Assembly (NCBI RefSeq): GCF_964213995.1
Contig: NW_027590154.1
Location: forward strand, 868,001 to 932,000
Source: Mustelus asterias
Taxonomy: Eukaryota
DNA: 64,000 bases
Direction of reading: 5' to 3'
Below the pieces are notes generated by a model that saw nothing but the letters and a program-made list of their open reading frames with translations, was not told where the DNA came from and searched no databases. Shown piece after piece: positions 1 to 64,000 of this stretch (its first letter is position 1; every line of letters begins with the position of its first letter). Made by a program: the position numbers and the translations under genes.

Positions 1-1035
1 GAATGTGGGAGGGGATGTCATGCTTTATCAAGCCTCCTGATTCACCGGCAAGTTCACTCCGATCAGAGACCGTTTCAATGTTCTGATTGTGAGAAAAGCT
101 TTAAAAGCACAAAGGACCTCCTGAGACACCAGCGCACTCACATGGCGGTGAGACCGTTCACCTGCTCAGTGTGTGGGAAGGGATTCACTCAGTCATCCCA
201 CCTTCTGACACACCAACTTGTTCACACTGATCGGAGACCATTTCAATGTTCTGACTGTGAGAAGAGGTTTAAAAGTAAAAATGATTTACAAGTCCATCAG
301 CGCACTCACACTGGGGAGAAGCCATTCACCTGCTCCGTGTGTGAGAGGAGATTCGGACGTTTATCCCAGCTGCAAACACACCAGCGAGTTCACTCTGATA
401 AGAGACCATTTCAGTGTTCTGACTGTGAGAAGAGCTTTAAAAGTAAACAGGATTTGGTGACACACCAGCGAGTTCACACTGGGGAGAAACCGTTCACCTG
501 CTCGGTGTGTGGGATGGGATTCACCCATTCATCCCACTGTCTGAGACACCAGCGAGTTCACACCGGGGAGAAGACATTTATTTGCTGTGTGTGTGGGAAG
601 GGATTCACTGATTCGCCCCACCTTCTGATACACGAGCGAATTCACACTGGGGAGAAACCCTTCGCTTGCTCCACATGTGGGAAACGATTCACTCAGCCAC
701 CCCAGCTCATTGCACATCAACTGGTCCACACTGATCAGAGACCTTTTAAGTGTTCTGACTATGAGAAAAGTTTTAAAAGCACGAAGGACCTGCTGAGACA
801 CCAGCAAATTCACACTGGGGAGAGATCATTCACCTGCTCCATGTGTGGGAAAAGGTTCACTCAGTCATCCCACCTGCTGAGACACCAGCAGGTTCACACA
901 GGAGAGAGATCGTTCACCTGCTCCGTATGTGGGAAGAGATTTGCTCGGTCAGCCAATCTGCTGAGACACCAGCAAGTTCACAAGTCACTGCAGGGATTGG
1001 ATTCTGCTGTTGCTGCTAACCCCATGCAGGACTGA
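1..1035 (+). CDS. C2H2 zinc-finger protein Z1, 5' end outside the window; about 11 fingers visible plus a partial one, one broken (CSDY)
   Basis: Frame open from base 1 (ECGRGCHALSS...) into ORF 142..1035; CxxC-x12-HxxxH repeats with TGEKPF/TDQRPF linkers; ends QGLDSAVAANPMQD. Confidence 0.9.
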   Translation, partial: ECGRGCHALSSLLIHRQVHSDQRPFQCSDCEKSFKSTKDLLRHQRTHMAVRPFTCSVCGKGFTQSSHLLTHQLVHTDRRPFQCSDCEKRFKSKNDLQVHQRTHTGEKPFTCSVCERRFGRLSQLQTHQRVHSDKRPFQCSDCEKSFKSKQDLVTHQRVHTGEKPFTCSVCGMGFTHSSHCLRHQRVHTGEKTFICCVCGKGFTDSPHLLIHERIHTGEKPFACSTCGKRFTQPPQLIAHQLVHTDQRPFKCSDYEKSFKSTKDLLRHQQIHTGERSFTCSMCGKRFTQSSHLLRHQQVHTGERSFTCSVCGKRFARSANLLRHQQVHKSLQGLDSAVAANPMQD

Positions 1036-1050
1036 ATCATGTTCATTCTG

Positions 1051-2340
1051 TTATTAAGGAGGCTGGGAGGGTGGAACACAGAGATAATCTCTGTACAATC
1101 AGGCAGAGTCAACATGGTTTTGTGCAAGGGAAATCACCTTTAATTGATTTATTGGATTTCTTTGAGGAAGTTACAAGCAATGTGGATAAAGTGGAACCTG
1201 TGGATGTGGTGTATTTAGATTTCCAGCAGGCATTTGACACATCAAAGTTTACCACACAAAATAAGAATTCGTAGCATAAGGCATAACATATTAGCATCCC
1301 ATCCACATCGGTTCTTTGTATTAGCATGGATAGAGGATTGATTAGCTAATGGGAAACAGAGAGGAGGGAGAAAGGAGTAACTTTTGGGATGGCAAGATGT
1401 AGCTTGTGGAGTGCCACAGGGATCAGTGCTGGGGCCTCAACTATTGACAAACTATTTTCATGACGTGGATGACAGGATCAAAATTTGCTGATAACACAAA
1501 GGGTAGGTCGGAAAGTGAGATGTGAATGACCATAACAAGCCTGCAAAGCGACATAGTGAGTGAGTGGGTAAAAAGTTGGTAGCTGGAACAAGATTTTTGG
1601 ATAATGTGAACTTGTCCATTTGGACAGGAAGGATGGAAAAGCAGTTGATTATTTAAAGAGAGCGATTGCAGGTACAGAGGGATCTGGGTGTCCTGGTACT
1701 GTAATCAGGAAACGTTAGTGTGTGGACACAGCAAATGATTAGAAAGGTAAATGAATTGTTGTTTATTGCAGGGATGTTTTGCTGCATTTGTTCAGGGTAT
1801 TGGTGAGACCACATCAAGAGTACTGTGTACAGTTTTGGTCTCCTTACTTCAGAGAGGACTTGTGTGAGAAGTAGTTCGGAGAAGGTTTACTTGACAGATT
1901 CCTGGGATGAGGGGGTTGTCATATGATGAAAAGTTGGACATGTTCGGCCTGTATCTATTGGGGTTTAGAGGAATGAGAGAGGATCTGATTGAAACATATA
2001 AAATTCAGAGGGGACTTGACAAAGTGGATGTTGATTGTAGAGAGAGGAGAACTAGAGGCAGTTTAAAAATAAGGGGTCTCCCATTTAAGACTGAAATGAG
2101 GAGAAACCTTTTCTCTCAGAGGGTTGTTACAGTGTGGAATTCTCTTCCACAGAGAGTGGTGGAGGCTGGCTCACTGAATATTCTGAAGTCTGAATTTAAT
2201 AGATTCTTGATTAACGAGAGTCAAAGGGTGTGAGGGGTAAGAAGGAAACTGGAGTTGAAGCTATAATCACATCAGCCAGGATCCTATTGAATAGTGGAGC
2301 AGGCTCGAGGGGCCGAGTGGCCTTCTCCTGCTCCTAATTC
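1051..2340 (+). mobile_element. Degraded 5'-truncated CR1 LINE in the Z1 3' UTR
   Basis: RT motifs QHGFVQGKS and VDVVYLDFQQAFD; GVPQGSVLGP coded at ~1408; CR1 C-terminus and 3' tail (GGCCGAGTGGCCTTCTCCTGCTCCTAA); many frameshifts. Confidence 0.85.
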
Positions 2341-3119
2341 ACATGTTCCCATTGTGATAGTTGGAGTTTGTTTCTGCTGATGTTAATTTCCCATAAAACT
2401 GAGCTGCAGCTTAATCTACAGAATAGAATCAAATAAATCTTGATAATCTGATTGATCAGCCAGAGTCTAACTGAATGACAGAGCAGACTGGAAGAGCTGA
2501 ACAACCTACTCCAGTTCCTGTGTAGTTTCTCCCCAGGATTCTCCCACGCTCTAACTCTGCTCCAGTGCTGGTTTCTGATGAAGTCTCTTCTCCCCAGGTC
2601 TCCCATCACTTTCCATTCATCAGCTGGTGTCTGAGTCCAAGTTTACCAGGAACAGGAGGAGGTCATTTATCCCTCAAGCCTGTTCTCTCATTCACTGAAG
2701 TCATGGCTGATCTGTGACCTAACTCCATTTACCCAGATATTGTTTTAATCCTGACTTCCTCAGTCTGTTACAATGAGATTTTAAAAATAACTTTTGTTTA
2801 CATCAGACCTTCAATGTAGGAGAGTGTCCCAAGGTGAATCTCAGAAACATCAATTGATAAATCAGACAACTGGCACTGAGGGGATGTTAGGAGGCTGACT
2901 GAAGACTTGGTGCAGTGTCAAGGGTTAATGTTAAATTTGTAAATATTCTACCCAGTGATGTAAGATCAGGTGATAAGAGTTTGCTGAGAGATGGTTGTTT
3001 GCTGAGCCTTGTGCTGTACATATTTAGAAGAAGGTGCAATAAAAAGTTATATTAACCAATAGCCTTGCCTCCAGCAGTCTCTGTCAATCCTGGCCAATTT
3101 CTGTATCCACTTGATCTAA

Positions 3120-3400
3120 ACCTGTCATAATAGTGCTCACCTCTATCAGATCTTCCCTTAGCCTCCTTCATTCCAGGGAGAATAACTCCAACTTCTCGAA
3201 CCTGACCTTGGAGTTAAAATCCTTCATTGCTGGAACCATTCTGGTGAACCTCCACACCTTTTCAAGGACCATCCCATCCTTCCTAAAGCGTGCTGTCTGG
3301 ATATGAACACAATATTCCCATTGTGGTTTAAACAGTGCTTCATAAAGCTTCAGCATAACTTCATTGGCTTTTATTACAATGGCTCTGTTGGAAACCAATG
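3120..3400 (-). mobile_element. CR1 LINE fragment
   Basis: ORF 3168..3398 (LKLYEALFKPQWEYCV...) resembles the CR1 ORF2 C-terminal region. Confidence 0.7.
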
Positions 3401-3959
3401 TATTATGGACCTTTTTAATGTGCAGTCAGTTTGTAACTTTATTTATTTTATATTAATTAGCGTTCACGGGTTGTGGTGTAACGCTGTGTGTGGAGTCTCT
3501 CATGGTGGTAACATGGAATATCGAGGGTGATAGAAGAACCCAGACTGAGCATGTCTGAAGAACTGCACTGAACTGCATTGTGGGTTCAATGTGCAAAGCA
3601 TGCTGGTCAATGTAATCAAGTCGCAGCCTTGCTGGAATTAGCAATGTCTGCAAAATGAATTAAATTGTGCAGGAAGCTGGCCTCACACTGTGAGAAAGAT
3701 GTGTTTGTTTGAGCTAATGAACTTGTCTGTAGCAGCTTGGGGAATGATAACAGTGTCAGAGATAACACAGTGGAGTCAGGCTGGCTCTATTCCTTCAAGT
3801 AAATCTGTGTAATAGGCCCAGGACATAAGAACAAGGAAGAAGACAATGCTGTCATTGAAAACCAATTCAATGGGCTAAAAACAGGTATTACCTTATTTTT
3901 TATTCGTTTACAGAGGTCAAAGCCCACAGTCTGCCCTGAATAATAAAAGGTGGGCCTCA

Positions 3960-6310
3960 CTGGCTAGGTCAGCATTTATTGTCCATTTCTAAATGGCCTT
4001 GAGAAGGTGGTGTTGAGCTGCCTTCTAGAACCACAGCATTCCCTGTGGTGTAGGGACACCCACACTTGTTTGGGAGGAAGCTCCAGGATTTTGACCCAGT
4101 GACAGCGAAGGAACAGCAATATATTTTGAAGTCAAGATGGTGAGTGTTACGATCCCAGTTGATGTTATAATTGGACAGGATGATTCCCGGATGGAACACT
4201 GGCTCAAAAGACCGCAACTTTTACTTTTTGGAGAAAACATAAAGGAACAGAATCACAGGACTGCCAATTAGCTTTTAATAAAATATTTATTAAACACGAA
4301 GAGTTTGACGATAACAAAATACTCCTTGACTCACACTTACCTTCACAAATGTATCCAGATTTCAAGGATAACATAGATTTAAAATTCCTTATGCTATAAT
4401 GTTCTCAGTAAACACATGGTTCCTTTAAACCCACAGGTTAGCTGTGATCAGACAACCCCCACTCTGAAACCAAGTGGCAGATGCAACTCAATCAATCCTC
4501 TGTGGATTTCTCCTCAAATTTCCCTCCAGATGATTGTCACGAGTGTTTCCAAACACCGCTCTCAGAAAGACACGTGTTAATATCTCCTTCCAAACCAAGT
4601 TTCTCTCCGTTGCTTTCAACAAAGATCCACTTCCAGGTCTTTCAATTATCCTTTCAAACAAGGCTTCCTCTCCACTCTTTTAGCAAGAAGCTGCCTCTAG
4701 GTTTTTAACTCTCAGAATTCCTTTGCCTTGAATTGCAACATGCTTCCAAAATTCTACATAAACTCAGATCATCAGTCCCTAACAGAATACAATTGCTTCA
4801 AAAACTGGATTTAAGGACATCAAACCTTCCCACTATTTCAGATATGTGGCTTCTCTGTCACCAACCTCATCAGTTCTTTTCTTCCCAGGTCTGAGTTTAA
4901 CTTCCATGAATAGTATCCTGTTCCAAAGACAATGCTGTTCCTTTTTTACTTAAATATTCCTGACACTTCCCTTCCATTCCCGGGTTTCTCAAACGAACTG
5001 TCCTGTAGTTCCTCTGGAACTTGCTTTCGGACACATTACTCCATTGTATGGCTTTCCTGCTTCTAGTAGAGCTGAGAGCTGCTCACCCTCTCGTTTCCTC
5101 ACCCCAACTGCTATAAATTCAACTAAAACTACACTCAAAAAACCTTCTCACCCTAAAGGTGCTGCTGGTTGCTATGCAACAATGCATTATTTCTCCAACT
5201 TCATGTTTATTTTTCACGCCATAAACTCTCTCAGCACAACAGGAATACAATTTGAATTGAAACCCATCCCCCGCACATGCAAACACCTTTGTTCAACAAG
5301 AATCCAACCAAAGTTCTCCTCTTCCTACAGAAACACTAAATCAAACTTACTTAAATCTATACTTTATTTCTAATATTTAACAATAGAAACATAGATCACT
5401 TAAAACTACCTCTGTTTTCCTGACATGAGTGACTTAGAGAGGAACTTACAGGTGGTGACATTCTCATGTATCTGCTGCTCTTGTCCTTCTAGATGGTAAT
5501 GTTCCTGGGTCTGTAAGATGCTGCCGAAGGAGTCTTGGTGAGTTCCTGCAGTGCATTTTGTAGATGGTACACACTGTTGCTATTGTCCGTCGGTGGTAGA
5601 GGGAGTGAATGTTTGTGGTTGTGTTGATCAAGTGGGGCTGCTTTGTCCTGGATGGTTTTGAGCTTCTTGAGTGTTGTTGGGAGCTGCACTCATTCAGGCA
5701 AGTGGAGAGTATTCCATCATATTCCTGACTTGTGTCTTGGAGATGGTGGACGGGCTTTGGGTGGGGGAGTCAGAAAGTGAGTTACTCTCCTCAGGGCTGC
5801 CAGTCTCTGACCTGCTCTGGTAGCCACAGTATCTATGAGTTTCTGGTCAATGTAACCCCCCAGGATGTTGATAATGGAAGGGGGATTCAGTGATGGTAAT
5901 ACCCTTGAATGTCAAGGGGTGATGGTTAAATTCTCTTCTATTGAAGGTGGTCATTGCCTCGGACTTATGTGGCATGAATGTTACTTGCCACTTGTCAGCC
6001 CAAGCCTGGATATTCTTGTATTTGGACATGGACTGCTTCAGTATCTGAGGAGTCACAAATGGTGCTGAACATTGTGTATTCATTGGCGGACATCCCCACT
6101 TCTGATATTATGATGGAGGGAAGGTTATTGATGAAGCAGCTGAAGATGGTTGGGCGTCGGACACGACCCTGAGAGATCCCTGCATTGATGTCCTGGAGCT
6201 GAGATGACTGACCCTCCACAACCACAACCATCTTCCTAATTGCCAGTATAAGTCCAGCCAGCAGAGAGTTTGCCCCTTGATATCCATTGATTCCAGTTTT
6301 GCTCGGTGTC
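3960..6310 (-). mobile_element. CR1/L2-group LINE remnant, split by a solo LTR
   Basis: Minus-strand RT-like text AGISQGRVRRPTIFSCFINNLPS...MSANE (degenerate GVPQGS..FADD) and QAWADKWQVTF; sequence continues across 4145..5425. Confidence 0.7.
4145..5425. mobile_element. Probable solo LTR (1281 bp) with 4-bp target-site duplication
   Basis: Starts TGTTACGA, ends TCCTGACA (TG...CA, imperfect terminal inverted repeat); TGAG at 4141-4144 and 5426-5429; no coding capacity. Confidence 0.7.
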
Positions 6311-6315
6311 CATGA

Positions 6316-6410
6316 TATGGTGGTGCAGTGGTTAGACCAGTTGGCTCACAGCCCCAGGGACCGGGTTCGATTCCGGCCTTGGGTGGCTGTGTCGAGTTGG
6401 CACATTCATC
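6316..6410 (+). mobile_element. Partial tRNA-derived SINE head (HE1/V-SINE-like)
   Basis: A box TGGTGCAGTGG and B box GGTTCGATTCC; matches longer copies at 37480, 41820 and 59920. Confidence 0.65.
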
Positions 6411-6639
6411 AGCTTTGTTTTTGCGAATCATTTCAGTGGAAATGTGCTCTCCCAAACTCAAAGAGCATCAGTCCACTGGAAACAAAGTTGTGAGACCGGC
6501 CAGTCCAGCAGAAAGAAACTCTCCGACCCTCCCACTTCACCAACTGTCAGAATGAACATGGTTCAGTCCTGGATGTGATTAACAGCAGCAATAACAGCAG
6601 AATCCAACCCCTGTCATCACTTGTGAACTTACTGGTGTC

Positions 6640-7938
6640 TCAGCAGGTGGGATGACTGAGTGAATCCCTTTGTGAATCCTTGTGAACTCGTTGGTGTGTC
6701 TGCAGGTGGGATGACTGCATGAATCCCTTTCCACACTCAGAGCAGATAAACGGCCTCCCTCCAGTGTGAACTTGCTGGTGACTCTGCAGATAAGACGAAA
6801 GAGCGAATCCTTTCCCACACTCAGAGCAGGTGAATGGTCTCTCCCTGGTGTGAACACGTCGGTGTGCCTGCAGGTTAGCTGAACGAGTGAATCCCTTCCC
6901 ACACTCAGAGCAGGTGAATGGCCTCTCCCCGGTGTGAACTTGCTGGTGATTCTGCAGGTCGGATAACTGAATGAATCCCCTGCCACACTCGGAACAGGTA
7001 AATGGCCTCTCCCTGGTGTGAACCTCCTGATGCGACACTAGGTGGGATGATTGAATAAAACGCCTCCCACACTCGGAGCAGACGAATGGCCTCTCCCTGC
7101 TGTGAACTCCCTGGTGTGACATTAGGTGTGACGATTGGATAAAACGTTTCCCACATTCGGGGCAGCTGAATGGCCTCTCCCTTGTGTGTGTTCCTTTGTG
7201 TGTCACTAGGTGTGATAACTGAATAAAACGCTTCCCACATTCGGAGCAGGGGAATGGCCTCTCCCTCCTGTGGACTCCCTGGTGAGTCACTAGGTGTGAT
7301 AACTGAATGAAACGCTTCCCACACTCGGAGCAGGGGAACGGCCTCTCCCCCCTATGGACTTCCTGGTGATTCACTAGGTGTGATAATTGAATAAAACACT
7401 TCCCACACTCAGAGCAGTTGAAAGGCCTCTCCTTAGTGTGGGCTCGCTGGTGTATCTGCAGGTGAGATGACTGAGTGAAACCCTTTCCACAGTCGGAGCA
7501 GGTGAATTGTCGCTCTTCGGTGTGGATTTGTTGGTGATTCAAAAGTTCAGATGAATGATTGAATTGCTTCCCACACTCAGAGCAGTTGAACGGTTTTTCC
7601 CCAGTGTGAACTTGCTGGTTTGTCAGCAGGTGGGATAACTGAGTGAATCCCTTCCCACACTCAGAGCAGGTGTACGGCCTCTCCCTACTGTGAACTGCTT
7701 GGTGATTCCACAGGTCGGCTGCCTGGAGAAAACCCTTCCCACACTCAGAGCAGATGAAGGGCCTCTCCCCAGTGTGGCTGCATTGATGAATCTTCAGGGC
7801 AGATGGGGAGCAGTCTCCTTCCCCACACTTGGAGCAGGGGAACAGTCTCTCCCCAGTGTGAATATGTTGATGAGTTTGCAGTGCAGACGGGATATGGAAT
7901 TCCTTACCACAAACCTCATCTTTTCCCGGTTTCTCCAT
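6640..7938 (-). CDS. C2H2 zinc-finger protein Z2, about 15 fingers (two degenerate), rearranged and frameshifted last finger
   Basis: ORF 6640..7974; family-type start MEKP at ATG 7938; the family 3' tail follows out of frame at ~6560-6640. Confidence 0.85.
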   Translation of the reverse strand: MEKPGKDEVCGKEFHIPSALQTHQHIHTGERLFPCSKCGEGDCSPSALKIHQCSHTGERPFICSECGKGFLQAADLWNHQAVHSRERPYTCSECGKGFTQLSHLLTNQQVHTGEKPFNCSECGKQFNHSSELLNHQQIHTEERQFTCSDCGKGFTQSSHLQIHQRAHTKERPFNCSECGKCFIQLSHLVNHQEVHRGERPFPCSECGKRFIQLSHLVTHQGVHRRERPFPCSECGKRFIQLSHLVTHKGTHTRERPFSCPECGKRFIQSSHLMSHQGVHSRERPFVCSECGRRFIQSSHLVSHQEVHTRERPFTCSECGRGFIQLSDLQNHQQVHTGERPFTCSECGKGFTRSANLQAHRRVHTRERPFTCSECGKGFALSSYLQSHQQVHTGGRPFICSECGKGFMQSSHLQTHQRVHKDSQRDSLSHPTC

Positions 7939-9496
7939 GGTGTGGATGTCCTTGTGTCTTTCCAGGTTTAACAATCAGTTAAATCCTCATCCACACATAG
8001 AGCATGTGCACTGTCTGTCCCCACTGTAAATGATGTGATATTTTTGCAGTCTGTGTAACTGGTCTTTTGACAGTCAGTGTACTGGACACTCTCACTCAGC
8101 TCTGTGTTTCTTGGTGCCTTTCCAGTCACACTGATGTGACAGAAAAAACAGATAAATATTTCTTCTTCTAGATTCAAAGTCTGATGATATTCAGGTTCTG
8201 ATAATTTGAGTGACTCTATTAAGCCTTAACATGTTTTGAGATTGCTGGCAGCAAATCTTCCCCTTATAACTTCCTGTAAAATGAGTTTACAAAAGTCATC
8301 ACTGTCAGTATCAAACAGAAATTCAGAATAGACAATTCTAGTTTCTGTGGAACATTTCTTCCTTTCTCGTTCCTCTGGATCTGTACATCTCCATCCCACA
8401 CCCTATCCCTGTATCCTCACTCTGCTGTATGTATAATACACCCTTCCAATTCTCCTGAAGGTGTTGATTCATGCTGACCAACAAATCCATGCTCACTGCT
8501 TCTTCTCCAGCACTGAGATACCTTCATGCAGGCTGCTAGTCTAAATGCCTAAATATACTTAGCGAAGTAAAATGTATGTAACATAGGGGACCAGTTTAAT
8601 AATTAGAAGTACAGCAAGGCTATGAGATAGAACATTATTTCGACAGTGAACGTTCTTGAAGATCAATTTTTTGGCTATGAGGGCGGTGCATTTTGATACA
8701 TTCAATATTTCAAAATGAAATTAGATGGGCAGTCAAAATAGACTGGCAGGGGAACAGGGATACAGACGGGATGAGGAGCATATCAGCCATGATTGAATGG
8801 CAGAGCGGACTCGATGGGCCAAATAGCCTAATTATGCTCCTCTATCTTACGAACTTAAGGGGGAATGGGACTGACTGGATTGCTCTACAAAGAGTTAGCA
8901 TGGACTTGAGTTGCTGAATGGACTCCTTGTGTGATACAATAACCCGATTACTGAAAATAAACTACTTAGTTACAGTATTAACAAAACTAAAAATAATAAA
9001 AAATGAACTTTATTACTGGACCATGCATAATATATCTAATTTGAATCATATTACAAGACTGCACACATCTCTGTCCTATATTAATTTACTGCCCCTTAAA
9101 TTTCAGCTATTTCCGAGAGAAATCACCCCTTTAAATTGTGAACATTAGGAAAGAGACCATCCTCTTAACCAGACAAATAAATGTGACAAGTTGAGGAAGC
9201 AAAGGATGGCAATGTCTTTTTTATACTTTTCCAATTCAATCAAAATCAAGTCCAATTCAGAATCTCAACAAGTTGAGACATTTCCGATCCAGGGCATGCA
9301 ATCCTCTTCCCTGTCTTGGGCCTGATCTACATGAGCCAAGCAGATTGGAGTAGGCAGACGTCTCCGCCTCCCCAGGCTTGATCTCATTTGCATCTTCGCC
9401 AACAGGCCGAGATACCGCTTTTAAAAATTGCTTCATATGAAACATATGAAGCTTATAATCTGACCCAATGACCACTACCAAGTGCAGCATCTGCAG

Positions 9497-9528
9497 ACTA
9501 CACTTGATCTTAGCCAAAAAGCCGAGAA
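9497..9528 (-). pseudogene. RNU2: U2 snRNA 5' fragment (nt 6-37)
   Basis: Minus strand TTCTCGGCTTTTTGGCTAAGATCAAGTGTAGT versus U2 TTCTCGGCCTTTTGGCTAAGATCAAGTGTAGT: one mismatch in 32. Confidence 0.85.
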
Positions 9529-9659
9529 TGGGGAGAGAGATACCTGGGCCAACCTTTCCAGAGTCTGCACCCCCCCTGAATTCACTTCCTTTCCCTTCAG
9601 TTGCTGCAAGTCACCAATTTAACCCCAGAATGAGAAAAAAAAGGAGAGAAGAAAACAAA

Positions 9660-10125
9660 GTGTTTTACTCACAGATGTTGACGACAGGAGGAGGTTTCAG
9701 TCTGTCTGAAATCCAATCTGCATTGTCACAAAGCCTGCACTCTGATTGGCTGGAGGACCAGTGTCCTTCCGGTCCTCCAATTCCTCCCATTGGTCAATGC
9801 CCCTCATGAAGACAGTGGTGCAGCGGAAGTGAGTGGGAGACACTTTGACCCCGGGTCACTCTCAGTTGTTGGCCAATGGGAAACGCTATCCTCCGCACAT
9901 GCGCAGCACTTCTCTGGGTTAATCATGCGCAGTCCCATCCGGCGAATTGAGCGATTTCCTCAGCGCGGGGGATTGTGGGAGCTGCGGCCGCCATTACTCG
10001 GCCGGAGCCCAGTCTCCAAACACCTGGGACTACGATGGGTGGGATGGGGAGGAGGCGAGGTGACCCCATCCGGACATAATGTACATCTGGGTAGTCACTG
10101 GAATTGATAGCGACGCCGCCTTAGC
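9660..10125 (-). promoter_or_regulatory. CpG-rich promoter and non-coding first exon of Z2
   Basis: Splice donor CATCT|GTGAGT (minus, ~9670); several CCAAT boxes; ETS CGGAAGTG; NRF1-like CATGCGCA; YY1-like GCCGCCATT (~9987-9995). Confidence 0.6.
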
Positions 10126-10314
10126 AAAATTCAGGTGTAAAAATTTAAGACACCTGGGTGACATATTGCGGAGTGGAATAGCTCAATGTGAAACTGAACC
10201 CCACAGTCAGCAGCGTCCTTGGGGGAGAACTGGGGAAAAGTAAGGAGGATGGGCAAAAGCATTAGGCTTACAATTGATAGGGAGGAGGCAGATGTTTAAA
10301 GTTTGAAATTTGAT

Positions 10315-10770
10315 TAGATTTGATTTATTGTCACATGTATTAGTAGACAGTGAGAAGTATTGTTTCTTGTACGTTTTACTGACAAAGAGAAGGAAAGAGG
10401 AGGGTGCAGAATGTAGTATTACAGTCATAGCTAGGATATAGAGAAAGATCAAATTAATGTGAGATAGTTCCACTCAAAAGTTTGATGGCCGCAGGGAAGA
10501 AGCTGTTCTTGATTTGGTTGTACATGTCCTCAGACCTTTATATCTTTTTCCCGATGGAAGAAGGTGGAAGAAAGAATGTCCAGGGTGCGTGGGGTCCTTG
10601 ATTATGCTGGCTGCTTTTCTAAGACAGTGGGAAATGTAGACAGAGTCAATGGATAGGAGGATGGTTTGCATGATGGATTGGGTCATTCATGACCCTTTGT
10701 AGTCTCTTGTGGTCTTGGACAGAGCAGGAGCAATATCAATTTGTGATACAACCAGAAAGAATGCTTTCCA
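10315..10770 (-). mobile_element. Rex1/Babar-like LINE 3' end
   Basis: KAASIIKDPTHPGHSFFHLLPSGKRYK; tail AATAAATCAAATC. Confidence 0.7.
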
Positions 10771-13239
10771 GAAAGGGAGGAGAATGTTATGTGACAACCA
10801 GAATATCAGTTTCAAATTTCTATCCTGTGCTTACATTCATTGCTTTGACAGATGTTTTTATTTACAAGGGATTAGAATGGAAGGATTTTCAGTCAGAAAT
10901 ATCTTGGTTCATTTGGACACGACTATCATCAGCGATCAAATGTCAGAGGAACACTGATGCCCTGTTCAAAAAGATTTCAATCATCAGTGCGAATGGAAAA
11001 GTTGTGTGATGCACATTCCCAAGAGAGAGAGAGATTTCCAGGGAAAGAGACATAAGAATATATGAACAAATGAACTCGGAGTAGGCTACTCAGTCCCTCC
11101 AACCTGCTCCACAATTCAATAAGATCATGGCTGATCTGATTTTAGCCTCAATCCCACAGTCCTGGCAACTCCTAATAACTTTTCAGTCCCTCATTAATCA
11201 AGAATCTATTGCATAAACTGGAGCATAACCTCCCTACTTTTGTAATCATTTCCCCTCACTATGAACAATAACATTCTATTAGCTTTCCGAATTACTTGCT
11301 GTTCCTGTATATTGGCCTTTTGGGATCCGAGGTGATCAAAAAGTTGCTGACACCTTAATCTAGCCTGTGAAGCAAGTGTGTTCTGTTAGCGTGGTTGGGT
11401 ACCTGAGAGATTGTTGGGAAGCTTGAATGCACATGGAGATCTAGGCCAGACGAATACAGAAAGAAGTTGAAATCCTGGCGGTGGATCCTTGGTGAAGGCA
11501 TCCAACAGAAAGAATTGTATAGGAGAAGATTCCAAAGTGAGATCTTCGAGAGTGTGAGATTGGAAATGCTCACGTGGAAGACAGAATTTCAGTGAGATCA
11601 GTTGGCTCACTGTTTGACAACCATCTGGGGAAATGATGAGAAATCCGGAGAAGTTGTATTCGGTGACATCTGTCACTTGGTTTCAGAGTGTGGGGTGTCT
11701 GGCCACATTTCACCGATTGGTTTGCATGGACTGTGAACTTACTGAGAATATTTGAGTGTAAGATAAAGTTTGTAACTTGTGTAATGGTAGAAATCTGTTT
11801 ATATCTGTCAAGGTATTGCTGGGGTGAAGGAGAGTTAATTCTACTTAATGTTTTCTTGTTTAATAAAAGTTTACCAAAAATCTCTGTCTGCTCATCCAGC
11901 TATCTAAACAAAATAATAGTGAGGATCTATCAAGCCATCTTCCATCCTGGAATCTGACATTGCCAGTAGTAACATCAGCTGATACAATAAGGTACTTTCA
12001 CCTCTATGAGGCAGTTCAGCTCTTTTCTCCATGTTTGAACCAAGGCTGTAATGAGGTCAGGAACTCAGTGACCCTTGCAGAACCCAAACTGACCATCAGT
12101 GAGTAGTTTCTTCTGAAGCAAGTGCCACTTAACAGCAGATATCCCCTTTCATCACTTTACTGATGATCAAGGGAGGTTGAATGCACCAATAATTGGCCGG
12201 GTAGCATTTGTCCTGCTTTTTGTTTACAGGGTGTACCTGAGCAATTTTCCTCACTGCTGGGTAATCAGTAATTTATAAAGATTCAGGATAACTCCCTGCT
12301 TTGCACTCCATATCTCCATTCATAAACTGAGGACCCCATTAGCTTTTTAAAAAAAACAGCTTTGTCAACTTGCCTTGTCACAATCAATGAATTTTGATAA
12401 AATGCTCTCTCAGAGTTGGTGCAGACTCGATGGGCCAAATGACCTCCTTCTGCACTGCAGGGACTCTATGATAGAACTGGGCATTGCCAGTGTGCATGTG
12501 AAAACAAACACGGTGCTTTTGAATGATGCCACATAGTGGCAGGATGTAGATGAGAGATAGGAGGGGCCTTGGATAGATCCGAGGGGGACTCCGAGTTCAG
12601 GGACTTTGGAGAGAAAAGTGATATGAGATGGAGCGGTTGTTGGCGAGAACGGTGTGGTCACAGATTGATTATTTAGGATGGGTGATGGTGGTGAATTTGA
12701 AGGGAGGAGGGACAGAATTAAAAGAGATTAAAAGAGATTGAGAGCTGCTAACACGGGAAAGGTGGGTGCTCGGTGGTTTAGTGGGAATAGGGTCAATACA
12801 ACAGAAGACAATATGTGCTCTGCGAGGGCATAAGTGAGATATAGGATAGAAACTGGAGAAACATGGGGTTAGGACTTGGATGAGGAACTTTATAGACAGT
12901 CTGGCTCAGTGGGCTAGTGGAAGGAAGGGAAGCAGCAAAGGCAGTTGATCAAATTGTTTCAATCTTAGTGACAAAGAAGCTCCATGAGCTCCTCACACTT
13001 GTTACTGGAGGTAAGGATGGAAGGAGACAGGGGAGAGGGAGAGCCCTTCCAAAGAAATTAACATGAATGAATATTAAAAAGATTTACCGCACTGTGTGCT
13101 TCAGACAAAACTGATTTATTTTCCTTTGATCAACAATATTAACAACTGTAACAGGCCTGGAGTTTATTCACATGAACAGAAACCGACTCCACTGAAGATG
13201 GTCGTCGTGGATGAGATTAATAGGAAAATCCAATCAATG

Positions 13240-14180
<941 letters not shown>

Positions 14181-15371
14181 CAAAATTTGATGATATTCAG
14201 TTCCAATAATTTGGGCAACTTTGTCAGATCCCGATATGATGTTTGGTTTCCGGATTCCCTGTTGCAAAACCATCCCTTCTAAGGTCCTGTCAAGTGAATT
14301 TAAAACAGAAAAAAAAGTGAGGGAATCCACAAAACACAAAGGCAGGTTGTGAAATTGAGCTGAATAAATATGGCAATTTTTGGGGCTGGTACGAGGAAAA
14401 AGTGAGCATGGAAACTGCTGGATTGTTAAAAACCCAACTGGCTCATTAATAACCTTCAGGGAAGGGAAGCTGACCCCCATCTGAGCCGACACAAGATTAT
14501 GACCTCTATGAGGGGAGAAGAGGGAGAGAGGATTGGAAGCAGAAGAAGAGAAAGAGAGTGATTTTCTATTTGTACAAATCAACCAGGATTTTAACAGAAT
14601 CTCGCAAACCCTCAACCATCATGTCCGAGAAGGAGCAGTTACCAAGTGTATGTGAATGCTATCACCTCCGGGTTCTCCTCCAAGGCGCACACAGTTCTGA
14701 CAGTAAGTAATGGATGAGCAGAAATTTCCTCTACTTCAATATTGGGAAGACTGATGCTACTGTCTTCAGCCCCAGCTACAAACTCCACTCTTGAGCCACT
14801 GACTCCATCCCTCTGCCTGATAACTGTTTGAGTCTGAAGCAGATTGTTCAAACCGTTGGTGTGATATCTGACCCCAAGACAAGCTCCTGACCACATTTTT
14901 GCATCATCTTCAAGACTGAATTCCACCTCAGTAACATTTCCTGACTCCACCCCAGACTCAGCTCATCTGCTGCTGAACCACGGATCAATTCCTTTGTTAC
15001 CTCTGAGATATCTACACTCCTCTAATTCTGACTTCCTGAGTATTCCTGATTTTATTTACTCCATGTTGTGTGGCCTCACCTGAAGCTGCTAAGACCACAA
15101 ATTCTGGAATTTCCTCCCTAACCTTCTCTATCTTACATTCCTTCATTAAAACACTCCTTAAAACTGACCTCTGCTTCCGGTAGCCCATGACTTTACAAAA
15201 GCAATCACCATCAGTCCCAGATAAAAATTCAGAAGAGACAATTTTTTTTCTCTTGGTATGAGTTTTCTCTGTTAAATCTTCCTCATCTAGCCCCCTGTAA
15301 CAGGAGTTTCCAAAATCCAACTCTGTCAGTCCAGAATAGAAATTCACAACATTCTCTCCTCCTGCTGCCTG

Positions 15372-15912
15372 GTCCAGGATGTCCCCGCCTGGTGATTGTC
15401 GAGCGGTGTTCATTCATCCGTTGTCGTAGGGTCTGCCTGGTCTCCCCAATGTACCATGCCTTGGGATATCCGTTCCTGCAGCGTATCAGGTAGACAGCAG
15501 GACGGCCTCAACTGGGATCTTGGGTTCATGTCACACTATCTGTAATCCCCACAACTTGACTGGGCTTGCAGCATCTCACTAACTGTCCTGGCTGGAGACA
15601 ATACACATCTCTTGTCCTGGCTGGAGACAATACACATCTCTTTAACCTGTGCTTAACCCTCTCTCCACTCACATTATCCGTCGCTTTAAGACTTGATTAC
15701 CTGTAAAGACTCGCATTTCAATCTTTATTTTGTAAATTGAGTTAGTGTCTTTATATGTCCTGTTTGTGAACAGAACTCCCACTCACCTGATGAAGGGGCA
15801 GCGCTCCGAAAGCTAGTGGCTTGCGCTACCAAATAAACCTGTTGGACTTTAACCTGGTGTTGTGAGACCTCTTACTGTGTTTACCCCAGTCCAACGCCGG
15901 CATCTCCACATC
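15372..15912. mobile_element. Penelope-like element remnant (inverted GIY-YIG piece plus pLTR with hammerhead motif)
   Basis: Minus ~15385-15496 encodes VYLIRCRNGYPKAWYIGETRQTLRQRMNEHR; plus ~15500 encodes DGLNWDLGFMSHY, followed by the pLTR. Confidence 0.8.
15782..15819 (+). ncRNA. Minimal type I hammerhead ribozyme motif in Penelope pLTR
   Basis: CAC-CTGATGA-A-GGGGC-AGC-GCTCC-GAA-AGCT-A-GTG: catalytic core, stem II, palindromic stem III, stem I. Confidence 0.65.
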
Positions 15913-15914
15913 TT

Positions 15915-17105
15915 GATGACAGAAGCCAGAGGGTAGCTGTAGAAAGTTGTTGTTCAAACTGGAGAATGTGACCAGCGATGTGCCTTAGGGATTGGTGCTG
16001 GGTCCACTGTTACTTGTCATTTATATTAATGATTTGGATGAGAAATAAGGAGGCATGGTTAGTAAGTTTGCAGATGACACCAAGGTTGGTGGCATAGTGG
16101 ACAGTGAAGAAGGTTATCTCCGATTGCAACAGGATCTTATCAATTGGGCCAGTGGGCTGACGAATGGCAGATGCAGTTTAATTTAGATAAATGCGAGGTG
16201 ATGCATTTTGGTAGATTGAACCAGGGCAGGATTTACTGAGTTAATGGTAGGGCATTGGGGAGAGTTATGGAACATAGAGATCTTGGGGTACATGTTCATA
16301 GCTCCTTGAAAGTGGAGTCACAGGTGGACAGAGTGGTGAAAAAGGCATTCAACATGCCTGGTTTCATTGGTCAGAACATTGAATACAGGAGTTGGGACGT
16401 CTGTTGAAGTTGTACAAGACATTGGTAAAGCCACACTTGGAATGCTGTGTACGGTTCTGGTCACTCTATTATAGAAAGGATATTATTAAACTAGAAAGAG
16501 TGCAGAAGAGATTTACTAGGATGCGACCGGGACTTGATGGTTTGAGTTCTAATGAAAGGCTTGATGGACTGGGACTTTTTTCTCTGGAGCGTAGAAGGCT
16601 GAGGGGTGATCTTATAGAGGTCTATAAAATAATGAGGGGCATAGATCAGCCAGAAAGTCAATATCTTTTCCCAAAGACAGGGGAGTCTAAAACTAGACGG
16701 CATTGGTTTAAGATAGAGTGGAGGGATACAAAAGGGTACAGAGGGGCAGTTTTTTTTCACACAGAGGGCGGTGAGTGTCTGGAACAAGCTGCCAGAGGTA
16801 TTAGTAGAGGCGGGTACAATTTTGTCTTTTAAAAAGCATTTAGACAGTTACATGGGTAAAATGGGTAGAGAGGGATCTGGGCCAAATGCGGGCAATTGGG
16901 ACTAGCTTCGGGGTTTAAAAAAAAGTGCAGCATGGACAAGTTGGGCCGAATGGCCTGTTTCCATGCTGTCAACCTCTATGACTCTATGGACAGAGAGGGA
17001 TTTGGGCCAAACATGGGCAATAGGGACTAGCTTAGTGGTTTCAAAAAAAGTGGGCAGCATGGACAAGTTGGGCTGAAGGGCCATGCTGTAAACCTCTATG
17101 ACTCT
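15915..17105 (+). mobile_element. CR1 LINE, 5'-truncated, with tandemly duplicated 3' UTR
   Basis: SKFADDTK at ~16060; ORF 16392..16832; tail GCAGCATGGACAAGTTGGGC...AACCTCTATGACTCT occurs twice. Confidence 0.9.
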
Positions 17106-17204
17106 GTGACCTCAATGACTGAACTGTGTTCATTGGGGTGAGTTTCTGTTGATAAACGCCAGAGGCTAATGTTTTTGATAATCAAATTAGTCATCTTTAT
17201 GTTA

Positions 17205-18155
17205 ATGAAGTTTGTAATATATATAAATGACTTGGAAGAAAATGTAGCTGCTCTGATTAGCAAGTTTGCAGATGATACTAAGCTTGATGGAGTTGCGGAT
17301 AGTGATGAAGATTGTCAGAAAATACAGCAGGATATAGATAAGCTGGAAAAATGGGCAGAGAAATGGCAGATGGAATTTAATCTGGAGAAGTGCGAGGTGA
17401 TGCATTTTGGTAGCTCCAATTCAGGTGGGAGCTATAAAATAAATGGCAGAACCATCGGCATCATAGACACACAGAGAGATCTGTGAGTACAGGTCCACAG
17501 ATCCTTAAAAGTGGCAGCACAGGTGGAAGAGGTGGTGAAGAATGCATATGGCATGCTTGCCTTCATCGGATGGGGCATCGAGTATAAAAGTTGGCAAATT
17601 ATGTTACAGTTGTATAAAACATTGATTCGGCCACATTTGGAATACTGTGTCCAATTCTGGTCACCACACTACCAGAAGGACGTGAAGGCTTTGGAGAGAG
17701 TACAGAAAAAGTTTGCCAGGATGTTATCTGGTTTGGAGGGTATTAGCTATAAGGAAAGATTGAATAAACTGGGATTGTTCTCATTGGAAAGACAGAGGGT
17801 GAGGGGCGACCTGATAGAAGTTTATAAAATTATGAGTGGTATAGATAGAGTGAATAGTTGGACGCTTTTTCCCAGGGCAGAAATGACAATTACAAGGGGG
17901 CACAGGTTCAAGATAAGGGGGGAAAAGATTCAGTGGAGATGTGCGGAGGAACTCTTTTACAGAGCGGTTGGGGGTCTGGAATGCACTGCCAAGTGAGGTG
18001 GTTGAGGCAGTTATGTTAGTCATACTTAAGAACTTATCTTGATAGGCATATGAACAAATGGGGAATAAGCAGTTGGTCTAGATAGGACAATGTGATTGGC
18101 GCAGGCTTGGAGGGCCGAAGGGTCTGTTCCTGTGCAGTACTGTTCTTTGTTCTTT
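17205..18155 (+). mobile_element. CR1 LINE, 5'-truncated
   Basis: ORFs 17169..17486 (ISKFADDTK) and 17511..17996 (RPHLEYCVQFWSPHY); tail TGTTCTTTGTTCTTT. Confidence 0.9.
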
Positions 18156-18194
18156 AAACATGCTGCATTGAGTCTTTTTAATATCTTATTGTGG

Positions 18195-18370
18195 ACTGGC
18201 TTCAGACATCAGACGACGCAACTGTGCACCAGCACTCACACACTAAGGAGAGATCATTCACCTGTACCATGTCTGGGAATGGATTCACTCTGTCATCCAC
18301 TCAGCTGAGACACCAGCGAGTTCACAAGTAACTACAACGATTGAATTCTGCTGTTAATCACATCCAGGCG
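18195..18370 (+). pseudogene. Remnant of the 3' end of a zinc-finger gene (Z4)
   Basis: About 1.5 decayed fingers (GGATTCACTCTGTCATCC...CACCAGCGAGTTCACAAGTAA) followed by the family tail TTCTGCTGTTAATCACATCCAGG. Confidence 0.7.
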
Positions 18371-19099
18371 TGCACAATGCTAATTGGGATTGTAAAATAA
18401 AAGCAGAAATACTACAGTTGCTGGAAAGCTGAAATAAAACCAGAAAATGCTAAAATAAAGTCAGCAGGTCTGGCAGCATCCATGGAGCGAGAAACAGAGT
18501 TAACGTGAACTCTGGGTGAACTCTGAAGAGCCAAATGGACTTGAAATATTAACAGATAATGTCAGACCCGCTGTTTTTTTTCCAGTACTTTTCTGGTTTT
18601 ATTATTGCTTATCATGGTCTGTTTCTGCTGAAGTTAATAAACTCCAGACCACTTATGAATGCTAATATTCTGGGTAAAAGTCAAGTAAATAAGCTTTGTA
18701 TTTAAACACATTGTAAGATGAGTTTTAATATCCCAAACACGAATTAGTTCATCTTGAAGCAATCTCCCTCCTCACTGTCTCAACTCCAACAAAAAGTGCA
18801 AGGAGGCTATGAACTTTTTTTCCTTATTTTGTGTGTGAACTACCAGAAATGTTGCAGTCAAATATCGAACATTTGGGGACATCACAGGCATCAGCACACA
18901 CAGAGTGCAATGGGATAGCCTCGTCCTGGGCAAACCTCCTGCTTGATCATGGTTCCACCCCTCCCTGCCAGGTTGTGGATTTAGTTGTGGACTCCAAAGA
19001 AAATATGGAGCGGGTGAGGGTGAATTGTGCCCATCAGGGAAGTTGGTTCAGGTTTAGGGGTTTCCATATAATATAAATACTGATTTTGCAATGCGCTTC

Positions 19100-19520
19100 T
19101 CCAATGGGAATTCGAACCGAATACGAATGTTTAAACTTTCCATCATCAACCTGAGTCATCAATGGCGGCGGCTTTACCCAGCATCCCCCGCGCTGCAGAA
19201 TGTCCCCTATCAGTGAGTGCGGGTGCGCAGGCGCAGTGTGCACTCTGAGCATGCTCAGTGACAGTCATGGTACCGGGGAAGGTTCGGGAGGAGACAGTGA
19301 GCACAGGGTAGGAATGGAAACCGCGGCACCAACTTCCTGCAGCCTCGGCCTTACCGCGGGGACAGGCCCGGGGGGAGCGCTGGAGTCACCGGCTGGACGT
19401 TGCAGAGGATCCGCAAACCCTTCAGAATCATTGTCAGCTCCCTGGTTTGCAGCTGCGGGGCTTCTCCCTCCCTCCCTCCCTCCCTCCCGGGAACAGGCCC
19501 AGGTTAACGGCCCCATCCTG
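19100..19520 (+). promoter_or_regulatory. CpG-rich promoter, probably of Z5
   Basis: GC/CpG-rich; YY1-like AATGGCGGC (19161), NRF1-like TGCGCAGGCGCA (19224), CCAAT; upstream of the family 5' module at ~19700-20150. Confidence 0.6.
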
Positions 19521-21019
19521 GCTCAGCCACTGGAGGATGGTTCACATCAGAGGATGGGGGAGGGGGACAATAAATAAGGTTACACTTTGGCCTCAAATCA
19601 ATGAGGACTCTGATCTCTGGGAAGGAAGGAAACCCTGGGAGGTGGGCGGGGAGGATTCACAAACACCCTCTGGAGGCCCCAACACCCCCAATAAGACCCA
19701 TTGGTTTTATTGTCAGTCTGCAGACAGCAGCTGGAGAACTGAACCCAGACAGAGGACAGGGAGGGAGAAAACTGGGAGTGGAGGAAATAAATGGTGCGAT
19801 GGGTTTGGATTTCAGTCAGAAGTTTAACAACACCAGGTTAAAGTCCAACAGGTTTATTTGGTAGCAAAAGCCACACAAGCTTTCGGAGCCTTTGGATTTC
19901 AGCCCAGGGAGGAGGAAGAGTGTGTGGGACGGGGTTTACAGATTTCGAGGAACAAGAGAGGAAAAAATGTTCCAGAGAAACAAGAATTGTCTGTTCAGAG
20001 TTTCTATCCTGGACCGACGGTGATAGATTTTTGAATCGGTTTTTAAAGAGGCTTTCAAGGGGAGGATTTACACACATAGAAAACTCAAACCAAGAGAAAT
20101 GTTTGTTTCTTTGTGATTTCTATCCTGCATTGACAGCAATGGGTTTTGTAAACTGAATGATGTCAGCTGTCATAAAAGATTAATGGGGTTGGACCATTTT
20201 TCTTTAGGAAACAAGGGATTAAGCAGTAACCCGACTATCAGATGCTTGGACAGGGGAGATGTGGAGAAATACTTCCATTGGTGTGAGAGAGTCTAAAACA
20301 AGAGACCATCAATAAGCAAAGAGTGATAAATACAAGATAATTACAAATCAATCCAGAACGGAGATAAGGACAAATTTATTTACTCTCAGATTGAGAATGT
20401 GGAACTCATTAATACAGGAAAGTGCTGAGCTGCTGTCAGAAGGAAACAAGCACATCAGAGAAAGAGAAATAGAAAGATCAGCTGAAAGGCTGAGATGTGG
20501 CAGATGGGATCAGAGGTGGCTGAGATGTGGTAGGTGGGACAGGAGGAGATTTGTGTCAAGTATAAACAGCAGCAGAATAATTGGACCAACTGGACTGTCT
20601 GTGTCTTGTATATTTTAAGTAATTGAATGTTATCTCTTTTTACAGAATATTTGCAGATTGGAAATTCAAACCGAATATCATGTCAAGATTGGTCAGAGTC
20701 ACTTGATTCATCAGGAGCTGATCATCATCAGCCTATGAATGTGGAAGGAGAAATGCTTGTCTGTTTTGGAACAGAGCTTTAAGCAGTCACGCAGCATGAA
20801 AATAAGTTACATATTTACATCTGGGAGATACCGTACTCGTGTGTGGATGAGGCGTCAATTGATCATCCAACCTGGAGAGACATAAGGACATCTGCACCAT
20901 AGGAACAAGGAGCAACAAAAGGCCATTTAGCCCTTTGAACCTGCTTCACCATTGAATAACATCATGGTTTATCTGATAGTGAGCTCAAATCTGCATCCCA
21001 CCTACACCTGTCGATAATC

Positions 21020-22168
21020 ATGGAGAAACCATGGAAATGTAGAGACTGTGGGACGGGATTCAATTACCCATCGGAATTGGAAACTCATCGACGTATTCAC
21101 ACTGGGGAGAAGCCATTCACCTGTCCTGTGTGTGGGAAGGGATTCACTCAGTCATCCAGCCTGTACACACACCAGCATGTCCATACTGGTGAGAGGCCAT
21201 TTACCTGTCTTCAATGTGGGAAGGGATTTAATGCTTTATCAAACCTCCAGACTCACCACCAGGTTCACTCTGATCAGAGACCGTTTAAATGTTGTGAGTG
21301 TGGGAAGAGCTTTAAAAGCAGAAAGGATTTATTGATTCACCAATGCACTCACACTGGGGAGAGGCCGTTCATCTGCAACATGTGTGGGAAGGGATTCACT
21401 CAGTCATCCCACCTCCTGACACACCAAAGTGTTCACACTGATCAGAGACCATTTAAATGTTCTGATTGTGAGAAGAACTTTAAAAGTACAAAGGATTTAC
21501 TGATTCACCAACGCACTCACACCGGGGAGAGGCCGTTCATCTGCTCCGTGTGTGGGAAGGGATTCACTTGTTCATCCCACCTCCTGACACACCGATTTGT
21601 TCACACTGATCAGAGACCTTTCAATTGTTCTGAATGTGATAAAACATTTAAAAGCAAAAAGGATCTTCTGAAACACCAGCACACTCACACTGGGGAGAGG
21701 CCGTTCACCTGCTCTCTCTGTGGGAAGGGATTCACTCGGTTAGCCCACCTTCTGAGACACCATCGAGTTCACACTGGGGAGAGGCCGTTCACCTGCCCTG
21801 TGTGTTGTCAGGAATTCATTGATACATCCGACCTTCTGATACACCGGCGAGTTCACACTGGAGAGAGACCGTACACTTGCCTCCTGTGCGGCAAGAGATT
21901 CACTCAGTCATCCCACCTGACTACACACCAACTTGTTCACACTGATCAGAGACCTTTTGAATGTTATGATTGTGAGAAGAGATTTAAAAGTAAACAGAAT
22001 CTGCTGAAACACCAGCGAGTTCACACTGGGGAAAGGCTGTTCAACTGCTCCATGTGTGGGAAAGGATTCGCTCAGTCAAACAACCTGCTGAAACACCAGC
22101 AAGTTCACAGGCAACAGCAGGGGTTGGATTCTGCTGTTATTGCTGCTGTTAATCACATCCAGGACTGA
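21020..22168 (+). CDS. C2H2 zinc-finger protein Z5, 13 intact fingers, no KRAB or other effector domain
   Basis: Complete 382-aa ORF MEKPWKC...QGLDSAVIAAVNHIQD; all Zn ligands present. Confidence 0.92.
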   Translation: MEKPWKCRDCGTGFNYPSELETHRRIHTGEKPFTCPVCGKGFTQSSSLYTHQHVHTGERPFTCLQCGKGFNALSNLQTHHQVHSDQRPFKCCECGKSFKSRKDLLIHQCTHTGERPFICNMCGKGFTQSSHLLTHQSVHTDQRPFKCSDCEKNFKSTKDLLIHQRTHTGERPFICSVCGKGFTCSSHLLTHRFVHTDQRPFNCSECDKTFKSKKDLLKHQHTHTGERPFTCSLCGKGFTRLAHLLRHHRVHTGERPFTCPVCCQEFIDTSDLLIHRRVHTGERPYTCLLCGKRFTQSSHLTTHQLVHTDQRPFECYDCEKRFKSKQNLLKHQRVHTGERLFNCSMCGKGFAQSNNLLKHQQVHRQQQGLDSAVIAAVNHIQD

Positions 22169-22169
22169 A

Positions 22170-23940
22170 TAGTGTCTGGTTACCAGTGAGGTTCCACAGT
22201 TTTGTGGTGTATATCAATGACTTAGACTTAAATGTAAGGCTCATGATTCAGTTTGCAGATGATACAACAATTGTATTTGTGTTTAACAATCCAGAAGAAA
22301 GCCGTGGACTGCAGGAAGATATCAGTGGGCTGGTCAGATGGGCAGAAAAATGGCACATGGAATTCGATCTGGAGCAGTGAGAGAGAATGAATTTGGGACA
22401 TTAGACAAGACAAGGGAATGAACAATAAAGGGATGATGCTGAGAATTATAGAGGATCAGAGAGAACCTGGAGTCAACATCCAGGCATCCGTGAAGGAGGC
22501 TGGACAGGTAGATCATAAGACCATAAGATGTAGGAGCAGAATGAGGCCATTCAGCCCATTGAGTCTGCTCTGCCATTCAATCAAGGCTGATAAGTGTCTC
22601 AATCAGGTGGTCAAGAAGACATTTGGCCCAAGCCTAGTATATAAGAGGAGGGAGATTATGCTCAAACTGAAGCAGAGAGTGGGAATAAATGGATCCTTTT
22701 CAGAGTGGGAAGCAGTGACGAGTGGGTCCGGCAGGTTCAGTGCTGCAACCCCAGCTGTTCATAATATACATTAATGATTTGGATGAAGGAATTGAATGCA
22801 ATATCTCCAATTTTCAGCCGACACTAAGCTGGGTGGCAGTGTGTGCTGTGAGGAGGATCCTTAGAGGCTACAGGGGGGCTTGGACAGGCTGAGTGGGCAG
22901 ATACTTGGCAAATGCAATATAATGTGGATAAATGTGAGGTTATCAACTTTGGTGGCAAAAACAGGAAGAAAGATTATTATCTGAATGGTGGCAGTTTAGG
23001 AAAAGGGGAAGTGCATCGTGACCTGGGTGTCATGGTGGGACAGTTGCTGAAGGTTGGCATGCAGGTACAGCAGGCAGTGAGGAAAGCTAATGGCATGCTG
23101 GCCTTCATAGCAAGAGGATTTGAGTGTGGGAGTAAAGATGTTTTGCTCAGTTGTACAGGGCCTTGGTGAAGCCACACCTTGGGTATTGTGTGTATTTTTG
23201 GTCTCCTAGTCTGAGGAAGGACATTCTTGCTATTGAGGGAGTCCAGCTAAGGTTCACCAGACTGATTCCTGGAATGGCAGGACTGACAGATGAAGAGAGA
23301 CTGGATCGACCGGGACTGTGATACTGAAAGTGCATGATCTGCCATGATCATATTGAATGGTGGTGAAGGCTCGAAAGGCCGAATAGCCGACTCCTGCACC
23401 TATTTTCTATGTTTATAAAACGCTTCATAAAACGTTCTGTCGAAGGATCATTTAGATCCAAAAGATTAACTCTGTTTGTCCCCACAGATGCTGCCAGACC
23501 TGCTGAGGTTGCCCAGCATAGTCTGTTTATATTTATAAAATGCTAGTTAGAGCAAGCTGGAGTACTGAGCACAGTTCTGGTTACCAGATGAAAGCTGAAG
23601 TGGCAGAAAGCTGAAGTCAGTTGGTGATTTTTTAATATAATTACAATCTGTTCAATTTTCAAATCTAGTGAATAAAGGATTGAAGAATTAGGAGGGTTCG
23701 TGGAGGAATCATTTCACCCGGAGAGTCACGGGGATCTGGAACTCACTGCCTGAAAGGACGGGAGAGGCAGAAACCCTCATCACATTAAACAGGAACTCAG
23801 ATACACAGCTGAGATTCTGTAACACACAGAGGGACAGATCAAGAGCTGGAAAGTAGGATGAAACTGGACAGTACTTTTCCAGCCAGCACAGACCTGATGG
23901 GCTGAATGGCCTCCTGCTGTTCAGTGAATTTTCTATATTT
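22170..23940 (+). mobile_element. Nested CR1 LINE fragments and a Penelope pLTR piece in the Z5 3' UTR
   Basis: FVVYINDLD...QFADDT (22186 ORF); younger CR1 at ~22665-23415 (YNVDKCEV, KANGMLAFI); remainder of the older copy at ~23690-23940. Confidence 0.8.
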
Positions 23941-25019
23941 CAGTTCTGACAGTTGGAGTTTGTTTCTGCTGATGTTAATAACTCCTCGAACTGGGCTGTA
24001 GTGTAATATTCTGGATAAATGTGAAATCAGCTTGATTAAAACACATCAGAGTAGATTTTTTTTCTTTCCCACCTGTGTTATCTGATTGTATTCTGATTTT
24101 CTTATCAGTAACACAACTAACCTCAGCCGCCCCAATCTGCGAATGACTGAGTAAATTCCTTCCCAAACAGCACTGCGAGTGTCCCTCAAACCACAGGGAC
24201 TGCAGCGGTTCAGGAAGGCAGCTCACCACCACCTCAAGGGCAATTAGGAATAGGCAATAAAAATACTGGTCTGGCCAGTGACACCCACACCCCATGAGAA
24301 GAAAATGTCTGTTCAAACAAGACTTAATTAAGGCAGGGCAGGATTATTTGAATAATAAATTTTACAACATTAAATTAACATTAAAATTATTATTAAAGGA
24401 AAGAGGTTTGTATATCAATTCAGGAAAACTTCCAAGATGGTGCTGGAGTGTGGCAACTTCTTGCAAGCTGTGCCCAGCACACCCTCTAATTCTATCTTTG
24501 ACTCGTTCTATGCTTCTAAAACTTTATTCTAACTCTTATGACTGTAACACTACATTCTGCATCCTCTCCTTCTCTACGTACGGTACTCTTTGTCTGTATC
24601 GCACACAAGAACAATACTTTTCACTGTATGCTAATACATATGACAATAATAAATCAAATCAAATCAGACAATGATTTTTACAACTTTATCGAGGTGTTGA
24701 TCCATCACAGTGCTCCCCTCTCAAGACTCTGTCTCAGACACAGTCCCACTTGCTGAGATGTACATGTGATTCTTGCCTCGAGTGAGTGTCTTCATTAATC
24801 AGCCAGCCACAAATCATTATGGAGCCCTGACTTTTCACCCCTGAGTGGCCAGCACCCTGTGTCAGAGTCAACCTTTTCCTCAGTTAAAATAATTACCTCA
24901 AGCTGCTGCTCGGGTAAATCCAATTAGTTCTTAGGCACAGTGGCCACCCAACCTCAGTACATCAGACAAGAATACAAAAGAGTAAAATCTCTTGACTTTC
25001 AAGTACTTCGCTATCCACT

Positions 25020-25300
25020 ATTTAAGGTGAGAGGGGAGAGATACAAAAGTGTCCAGAGGGGCAATTTTTTCACACAGAGGGTGGTGAATGTCTGGAACAA
25101 GCTGCCAGAGGTAGTAGTAAAGGCAGGTACAATTTTAGCTTTTAAAAAGCATTTAGATAGCTACATGATGGGTATAGAGGGATATGGGCCAAATGTGGGC
25201 AATTGGGATTAGTTTAGGGGTTTTTAAAAAAAAGGGTGGCATGGACAAGTTGGGCCGAAGGGCCTGTTTCCATGCTGTAAACCTCTATGACTCTATGACA
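25020..25300 (+). mobile_element. CR1 3' end
   Basis: FKVRGERYKSVQRGNFFTQRVVNVWNKLP and the same tail as the 15915 copy. Confidence 0.85.
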
Positions 25301-25864
25301 TTGGATCAAACTAAACATTGTAATGTACCATTCCTCAGGACCTTTATCAGGGATCCTTCATTATTAGAACCGTTTGTCTGAAATTACTGTTTCTCACACA
25401 AACAGAGAGACATGCAATAATTCAACTTCACAAGTTTTGAATGAAAATCCAGTCTTTCCAATATGATTATTGATTCATTATCTATAACTTAATCAAGGTT
25501 CATCAATTGTACAATCATCTGTTTCATGACTGGTTACTCCCTTCAGAATTTGATTAATATATGTGGTTAATACAGAAAATAAAATGAGCACTTTCATCAC
25601 ATAGAGTAGGGATAGTTTCTAATGGAGCTGTTGCTGTTGGCCATATCCAGATTAAGGATTCTAACAACACCAGGTTAAAGTCCAACAGGTGTATTTGGTA
25701 GCAAACGCCACCAGCATATCCAGGACAGCACTATGGCAGATAACTAATTAAGTGCAGTTTATGAAGAAAAAATGATAATTGTATATCTGGATCATTGGAT
25801 GCAATTGCAAACGGATCAGAAAACAGAATTACCAAAATTGCACTTTAATGGTGGAGTGATTACC

Positions 25865-26230
25865 CATCATCCTCCGCGGGCCAGAAAGTGCTCTATCCTC
25901 ACTACAGGGAGAGACTGCGCAGGCGTGGGGGAAAAAATGTTGTGATTGGAGCACGCGCGGTCCGGGTGTCGGTCGGTTCGATCAACATCGGGTGAGAAGC
26001 GACTGGAGAGGAATGGGGCCGGGGAAGAAATGGAACCGTCTTGTGGGGCCGGGGGAGCGGGGAAACGCCTTAGTAAAACATGCTCATGCCTCAGAGCCCG
26101 AATCCCAAACTCCCGGGTCCCGCGGGAGGCGCCGCCGACACTTTTGTTCATCCCGGTTAACGGCCGCCATCTTTCCCGGGGCAATGGGCAGCAGGGCGCA
26201 TGCGCAGGGAGCCCAGTCCCTCTGGGGCTT
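25865..26230 (+). promoter_or_regulatory. CpG-rich promoter upstream of Z6
   Basis: High CpG; NRF1-like TGCGCAGGCG and GCGCATGCGCA (~26196); YY1-like GCCGCCATCT (26163); ATTGG box. Confidence 0.6.
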
Positions 26231-26273
26231 TGTTACCTTTTCTCCTTCATCCCTTTTCCCAGTCCCAGGTTGC

Positions 26274-26940
26274 AGGCTCCAGCTGGCAATGTGTGCATCC
26301 AGTGTGGAGGAGGCTCCAGCTGGCAATGTGTGCATCCAGTGCGGAGGAGGCTCCAGCTGGCAATGTGTGCATCCAGTGTGGAGGAGGCTCCAGCTGGCAA
26401 TGTGTGCATCCAGTGTGGAGGAGGCTCCAGCTGGCAATGTGTGCATCCAGTGTGGAGGAGGCTCCAGCTGGCAATGTGTGCATCCAGTGTGGAGGAGGCT
26501 CCAGCTGGCAATGTGTGCATCCAGTGTGGAGGAGGCTCCAGCTGGCAATGTGTGCATCCAGTGTGGAGGAGGCTCCAGCTGGCAATGTGTGCATCCAGTG
26601 TGGAGGAGGCTCCAGCTGGCAATGTGTGCATCCAGTGTGGAGGAGGCTCCAGCTGGCAATGTGTGCATCCAGTGTGGAGGAGGCTCCAGCTGGCAATGTG
26701 TGCATCCAGTGTGGAGGAGGCTCCAGCTGGCAATGTGTGCATCCAGTGTGGAGGAGGCTCCAGCTGGCAATGTGTGTATCCAGTGTGGAGGAGGCTCCAG
26801 TTGGCAATGTGTGCATCCAGTGTGGAGGAGGCATAGCTGGCAATGTGTGCATCCAGTGCGGAGGTGGCATAGCTGGCAAAGTGTGCATCCAGTGTGGAGG
26901 TGGCTCCAGTTGGCAATGATGTGCACCCAATGTGGACATA
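26274..26940. repeat. 37-bp minisatellite, about 18 copies (about 15 near-perfect)
   Basis: Unit AGGCTCCAGCTGGCAATGTGTGCATCCAGTGTGGAGG; 37-aa periodicity in all six ORFs. Confidence 0.95.
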
Positions 26941-27284
26941 GCGACAGCTGCCAGGGTCACTTTCACCTTGTGCCGGTCCCACCCATTCCCAGGTTCATTC
27001 AGCTCAATTTCACAACCTGCCTTTTTGTTTCTGTAGGTTCTCTCTCACTCCTTTTTTTCTGTTTGAAATCCTATTCACAGAGTATCGGAAGGGGAGGAGT
27101 TACAGTCTGGAAACAACCTCATCATCGCATCAAAGTCTGACAGCTGCTGAATGCATCCTAGCCTGAATATCGTCAGATTTTGAACACAGAACTGAAAAGC
27201 TCCATTCACAGTGGAGAGAAACTGTACATGTGTTCTGCGTGTGGACAAGGCTTCAGCCTGTCGAAACGTTAGTGCAGTCACTCC

Positions 27285-27638
27285 ATGGAGAAATCGTGGA
27301 AATGTGTGGACTGTGGGAAGGGATTCCGTTACCCATCCAAACTGGAAATCCATCGTCGTAGTCACACTGGGGAGAGGCCATTCTCCTGCTCTGAGTGTGA
27401 GAAGGGATTCGTTAGGTCCTCCCACTTGCTGACACACCAGCAAATTCACACTGGGAAGAGACCATTCACCTGCACCGAATGTGGGAAGGGACTCACTCAG
27501 TCATCCAAACTGCTATCACACCAGCGAGTTCACACTGGGGAGAGACCATTCACCTGCTCCGAATGTGGGAAAGGATTCACTGCTTCATCTTACCTGCTGA
27601 CACACCAGCATGTTCACACTGCAGTGGGGAGCAGCTGA
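27285..27638 (+). CDS. Short C2H2 zinc-finger ORF Z6, 4 fingers, 3'-truncated
   Basis: [10 protein letters not shown]...; the array breaks at HTAVGSS with no family tail. Confidence 0.7.
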
Positions 27639-27691
27639 AAGAGCGGGGCTGGGAGAGAAAGATTGAGAGAGAAAGAATCCAACCCCTGGAA

Positions 27692-28198
27692 TCACTTGTG
27701 AACTTGCTGGTGTCTCTGCAGGTTGGATGACCGATTGAATCCCTTCCCACACACAGAGCAGGTTAACGGTCTCTCCCCGGTGTGAACCCGCTGGTGTCCC
27801 CGCCATGTAGATGACCTCCTAAACCTCTTTGAGCAGTGAGAGCAGCTGAACGGTCTCTCGTCAGTGTGAATGGGTTGGTGGATCATCAGTTCCCGAGAGC
27901 TTTTGAAGCCACTCCCACAGTCAGAGCATTTAAAGGGTCTGTCTTGGGTGTGAGTGACCTTGTGGCTCAACAGGTTGGGCAACTGAGTGAATCCTTTCCC
28001 ACACACAGAGCAGGTGAACGGTCTCTCTCCAGTGTGACTGCGCTGGTGTGTTTGTAAATGGGATAACTGAGTGAATCCCTTCCCACACACACAGCAGGTG
28101 AATGGTCTCTCTCCAGTGTGACTGCGCCGATGAGTTTCCAGTGCAGATGGGAACCTGCACCCTCTCCCACAGTCCCCACATTTACACAATTTCTCCAT
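27692..28198 (-). CDS. C2H2 zinc-finger protein Z7, 6 fingers
   Basis: MEKLCKCGDC... to HQQVHK*; ATG at 28198; family 5' module at ~28200-28980. Confidence 0.8.
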   Translation of the reverse strand: MEKLCKCGDCGRGCRFPSALETHRRSHTGERPFTCCVCGKGFTQLSHLQTHQRSHTGERPFTCSVCGKGFTQLPNLLSHKVTHTQDRPFKCSDCGSGFKSSRELMIHQPIHTDERPFSCSHCSKRFRRSSTWRGHQRVHTGERPLTCSVCGKGFNRSSNLQRHQQVHK

Positions 28199-28984
28199 GG
28201 TGCGGGTGTCCTTGTGACTCTCCAGGCTTGACAATCAGTTCAGTTACAACATAACATGGGTGCAGTCTCTCTGCTGCAATGTATTTTCAGGCTGTTTAAC
28301 TGGTTAAAGTTCTTTCCACAGTCACTCAGGTGTGTGCATGTTTCAGTGTGTGTGTGTCTCGGTGCTTTTCCAGTCACACTGTTTAAAATCTCCTGAAGCA
28401 GACAGAGCAGAGAAACATTTCCATTCTAGATTCAAAGGTTGATGATATTCAGGTCCCAATGAACTGAGTGACTATGTTAGATTTTGATGTAAAGTTTGGT
28501 TTGATATTCGTATTTAAATCTTCACCTTCTGATATCCTGCAAAAGGAATTTACAAAAGTCATCACTGTCAGCACAGGATAGAAATTCAGAACAGACAATT
28601 CCAGTTTCTATGGAACATTCGTTCCTCTCTCACTCCCCAAAGCTGTGAATCTCCATCCCACACACTCTCCCTCCATTCTTACTCTGCTGTATCTAATATT
28701 CACCCTCCCAATTCTCCTGAAGGTGCTGATTGAGGCTGATTGACAGATCCACGCTCACTGCTTCCTGTCCTGGACACAGAGAGCTGGAAATCTCCATGCA
28801 GGCTGCCAGACAGATAAATGTCTACATTACTGGAGTAAAAATGTGTGGAATGTACAGACCGGATTCACTTCCTTTCCCTTCAGTTGCTGCAAGTCCCCAA
28901 TTTCCCCCAGAATGAGAAAAGAAATGGAAAGAGGGAAACATTGATTTCCTCCCAGATGTTGTCCAGAGGAGGGAGTTTCACTCT

Positions 28985-29075
28985 GAAGCTCATTGGACAA
29001 CTTCCGCATTGTGACGTCACAATGGAGTCCTGCCTGAATCAGCCAATAGGAATCAGTCTCTTCCGCGATGACTAG
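28985..29075. promoter_or_regulatory. Promoter between divergent Z7 and Z8, with CRE palindrome and CCAAT boxes
   Basis: Perfect 18-bp palindrome CATTGTGACGTCACAATG at 29007-29024, flanked by ATTGG, CCAAT and CTTCCG. Confidence 0.55.
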
Positions 29076-29412
29076 TTCTGGAAGTTCTGGAAGACGAGAG
29101 TGTGGCTCATGTTGTTCCGCTGTTTAAGAAAGGCTGCAAAGAGAAGCCTGGTAATTACAGGCCGGTGAACCTGACAACAGTGGCGGGTAAGTTACTGGAG
29201 AGGATTCTGGCCAACCTTTGGATAATCAAGGTCCGGTTAGGGAGAGTTGTCAGAGATCCTGGGTACCAGCAACTTTAGGCACTCTGAGTCGACTTGAGTA
29301 CAAACAGCACAGGACACCACACATAATCCAATGTGGGGCCTTTAATGACTTGTGCACAAGGAGAAACCCTGTGCAGCTGTCCCGCAAGTGGTTCTGATGT
29401 TACAGAAAAATA

Positions 29413-29591
29413 ACCCAGGTCATCCTCTGATCGGGGGGGCTGGTGGGAGGAGGGGGCGGGACCCAGGTCATCCTCTGATCGGGGGGGGGGGGGGGGGGAG
29501 TGGTGGGAGGAGGGGGCGGGACCCAGGTCATCCTCTGATGGGGGGGGGGGGAGTGGTGGGAGGAGGCGGCGGGACCCAGGTCATCCTCTGA
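29413..29591. repeat. G-rich tandem repeat (48-60 bp, about 3.3 copies)
   Basis: ACCCAGGTCATCCTCTGA occurs four times, separated by poly-G/GGGAGGAGGGGGCGGG. Confidence 0.85.
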
Positions 29592-30587
29592 CGTGCTATG
29601 TTAACAAAATCAACAGTTACTAACCGAAATATAAAGCATCATGTGGTTTAGCTGACTTGACCACATTCCTACAGTTATTCAGTCATTAAAGACACAGTCA
29701 TGGAGCACTAAACTTGCCTCGCAGGGCCCCTTGTATCAACACACAGGCAGCTGCTTTGCGAGACTGCGAACAGCACAGACAAGTCAGAGATAAGAGTGTC
29801 TTGAGAAGAGAGATTCATTGTGAAGGCTCAGGGATGGTTGATAAGATGTTAGAATTCTATGATTCTAAAGAACATTCGTTCCTCTCTCGTTCCCCAAGAG
29901 CTGTGAATCTCCATCCCACACACTCTCCCTCCATTCTCACTCTGCTGTATCTAATATTCACCCTCCCAATTCTCCTGAAGGTGCTGATTGAGGCTGATTG
30001 ACAGATCCATGCTCACTGCTTCCTGTCCACCACACACAAATCATAAGAAACAGGAGCTGCAGTTGGCCATTCAGCCCATTGAACTGCCTCAACCATTCAT
30101 TGAGAATTGGCTGATCTACCGCAGCATCATTTCCCACGCTATCCCCCAGATAGAGAGAGAATAGAGCCAATGTTTCGAGTCTGGAGAGAGGAAAGAATGT
30201 TCCATAGAAACTAGAATTGTGTGTTCTGAATTTCTATCCTGCACTGACACTGATGATCTCTGTAAACTTGTTTTACAGGATACTGAAAGAGGAATCACAG
30301 GCTGAAATCTCAAACATCACATCTAGATCTGACAGAGTCACATTCTTTGGGACCTGAAATATCATCGGCCTTTGAATCCAAGAGAAATGGTTGTCCGGTC
30401 TGATGACTTGAAAATATTTCAAATATTAGTGTGACTGGAAAAGCGCCAACACACTGCCAGATGGGAGTGAGAGTGTTCCAGTGCACTGAGCTTGAACCAG
30501 TTACACAGCCTGAATAAATATCACACCATTCACAGCAGGGGTGTGGACGAGTCTTCAACTGAATAGAGAGGCAAGGACACCTGCACC

Positions 30588-31178
30588 ATGGAGAAACCAT
30601 GGAAATGTGCAGACTGTGGGAAGAGATACAAATACCCATCTGAACTGGAAGCTCATCGGCGCAGCCACTCGGGGGAGAGACCATTCACCTGCTCTCAGTG
30701 TGGGAAGGGATTCACTCAGTTATCCAGCCTGCAGACACACCAGCGAGTTCACACTTGGGAGAGACTGTTCACCTGCTCTCAGTGTGGGAAGGGATTCACT
30801 CAGTCATCCAGCCTGCAGAGACACCAGCGAGTTCACACTGGGGAGAGGCCGTTCACCTGCTCTCAGTGTGGAAAGGGATTCACTCAGTCATCTAGCCTGC
30901 AGACACACCAGCGAGTTCATACTGGGGAGAGGCCGTTCACCTGCTCTCAGTGTGGGAAGGGATTCACTCGGTTATCCAGCCTGCAGACACACCAGCGAGT
31001 TCACACTGGGGAGAGGCCGTTCACCTGCTCTCAGTGTGGGGTGGGATTCACTCGGTTATCCAGCCTGCAGACACACCAGCGAGTTCATACTGGGGAGAGG
31101 CCGTTCACCTGCTCTCAGTGTGAGAAGAGATTCAGTCTTTCATCCCAGCTGCTGAGACACCAACAAGTTCACGAGTGA
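30588..31178 (+). CDS. C2H2 zinc-finger protein Z8, 7 fingers, nearly homogeneous 84-bp array
   Basis: Complete 196-aa ORF; repeated CSQCGKGFT(Q/R)(S/L)[17 protein letters not shown]. Confidence 0.88.
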
Positions 31179-33650
31179 TGACAGAGGTTGGATTCTGCTG
31201 TTATTGTTTCTGCTCTCAATTACATCCAGGACTGCATTTTGTTCATCCTCACAGTTGGTCAATGGGGAAGGTCAGAGGGTTTCTTTCTGCTGGACTGGCC
31301 GGTCTCACAACTTTGCCTCCAGTGGGGTGATGCTCTTTGAGTCTTGTTGTGAATACCTGGTTTCAAATTTCACACGGATCACAGAGTGACCGGGTGTGAG
31401 GAAGTTCAGAGATATTTAGTCAGCATTTCTGTTTGAAACCTCCCAAATGCCCATCCAATTTCCTTTGTAATTGTTTATTGTCTCCACTTCCTCCTCCCTC
31501 GTAGGCAGTGAGTTCCAGGTCATTACCATTCGCTGCATCAAAATATTCTTCCTCACATCCCCCCTTTCCTCTCTGACCCAAAACCATAAATCTGTGACCC
31601 CCCATCCTTGTCCCGTCAGCTAATGGGAACAGCTTTTCTTAGTCCACCTTATCTAAACCTGTCAGAATCTTGTCCACCTCTATCAAATCTCCCCTCAACC
31701 TCCTTTGCTCCAAGAGGAACAACCCCAGCCTGACATCAACAATAAAGAACAAACTAACAGAATATGTTAATACCTGAAATCAAATGGGAATGTTTAAATT
31801 CTGTTTTAAAGATATTGTGAATATATTGTCCTGGACAATAAAGGAATTGGAATAACTCACCTTGGGTGTGGTTGAATGGAATATATCAATCTGGTATCCA
31901 CCTACATTCTCCCTCCCTAACAGCACTGTGGGTGTACTTACACCTGAGGCATTGTAGCAGTTCAGGAAGGCAGTGTTGGGGTTGACCATGGCCGAGGCAG
32001 CTACATACAGCCACATATTCTGTTATAATTGAAGGACAGCAGATTGAATGTGAGGCATTATGGGACTGGACCATCTTGACCACATTCCTGTGACTGCTCA
32101 GTTTCTGCAATCACGGACCATTAAAGCTGCTTAGCAGGGTCCTGACAGAGGACCTGGTGAGAATATTTATTCACAATGAATTAGAATTAAACTTATTCCA
32201 GGACCGGCTGGTGTTCAGCAGCTGAGATTCCCGAATCTGTAAAAAGAGGGTCCGACAAATCAACAAACAGTGGTCGGTAGTTAGCTAAGAAGTTAAAAAG
32301 CATTCTGAACCATTACTTAACCTATCGTCAATTTGTGATAAGAACTGTGAGGGACTTGTGACCCGATATTTGGTGACGTGATGGTCAACTCCCAAGTAAC
32401 ACTGGATTAAAAAGCAGATCTCTGAGAGTAGATTCTAATAGTTATAATCCTATCCAAGCATGGCCAGTGAAAAATCAGAGCTCGAGGACAGACAGGTCTC
32501 TTACCTGCCATTTGGAAACTAAGAACAAGGAGCTTATAGGCAAAATGATTAGAGAATAGAGCCAACGTTTCGATTCTGGGTGACACTTTGTAAGAAGCTC
32601 GTCCAGACACAAAACATTGGCTCTATTCTCTCTCCAAAGATGCTGCCAGATCTGCTGAGATCTTCCAGCATTTTCTGTTTTTGTTTCAGATTCCAGCATC
32701 CGCAGTATTTTACTTCTATGATCATTTGATTCGGTCTGATTGGAATCCCCACGACCCTCCCGCAAAACAGAGGGAGCAGTGGCAAAAGGAGAAAAAGGAT
32801 AAGGATGATAAAGTCTGTGTTCTGATTCTCCGAGCCCATGTAGAATTAACAAAATGAGTGAACCAGTTTATAAAGAATAGAAGTTACCCATCCCTAACAA
32901 AAACTGATCAAATTAAAATTATTCGGTTGATGAATATAGCAAAAAAAATTAATGGGTGAAGTTTAAAATCAAGTTTGTTTTGTTGTTAGGGAAGTTTTTT
33001 AAACTTGTGTAAAGTGATGTAATTGTGGGCCAAGTTTTTTCTGCTCACTCCCCACCCCTTTAGGTTCTGCAGAAAAGTTAACCCTTTCAGCAGACAGTTC
33101 ATTTGTTTTTAAATCGCCCGAAAACTCGTGTCTATTTTAGTTTATAATTGAAGATTTATGGGAATTGGCTAAGATGGGCTTTTGACATTTTTAAAGTATG
33201 AAAAAGTGATCTTGAGAAGCCAACGTCGTAGAAAGAGGTGGAGAGAGATATGTTTACAGAGAGATGTGGAGAGCTGTTGGTTTTACAAGTTATCCACGTT
33301 TTTGGAGCCGTCACTTCATGTCCTGGTCTGAGAGGGATGAAGAGAAGTCTGTTCAATTGTTAAAGTTAAGGTTTCTGTAATAACTGTTAATCGACACTTT
33401 GCTTTTCATCTCTCTGACTTGTTACATTTTTAATGGTTAACAAACTTTCTGATTTCACCATTTGAAGCTTTCTTTCTTGCCATATGGTTAAGTCGCTGGA
33501 ACCTGGTGTGATTTACAAATAGGGAGGTTATTGCAAACCAGAGAACCCCCATAAATCTTCATTCAAATAAATCAAAGTTCTTACAAATGGAATGCTATCC
33601 TTTATTATGAGAGAAATTGAACATGGAAGTAAAGATATTATGCTTCAGTT

Positions 33651-34354
33651 TCAGTAAGAAGTGTCACAACACCAGGTTGAAGTCCAACAGGTTTATTTGG
33701 TAGCACAAGCCACCAGCTTTCGGAGCGCTGCTCCTTCATCAGGTGAGTGGGAGTTCTGTTCACAAACAGGGCAAAAAAAACACAAACTGCTGAAGTGTTC
33801 CCCAACAGGAAGAGAACACTCTTGCCTGGTGTGAACACTTGGGGAACACTTCAGCGGTCACGGGCATTCAGCCTCTGATCTTCGGTTAAGCGTTCTCCAA
33901 GGCGGCCTTCGTGACACACGACAACGCAGAGTCGCTGAGCAGAGACTGATAGCCAAGTTCCACACACATGAGGACGGCCTCAACTGGGATCTTGGGTTCA
34001 TGTCACACTATCGGTAACCCCCATGACTTGCCTGGGCTTGCAAAATCTCACTAACTGTCCTGGCTGGAAACAATACACATCTCTTTAACCTGTGCTTAAC
34101 CCTCTCTCCACTCACATTGTCTGTACCTTTAAGACTTGATTACCTGTCAAGATTCGCATTCCAACCATTATTTTGTAAATTGAGTTGTGTCTTTATATGC
34201 CCTGTTTGTGAACTGAAATCCCACTCACCTGATGAAGGGGCAGCGCTCCGAAAGCTAGTGTCTTGTGCTACCAAATACACCTGTTGGACTTTAACCTGGT
34301 GTTGTGAGACTTCTTACTGTGTTTACCCCAGTCCAACGCCGGCATCTCCACATC
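33651..34354. mobile_element. Penelope-like element with inverted partial pLTR and 11-bp flanking duplication
   Basis: Inverted pLTR ~33652-33772; GIY-YIG C-terminus GGLRDTRQRRVAEQRLIAKFHTHEDGLN; pLTR; ATGCTTCAGTT at 33640-33650 and 34355-34365. Confidence 0.85.
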
Positions 34355-34849
34355 ATGCTTCAGTTATACAGGGCGTTGCTGAGACTGCATCTTGAACACT
34401 GGGTGCAGCTTTGTCTCCTATTTAAGAAATGATACAAATGCATTGAACGTGGTTCAGAGGAGGTTTAATAGATTGCTTCCCAATTCTTGACCCTCAGTGT
34501 AAAATTTGTCTGATTTTCTTTGTCTTCAGCTCTGACAAAGAGTCATCCTGACTCCAAATGTTGCCTCCATTCTCTCTCTCCAGATGCTGTCAGACTTGCT
34601 GAGATTGTCCAGCATTTTCTGTTTCAGATTCCAGCAACAGCAGAAATTTGCCTTCATACCAATTCTTGTTGGATAAGAGAATCAAGAATATCGGGTCTAG
34701 AACGAGAATGTGGAACTCAACACAAACAGATCAGCCATGATCTAAATAACTGGTGCAGCCAACTCAAAGGGCCAAATGACTGACTTCTGCTCCGATGTCG
34801 AATGTTGGTCACAAATTCCTGAGAATTGTGAAACAAGGCTGGAAGACTT

Positions 34850-35240
34850 CTGCTGAGCAGAAACTGATAGCCAAGTTCCGCACACATGAGGACGGCCTCA
34901 ACCGGGATCTTGGGTTCATGTCACACTATCGGTAACCCCCCACAGCTTGCCTGGGCCTACAGAATCTCACTGGCTGTCCTGTCTGGAGACAATACACATT
35001 TCTTTAACCTGTGCTTAATGCTCTCTCCACTCACATTGTCTGTATCTTTACGGCTTGATTACCTGTCAAGATTCGCATTCTAATCAGTATTCCGTAACTT
35101 GAGTTTGTGTCTCTGTGCACTGTTTGAGAGCAGATATCCACTCCATTTGACGAAGGAGCAGCGCTCCGAAAGCTAATGGCATTTGCTACAAATAAACCTG
35201 TTAGACTTTAACCTGGTGTTATTAAAACTCTTACTCTGTT
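34850..35240 (+). mobile_element. Penelope-like 3' fragment, diverged subfamily
   Basis: AEQKLIAKFRTHEDGLNRDLGFMSHY plus pLTR with a hammerhead variant at 35143-35179. Confidence 0.8.
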
Positions 35241-35619
35241 CTTTCCCCACAGCGCTGCAAATTCTTCCCTTTCAAATCTTTACCCTTTGGAAAGATTCTA
35301 TTGAATCTGCTTTCAGGCAGATCAGAACAACTCGCTGTGTCAAACAATAAAATAAAATCTCATCTCCCCCTCTGGCTCCTTTGCCAATTACCTTAGAGGG
35401 ACTCACTTTCTGTTAAAGAGCCTGCCAACCCCTCTCACCCACTTTCCCCAAAGTGCATCAATCTCATCAGGAAAAGTCCAGAACAATCAAATATTTTTAT
35501 TGATAAAAGTTTATTAATGAAACAGAACATGGTTAAAAACAAACAGAAAATGACTTGAGGATCAAAGACAACCAGAGTAAAAGGATGTTCACAATGTTCT
35601 GGACCCAAATGGTTTCCCT

Positions 35620-36275
35620 TTAATTCATCTGCAGCCTGTTCCCTGCCCTCTTTGTGGAACAACTCCGCTCAGTCCACAAGCATGACCCTAACCTTCCGCT
35701 CGCTTGCCATTAGAATTCACCACCTTGCTCTCATGCTCACAGTTCTGTCCTCGGCCTGCTGCAATGTTCTGGAGAAGCCCAACACAAGCTGGGCAAACAG
35801 CCCCTCATCTTCCAATGAGGCACTTTACAGACTTCTGGATTCAACATTGAGTTCAACAACTTCACACCCTGAACTCTCTCCTCCATTTTGATTTGTTTGT
35901 TTTTGCCGAGTGTCAGTCTGCATCTTGTTTTCATGTTTATTTGCACCCAGACAGAGCTGTCCTTTATTCTGCCATTAACACTTACTCTGGACCAATGCTT
36001 TGTTTCTTTACCACAACCATTACCTCTCCCTTTGCGTTTTGTTCCAGGACATTTTTGTCATTTAATCTCACCCGCCTTCGAACCAATCCCCGACTTTCCC
36101 TTTTGTTCTACCTGACCCTCCCCCCTTTCTCACCAGCATCAAACCCATCACATTTCTCCCTCTCTTTAGTTCTGAAGTAGAGTTACATTGGATGTGAAAC
36201 ATTAACTCTGTTTCTCTCTCCACAGATGCTGCCAGACCTGCTGTGTTTTTCCAGTCCTTTCTGTATTTATTTTTG
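35620..36275 (+). mobile_element. Second Penelope-like family: decayed GIY-YIG C-terminus plus pLTR
   Basis: Decayed EAQ.KL..Q.LIF..GTLQ.SGFNIEFNNF at ~35770-35865; pLTR tail CACAGATGCTGCCAGACCTGCTG also seen near 18450, 23490, 32640, 34580 and 61820. Confidence 0.6.
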
Positions 36276-36527
36276 ATCTACCTGTAGTGGTAGGAAAAAC
36301 ACTATTTACTATCCAGGATAAAATAAATGTCCTTCATCAGCTTTTGTGGATCATTTCAGTGGAAATGTGCTCTCCCAGGCTCAAAGAGCATCAGCCCCCT
36401 GGAAGCAAAGTTGTGAGACTGGCCAGTCCAGCAGAAAGAAACCCTCCAACCCTCACACTTCACCAACCATGAGGATGAACAAGGTTCATTCCTGGATATG
36501 ATTAACAGCAGAATCCAAGTCCTTTCA

Positions 36528-37035
<508 letters not shown>

Positions 37036-37479
37036 GGTGCAGGTGTCCCTGTAACTCTCCAGTTGAAGCCTCTTAAACACACAGAACACGGTAACAGCCT
37101 CTCCCTGCTGTGAATGCTGTGATGTATTTTCAGGCTGTGTAACTGGTTAAAGCTCTTTCCACAGACAGTGCACTAGAATGCTCTCAGTTGAGCCTGTGTG
37201 TATCTTGTGATTTTCCAGTCACACTGATGTTTAAAACCTTCAGAAACAGACAGAAATGAGAAATATTTTTCCTTCTTGATTCAAAGGCCGATGATTTTCA
37301 GGTCACGATGATGTTAGATCTTGATGTGATGTTTGGTTAGAGATTTCTGGCAGTATATCCTTACTTTCTGATATCCTGTAAAACGAATTTACAAAATTCA
37401 TCAATGTCGGTACGGGACAGAAATTCCGAACAGATAATTCTAGTTTCTATGGAAAATTCTTTCCTCTCTCATTCGACAC

Positions 37480-37779
37480 AGGGCAGCACAGTGGTTAGCA
37501 CAGCTGCCTCACAGCATCAGGGACCCAGGTTCAATTCTGGCCTTGGGTCACTGTCTGTGTGGAGTCTGCACGTTCTCCCTGTGTCTGCGTGGGTTTCCTC
37601 TGGGTGCTCCGGTTTTCTCCCACAGTCTGAAACACGTGCTGGTTGGGTGCATTGGCCATGCTAAATTCTCCCTCAGTGTAACCCGAACGGGCGCCGGAGT
37701 GTGACGAAGAGGGAATTTTCACAGAACTTCATTGCAGTATTAATGTAAGTCTACTTCGACACTAATAAACTAAACTGAA
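37480..37779 (+). mobile_element. HE1/V-SINE-like SINE
   Basis: tRNA-like head plus V-domain GGAGTCTGCACGTTCTCCCTGTGTCTGCGTGGGTTTCCTC; splits the ZNF 5' module. Confidence 0.8.
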
Positions 37780-38129
37780 CATTTCCAAAAACCTGTGAAT
37801 CTCCATCCCACACACAGTCCCTCCATTCTCACTCTGCTGTATTTAATATTCACCCTCCCAATTCTCCTGAAGGGGTTGATTGACAGATCCATGCTCACTG
37901 CTGCCTCTCCTGGTCACAGAGACCTGGAAATCTCCAAGCTGACAGTCACATTAAAGCAGACTGATGCTGTGTGTAATGCACTGTATTACCTGGTTACAGA
38001 CACATGAAGAATGTGAGGAGGATTTTTATTTAGGCAGCGAATGGTGACCTGGAAGTTAAAAATTCAACTCCAGAATGAGAAAAGAAATGGAAAGGGGGAG
38101 AAAAGGAAGTGTTTTACTCCCAGATGTTG

Positions 38130-38867
38130 GTTTCTTTTCGTTTATTACAAATACGTTAATACAAAACAATTACAAATACACAAAGAACAAATGTGAAAAA
38201 TACATTACCAATGGCTAACGCCATCCATTTATCAGTTACTACCTTCTATTTAGGAAGGGTTCACTAACGGTCATAGTTGTCCAGGGCATTGCCCTCTCAA
38301 TACACCTCCAATTACAAATCATAACCTACAAAGTGACAAACATTAGTACAACACAACAAAAATAAACATTGCAGCATCTCCGCCGCCCTCCAGGGCACCG
38401 CCTACCGGGTTTTTCCCCTGCCGGGGGATGCAAACCTCCAGAGGTACTCAGGTCCGGGGATTCCACCTGACGGATGTTCAGCTGGAAGGAGGGGAAAGGG
38501 AAACCACCCCGAACCTACTCAATCCGGAATCCCTTCCGGATTTCCAGCCGGGGCGGTGGGAAAGGCACTCCGGGATACTCCATTCGGCCTGCCTTCACAA
38601 TTTTTCTCCCGGAGGATAAAATCCCTCCGGTGTTACTATGTCCTCGGCTTCACCACCCAGAACTTTCCCCAACAGGATGTCACACCCCCCGGGGGTTACT
38701 CTATCCGGGGGGGATGCCCCCCAGGCAGCAAGCAATGCAAAGAATTTCCGTTGGTTGGTACAAATACGATATTACAAAACAATTACAAACGTACAAAGAA
38801 CAAATATGAAAAATACATTACCGACGACTAACGCCATCCATTTATCAATTACTACCTTCCATTTAGG
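38130..38867 (-). repeat. Unclassified element with ~110-bp direct repeats around a GC-rich core
   Basis: 38146-38253 and 38759-38867 are similar copies (ACAAAACAATTACAAA...CTAACGCCATCCATTTATCA...TTTAGG); minus-strand AATAAA at the left end. Confidence 0.6.
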
Positions 38868-39245
38868 TGTCTGCTGTGGACCTGTAGACGAACTGTAGTG
38901 AATCCAGCCAGTCCTGCAGGCTGGAATTGATTCGTGCTATGACTCGCCTTTCGAAGCACTTCATTATGATGGGTGTCAGAGCCACCAGACGGTATTCATT
39001 CAGGCACGCTGCTTGGACTTTCTTTGGTACTGGGATGATGGTTGTCTTCTTGAAGCAGAAGTAAAGAGAGGTTGAAGATGTCTGCGAATACCCCCGCCAG
39101 CTGATCCACGCAGGATCTGAGTGCATGTCCGGGTACCCCATCCGGCTAGTTGCTTTCCGTGGGTTGAACTTAGAGAAAGCTGCTCCGACATCTGCAGTGA
39201 TGACCTCAGATACAGTTTCATCCAAGGCTCCCAGGATGGAGGGAA
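38868..39245 (-). mobile_element. Rex1/Babar-like RT fragment
   Basis: [13 protein letters not shown]...[20 protein letters not shown]...LQFVYR. Confidence 0.8.
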
Positions 39246-40206
39246 CGCATCGTTTCTGTAATGTAGTGATTACCACATTCACCAAACCAAAGATTCCCTG
39301 TTAGAAAGCGGGCGGAAATATACTTTTAACCTCAGAGTGAGGAAACGAGCAATAATTCACGTTTATTGCTGAATATTGACTGAATACTGTATCTTACACT
39401 GTGTTACACTTACTCTTCCCCTTCACAGTTCTGTATTCAAACCCGACGGAACATTTTTCGCAGACTCTCCTTTCCAACTTTGACGATTCAGAAAGCTTCC
39501 CCCAAACCTGCACAGTCCGGCTGATTGCTTTGATTTATATCAGATCATTGAAGGCTTCTGATGCACCACCTCCATTAATAAGTCAATCGAAGCCACATTG
39601 CAGACGGGGAAACAAACCCAACAATGATTCTCTCTTCTCCGGCTCCACATTGTGTGAGACAGGGGCAAGAAGCAGGATTTTAACCCGCAGTCTCCAATCA
39701 CCCGCTGGCAGCAGAAAGGCGCGACTGGAGATGCACCTGTACGTTTCTTTAAACTCAGAGTGAGGATTGATTGTTGAAGATTAACTCAACAGAGTATTTT
39801 ACACTGCATGTTACATTTCCCCATCCATCCGTGAACACTCAAACCCAACATTTTTCACTGACTCCCGTTTCCAGCTCTCACGGTTCAGAAAGCTTCTCTC
39901 AAACCTGCACATTCCGGATCTTCCTTTCGTTGAACAGAAGCACCGCTGATCAACATTTATTGTCCATCCCCAGCTGAGAGACAATCAGTTTGCTGTGGCT
40001 CTGGAGTCGTGTGCAGGCCAGACCACCTCACAGCAGATTTCCTTCCCCGAAGGACATTAGTGAATCATGTTTTGTTTCAACAATGGACAGTGGTTTCATG
40101 GTCATCAGTGGATTCTTATTCCAATCTGATTTATTGTATTCAAATTTCGCCTCTGGCGCCCGACAGAATCAGCTGGTCGAGGGACGACCGTCTCACCTAA
40201 AATAGC

Positions 40207-40301
40207 TGCTCCAGGTGAGGCTCGAACTCACAACCGCGGCATAACCCGCTGGTTGTACTGCTGTATAAGTACCGCGCGCTAACCGATTGCGCCACTGGAG
40301 C
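40207..40301 (-). tRNA. trnI-TAT: tRNA-Ile(TAT) with 21-nt intron (40243..40263)
   Basis: GCTCCAGTGGCGCAATCGGTTAGCGCGCGGTACTTATA[intron]ATGCCGCGGTTGTGAGTTCGAGCCTCACCTGGAGCA, then a TTTT terminator; matches the vertebrate Ile-TAT body. Confidence 0.93.
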
Positions 40302-40968
40302 ACTGCGTTTTAACCGTTTGTGTCGGATTATTAAAGGCTGCGTTACCTCCGTTAATAACAGGTATTCGAGGCCACATTTCAGACAGGGAAACAAACTCAT
40401 CAATGATTCTCTTTTCCCCGGTTGCACAATGAGTGAGACAGGGAGAAGCAGCAGGATTTTAAGCCGCAGTCTCCAATCGCCAGTAGAAAGTGGCGACTGC
40501 AGCTTCAATCAGCGGGTTGTTGACCATCCCTAAATGCCCATCAGTTTCTCAATAAATGAAGCTCATCCATGAAAAGAAATTACTTCTTCATGTCAGATTG
40601 GAAGTGTTAACATACTTTTAAAAATTCTGCTCTTTTGTACAATTCTATAATAGGAAGCAAGTTGTCCCGATGTTTTTTACTAATACTGTTAGTCTTGCTG
40701 TCCAATGATTCGGTGTTTAAATCGCCACTGCCTGTTCCCAGCGTTCACTACCAGACATTTAATCAATCCTACATTGTGGTCAGCTGTAGTGAAATGTAAT
40801 GCAGTTGAAGATAGCCTTCTGATTTCTTCAGGAGGAACAGCAAGAGCAATGTAAATATGAATTGCTGTGGGTAATTGACGGGATTGTGCAATGAGACTGA
40901 TATTTCTCCCTGCTGTTCAAACTGGCGGAAGTATTGAGCGAGGATTTTCAGGCGGGTCCCACGTGTTG

Positions 40969-41040
40969 GGTTCCGTGGTGGAATGGTGAGCACTCTGGAC
41001 TCTGAATTCAGCAATCCAAGTTCAAATCTCGGCGGAACCT
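40969..41040 (+). tRNA. trnQ-CTG: tRNA-Gln(CTG), variant or young pseudogene
   Basis: 72 nt GGTTCCGTGGTGGAATGG...CTCTGAA...GTTCAAATCTCGGCGGAACCT; T-stem mismatch (CCAAG/CTCGG); only TTT downstream. Confidence 0.85.
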
Positions 41041-41295
41041 TGCTTTGATATGCAGATGATTGATTTATCGAAGGGCGTTTCGTTTAAATTTCTCACCAAG
41101 TACTAATCGAGAAGACAATTTGTCAGCCAGTTTAACTGCTGTTACAATGCACATTGCTGAGTTTCTGGTGCCAGATGCCTGCAACGTTAGTGTTTTTCAT
41201 CTTTTCGCTGCTCTTTAACTCCTCTGTTGAAAAAAAAAGAAGCAGCTGGTGTCACACAATAACAATTCGACTGGAGTCTGGCAATTATTGAGCAA

Positions 41296-41380
41296 GTGTG
41301 TGTGTGTGTGTGTGTGTGTGCCTGTGTGTCTCTGTTTATGTGTGTGTGTGAGAGAGAGAGTGCAGTTGTATGTGTGTGTT
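41296..41380. repeat. (GT)n/(GA)n microsatellite
   Basis: Direct inspection. Confidence 0.9.
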
Positions 41381-41534
41381 TTGGGATAAAAGTCTTCCGT
41401 CACAGTGCTGTTGATTCCATGGGTGACTGTTCACACTCTGGCCTCTCGCCTCTTAACGTTTGTTTCAATTGGGACAGATAACTGAGTGAATTACACCTTC
41501 AGGTGGACACAATGCCCACTGTAGCCTCCCTGAC

Positions 41535-41800
41535 TGATGTGGAGATGCCGGCGTTGGACTGGGGTAAACACAGTAAGAAGTTTAACAACATCAGGTTAAA
41601 GTCCAACAGGTTTATTTGGTAGCAAAAGCCACACAAGCTTTCGGAGCCTGAAGTCCCTTCTTCAGGTGAGTGGGAATTCTGTTCACAAACAGGGCACATA
41701 AAGTCACAAACTCAATTCACATGAATAATGGTTGGAATGCGAATACTTGCAGCTAATCAAGTCTTTAAGATACAAACAATGTGAGTGGAGAGAGCATCAC
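41535..41800 (-). mobile_element. Penelope-like pLTR
   Basis: Reverse complement of the 15.7 kb and 34.2 kb pLTR; hammerhead variant at 41630-41670. Confidence 0.8.
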
Positions 41801-41819
41801 TGCTCCGAATAGGCACCAA

Positions 41820-42070
41820 TGGGCGGCACGGTGGCACTGCTGCCTCACAGCGCCAGAGCCTCTGGTCACTGCCTGCATGGAGTTTGCACGTTCTCGTCTG
41901 CGTGCTCCGGTTTCCTCCCACAGTCCAAAGTTAGGTTGATTGGCCATACTAAATTGCCCCTTAGTGTTAGGGGGACTTGTAGGATAAATAGATGGGGTTA
42001 TGGGGAAATGGTCTCTGTGGGATTGCGGAGGGTGCAGACTTGATGGGCCAAATGGCCTCCTTCTGCACTG
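41820..42070 (+). mobile_element. HE1-like SINE
   Basis: GGGCGGCACGGTGGCAC head, V-domain, CR1-type tail GATGGGCCAAATGGCCTCCTTCTGCACTG. Confidence 0.8.
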
Positions 42071-43371
42071 CATGCAATGATAATTTAAGTGCTTGAACCC
42101 AATTTGCTTCAATGTTTTGAAGAAGATAAAGTGGTCAATAATCATTACAAAAACATCCGCATGAAGGATTGGAGCCTGATTTTGGTCAGAGGCCAGAGCG
42201 AGTGAGAGAAGGTGTGTCTGATGTGGGAAAGGATGTGAAAATATGAATGAAAAACCCACATTGAGAGCTGCTTTCTGAATTATTACACTGTAATCATTTC
42301 AACTATTTTCATTTCTTTTATGAATGGAAGTGACATAGAACATAGAACAGCACAGAACAGGCCCTTCGGCCCACGATGTTGTGCCGAGCTTTAAACACTG
42401 AAAGGTTTTCCTAGCCGGCTGGTATTGAATTGTCAGTAATGAGGATAAGCTTTACATATCCTCTGGGGACCGTTAATCGGCTGCCTGAACTTTGCTCTCG
42501 TGTTTTGAACACATGATTGTCGAGTTACTGGAAGCGCTGACATTATTATCTCTTAAACAAATCCCAAACTCCGATGGTCGTGGCACATTGAATATACGAT
42601 AAGTAACCCGATTGAAGTTAATAATTTTAAACAGAGATGCCATTGAGAGAAATCCTGCGTACGTTAGTGGAAATGTTTATACTTCAACATCGTTCCACGG
42701 AATGTACAGTGACAGCCAGTACCTTTGCTCCAAAGCGGTAGGTATACTTTTTAAGCATCGTCACAAACACATGTTCCTTTCTTTGAACTATAGTGGGAAG
42801 GATTCCATAACTGATTATCCGACCGCTGAACTGCGGCATAACCGCTCCTTCCTTCACCAACAGATCCTCGCTTTAGCCTTGAATTGGGAGTTTCTCTTCA
42901 AGCGGCAGGGACGCTGGCAATGTGGTGAGTCAATCAGCCACTCCGACATAAAATGCAATAATTGTTCAATAATTGCCTCAGTGCTTCATGAGGGAAATCT
43001 CGCAGTCATGGCTGATCCACTCCCCCGATGGTAAGGCTTAAACGGACTGATCCTGAATGAACCAAATCTTGGACAAGCCTGAGTTTGACCGTCACAATGA
43101 TCAGAATCGGGTTTAAATGTCACCATCTGCTGTGTAAAACTGAAATATTCCTCCCATAAGGCACTGACTGTGACCCGGCTCTGAACGTTTCCAATCATTG
43201 GCAGTCAGCCAATGGCAGCCAGCTCACCAGCCTGCCTATTCTCAATGTCACTGGGAACATCAGGAAGTGAAATGAAAACATCCTGAGACTCACAGCAGAT
43301 TACTGAGGGCGGGGTTTAGAACGGGTGTCTTCAAAATCCCCAACTCCTCTTCGACAGAGCGGACAGAGACA

Positions 43372-43833
43372 ATGCGGCTGCTCAGCATCTGGGTTGTGTG
43401 GGCAATATTTCTGACAGGTAAATGTGGACCAAACACATTTCAACTTTGTTTTTACATTTTTGAAACATGGTGTAACACAAAATTTTCAACAGTCGCCTGT
43501 CAGATACTTTTATATTTGTTTTTCAGATCTGATTCATGGAGATTCTGTCACTCAGTCGCCGTCCTCAGATGTTAGGACAGAAGGAGAAGCGGTGACTTTA
43601 AATTGTAAATATGATACTGAAGCGAGCTACTACTATCTATACTGGTACCGGCAGCACCCAGACTCACAGCCTGAGTTTATACTTTCGAAATACTCTCGTG
43701 GCCGTGAAGATAAAGCCGATTTTGCCAAAAGCCGTTTCTCTGTTGAGCTCCAGACGGAGAATAAATTCAGCAGTTTAACCATCTCGGGTCTGAAGCTGGC
43801 TGACGCCGCCGTGTATTACTGCGCTTTCAGACT
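43372..43833 (+). CDS. TRAV/TRDV: TCR alpha/delta-type V segment V1, apparently functional (leader 43372..43417, V exon 43527..43833)
   Basis: 46-nt leader MRLLSIWVVWAIFLT; GT-AG phase-1 intron; DSVTQSP...TLNCKY...YWYRQHP...SRFS...LTISGLKLADAAVYYCAFR with both Cys and the Trp intact. Confidence 0.92.
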
Positions 43834-43872
43834 CACAGTGACAGAAAACAAGCTCAGCCCTGTACAAAAACT
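43834..43872 (+). other. 23-bp-spacer recombination signal sequence of V1
   Basis: CACAGTG + 23 nt + ACAAAAACT. Confidence 0.95.
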
Positions 43873-45261
43873 GCCTATCACTACAGAATGCAGCTCCTGT
43901 CTGTTGTCGCTTGTGTAAAATCGCGGTAGATGTAGCCACAATGTACAGCGAAAGGAAACCAAGCCAACCTCGAATGAAACTGTACCCAGGAGTAACTACA
44001 CAAACAAACTGCCGATTTCAACCCGACAAACAGATCAGCACAGAGTCATATTTGAAGATACCCGTTCTAATCCCCGCCTTTAATAATTTGTTCTCTACCC
44101 TCGGGGTGTTCATGCCCCACTTCCGTGTTTGACTCTGGTTCTGTGAGACCACTTGGTGGCGATCTGGTGCTGACATGGAAAGAAAAGCGTCCGAGTCTGG
44201 CTACAGTCAGCGTCTTGATAGGGGAATGGCCGCACTTTCAGAGACTGGGGGAAGTGGAAGAGGTGGTCGGGGAATGTAATCCTGGTCTGTAGATTATCAT
44301 CAGCAAATTTTGGATTGTGAGGTGCTGACAGGAACCACACCAGCCCCCAGGGAACATTCCGAAGCTCAGTGGGCACTGGGGAAAATCTACTTGGGGTTGG
44401 TTTAAAGATCACAGTCACCACTTTGCGAAATCTATTCAATGTATATAAGTTTACTCTGATTCGGCACACACTCTGTTTAAGTAAACTGTGTGAGCAGGCC
44501 GCGGCCAAGGCCTCCAGAAAACTGGGAGAGGTGACGGAGAGAGGGTTGTTCAATGCTACAGTCACGGAAAGCACATCGAAAGGAAAAAAAGTACATTGAA
44601 GTAATGAAGTAGTTTTATGAAGGTTGCTCTCAGTATAACTGTACACTGGAGTTAACTAATACAATTCCGCAAGTGTTCCTGGCGTTGTTTTTGTTTTGAG
44701 ACTGCCGGTGACTCTGACCTTGGAGGCAGAGTCTTTGATTTTGTTTCGCAATGAGAGCGCTGTCTGGAACTCCAGTGTCGCATTTTTGTCCCGAATCTGC
44801 TACTTCTCTGCTTGCTGTGTCGCACAGAAATGCGGTGTCAGAGAAAACATCTCCCGCGACATTTCAAGGGGCCATTTTGTTTCCTTTATGAAAATCAGCA
44901 GATAACTTACCTTGTACGTTTGGATACATTTTTTCAGCCCTCAGCAAAGGCAACAGTCTGGAGAACGTATCCACAAGATAGATCCCATCAGCTCCGAACA
45001 GAGGAGTTAAATGTCAGGCTCACTTCAAACTGAGCAATTGTGTACAACCCTTTAACGTGTGTTTGATAAACCAACCTTTTTAACATGTTCAATTTGGAAG
45101 TTTCGCCGCTTTACTGTTATTGTATTTCCCCGCTCTGTTTGATATGTCACTTCACAGAGAACATCTGAGAACATCTTTCTCGTTGACCCCCATCCCACAC
45201 TCAGTCTGATTAGTGACAGTGACTCAAATACTCGGAACATCTTCATCCACATTCAACACTT

Positions 45262-46535
45262 AGAACATTACAGCGCAGTACAGGCCCTTCGGCCCTCGAT
45301 GTTGCGCTGACCAGTGAAACCAATCTAAAGCCCCTCTAATCTACACTAGTCTAATATCATCCGTACGTTTATTCAATAACCATTTGAATGCTCTTAATGT
45401 TGACGAGTCCACGACTGCTGCAGGCAGGGCATTCCACGCCCTTAATACTCTCTGAGTAAACAACCTAACTCTCACATCAGTCCTATATCTCTCACCCCTC
45501 AATTTAAACTATGTCCCCTCGTGTTAGCCATCACCATCCGAGGAAAAAGGCTCTCACTGTCCACCCTATCTAATCCTCTGATCATATTGCATGCCTCTAT
45601 TAAGTCACCTCTAACCTTCTTCTCTCTAACGAAAACAACCTCAAGTCCCTCAGCCTTTCCTCATACGATTTTCCCACCATACCAGGCAACATCCTGGTAA
45701 ATCTCCTCTGCACCCTTTCCAACACTTCCACATCTTTCCTATAATGCGGCCACCAGAACTGTACGCAATACTTCAAGTGCGGCTGCACCAGAGTTTTGTA
45801 CAGTTGCAACATGACCTCATGGTTCTGAAACTCAATCCCTCTACCAATGAAAGCTAACACACCGTATGCTTTCTTAAGAACCCTCTCAACCTGGGTGGCA
45901 ACTTTCAGGGATCTATGCACATGGACCCCAGATCCCTCTGTTCATCCACAGTACCAAGTATCTTTCCATTAGCCCAGTACTCTGTATTCCTGTTGCTCCT
46001 TCCAAAGTGAATCATTTCACACTTTTCCGCATTAAATTCCATTTGCCACCTCTCAGCCCAGCTCTGCAGCTTATCTATGTCCCTCTGTAACCAGCCACTT
46101 CCCTCCGCACTGTCTACAACTCCACCGACTTTAGTGTCATCCGCAAATTTACTAATCCATCCTTCCACGCCCTCATCCAGGTCATTAATAAAAATGACAA
46201 ACAGCAGTGGCCCCAAAACAGATGCTTGCGGTGCACCACTAGTAACTGAACTCCAGGATGAATATTTCCCATCAACCACCACCCTCTGTTTTCCTACAGC
46301 TAGCCAATTCCTGATCCAAACCACTAAATCACCCTCAATCCTGTGTGCCCGTATTTTCTGCAATAGCTTACCATGGGGAACCTTGTCAAACGCATTGCTG
46401 AAATCCATATACACCACATCAACCGCTTTACCCTCATCCACCTCTTTGGTCACCTTCTCAAAGAACTCAATAAGGTTTGTGAGGCACGACCTACCCTTCA
46501 CAAAACCGTGCTGACTATCCCTAACCAAATTATTC
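45262..46535 (-). mobile_element. CR1 LINE, 5'-truncated
   Basis: ORFs 45905..46528 (QHGFVKGRSCLTNL...KFADDTK) and 45600..45920. Confidence 0.92.
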
Positions 46536-46867
46536 CTTGCATTTCATTGTTCAAGGCGATTTCTTTCAGATCAATTGAAGGTAAAAGTGTCTCTTAGCTC
46601 AAGTAGGATCAAGCTGGCTGTGTTTACTCATCTCGCTCTGAACAGGAGAGTGCGTCGTCAATGTCTCAGTTCTCTGCAATCCACAATTGTGTTTAAGTTA
46701 GTGACATCACACCAATCAGATCCAGCGATCTCTGCTCTTCCTCCTATAGGTTCTGTAGGATGTGACGACAGACCAGCCTCAGCAAATGCTCTCAGCTTCA
46801 TCTTGTTCGATATTTTGCAGCTTTCGGAGACACAAGAAGTCCGTGGAATCCAGGAACAGCAGCAGCA

Positions 46868-47885
46868 ATGTGGCTCTCCATTCTCGCTGTGATCTGCATG
46901 ACATTCATCGTCGGTAAGAAGTTTGAAACTTGAAAAAGGAGTGAACTGGAGTGTAATTTCTGCAGAAAGAAAAACAAATATCGGGCCTGCCATAGAGCGC
47001 ACTTGCGTCTTTGATCTTGGGTTTTACTTACAGGAGTATAGTTTGGCAAAACGCACAGCAAACCAGTACCAGAAGTGGGAGATGACATCTATCAGAAAGC
47101 AATGTAAACATTATGATTAATTTCTCTTCTGACGAGAAGACTAAAGGGCAAACTGGTTGATGTGTTTGATGTATTTGATGTATTTGCAATGAAGAAGAGG
47201 TTCAGTGTGGTGGACGTGGAGAGGATGATTCCACTTGGGGAGGATTCCAAATCGATGCCCCATAAATCTAAGTGAATCAAAACGATCGACTGGAAATTGC
47301 AAGGAATCTTCTTCACAGGGAGTTCTGTAGAAGGTGACGCACATTAACACAATGAGCACTTGAGGAGAGGAGTAAAGACACAGTTGGTGTAAACTAGTCA
47401 AACCACTCAGGGGGAAAGGGACAGAGGCATTTGAGATAAGGTGGGGTGGAGGATTCTCCTGGGGATTCTGAACGTGAACGTAGATCAGTTGGAGCGAATT
47501 TGTTATCATTTAATACCTATTTTTACGTTATATCGTCTGCGAATTTTCACCCTCGGTTCAGTTGAATGTTTTTCTTTCTTTAACCATGTGTTGGAGATTC
47601 TGTTACTCAGCGGGAATCCTCACTCACACGGACAGAGGGAGAAGATGTCACTTTAAGCTGCACCTATACCGACGATGCTTATTATTTATTCTGGTACCGT
47701 CAATACCCAGGCAGACAGCCCGAATTTGCGTTCCGGAGGCAGACGGGCGGCGGTGCTGAATTGAAGGCGGATTTCGCTCAGACCCGCTTTTCTGATACAA
47801 TCCAGAAGTCAGACAAGTTGTCCCGATTGACCATCTCGGAGCTGCTGCTGTCTGACACCGCGGTCTATTGCTGTGCACAGAGTCT
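46868..47885 (+). CDS. TRAV/TRDV: TCR alpha/delta-type V segment V2 (leader 46868..46913, V exon ~47585..47885); open frame but non-canonical acceptor
   Basis: Leader MWLSILAVICMTFIV|GTAAG; GDSVTQRESSLTRTEGEDVTLSCTYTDDAYYLFWYRQYPGRQPEF...TRFS...LTISELLLSDTAVYCCAQS; expected AG reads AC (TTTAAC|CA). Confidence 0.8.
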
Positions 47886-47924
47886 CACAGTGATGAGAAT
47901 GAGTGCAATCCTCGCACAAAAACT
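47886..47924 (+). other. 23-RSS of V2
   Basis: CACAGTG + 23 nt + ACAAAAACT. Confidence 0.93.
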
Positions 47925-48900
47925 GTCGCAGGTTTCTGGCTCGCACCTGCTGTTTGCTGAGTGCCGTTTATAACAGCGGGTCTCACACTGACACGTAAAC
48001 ATATTTGGAAGCAAACACCAAAAGCAATCCACATAAACGCCATTGAAAACCGTTCACATCGAAGGCAGATTCCTTCTCGTTCTTACATTCACTGTGCGAA
48101 GGAAGAATTGACTACTCTTCATTTGGGGGTCACTGGGAACTGGGCACTAACATTGGGAAGACAAAGCAAAACATCAGTCATTCGTGTAAACAGAAGCCCG
48201 CCAGCTGAGGCTAACCAATCGTGACTAAATACCTCTCATTTAAACTCATTTACAAACTGAGAATGATTGACATAAAAAGTACAAAAGGATTACTTCCAGT
48301 CATGATTAGAAGCTGATAAACAACAATGAATAGAGCAAATGATTTAAAATGAAAGAGCTGGTGTGGCCTAAGCACTGGAAGAGATGGTTTGAAAACCAAC
48401 CAAGCATAGAAGCTGGATTGAAAAGACCGTCAGGAACTTTGCTAAAATCTTCAGAAGTGCCTTGGGAAATCGGAACACACCAGAGAAGTCTTTATGCCCA
48501 TAAAAGTAAATTGCTTTTCCTGCACTTCACTCAGCGTCATTTACCTCCTGCTACATTTACCTGTTGCTTGCACTTCCGCTAACATCTGGAGCACAGACAA
48601 ATATCTGGCACAGCAATTATGTCAAAAATCTCCAATTTGCCAATTCGTAACAATTCTCTAAACACAACTTTGCATTAATGTATTTGTTGTAAATGGAAAA
48701 GAGGAATCCTTCACCAGTGCTGCATCCGTTACTCAACGTTTGTTAATATTTTGTATCTCTTTTAAATCAGAACAATTCGCTGATAGATTTAGAAATTCCA
48801 GTTACTCAACCCTCCACTCCCACCACCACCCATCCCCCTGGCCCATCCTCCCGCCACCCGTTCCTTTTGACCCTCTATTCCCTTTGTCACACTGCGGCAG

Positions 48901-50332
48901 TGTATCTGTTCAATGTTTCCTCTAATTTCTGTCACGGTGTTTCTCAGTCCGCAGTAATACACTGCGGTACCAGACAGCCGCAGCTCACGGATGGCAAACT
49001 TCCCTTCATTTTTTGAAGTGGTCATGGATGCAAAAAGCTGGTCTGGTCTGAAAACATCGCCATGTTTATGGATGTTGATCAAGAATGTTGGGCTTTTTCC
49101 CGGTCCTGATAATACATAAGACCATAAGACCATAAGACATAGGAGCGGAAGTAAGGCCATTCGGCCCATCGAGTCCACTCCACCATTCAATCATGGTTGA
49201 TTTCAACTCCATTTACCCGCTCTCTCCCCATAGCCCTTAATTCCTCGAGAAATCAAGAATTTATCAATTTCTGTCTTGAAGACGCTCAACGTCTCGGCCT
49301 CCACAGCCCTCTGTGGCAATGAATTCCACAGACCTACCACTCTCTGGCTGAAGAAATTTCTCCTCATCTCTGTTCTAAAGTGACTCCCTTTTATTCTAAG
49401 GCTGTGCCCCCGCGTCCTAGTCTCCCCTGCTAATGGAAACAACTTCCCTACGTCCATCCTATCTAAGCCGTTCATTATCTTGTAAGTTTCTATCAGATCT
49501 CCCCTCAACCTCCTAAACTCCAATGAATATAATCCCACGATCCTCAGACGTTCATCGTATGTCAGGCCTACCATTCCTGGGATCATCCGTGTGAATCTCC
49601 GCTGGACCCGCTCCAGTGCCAGTATGTCCTTCCTGAGGTGTGGGGCCCAAAATTGCTCACAGTACTCCAAATGGGGCCTAACCAGTGCTTTATAAAGCCT
49701 CAGAAGTACATCCCTGCTTTTGTATTCCAAGCCTCTTGAGATAAATGACAACATTACATTTGCTTTCTTAATTACGGACTCAACCTGCAAGTTTACCTTT
49801 AGAGAATCCTGGACTAGGACTCCCAAGTCCCTTTGCACTTTAGCATTATGAATTTTGTCACCGTTTAGAAAATAGTCCATGCCTCTATTCTTTTTTCCAA
49901 AGTGCATGACCTCGCACTTGCCCACGTTGAAGTTCATCAGCCACTTCTTGGACCACTCTCCTAAACTGTCTAAATCTTTCTGCAGCCTCCCCACCTCCTC
50001 AATACTACCTGTACAGCTGTAAGAAATGTGAATTAGCTGTGGTCGAATAGCTGAAATCATTCATTACCGAATCTCCTTCAAACGTTGTCATAAAACGGCT
50101 CCTGTGGGCCAGAATCTGTATCAATAATACCTGCAATTAATTATAAATGCAGTTTTTAAAAAAATTGTCAATGTTATCAAGGTAACGGAATTGATTGCAA
50201 CCAGTGAAGAAACATGATATATGGGTGATTTCCAAGTCCGTGTCACGAACAAAGTGAAAATTATTCAATTTACTTACTTGCCAGTTAAGAGCGCTGCCGC
50301 TGTGGGGATTTCTGCAAAGTAAGAGTTAATTT
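48901..50332 (-). pseudogene. TRAV/TRDV: TCR V pseudogene V3, split by a CR1 insertion; RSS 48901..48939
   Basis: 3' half PGKSPTFLI...IRELRLSGTAVYYCGLR + CACCGTG-23-ACAGATACA; 5' half at ~50010-50130 (FEGDSVMNDFSYST...LQLYR) is frameshifted and lacks Cys and Trp; decayed leader ~50281-50332. Confidence 0.8.
49115..50010 (-). mobile_element. Young 5'-truncated CR1 inserted in the V3 exon
   Basis: Uninterrupted ORF2 C-terminus (49203..~50010) and TCTTATGG tail repeats. Confidence 0.92.
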
Positions 50333-51106
50333 GCTCACAGAGCTGATGCTGGATCTGAACTCAGTGAGTTAAAGCTCAATTGCTCGAGTTGGATTCCAGA
50401 AGTTGGTGAGTAATATCCGACCTCACTCGTCATTGGTTCATTCCTGACAGAGCCACCAGGAGACCCCCAATCAGCTCACGAGTCCTCTGTCCTACATTTC
50501 ATCCAATCAGCTCAGAGTGTCTTTGTTCTTTCATCCATGACGTCAAAGCGAGGCGCGTGGAACAATTTGAATCTGTTCTCAAAACAATGAACTGGGCAGA
50601 AAAGCATTAGAGAATGGGGAATAGGAGCTCTAGTCAACCATTTGTTCCTTCACCAGGGCCCGCTACCGCTGTTCAGTAAGATCATGGCTATTTTACCTTA
50701 TATCCACTTTCCTGCAACATCCCCATATTCCTTATTTACGTTAATACCCATCAATCAATCGTCACCCTTCTTGAATAAACTACGTCTCTCTGTGAAAGAG
50801 AATAGTAAATATGGGTATTAAAAGCAGTTTTGTTTCTTTATCAGCGTTAATCTTTGCGATGGATCATTTATGGGTAACAGTTCATGTTGTTCCGATAACA
50901 GCACCAGAGTTTCCCGATTCAAGACCTGCTCGGAGACTTGGTAAACTAGTATAATGACGGATTTTACAGAGAGCGACACAATTCCGCCCTGCAGAAATAA
51001 ATCATTCCGTCAAGTTGGCCTTTTTTATTGTGTTTCTGTTAAATTAACAGTTCACAATCCAGGTCACAGATCTGATGCAGTGAGAGGAGGTGAGAGTGCG
51101 TTTGTT

Positions 51107-51582
51107 GGTTTTTGTACGGACTGACTGTGCCTCTGTAACAGTGTGAGGATCAGCGCACAGTGATACACGTCAGAGTCAGAGACACAGACCCGGGTGATAT
51201 TTAACGGAACCGTTTTCTTGTCTTGCTCCAAATCAGCAGAAAACCGGTCAAGGAATTCGGGAGACGTATCCCCCTTCCGTTTGCCGTAACTCCTCAATAA
51301 ATATCTCGGAACTTTCCCAGGATACTGGATGTACCGGAAGAGAATGTTGCCTGTATATTTTGTTTCGTAGCTGCAGTTCAGTATTACCGTCTGTCCTTCC
51401 TGAACTGTTAGTTCAGGCGGCTCCTGGGAAACTGAATCTTGGCCACTGGTTCCTGTAACAACATATGGAATGTGTGAGAAATCTGTGAGTGAATATAACC
51501 CGTGAAACACGCACTGAGGATTTGCACTCAGACTCACCGGGCAGTGAGACCATTATTATGAGTAAACACTCAGGGGACACAT
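51107..51582 (-). pseudogene. TRAV/TRDV: TCR V segment V4 (leader 51582..51538, V exon 51452..51146, RSS 51145..51107), probably non-functional
   Basis: Open V exon QDSVSQEPPELTVQEGQTVILNCSY...FRYIQYPGK...VYHCAL with Trp changed to Arg; leader is 45 nt (1-nt deletion, TAA TAA); RSS CACACTG-23-ACAAAAACC. Confidence 0.88.
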
Positions 51583-52453
51583 GGTTCCTGATTGGACAGT
51601 AAACAGCGAGACTCTTTAAAATATTTCGCTGCTTCTAGTCTGATGTCACAGATCAGATCAGAGGCAGCTTCTCTTATGGGGACACTGAAGGGCGTTTCTT
51701 AGTGCTGCGAATGGCTGGTCTCTTAGCTCTGAAGTCAGCTGAGGGAAATCACGGTTAGTTGAGGGTATAATGGCTGACGCTCTCCAATCACAATCCCTGG
51801 CTGTGCGTATGTCTTTGAAGTCTCTTTCTCTGTCTGACATTTCTTCTGAACTCAACGTCGATCGCTTTCTCCCCAATGAAGGTAGAAGGTGAAATAAATA
51901 TATTAAAGTAAGTCTCGATGTGCCGAAGGACATTTTCTGCGCTCCATACCTCTTAGACTATGTGACTCAATTCACAGGGATATTTAGTGCATGAACGTAA
52001 TCAATAGTTTTACCTTTCAAAAGTGCTGGGGATATTAAATCACCCTACTGCACACAGATTGGGGCTGTTGTTGTACTGCCCACAGGAGGGCGCTTCCACT
52101 TAATTATTATTTCTACCCCTGGAAATGCGACAACTCTGAAATTAGACCACTTTTAAAATGTGTCCCCTGGTAGATTGTCAGCTGTTCCAGAAATTTTACA
52201 AGTATCGATTGATAAACTTATTCATCCAGGAGATCTGCGAGTCTGTGCGAATGGACTCGGGAAATGATTGAATTTCACCCTAGAGGAATATTATCGCTAA
52301 ATATCAACTTTCCAATCGTGACAATCATTCAGTTCGGCGAAAGATAGCCCCTCAGATGGGGCTGCATTGATGCATTCATTATCTGTCCTGTTATATGAGA
52401 TTCAACTCCATTTGTTGTCCTGATCCCAAACCCTTGATGATCATTCGGCGCCC

Positions 52454-53303
52454 AGTTTCTGTTTGTGGCCCGCGGGAGCCTCATTCACTGTGGGTCTCAG
52501 TGCATAGTAATACAAGGCGCTATCGGTCAGCTCCAATTTTCTCAAGGACAAGTGAAAAATGTTTAATTTCCGGTTGTGATTCCTGCTGAGGTGTTCAAAG
52601 CCGGGAGCCACCTTCTTATACTCATAACTATCGGCTTTGAGCAGATACTGGGGAACTCTGTGTGGATGCAGGCCATATCCTCTAGCTGAACTCGGTACAG
52701 AGTAACTGCAGAATATTGATGAATTTTCACCCTTTGCTGATTGAACTCCTGTTTCTGACTGGGACATTGAGTCTTCGCTACTCATCTCTAAAAATGAACA
52801 GCAGACAAACAACTGGTTAGAAGGAGTAACGTGAGGAGGATGAGTACCCAAGATTGTATTTCTTTTTTATTCATTCGTGGGACGTGGGCGTCGCTGACTC
52901 GCCAGCATTTAATGTCCATTCCTAGTTGCCCTTGAATTGAATGGTTTGCTCGGCCTTTTCAGAGTGCAGTGGAGAGTCAACCATTTCGCTTTGGTTCTGG
53001 AGTCACATGTCGGCCAGACCGGTTAAGGATGGCAAAGTTCTTTCCGCAACGGGCATCAGTGAAGCAGCTATGTTTTTGTTCTGACAATCTACAATTGTTT
53101 CATGGTCATCAGCAGATTCTTAATTCTGGACTGGTTTTAACTTAATTCAAATTCCATGATCTGCCGTGGCCGGATTCGAAGCCCACTCCCCAGAACATTG
53201 AAATGAGAATAAATATGAGTGTTCTCGAATGCAGAGCAGAGGTTGAAATTGACCGACCTGTGATTAGGGCAATAAACAGTGGCAGACAGATTTTCACCCC
53301 CAT
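52454..53303 (-). pseudogene. TRAV/TRDV: TCR V segment V5 (leader 53303..53258, V exon 52787..52493, RSS 52492..52454); open frame but lacks the WY motif and second Cys
   Basis: Leader MGVKICLPLFIALIT; GT-AG intron; EDSMSQ...IFCSYS...GYGLH^PHRVPQYLL...DSALYYYALR; CACAGTG-23-ACAGAAACT. Confidence 0.85.
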
Positions 53304-54274
53304 GGTTCCAGTCTGAAATCCGGAAACAGAGACAGTGGCTGTATTAGACCTGCAATTGGAATTTCGTTATCAGCTGGGGGCGGGGGGTTATGAGTCAAAT
53401 GCGATTTCTTCTCCCCACCCATTTTCACGTCTTCAAACACTGTCTTTCTCGAGAAGGGGATCATGATCTCTCATAACTAATCGGAGAGCGCCCTCCTGTG
53501 GGCAGCATGGCCATATGTTGGAAACAGATACACACGTGCAAAAATACACGCTTGTTGAGATCCACATCTATCAGAGACAAAGGAGAACAGCACAATAAGT
53601 TTGTTTCATTGGGTGCCGGGGAGGAATAGGTGACAGAGACTTCGTAAATGTTCACAAGCAACTCATTGGGAGTGCAGCGTTGTTATACTGAAGAAAGTAA
53701 GGGGGATTCCATGTGTTGAAATAAATCCATTAAATTCTGCTCGTTCAGCCCGAACGTTTCAATGGAGAGGAGACACAAGATGAAAAGCTTGTGACCTGTG
53801 TCGACATATTTTGACTAATTTGGACAGTGATGCTTTCGTCTTATCGAATCTTCTGGCATTCATTTTGGTGGATTTAGTTATTTTCAAAGTACTGTCTGTC
53901 TGTCTATTTCACTATCTATACACTTGTATTTACCGATCTGTTGTTGCACTAATTCTCTTTGTATATCGATCCCAATGTGTCTATGTCTTTAGCTGTCTCA
54001 CTCATCCCGTCAATCTATCAAAAACACCCCATTCTGTATCTGAATTTGTCAGCTTATCAATTCGTCCATCCTTTCGTCCGCTCCATCTATCCATCCATTG
54101 TTAACTGATGTTTCCCTTGCTTAACATGCCTGAATACCAGCAAAATGATCCAAAAATAGAAACAAAATAGCGTATATTTAGAAAACAATGTGAAATCGCG
54201 GGGAGGTGGTTGGTTGTTCCCTTTATTTTCTCTCACCATCTAAATTATGTGTTGGAACATTTGTTCGGAAGAGT

Positions 54275-54995
54275 CGCATACAGAGGAATCTGGGCATGCT
54301 GGTCCACAGTTCCCTAAAAGGGGTAACACAGGTGGCCAAGGCGATTAATAAGGCATGTGGCATGCTTGCCTTCATCAGCCGGGACATGGAGTACAGGAGT
54401 TAGAAAATCATGTAGCAGTTGTATAAAACCTTGGTTAGTTCGCATTTCGAGTATTGCCTGCAGTTCTGGTCCCCACCCTACCAGAAGGACGTGGAAGCTT
54501 TGGAGAGAATGCTAAGAAGGTTCACTAGGGTGTTGCCTGGTCTGGGGGGTGTTGGCAATGAGGAGAGGTTTAATTAGCTAGGTTTATTTTCACTGGAAAG
54601 ACGGAAGCTGGGGGGAGACCTGACAGGAGTCTACAAAATTATGAGAGGCATAGGCAGGTTGGATAGTCAGAGGTCCTTTTTCCTAGAATGGAAGTGTCAA
54701 TTCGAAAGAGGCACAAGTTCAAGGTGAGATGGGGAAAGTTTAAGGGAGAGGTGCGAGGGAAGTTTTTCATGCACATAGTGGTGGATGGCTGAAACGCGCT
54801 GCCAGAGCATGTGGTGGAAGCATACACATTAGCAACATTCCAGAGGCATCTGGATGGGTACATGAATATGGAGCAAATAGAGGGATACGGACCGAGTAAG
54901 GGCAAAGGGTTTCTTTTAGTTAGGGCATCATGATCGGCACACGTTTGGAGAGCCGAAGGCTCTATGCTGCAATTTTCTTTGTTCTCTTTTGTTCT
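54275..54995 (+). mobile_element. Degraded CR1 3' portion
   Basis: KACGMLAFISR and FWSP motifs, in-frame stops, TTTGTTCT tail. Confidence 0.85.
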
Positions 54996-55951
54996 TGAAA
55001 TAAACGTACATCTTTTGCTTGTAAATGCTTAATTAATACATCCAAATGCAGTTGCAAGAATTACATGCCTTGAGTGAAAGATTGAAATAACGAATTACAC
55101 ATATTTATAGTTTTTCAGTAAGTTCTAAGGATTTACATACAACAAAGTTTTTTCCAACGGCGGTCACTGCCATAATGTAAGAGCCATTCGGTCGTTCGAG
55201 TCTGCACTGTCATTCAATAAGATCAGGACTGAACTGATGTAATAATCCTCAACTCCATTTTCCCGCCTTATCTCCATGACATTTGATTCCATTACTGGTT
55301 AAAATCGGCCTATCTCAGCCCTGAACATACTTAAAGACTCAACCTCCACAACATTTTGCACAAATCATTCCACAAAATCACTGTCCTCTCAGAAGAAATT
55401 CCTCCTCATATCGGTCTTCGATGGGCATCTTTTCCTACAAGGGGAAGCAACCTCTCACCATCTACTGTGCCAATACTCTTAAGATAAATCTCTTAAGGAT
55501 ATGCCAATTAGACATTAAACTGTGTCTCATCTTAATTTGAAATCAACCTCTTCAGAACAATAAGAGTTTAGTTTGTCGTTCGGATCTATTGAAGATCCAA
55601 CTGTCCATACGTATATATCTTGCTCTCTGCTCAGTGGGATGGGGTGTTAACCTTCAACTTTCCTGAAAAGGCAGCGTTCGTGACCCAAATAGATTCATCT
55701 GCTTCAGCGATGACCTTCCTTCCATCATAATTTAGACAACGTTTCCCGACAATTCCATAATGCTCTGAAGCATTCCGAACCTCTGAGAAACTTAAATAGT
55801 CGATTTTGGCATGTAGGGATTGCAATGGTCGATATGTGGCAAACATCATTCGTGCCACAAAAAGTGTCAATCAGTCATCATTTCCGACAACAGGGTTTCT
55901 AACATTCTACGATTTCACGTCAACTGCCTTTCCATCGCTGAATCCCCCCAG

Positions 55952-58307
55952 TAGGAAAATACTCAAACGGGGAATTAGAAGAGCAAAAAGGGGTCACGAA
56001 ATGTTCTTGGCAGACAGGATTAAGGAGAATCCCAAGGCATTTTATTCATACGTTAGGAACAAAAGGGTTGTTAGGGAAAAAATCGGACCTCTCAGGGACA
56101 AAAGTGGGGACTTATGCTTGGAGCCCAAAGAGGTAGGGGAGATCCTAAATGAATACTTTGCGTCGGTATTCACAAAGGAGAGGGATGTGTTGACTGGGAG
56201 TGTCTCGGAGGGGAGTGTTGAACCGTTGGAGAAAATCTCCATTACAAAGGAGGAAGTGTTAGGTTTGTTAGAGAATATAAAGACTGACAAATCCCCAGGG
56301 CCTGATGGAATCTATCCAAGGCTGCTCAGGGAGACGAGAGGTGAAATCGTTGGGCCTCTGACGCAAATCTTTGTCTCGTCACTGGACACAGGTGAGGTCC
56401 CAGAGGATTGGAGGATAGCCAATGTGGTCCCGTTATTTAAGAAGGGTAGGAAGGATAACCCGGGTAATTATAGGCCGGTGAGCTTGACGTCCGTGGTGGG
56501 GAAGTTGTTGGAGAAGATTCTTAAAGATAGGATGCATGCGCATTTAGAAAGGAATAAACTCATTAACGATAGTCAACATGGTTTTGTGAGAGGGAGGTCA
56601 TGCCTCACTAACCTGGTGGTGTTTTTTGAAGAAGTGACCAAAATGGTTGACGAAGGAAGGGCCGTGGATGTTGTCTATATGGACTTTAGTAAAGCGTTTG
56701 ACAAAGTCCCTCATGGTAGGCTAGTGAAAAAGGTTGGATCCCATGGGATAAAGGGGGAGGTGGCTAGATGGGTGGAGAACTGGCTTGGTCATAGAAGACA
56801 GAGGGTGGTAGTGGAAGGGTCTTTTTCCGGCTGGAGGCCTGTGACTAGTGGTGTACCGCAGGGCTCTGTATTGGGACCTCTGCTGTTTGTGATTTATATA
56901 AATGATCTGGAAGAAGGAGTAACTGGGGTGATCAGTAAGTTTGCGGACGACACAAAACTGGCAGGACTTGCAGATAGTGAGGAACATAGTCAGAGGCTAC
57001 AGAAGGATATAGATAGGCTGGAAATTTGGGCAAGGAAATGGCAGATGGAGTTCAATCCTGATAAATGCGAAGTGATGCATTTTGGTGGGAATAATGTAGG
57101 GAGGAGCTACACGATAAATGGAAGAACCATAAAGGGTGTAGAGACGCAGAGGGACCTGGGTGTGCAAGTCCACAGATCTTGGAAGGTGACGTCACAGGTG
57201 GAGAAGGTGGTGAAGAAGGCATATGGCATGCTTGCCTTTATAGGACTAGGCATAGAGTATAAAAGTTGGGGTCTGATGTTGCAGTTGTATAGAACGTTGG
57301 TTCGGCCGCATTTGGAATACTGCGTCCAGTTCTGGTCGCCACACTACCAGAAGGACGTGGAGGCTTTGGAGAGAGTACAGAGGAGGTTTCCCAGGATGTT
57401 GCCTGGTACGGAGGGGCTTGGTTATGAGGAGAGATTGGGGAAACTGGGGTTGTTCTCCTTGGAAAGACGGAGGATGAGGGGAGACTTAATAGAGGTGTAT
57501 AAAATTATGAAATGCATGGATAGGGCGAACGGTGGGAAGCTTTTCCCCAGGTCGGTGGTGACGTTCACGAGGGGTCATAGGTTCAAGGTGAAGGGGGGGA
57601 GGTTTAACACAGATATCAGAAGGACATATTTCACACAGAGGGTCGTGGGGGCCTGGAATGTGTTGCCGGGCAAGGTGGTGGAGGCGGACACACTGGGAAC
57701 GTTTAAGACTTATCTAGACAGCTATATGAACGGAGTGGGAATGGAGGGATACAAAAGAGTGGTCTAGTTTGGACCAGGGAGCGGCGCGGGCTAATTGTTC
57801 CTTGTTTCTCGTTTCAAGGCTTCATTCTATGATCATCTTGCTGGTGCCAGTACAGAGCGAGACTGCGGATAGTTGGGAACCTGTCTCGGGGGCAGGGAAT
57901 TCATATGGTGTTCGTGGAAGTGGAAATGACTAGGGTTGGGAAGCATTTTCCGATCAGGGCCATTGTGATCTCCTGGACTCGTTTCGATCGCCTCAGGGGG
58001 TCGGAGAGGAATTTCCCAGATTTTGTTTCCCCCATATTGGCCCTGGGGTTTTTCACTCTGGGTTTTCGCCTCTCCCTGGAGATCACATGGTCTGGAATGG
58101 GGGGGGTGGGGGTGAGTTAATAGGTTGTAATGAACAAAGCATCGTTGCTGTGAGGGACAGCTCGGTGGATAGGATATTGGTATGTAGATAGGCTGGAAAA
58201 TTGGGCGGGGATCCTGGATTCAGGATTCAATCCTGGGCCGGGGAGCGGCGCGGGCTTGGAGGGCCGAAGGGCCTGTTCCTGTGCTGTATTGTTCTTTGTT
58301 CTTTGTT
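55952..58307 (+). mobile_element. Young CR1 LINE, 5'-truncated, with about 600 aa of uninterrupted ORF2 (RT) and a long 3' UTR
   Basis: ORF to 57767 with KSPGPDG, NYRPVSLTS, QHGF, GVPQGSVLGP, FADD; no endonuclease domain; tail TGTTCTTTGTTCTTTG. Confidence 0.95.
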
Positions 58308-59143
58308 TGTACCTACACCCTGGCGCTTCCCATTGATCGATCTTTAAAACACTGGCTGCAAGAGCCTGTCAGACATGGGGAATTTCCCTGACTCCCCAAA
58401 GTCTGACTGCTAACTACAAGGCACCGTCAAAAATGTGAAGGCATATTTTCTGTCTACTTAGATGAGTGGATCTCCAGCAATCTCCAAATGCTCGATATCA
58501 GCCACAGCTACTTGACTGCTACCCCGCCGACCACCTTAAACATTCACTCCTTCCACTAAAAGCACACGAAGATAGCACCATTCTACAAGGTGAAATGCAG
58601 CAAATCGCCAAGAGCACTTAGACAGCACCTTACAAACCTACCACCCAGAAAAAGAAGCACAACGCGGCAGGAGAGCCACACCATCTCCAAGTTCCCGAAC
58701 AAGAGTGCAGCTGTATAGAATGGCAGCTCACTCATTCCTCTTTAAGATCAATTAGGGATGAGCAACACATTCTAGCATCATCTGAGGTGATGAAATCCTT
58801 TGTAAGTGTGAACGAAACTTAAACTTTGAGGGGGAGTCACCGTTCCCTAAAATGAAACTAAGGGCATTTAAGAGTACAGAATACCCTGGAATAAAATCAA
58901 AAGCTCGAGCTATGGGCACAATATAACCAGAGAGTGCTTCATGTTCACGCTGTTCTTTCATTCCAAAGTCATGAACACAGGATGGGTAATGTCTGTCACT
59001 CAGCACGGGCTGCTTCAATTTACTGATAGCTGGCTCACCACCCACCGGCCTCACAGCGCCCCCAGAGATACAGAAAGTGAGATGTAGATACCTGAGTTTC
59101 CAACAGATTACCTCACCCCCATTTCACATTGCGGATAGCGGCA

Positions 59144-59649
59144 ATGCAGCTGCTCAGCATCTGGGTTGTGTGGGCAGGATTTATGACAGTTAATTGATGA
59201 TTAAATGCATTTAATCTTTTCTCTGATTTATCAAGCATGGTTCAAACCTTACCAATGGCAATGGAAGCTTGATCTGTTTCTCTGTGATTGCCTTTTTTCC
59301 GGATCTAATTAATGCGGATTCTGTCACCCAGCTTCTCTCCTGAGGTGCTGAGACAGAACGAGAAGCGGTGGCAATGACCTGTACCGATGACACCACAAAG
59401 AGGAGCTACAGATTAGTTTGGCACTGTCAGCGCCCAGAGTTTCAGCCTGCGTTCATCGTGTGGTAAAGCTCTGGGGGCTCTAAATTTAAAGCAGATTTTT
59501 GCTAAAATCCGTTTGTCTGCTGAACTCCAGACCGGGACTAAATTCATCAGCTTAATCATCTCGTGTCTGCAGCTGACTGACGCTGGCGGCCATGAATGCG
59601 CTTTCAGTCTCACAGTAATAGAATACAGTCTTATTGCCGTCCAGAAACC
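59144..59649 (+). pseudogene. TRAV/TRDV: TCR V pseudogene V6 (V1 family); RSS 59611..59649
   Basis: Leader MQLLSIWVVWAGFMT; both splice sites mutated; DSVTQLLS* with more stops and a frameshift; CACAGTA-23-CCAGAAACC. Confidence 0.85.
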
Positions 59650-59919
59650 ATCAGCGGCAGGTCCTGCCTGCTGCGGGGGAAGATTCAGTCGCAATGAACA
59701 GTGCCGCCGTCGGACGCTCAAACACAGCGAGTGGAAACCAGATTAACCTCGGGCCAAACTGTCACTCAACCGTGACAAGGAGCGGCTGAGAAAACAAACT
59801 CACGAACCAATGGGACAGAGACATAGCACAGAACCTTGTTTGAAATTATACCTTCTCATTCCCACTCTCAACAAACCTCGGTCTTGTGAGACCTATCAGG
59901 GGTGAATCCAAGCATCCAG

Positions 59920-60220
59920 AGTGGCGCAGTGGTTAGCACTGCTGCCTGGGAGCTGCCTCGGTTCGATTCCCGGCTTGGGTCACTGTCTGTGTGGCGATTG
60001 CACATTCTCCCCGTGTCTGAGCGGGTTTCCTCCAAGTGCTCCGGTTTTCTCCCACAGTCGAAAGATGCGCGAGTTAGGTTAATTGGCCATGCTAAATTGC
60101 TCTTTATTGCCTTGGCTGTGTAGGCTAAAGGGATGTGTGAGGTCGTGGAATAAGGCCCAAATGGGATTGTTGGCGGTGCAGGCTCGATGGGCCGAATGGT
60201 CTCCTGCACTGTATGGTTTC
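59920..60220 (+). mobile_element. HE1-like SINE
   Basis: GTGGCGCAGTGGTTAGCACTGCTGCC head, GGTTCGATTCC, V-domain, CR1-type tail. Confidence 0.8.
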
Positions 60221-62162
60221 TGTGATTCATTCCCGGCTGGGTTGCAGACAAAGTCCCTGCAGGGGGGAATGGATCGGCTGTTGCAGCGGTGGCAATGGAA
60301 TCCTGATCTTTCAATGAGCAACGGTACAAAATATAAAATAAATGCAGGCTTTCCAATCAAATTTATTGCGCTCACAAATCATTTACACTACATCTGTGCA
60401 GCAATAACTCGCACAAATTTCCAGATTAATTTGAGAACTCAGTATGTACAGTAATACCCAATATGTTGGCGTGATCACTGCAACAGATCAGTCACTAAAC
60501 TACATGAGAATGAGGAGGGTCATTTGTTAATCTTAACTCACCAATTCTGGAATTCCCAAGAGTTTCTATTATTTCCTTAAGGGTAACTGTCCATTTTGTT
60601 GCTTTTCGAATGTGTCACTTCGACCAGATTCCATTGCAAGTGATGACCACTATCTGCGTAATGAGTTGTCTCCTATCTGAGCCCCAATTTTACCTTTTAC
60701 GCCACTGAACCTATGTAAATTTACTGCCCCCGCACTGAATTTAAGGTAGAACTCAGGCTCAACCCTTTCCATACCCAATGCTACTTTGGGTATTTAGGCT
60801 TTGTTGAGGTATTTACGTTTTCTTACTTCCTGCAACGCTGCTTCGATATGATTCGTTTCTTTTTCCCCTTTACACCTGTTTCTCTCTTTTTCCCGACAGC
60901 GCCTCTGACACACCGGTCTCTCCCGGACCACTGCCTTCTTATGTTCCCAAGCTTCCTCATACTCTCTCCCTCGCAAAACCTGTCTGCATCGATTCCAGTT
61001 TCTGTGCTCCTTCATTATTGGAATAAGAAACAGAGTTCCCTTTGGCCATCCAACCCTGCCATGTCATCTGCAAAGGAACATTTGTTCCTAAATCAATTGC
61101 CATAATGTTTCATAATAGACCGTTGTTTTTCTTTATCCTATCTGGCAATGTGAATGCCTTCTATTTTTCTGAATTATGTTCCTGTTTACCACTTCCTTCC
61201 CTAGTCACTCAACAACCTGCTATCCTTTTGCAAGTTCATTCTGTCTCTTAGATTATAACCCAATTCACTCCATATTTCCAGAAGGTCAGTATATGTTACA
61301 CATGGTCCTTCTCCATATTACGAAAATGCAAATAGAACTCAGCGATTCAAAAAGTCGGCACATCAATATCATTTCCTGCTTCAATTGGCATCAGCACCAA
61401 TTGTGACCTTGCCAGAAACGCCGAGAAAACTTGAAAATGTTTAAAAAGGAACCATGGGGAGGGATGGGGCGCGGTGGGGAGGGGGGGGGGGGGGTGGGGG
61501 AGGAGTGGTGGTCGGGGAGAGATAACTTGTACTTGAGTCATGTTTCCCACTATCCTGATAGTGAGACTAACGAAATTATTGAGAGAAAATTGGCAAACCG
61601 ATTTGAACAATCTGAATTCCGTATCACAATCAGCAGACGAGGAATCATTCCCTCACCCGGGTCTGAATCCGAAACCATTCACTCCGTAGAGATAGTGATC
61701 TGAATCCAGCTCAGGATGTTTCTAATTCCTGCCTACTATCTCACCACCCACCGTCTCACAGCACCATGGCGAGGAAGTGAGGCTATAGCATCTTGAGACT
61801 AAACGCGAAAATGCTGGAAAATCACAGCAGGTCTGACGCCATCTGTAAGGAGAGAAAAGAGCCGACGTTTCGAGTCCAGATGATCCTTGGTCAAAGCTAA
61901 AATACATAGAAAGTGGGAGATGTTTATCCTTCAGGGTGAGAGAAGGAAAGATAAGTCATAGGTACAGAAACCGGGGAAAAGGCTGCTAATGGCAGTCCAT
62001 TGAAATAATAAAAGGCGTGAATGGCCAAAAGGCAGAGAAACTGAAATCAGAGGGCAGATTATTGTAGGTGGAGTTAAAAACGGGTGTCTAAATTTCCAAT
62101 CCCGCCGCCCCCCCCCCCCCCCCCCACCCCACCTCCTCCGTTTCACAGAGTATACAACGAGA

Positions 62163-62666
62163 ATGCAGCTCCTCAGCATACGTTGTGTGGGACGCATTCC
62201 TTACAGGTAATTGCGGACCAAGCAGACTTCACCTTTTCTCTAATTTTCCACGCATATGTTAAATCAAATTTTAATCCGCAGCCCGTTTTATGTTTTTAAT
62301 TCTAATATAACTTTTCAGATCAGGCTCATGGAGAGTTTGTCACTCAGCCTCTATCATCAGAGGTAAAGACAGATGGGGACGCGGTGATATTGACGTGTAA
62401 CTATGAAACTACTGAAAGTGATTATGCATTGCACTGGAGCCAATAATACCCGGGTGCATAGCTCGAGTTCATGCTGTGGAGGAATACAAACAATGATGAA
62501 TATAAAGCAGACTTTACTAAAAACCGTTTCTATGCCTCGCTAAAGATCACGATTAAATTCACCACTGTAACGATCTCGGGCCTGCAACTCACTGACGCTG
62601 CTCTATATTATTGTGCTTTGTAAGTGTCACAATGATGAAAAGTAATCTCACCCCTGTGCAAAAGCT
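62163..62666 (+). pseudogene. TRAV/TRDV: TCR V pseudogene V7 (V1 family); leader 62163..62206, V exon 62319..62627, RSS 62628..62666
   Basis: 44-nt frameshifted leader; HGEFVTQP...LTCNY...LHWSQ*YPGA*LEF...NRF...ISGLQLTDAALYYCAL*; CACAATG-23-GCAAAAGCT. Confidence 0.87.
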
Positions 62667-63269
62667 ATCTTTGGATAGTAGCTGGGAAATCCTGTGTGTT
62701 AGAACTTGGGTGGAATCTTGGGCAGATGCAGCAACACTGAGCAACGACTCTATCAGAGGCTCAAACACACACCGAGAGGAAACCAAATTAACTTCGGACC
62801 AAACTGTCACCTGGTTCCAGGAGCGGTGGAGAAAAGCAAACCACTGGACAGGCAGACTCAAAACAGAATCATAATTAATGACATCCGTTCTAACGCCACT
62901 CTTACTATTTGCAGCTGCGTTAGTGTGATGAGTGCTGAGTTGGTAGTTAGTTAATCGCACCATCCCAAACTGAAATACAATTTCCCTACTTGAGAAATAA
63001 TTCTGTGATTGAAGATCAGAAGGTGGGAATGAAATGCTGGCCTGATAATGGTCAACAACAGTCAAAGAAATGGACAAGGAAAATATTCCAACATTGCGAG
63101 ATAGCAGGAAGGATAATGAAAACTGAGGGAAATCACAAATTCCGTTGGTTTTAAACACCCTTCATTAGCTTGTAAAATCTCCTGATTGTGTATAAACTGT
63201 GCCTGATACAGCAACATACTTTGATCAAAAATACTCTGTGAAAATAATGTGTCGGGTGGGGGTGGAGAA

Positions 63270-64000
63270 TGTATTTAACTTCCAACCCATCTTCCTTCCA
63301 ACTCGCTGTTCAAGTTTGCGGCTGACACCACCGTAGTGGTTCGGGTCTCAAGCAATGATGAGACAGAGTACAGGAAAGGGATGGAGAATCTGGTAAACTG
63401 TTGCAACGGCAATAACCTCTCCCACAATGTCAACAAGACGAAGTAGAGAGTCGTCGACTTCAGGAAGCGTAGTGGCGAACATGCCTCTGCCTACACAAAC
63501 GGGGACGAAGTGGAAATGGTGGAGAGTTTCAAGTTACTCGATGTCCAGATCACCAACAACCTGCCCTGGTTCCCCCATGCAGACACTATAGTAAAGAATG
63601 CCTCTACTTTCTCAGAAGGCGAAGGAAATTTGCCATGTCTGATCCGACTCTCACAAACGTTTACAGATACTCCATAGAAAACATTTTTTCTGGTTGTATT
63701 AGGGCTTGGTAACTCTCCTCCCAAGACCAAGACCGCAAAAAGCTACAAAGAATTGTGAATGAAGCCGAGCCCAACACTCAAACCAGCCTCCCACCCATTG
63801 ACTCTCTGAATTTCCCGCTGCCTTGGGAAAGCAGCCAGTATATTCAAGGACCCCACGCACCAGAGATATTCAGTCTTCCACCTTATTTGATTGGGAAAAT
63901 GATACAGACGTCTGAGGGCAAGTACCAATTGACTCAAGAACAGCTTCTTCCTTGCTGCCATCAGACTTCTAAATGGACCTACCTCATATTAAGTTGATCT
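63270..64000 (+). mobile_element. Rex1/Babar-like LINE 3' portion, degraded
   Basis: FKFAADTTVVVRVSSNDETEYR at ~63310; later KAASIFKDP-like segment as in the 10.5 kb copy. Confidence 0.75.

What the first reader, a model, noticed from the sequence alone, without database searches (positions are those of the whole stretch)
43372..62666. Seven TCR alpha/delta-type V segments in mixed orientation directly beside a zinc-finger cluster
Seen: seven leader-intron-V-23RSS units oriented +,+,-,-,-,+,+, from several families. No D, J or C segment and no Ig octamer is evident. The array starts about 6 kb from the last ZNF gene. Known: TRAV/TRDV segments carry 23-RSS, while shark IgH and NAR V segments sit in compact V-D-J clusters. 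Inference: this is the outer edge of the TCR alpha/delta locus or an orphon V array. If it is linked to D/J, one orientation group must rearrange by inversion. Several segments are fragmented or missing in the ORF track.
Basis: partly seen in the sequence, partly recalled or inferred. Interest (0 to 1): 0.8.

Follow-up and report, generated by a model that had tools for sequence, protein, structure and literature searches.

The report
Shark V island, repeated TCR-delta clusters
This is a mostly decayed group of seven shark T-cell-receptor variable gene pieces (one intact) lying among zinc-finger genes, ordinary in itself, but it likely feeds a region where the delta-chain gene has been copied into probably nine or more small, antibody-like clusters instead of the usual single locus.

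Summary
The seven V-23RSS units and their +,+,-,-,-,+,+ order are real (7 signals against 0.5 expected). They are TCR alpha/delta-type V segments. Only V1 is intact, V2 is doubtful and five are broken, including all three on the minus strand. The array is not an outer edge: V segments and a NARTCR V lie on the far side of the ZNF cluster, and an IgH V-J cluster lies about 190 kb to the right. V segments scattered in both orientations are published for sharks, so the array itself is ordinary. Its context is not. The assembly holds 19 TCR-delta constant genes, each with its own 2-4 J and, where covered, a D. After allowing for haplotig-like duplicates this is at least 9-10 loci. Six of the 19 carry V-D already joined. 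Two separate TCR-alpha loci have no delta gene next to them. The window's contig also holds an exact RAG-type inversion with both joints kept. The scan had already noted the multiplied delta unit and similar V islands on other DNA (e1-9561590, e1-9598399); I tested these claims here. Linkage and expression of V1 were not shown.

The parts
1..37271 (.). C2H2 zinc-finger gene cluster (nine ZNF blocks in the window, both strands); it continues to C122:857 kb and has V segments on its other side
40205..40302 (-). tRNA gene with an intron-like insert (ARAGORN calls it Tyr; recalled as resembling tRNA-Ile UAU, not tested)
40968..41041 (+). tRNA-Gln(CTG) between the ZNF cluster and V1
43147..64000 (+). 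first copy of a 36,021-bp tandem duplication (runs to window position 79,167; second copy has 0 mismatches; 2-bp overlap at the junction)
43372..43872 (+). V1: intact TRAV/TRDV-type segment (leader 43372-43417, GT-AG intron, open V exon with both Cys and the Trp, RSS 43834-43872)
46868..47924 (+). V2: leader 46868-46913, open V exon, good RSS; normal acceptor removed by a deletion of about 15 nt; a weak GAG acceptor would keep the frame; status doubtful
48901..50330 (-). V3: pseudogene split by a LINE fragment (about 49230-50006); leader remnant without an ATG; weak RSS 48901-48939
51107..51582 (-). V4: pseudogene (leader 45 nt instead of 46, early stop; conserved Trp replaced by Arg); RSS 51107-51145
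52454..53303 (-). V5: open frame, but five codons including the conserved Trp are missing and the second Cys is Tyr; RSS 52454-52492
55800..57767 (+). LINE reverse-transcriptase frame (655 aa) between the minus and plus groups; further LINE pieces at 45371-46564 and 54254-54888
59144..59649 (+). V6: V1-family pseudogene (donor and acceptor lost, stops, frameshift); RSS 59611-59649
62163..62666 (+). V7: V1-family pseudogene (leader frameshift, stops); RSS 62628-62666

Best explanation
The seven segments are a TCR alpha/delta V island, with one intact V, one doubtful V and five pseudogenes, set between zinc-finger clusters and likely belonging to the shark antigen-receptor complex, where RAG would join V1 over a long distance to a D-delta of one of many small D-J-C-delta units or to a J-alpha. 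Shown: the anatomy of the seven segments; V islands alternating with ZNF clusters on C122; 19 C-delta genes, each with its own J and, in 18, a free or joined D; two J-alpha/C-alpha loci. Inferred: C122 lies on the same chromosome arm as these targets; V1 is used; the ZNF genes in between are passengers that are deleted or inverted in the rearranging T cell. Also inferred: the mixed orientation was inherited with an old V module copied and shuffled by segmental duplication, and was not made by RAG at these V ends.
For: V1 is 67% identical to the V of a whale-shark chain that ends in a delta-type C, and groups with it (95/81). None of the five window segments in the tree falls in the VH clade. 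Six of 7 segments have 14 nt from the Cys codon position to the heptamer, the length of the zebrafish V-alpha end consensus quoted in PMC10322711. C71 carries three C-delta units (7.14, 11.04, 12.27 Mb) and C-alpha at 18.42 Mb with 31 J. C122 alternates ZNF (702-772 kb), V (812-852 kb), ZNF (857-905 kb), V (911-978 kb) and ends with an IgH V-J at 1.12 Mb, as in the complex described in PMC12227049. The order V2(+) V3(-) V4(-) V5(-) recurs in the paralogous block on C140 and C71:15.8 Mb. All seven V keep their own RSS and the window has no signal joint. In nurse shark five of seven delta V families also served alpha chains (PMC5931798, passage).
Against: C122 is not joined to C71 and has no TCR constant exon (70 of 70 and 38 of 38 candidates scored). 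No J-alpha- or J-delta-type J was found in the 472 kb of 1,130 kb read, so linkage is inferred. No rearranged or spliced V1 transcript was seen. The tree held no TRBV or TRGV, most deep forks were unresolved, and V5 and V3 are placed weakly; the Atlas features did not separate alpha/delta from gamma or beta. The assembly holds haplotig-like duplicates (C140 against C71 99.78% over 67 kb; C850 against C71 99.84% over 28.5 kb), so 19 overstates the number of delta loci.
Confidence: 0.78

Rival explanations
1. A true orphon array: the block was copied away from any D/J/C and V1 can no longer rearrange.
For: No TCR C on C122 and no J-alpha- or J-delta-type J in 472 kb read. Five of 7 segments are broken. 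The delta unit at C122:392 kb is cut off before its D-J-C.
Against: V1 has kept its frame, splice sites and RSS. The contig carries NARTCR cassettes and an IgH cluster, like the published complex. On C71, V1-family segments also lie up to megabases from the nearest J.
Confidence: 0.1
2. One canonical TRA/TRD translocon whose C-delta copies are mostly assembly duplicates, with this array near its edge.
For: Haplotig-like pairs exist. Published gene-model tables list one delta next to one alpha in catshark and stingray. The delta gene of C115 lies at a contig end and could adjoin a J-alpha array across a gap.
Against: The 19 regions are all different, 0.04-9.5% apart, in eight groups at least 1.3% apart, two of them with 4 and 5 members. 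Three lie on one contig and differ in V content. The units differ in D sequence, J number and V-D joining. Run X6 holds at least three sequence classes over one stretch of the exon, and they match different G000 groups. The array has V segments on both sides of the ZNF cluster.
Confidence: 0.05
3. Germline RAG activity itself flipped the minus-strand trio, so the mixed orientation is a scar of inherited V(D)J inversion.
For: The same contig holds an exact RAG-type inversion of about 5.76 kb with a coding joint and a perfect 12/23 signal joint. A second heptamer fusion lies on C110. Germline joining is published for shark Ig (PMC2193156, abstract).
Against: No signal joint lies in the window, all seven V keep their RSS, and the convergent order is shared with a diverged paralogous block, so any scar would be old and was not seen.
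Confidence: 0.07

Closest known systems
Elasmobranch antigen-receptor complex, AgRC (PMC12227049; sections 6 and 15 and Table S1 read)
   Same: TCR alpha/delta V exons and NARTCR V scattered in both orientations over megabases among IgH clusters (white shark chr27, about 8.2-17.1 Mb); pseudogene V common.
   Different: That paper describes TCR alpha/delta as a translocon, and its tables list one delta model beside one alpha model in catshark and stingray. Here there are 19 assembled D-J-C-delta units and two alpha loci with no delta gene directly upstream. The tables list selected gene models, so single copy there is as listed, not proven. ZNF interleaving is not mentioned in the sections read.
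Shark Ig miniclusters with germline-joined segments (PMC6795676 passages; PMC2193156 abstract; PMC2193153 passages)
   Same: Repeated small units, each with its own constant gene, some with V-D joined in the genome and with RAG-type junctions.
   Different: Here the repeated unit is TCR delta, holds several V types (NARTCR, supporting V, VH-like V), one D and 2-4 J, and sits in a shared field of V islands such as this one.
Duplicated or separated TRA/TRD loci of newts, alligator, flounder and galliform birds (PMC12698447, discussion part 1 of 2 read)
   Same: TRA separated from TRD, two TRA loci, an additional TRD cluster, a germline pre-joined V.
   Different: Those cases involve one extra locus; here the delta unit occurs at least 9-10 times.
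ZNF arrays around shark MHC class Ia-like genes (PMC10751288, passages)
   Same: Multicopy zinc-finger genes packed around immune genes in shark genomes.
   Different: That report concerns the MHC; here the ZNF clusters lie between rearranging V segments and directly 5' of a J-alpha array.

Membership tests
TRAV/TRDV gene segment | Leader exon, intron, V exon with both Cys and the conserved Trp | tested here: met
   Met in full by V1 only (1 of 7); V2 doubtful; five broken
TRAV/TRDV gene segment | 3' RSS with 23-bp spacer | tested here: met
   7 of 7
TRAV/TRDV gene segment | Closest sequences are TCR alpha/delta V, not VH, VL or NAR V | tested here: met
   V1 and V7 group with the V of a whale-shark delta-type chain; best pairwise scores of V1, V2, V4, V5, V7 and the V3 part are to TCR-type V (V6 not scored); the best PDB matches that are TCR chains are alpha or V-delta-1
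TRAV/TRDV gene segment | Exclusion of TRBV and TRGV by phylogeny | not tested
   No labelled beta or gamma V was held; Atlas features did not discriminate
TRAV/TRDV gene segment | Found rearranged to D-delta/J-delta or J-alpha in transcripts | not tested
   No reads were laid on V1; see Tried and rejected
Shark IgH or IgNAR minicluster V | D, J and C within a few kb; octamer promoter; VH or NAR clade | tested here: not met
   No D, J, TCR C or promoter octamer in the window; outside the VH clade
Elasmobranch AgRC V field | TCR alpha/delta V and NARTCR V in both orientations, interleaved with IgH clusters | tested here: met
   C122 holds NARTCR V at 392, 836, 942 and 978 kb and an IgH V-J at 1.12 Mb
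Elasmobranch AgRC V field | Linkage to PSMB5, UrIg2 and TCR constant genes | tested here: inconclusive
   No TCR C on C122; PSMB5 and UrIg2 not searched; contig not joined to C71
TRDC (the 19 constant copies) | Exon-1 signature CLXXXFXP without the alpha signature CLXTD(X)F (PMC10322711, section 18) | tested here: met
   19 of 19 read CLASDFSP; the two alpha exons read CLATDYF and CLVTDYF
TRDC (the 19 constant copies) | Upstream D with 12/23 RSS and few J | tested here: met
   19 of 19 have 2-4 J; 12 have a free D; 6 have V-D joined; 1 not covered (contig end)
Canonical TRA/TRD translocon | One C-delta in the order trdc-(traj)n-trac | tested here: not met
   On C71 a ZNF cluster lies 5' of the J-alpha array and the nearest C-delta is 6.1 Mb away; C546 has no C-delta in the 138 kb before its first J found, but a join across the contig end is not excluded
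Orphon V array | Lies outside the rearranging locus, unlinked to D/J/C | tested here: inconclusive
   Unjoined contig without TCR C, but with all other marks of the complex

The most novel reading that the evidence does not exclude
In this shark the TCR-delta gene has left the single nested TRA/TRD translocon and is organised like shark antibody genes: ten or so NARTCR/V-D-J-C-delta miniclusters, several pre-joined or inverted by RAG in the germline, spread among ZNF clusters and V islands such as this one, and uncoupled from two separate TCR-alpha loci. Alpha rearrangement would then not delete all delta genes, and each T cell would have to choose among many delta loci.
Probability: 0.65. Interest if true: 0.72.

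Novelty: new variant of a known kind. Interest (0 to 1): 0.5.

Why it matters
The seven-V array is an ordinary, mostly dead piece of a published kind of region. The locus it likely serves is what matters. Reviews state that shark TCR genes are translocons while shark Ig genes are miniclusters (PMC6795676, passage). A TCR-delta gene repeated about ten times, with germline V-D joins and a retained germline-type signal joint, blurs that line. It makes two questions testable in one animal: how one delta chain is chosen among many loci, and whether alpha-beta versus gamma-delta exclusion needs the delta gene to be deleted. It also warns that automatic labels call these delta chains 'alpha'.

Tried and rejected
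1. I first read the 19 constant matches as TCR alpha, because the query carries that database name. Rejected after the signature test, the D segments, the NARTCR linkage and a separate search that found the true alpha exons. The PDB search did not discriminate: both shark C types hit human delta best. The quick C tree separated alpha from delta with weak support only.
2. Expression: the run search listed no RNA holder for V1; this says nothing either way. No reads were laid on V1.
3. A read-depth comparison of C-alpha with C-delta was not obtained, so copy number rests on the assembly and on sequence classes in contigs. Depths are not copy numbers, and X6 may be the source sample of the assembly.
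4. Two V queries were out of frame; they were corrected from then on, and positions were unaffected.
5. No signal joint, D or J in the window. The signal-joint pattern covers only exact heptamers with one nonamer class, so 2 is a lower bound.
6. TCR beta and gamma constant genes were not counted: no labelled query was held.
7. Four key papers were not held: Ott 2021, Deiss 2019, Criscitiello 2006 and 2010. They may describe the nurse-shark locus in ways that bear on novelty. No paper describing many shark TCR-delta constant genes appeared in the listings of searches; one search was swamped by unrelated matches to 'trac'.
8. The scan's place look-up near this finding returned nothing.
Full report
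OBSERVATION. A scan for recombination signals and Ig motifs found seven V exons, each ending in a 23-spacer RSS, with heptamers at +43834, +47886, -48939, -51145, -52492, +59611 and +62628. With one criterion for all (heptamer up to 1, nonamer up to 3 mismatches) the stretch holds 7 signals; 200 first-order Markov simulations gave a mean of 0.485 and at most 4. The window has no D, J or TCR C exon and no octamer at a V promoter. The last ZNF block ends 6.1 kb before V1, with two tRNA genes in between.

STATE OF THE SEVEN. V1 splices in frame, keeps both Cys and the Trp, and has a near-consensus RSS. V2 has an open exon and a good RSS but has lost its normal acceptor; a weak GAG acceptor would keep the frame, so its status is open. 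V3 is split by a LINE piece. V4 has a one-base leader deletion and Trp-to-Arg. V5 lacks five codons with the Trp and has Tyr for the second Cys. V6 and V7 have stops and frameshifts. So 1 of 7 is intact, and the whole minus-strand group is dead.

IDENTITY. Pfam gives V-set for V1, V2 and V4 and nothing for V5 and the V3 part; V6 and V7 were not scanned. In a tree of 35 V domains, V1 and V7 group with the V of a whale-shark chain that ends in a delta-type constant region (95/81; V1 67% identical), and none of the five window rows enters the VH clade; most deep forks are unresolved, V3 and V6 were left out, and no beta or gamma V was available. Six of 7 ends have 14 nt from the Cys codon position to the heptamer, the length of the zebrafish V-alpha consensus quoted in PMC10322711 (passage). 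The closest named proteins to the genome's constant exons are labelled Mustelus asterias, so the organism is a smooth-hound shark or a close relative.

NOT AN EDGE. The window is G000:C122:868,001-932,000. I read 472 kb of this 1,130-kb contig. It alternates ZNF cluster (702-772 kb), V island with a NARTCR V (812-852 kb), ZNF cluster (857-905 kb), the present island with a broken NARTCR V (911-942 kb) and its tandem copy, then a V remnant at 1.06 Mb and an IgH V-J at 1.12 Mb. The copy is 36,021 bp long with 0 mismatches and starts 225 bp before V1; the junction has a 2-bp overlap. It is either a very recent duplication or an assembly error; I could not tell which. Genome-wide, the V1 query lists 150 matches (150 of 1994 candidates scored) on 66 contigs, 19 on C71 from 6.5 to 17.4 Mb, 12 plus and 7 minus. 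The order V2(+) V3(-) V4(-) V5(-) recurs on C140 and C71:15.8 Mb, there with ZNF genes at the other end. I infer that the mixed orientation is an old module spread by segmental duplication. Scattered alpha/delta V exons in both orientations among IgM clusters are listed for the white shark over about 9 Mb (PMC12227049, section 6 and Table S1). The array is therefore a further example of a published layout.

WHAT THE V SEGMENTS COULD JOIN. A shark constant-region query found 19 exon-1 and 19 transmembrane-exon matches, three on C71 and none on C122 (70 of 70 candidates scored). Databases label these chains alpha, but they are delta. All 19 read CLASDFSP, the delta signature of PMC10322711 (section 18). 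All 19 have 2-4 J within 23 kb; 12 have a free 12/23 D, 6 have a V joined to the D, and 1 is cut by its contig end. NARTCR, supporting V and VH-like V lie upstream in the units read in full. A catshark protein 61% identical over this region bears the same automatic name as the model that Table S1 marks as TCRD (matched by name only). A true alpha query found only two exon-1 places (38 of 38 candidates scored): C71:18.42 Mb with 31 J and a ZNF cluster directly upstream, and C546 with 135 J found. They are about 80% identical around exon 1 and are paralogues. Neither has a delta gene directly upstream: the nearest on C71 is 6.1 Mb away, and C546 has none, although a join across its end is not excluded.

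HOW MANY DELTA LOCI. Over 5.4 kb the 19 regions are all different, 0.04-9.5% apart, with 14 different exon-1 proteins and no stop in exon 1. Against a literal count, the assembly keeps haplotig-like pairs: C140 against C71 is 99.78% identical over 67 kb and C850 against C71 99.84% over 28.5 kb. With two alleles per locus, 19 sequences need at least 10 loci, or 9 if the two closest pairs are discounted. Three units lie on one contig and differ in content. In public contigs laid on one exon, run X6 holds at least three classes over 3155-3184, and their letters match different G000 groups. X6 may be the source sample, and the depths are not copy numbers. Run X8 has a J spliced to this exon, and X1 (guessed RNA, another organism) shows at least three variants. 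Two delta-type models of Heptranchias, 119 of 142 aligned residues identical, share one contig length, a hint that duplication is not confined to this species.

RAG SCARS IN THE ASSEMBLED DNA. The six V-D joins have four different junctions; one is shared by three copies 1-3.4% apart, so it is likely inherited. On the window's own contig a NARTCR unit at 392 kb carries an inversion of about 5.76 kb: the NARTCR D, trimmed by one base, is fused tail to tail with the supporting V, and the 12- and 23-RSS are fused heptamer to heptamer at the other end. It was the only signal joint in 1.69 Mb held at that time. A genome-wide exact pattern found this one and one more on C110, against 0 for the control. 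These fit germline RAG action, published for shark Ig (PMC2193156, abstract; PMC2193153, passages). A germline origin is inferred from the assembly, not shown. No such scar lies in the window.

MECHANISM. Shown: anatomy, neighbourhood and possible targets. Inferred: in thymocytes RAG cuts the 23-RSS of V1 and joins it to the 12-RSS of a D-delta or a J-alpha, by deletion or inversion depending on where C122 lies, and the ZNF genes in between are lost or flipped in that clone. Nurse-shark V families serve both alpha and delta chains (PMC5931798, passage). On C71, 6 of 16 stop-free V1-query matches face away from the J-alpha array and would need inversion to join it. Not shown: linkage of C122, transcription or rearrangement of V1.

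COMPARISON AND NOVELTY. PMC6795676 (passages) states that shark TCR genes are in translocon arrangement and Ig genes in miniclusters. PMC12698447 (passages and discussion part 1 of 2) lists separated or single extra TRA/TRD loci as rare exceptions. PMC10751288 (passages) notes ZNF arrays around shark MHC class Ia-like genes. I found no paper on many shark delta constant genes in the listings of searches, but four central nurse-shark papers were not held. The scan's own notes had recorded the multiplied delta unit and similar V islands on other pieces of this genome, and a delta minicluster in another genome; my reading was written before I saw them.

VERDICT. The array is real and ordinary (alone it would score about 0.2). 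The locus it most likely serves is a new variant of a known kind: TCR delta in repeated, partly pre-joined miniclusters, apart from two alpha loci. Overall interest 0.5.

Noticed in passing
G000:C122:393,165-398,935 (L065, L066:3922, L170): Exact RAG-type inversion of about 5.76 kb in a NARTCR cassette: tail-to-tail coding joint of NARTCR D and supporting V, and a perfect 12/23 signal joint. Non-productive; germline origin inferred.
   Followed up: yes
G000:C110:113,673-113,703 (L169): Second heptamer-to-heptamer fusion, D-delta 5' 12-RSS to a NARTCR V RSS, next to an inverted NARTCR V; structure not resolved.
   Followed up: partly
window 43147 to C122:983,186: 36,021-bp tandem duplication with 0 mismatches that holds the whole V array and a broken NARTCR V; real recent copy or assembly error.
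   Followed up: partly
G000:C71:18.29-18.43 Mb and C546:138-242 kb: Two paralogous TCR-alpha loci (31 J and 135 J found; exon-1 regions about 80% identical); the C71 J array has a ZNF cluster where C-delta usually lies.
   Followed up: yes
L131 (C850), L137 (C401), L044/L151/L158 (C436, C119, C96), L080 (C71:11.02 Mb): V-to-D-delta joins in the assembled DNA with four different junctions; the joined V has a stop in C401 and in the C71 copy.
   Followed up: yes
G000:C71:12,229,725-12,229,885 and 7,091,239-7,091,338: The supporting V's 23-RSS is repeated in tandem with a 61-bp period (three copies and two copies).
   Followed up: no
G000:C122:1,119,537-1,120,650: IgH-type V and J (23-RSS) about 190 kb right of the array; its constant exons were not found before the contig end.
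   Followed up: partly
window 40205-41041: Two tRNA genes lie between the ZNF cluster and V1; a boundary role is a guess from recalled tDNA insulators.
   Followed up: no
P0021 and P0039: Two different delta-type constant regions in Heptranchias perlo models that share one contig length; databases label shark delta chains 'alpha chain-like'.
   Followed up: partly
G000:C140:605-672 kb against C71:15.79-15.86 Mb: 99.78% identity over 67 kb: haplotig-like duplicates are present, so gene counts in this region are inflated.
   Followed up: yes
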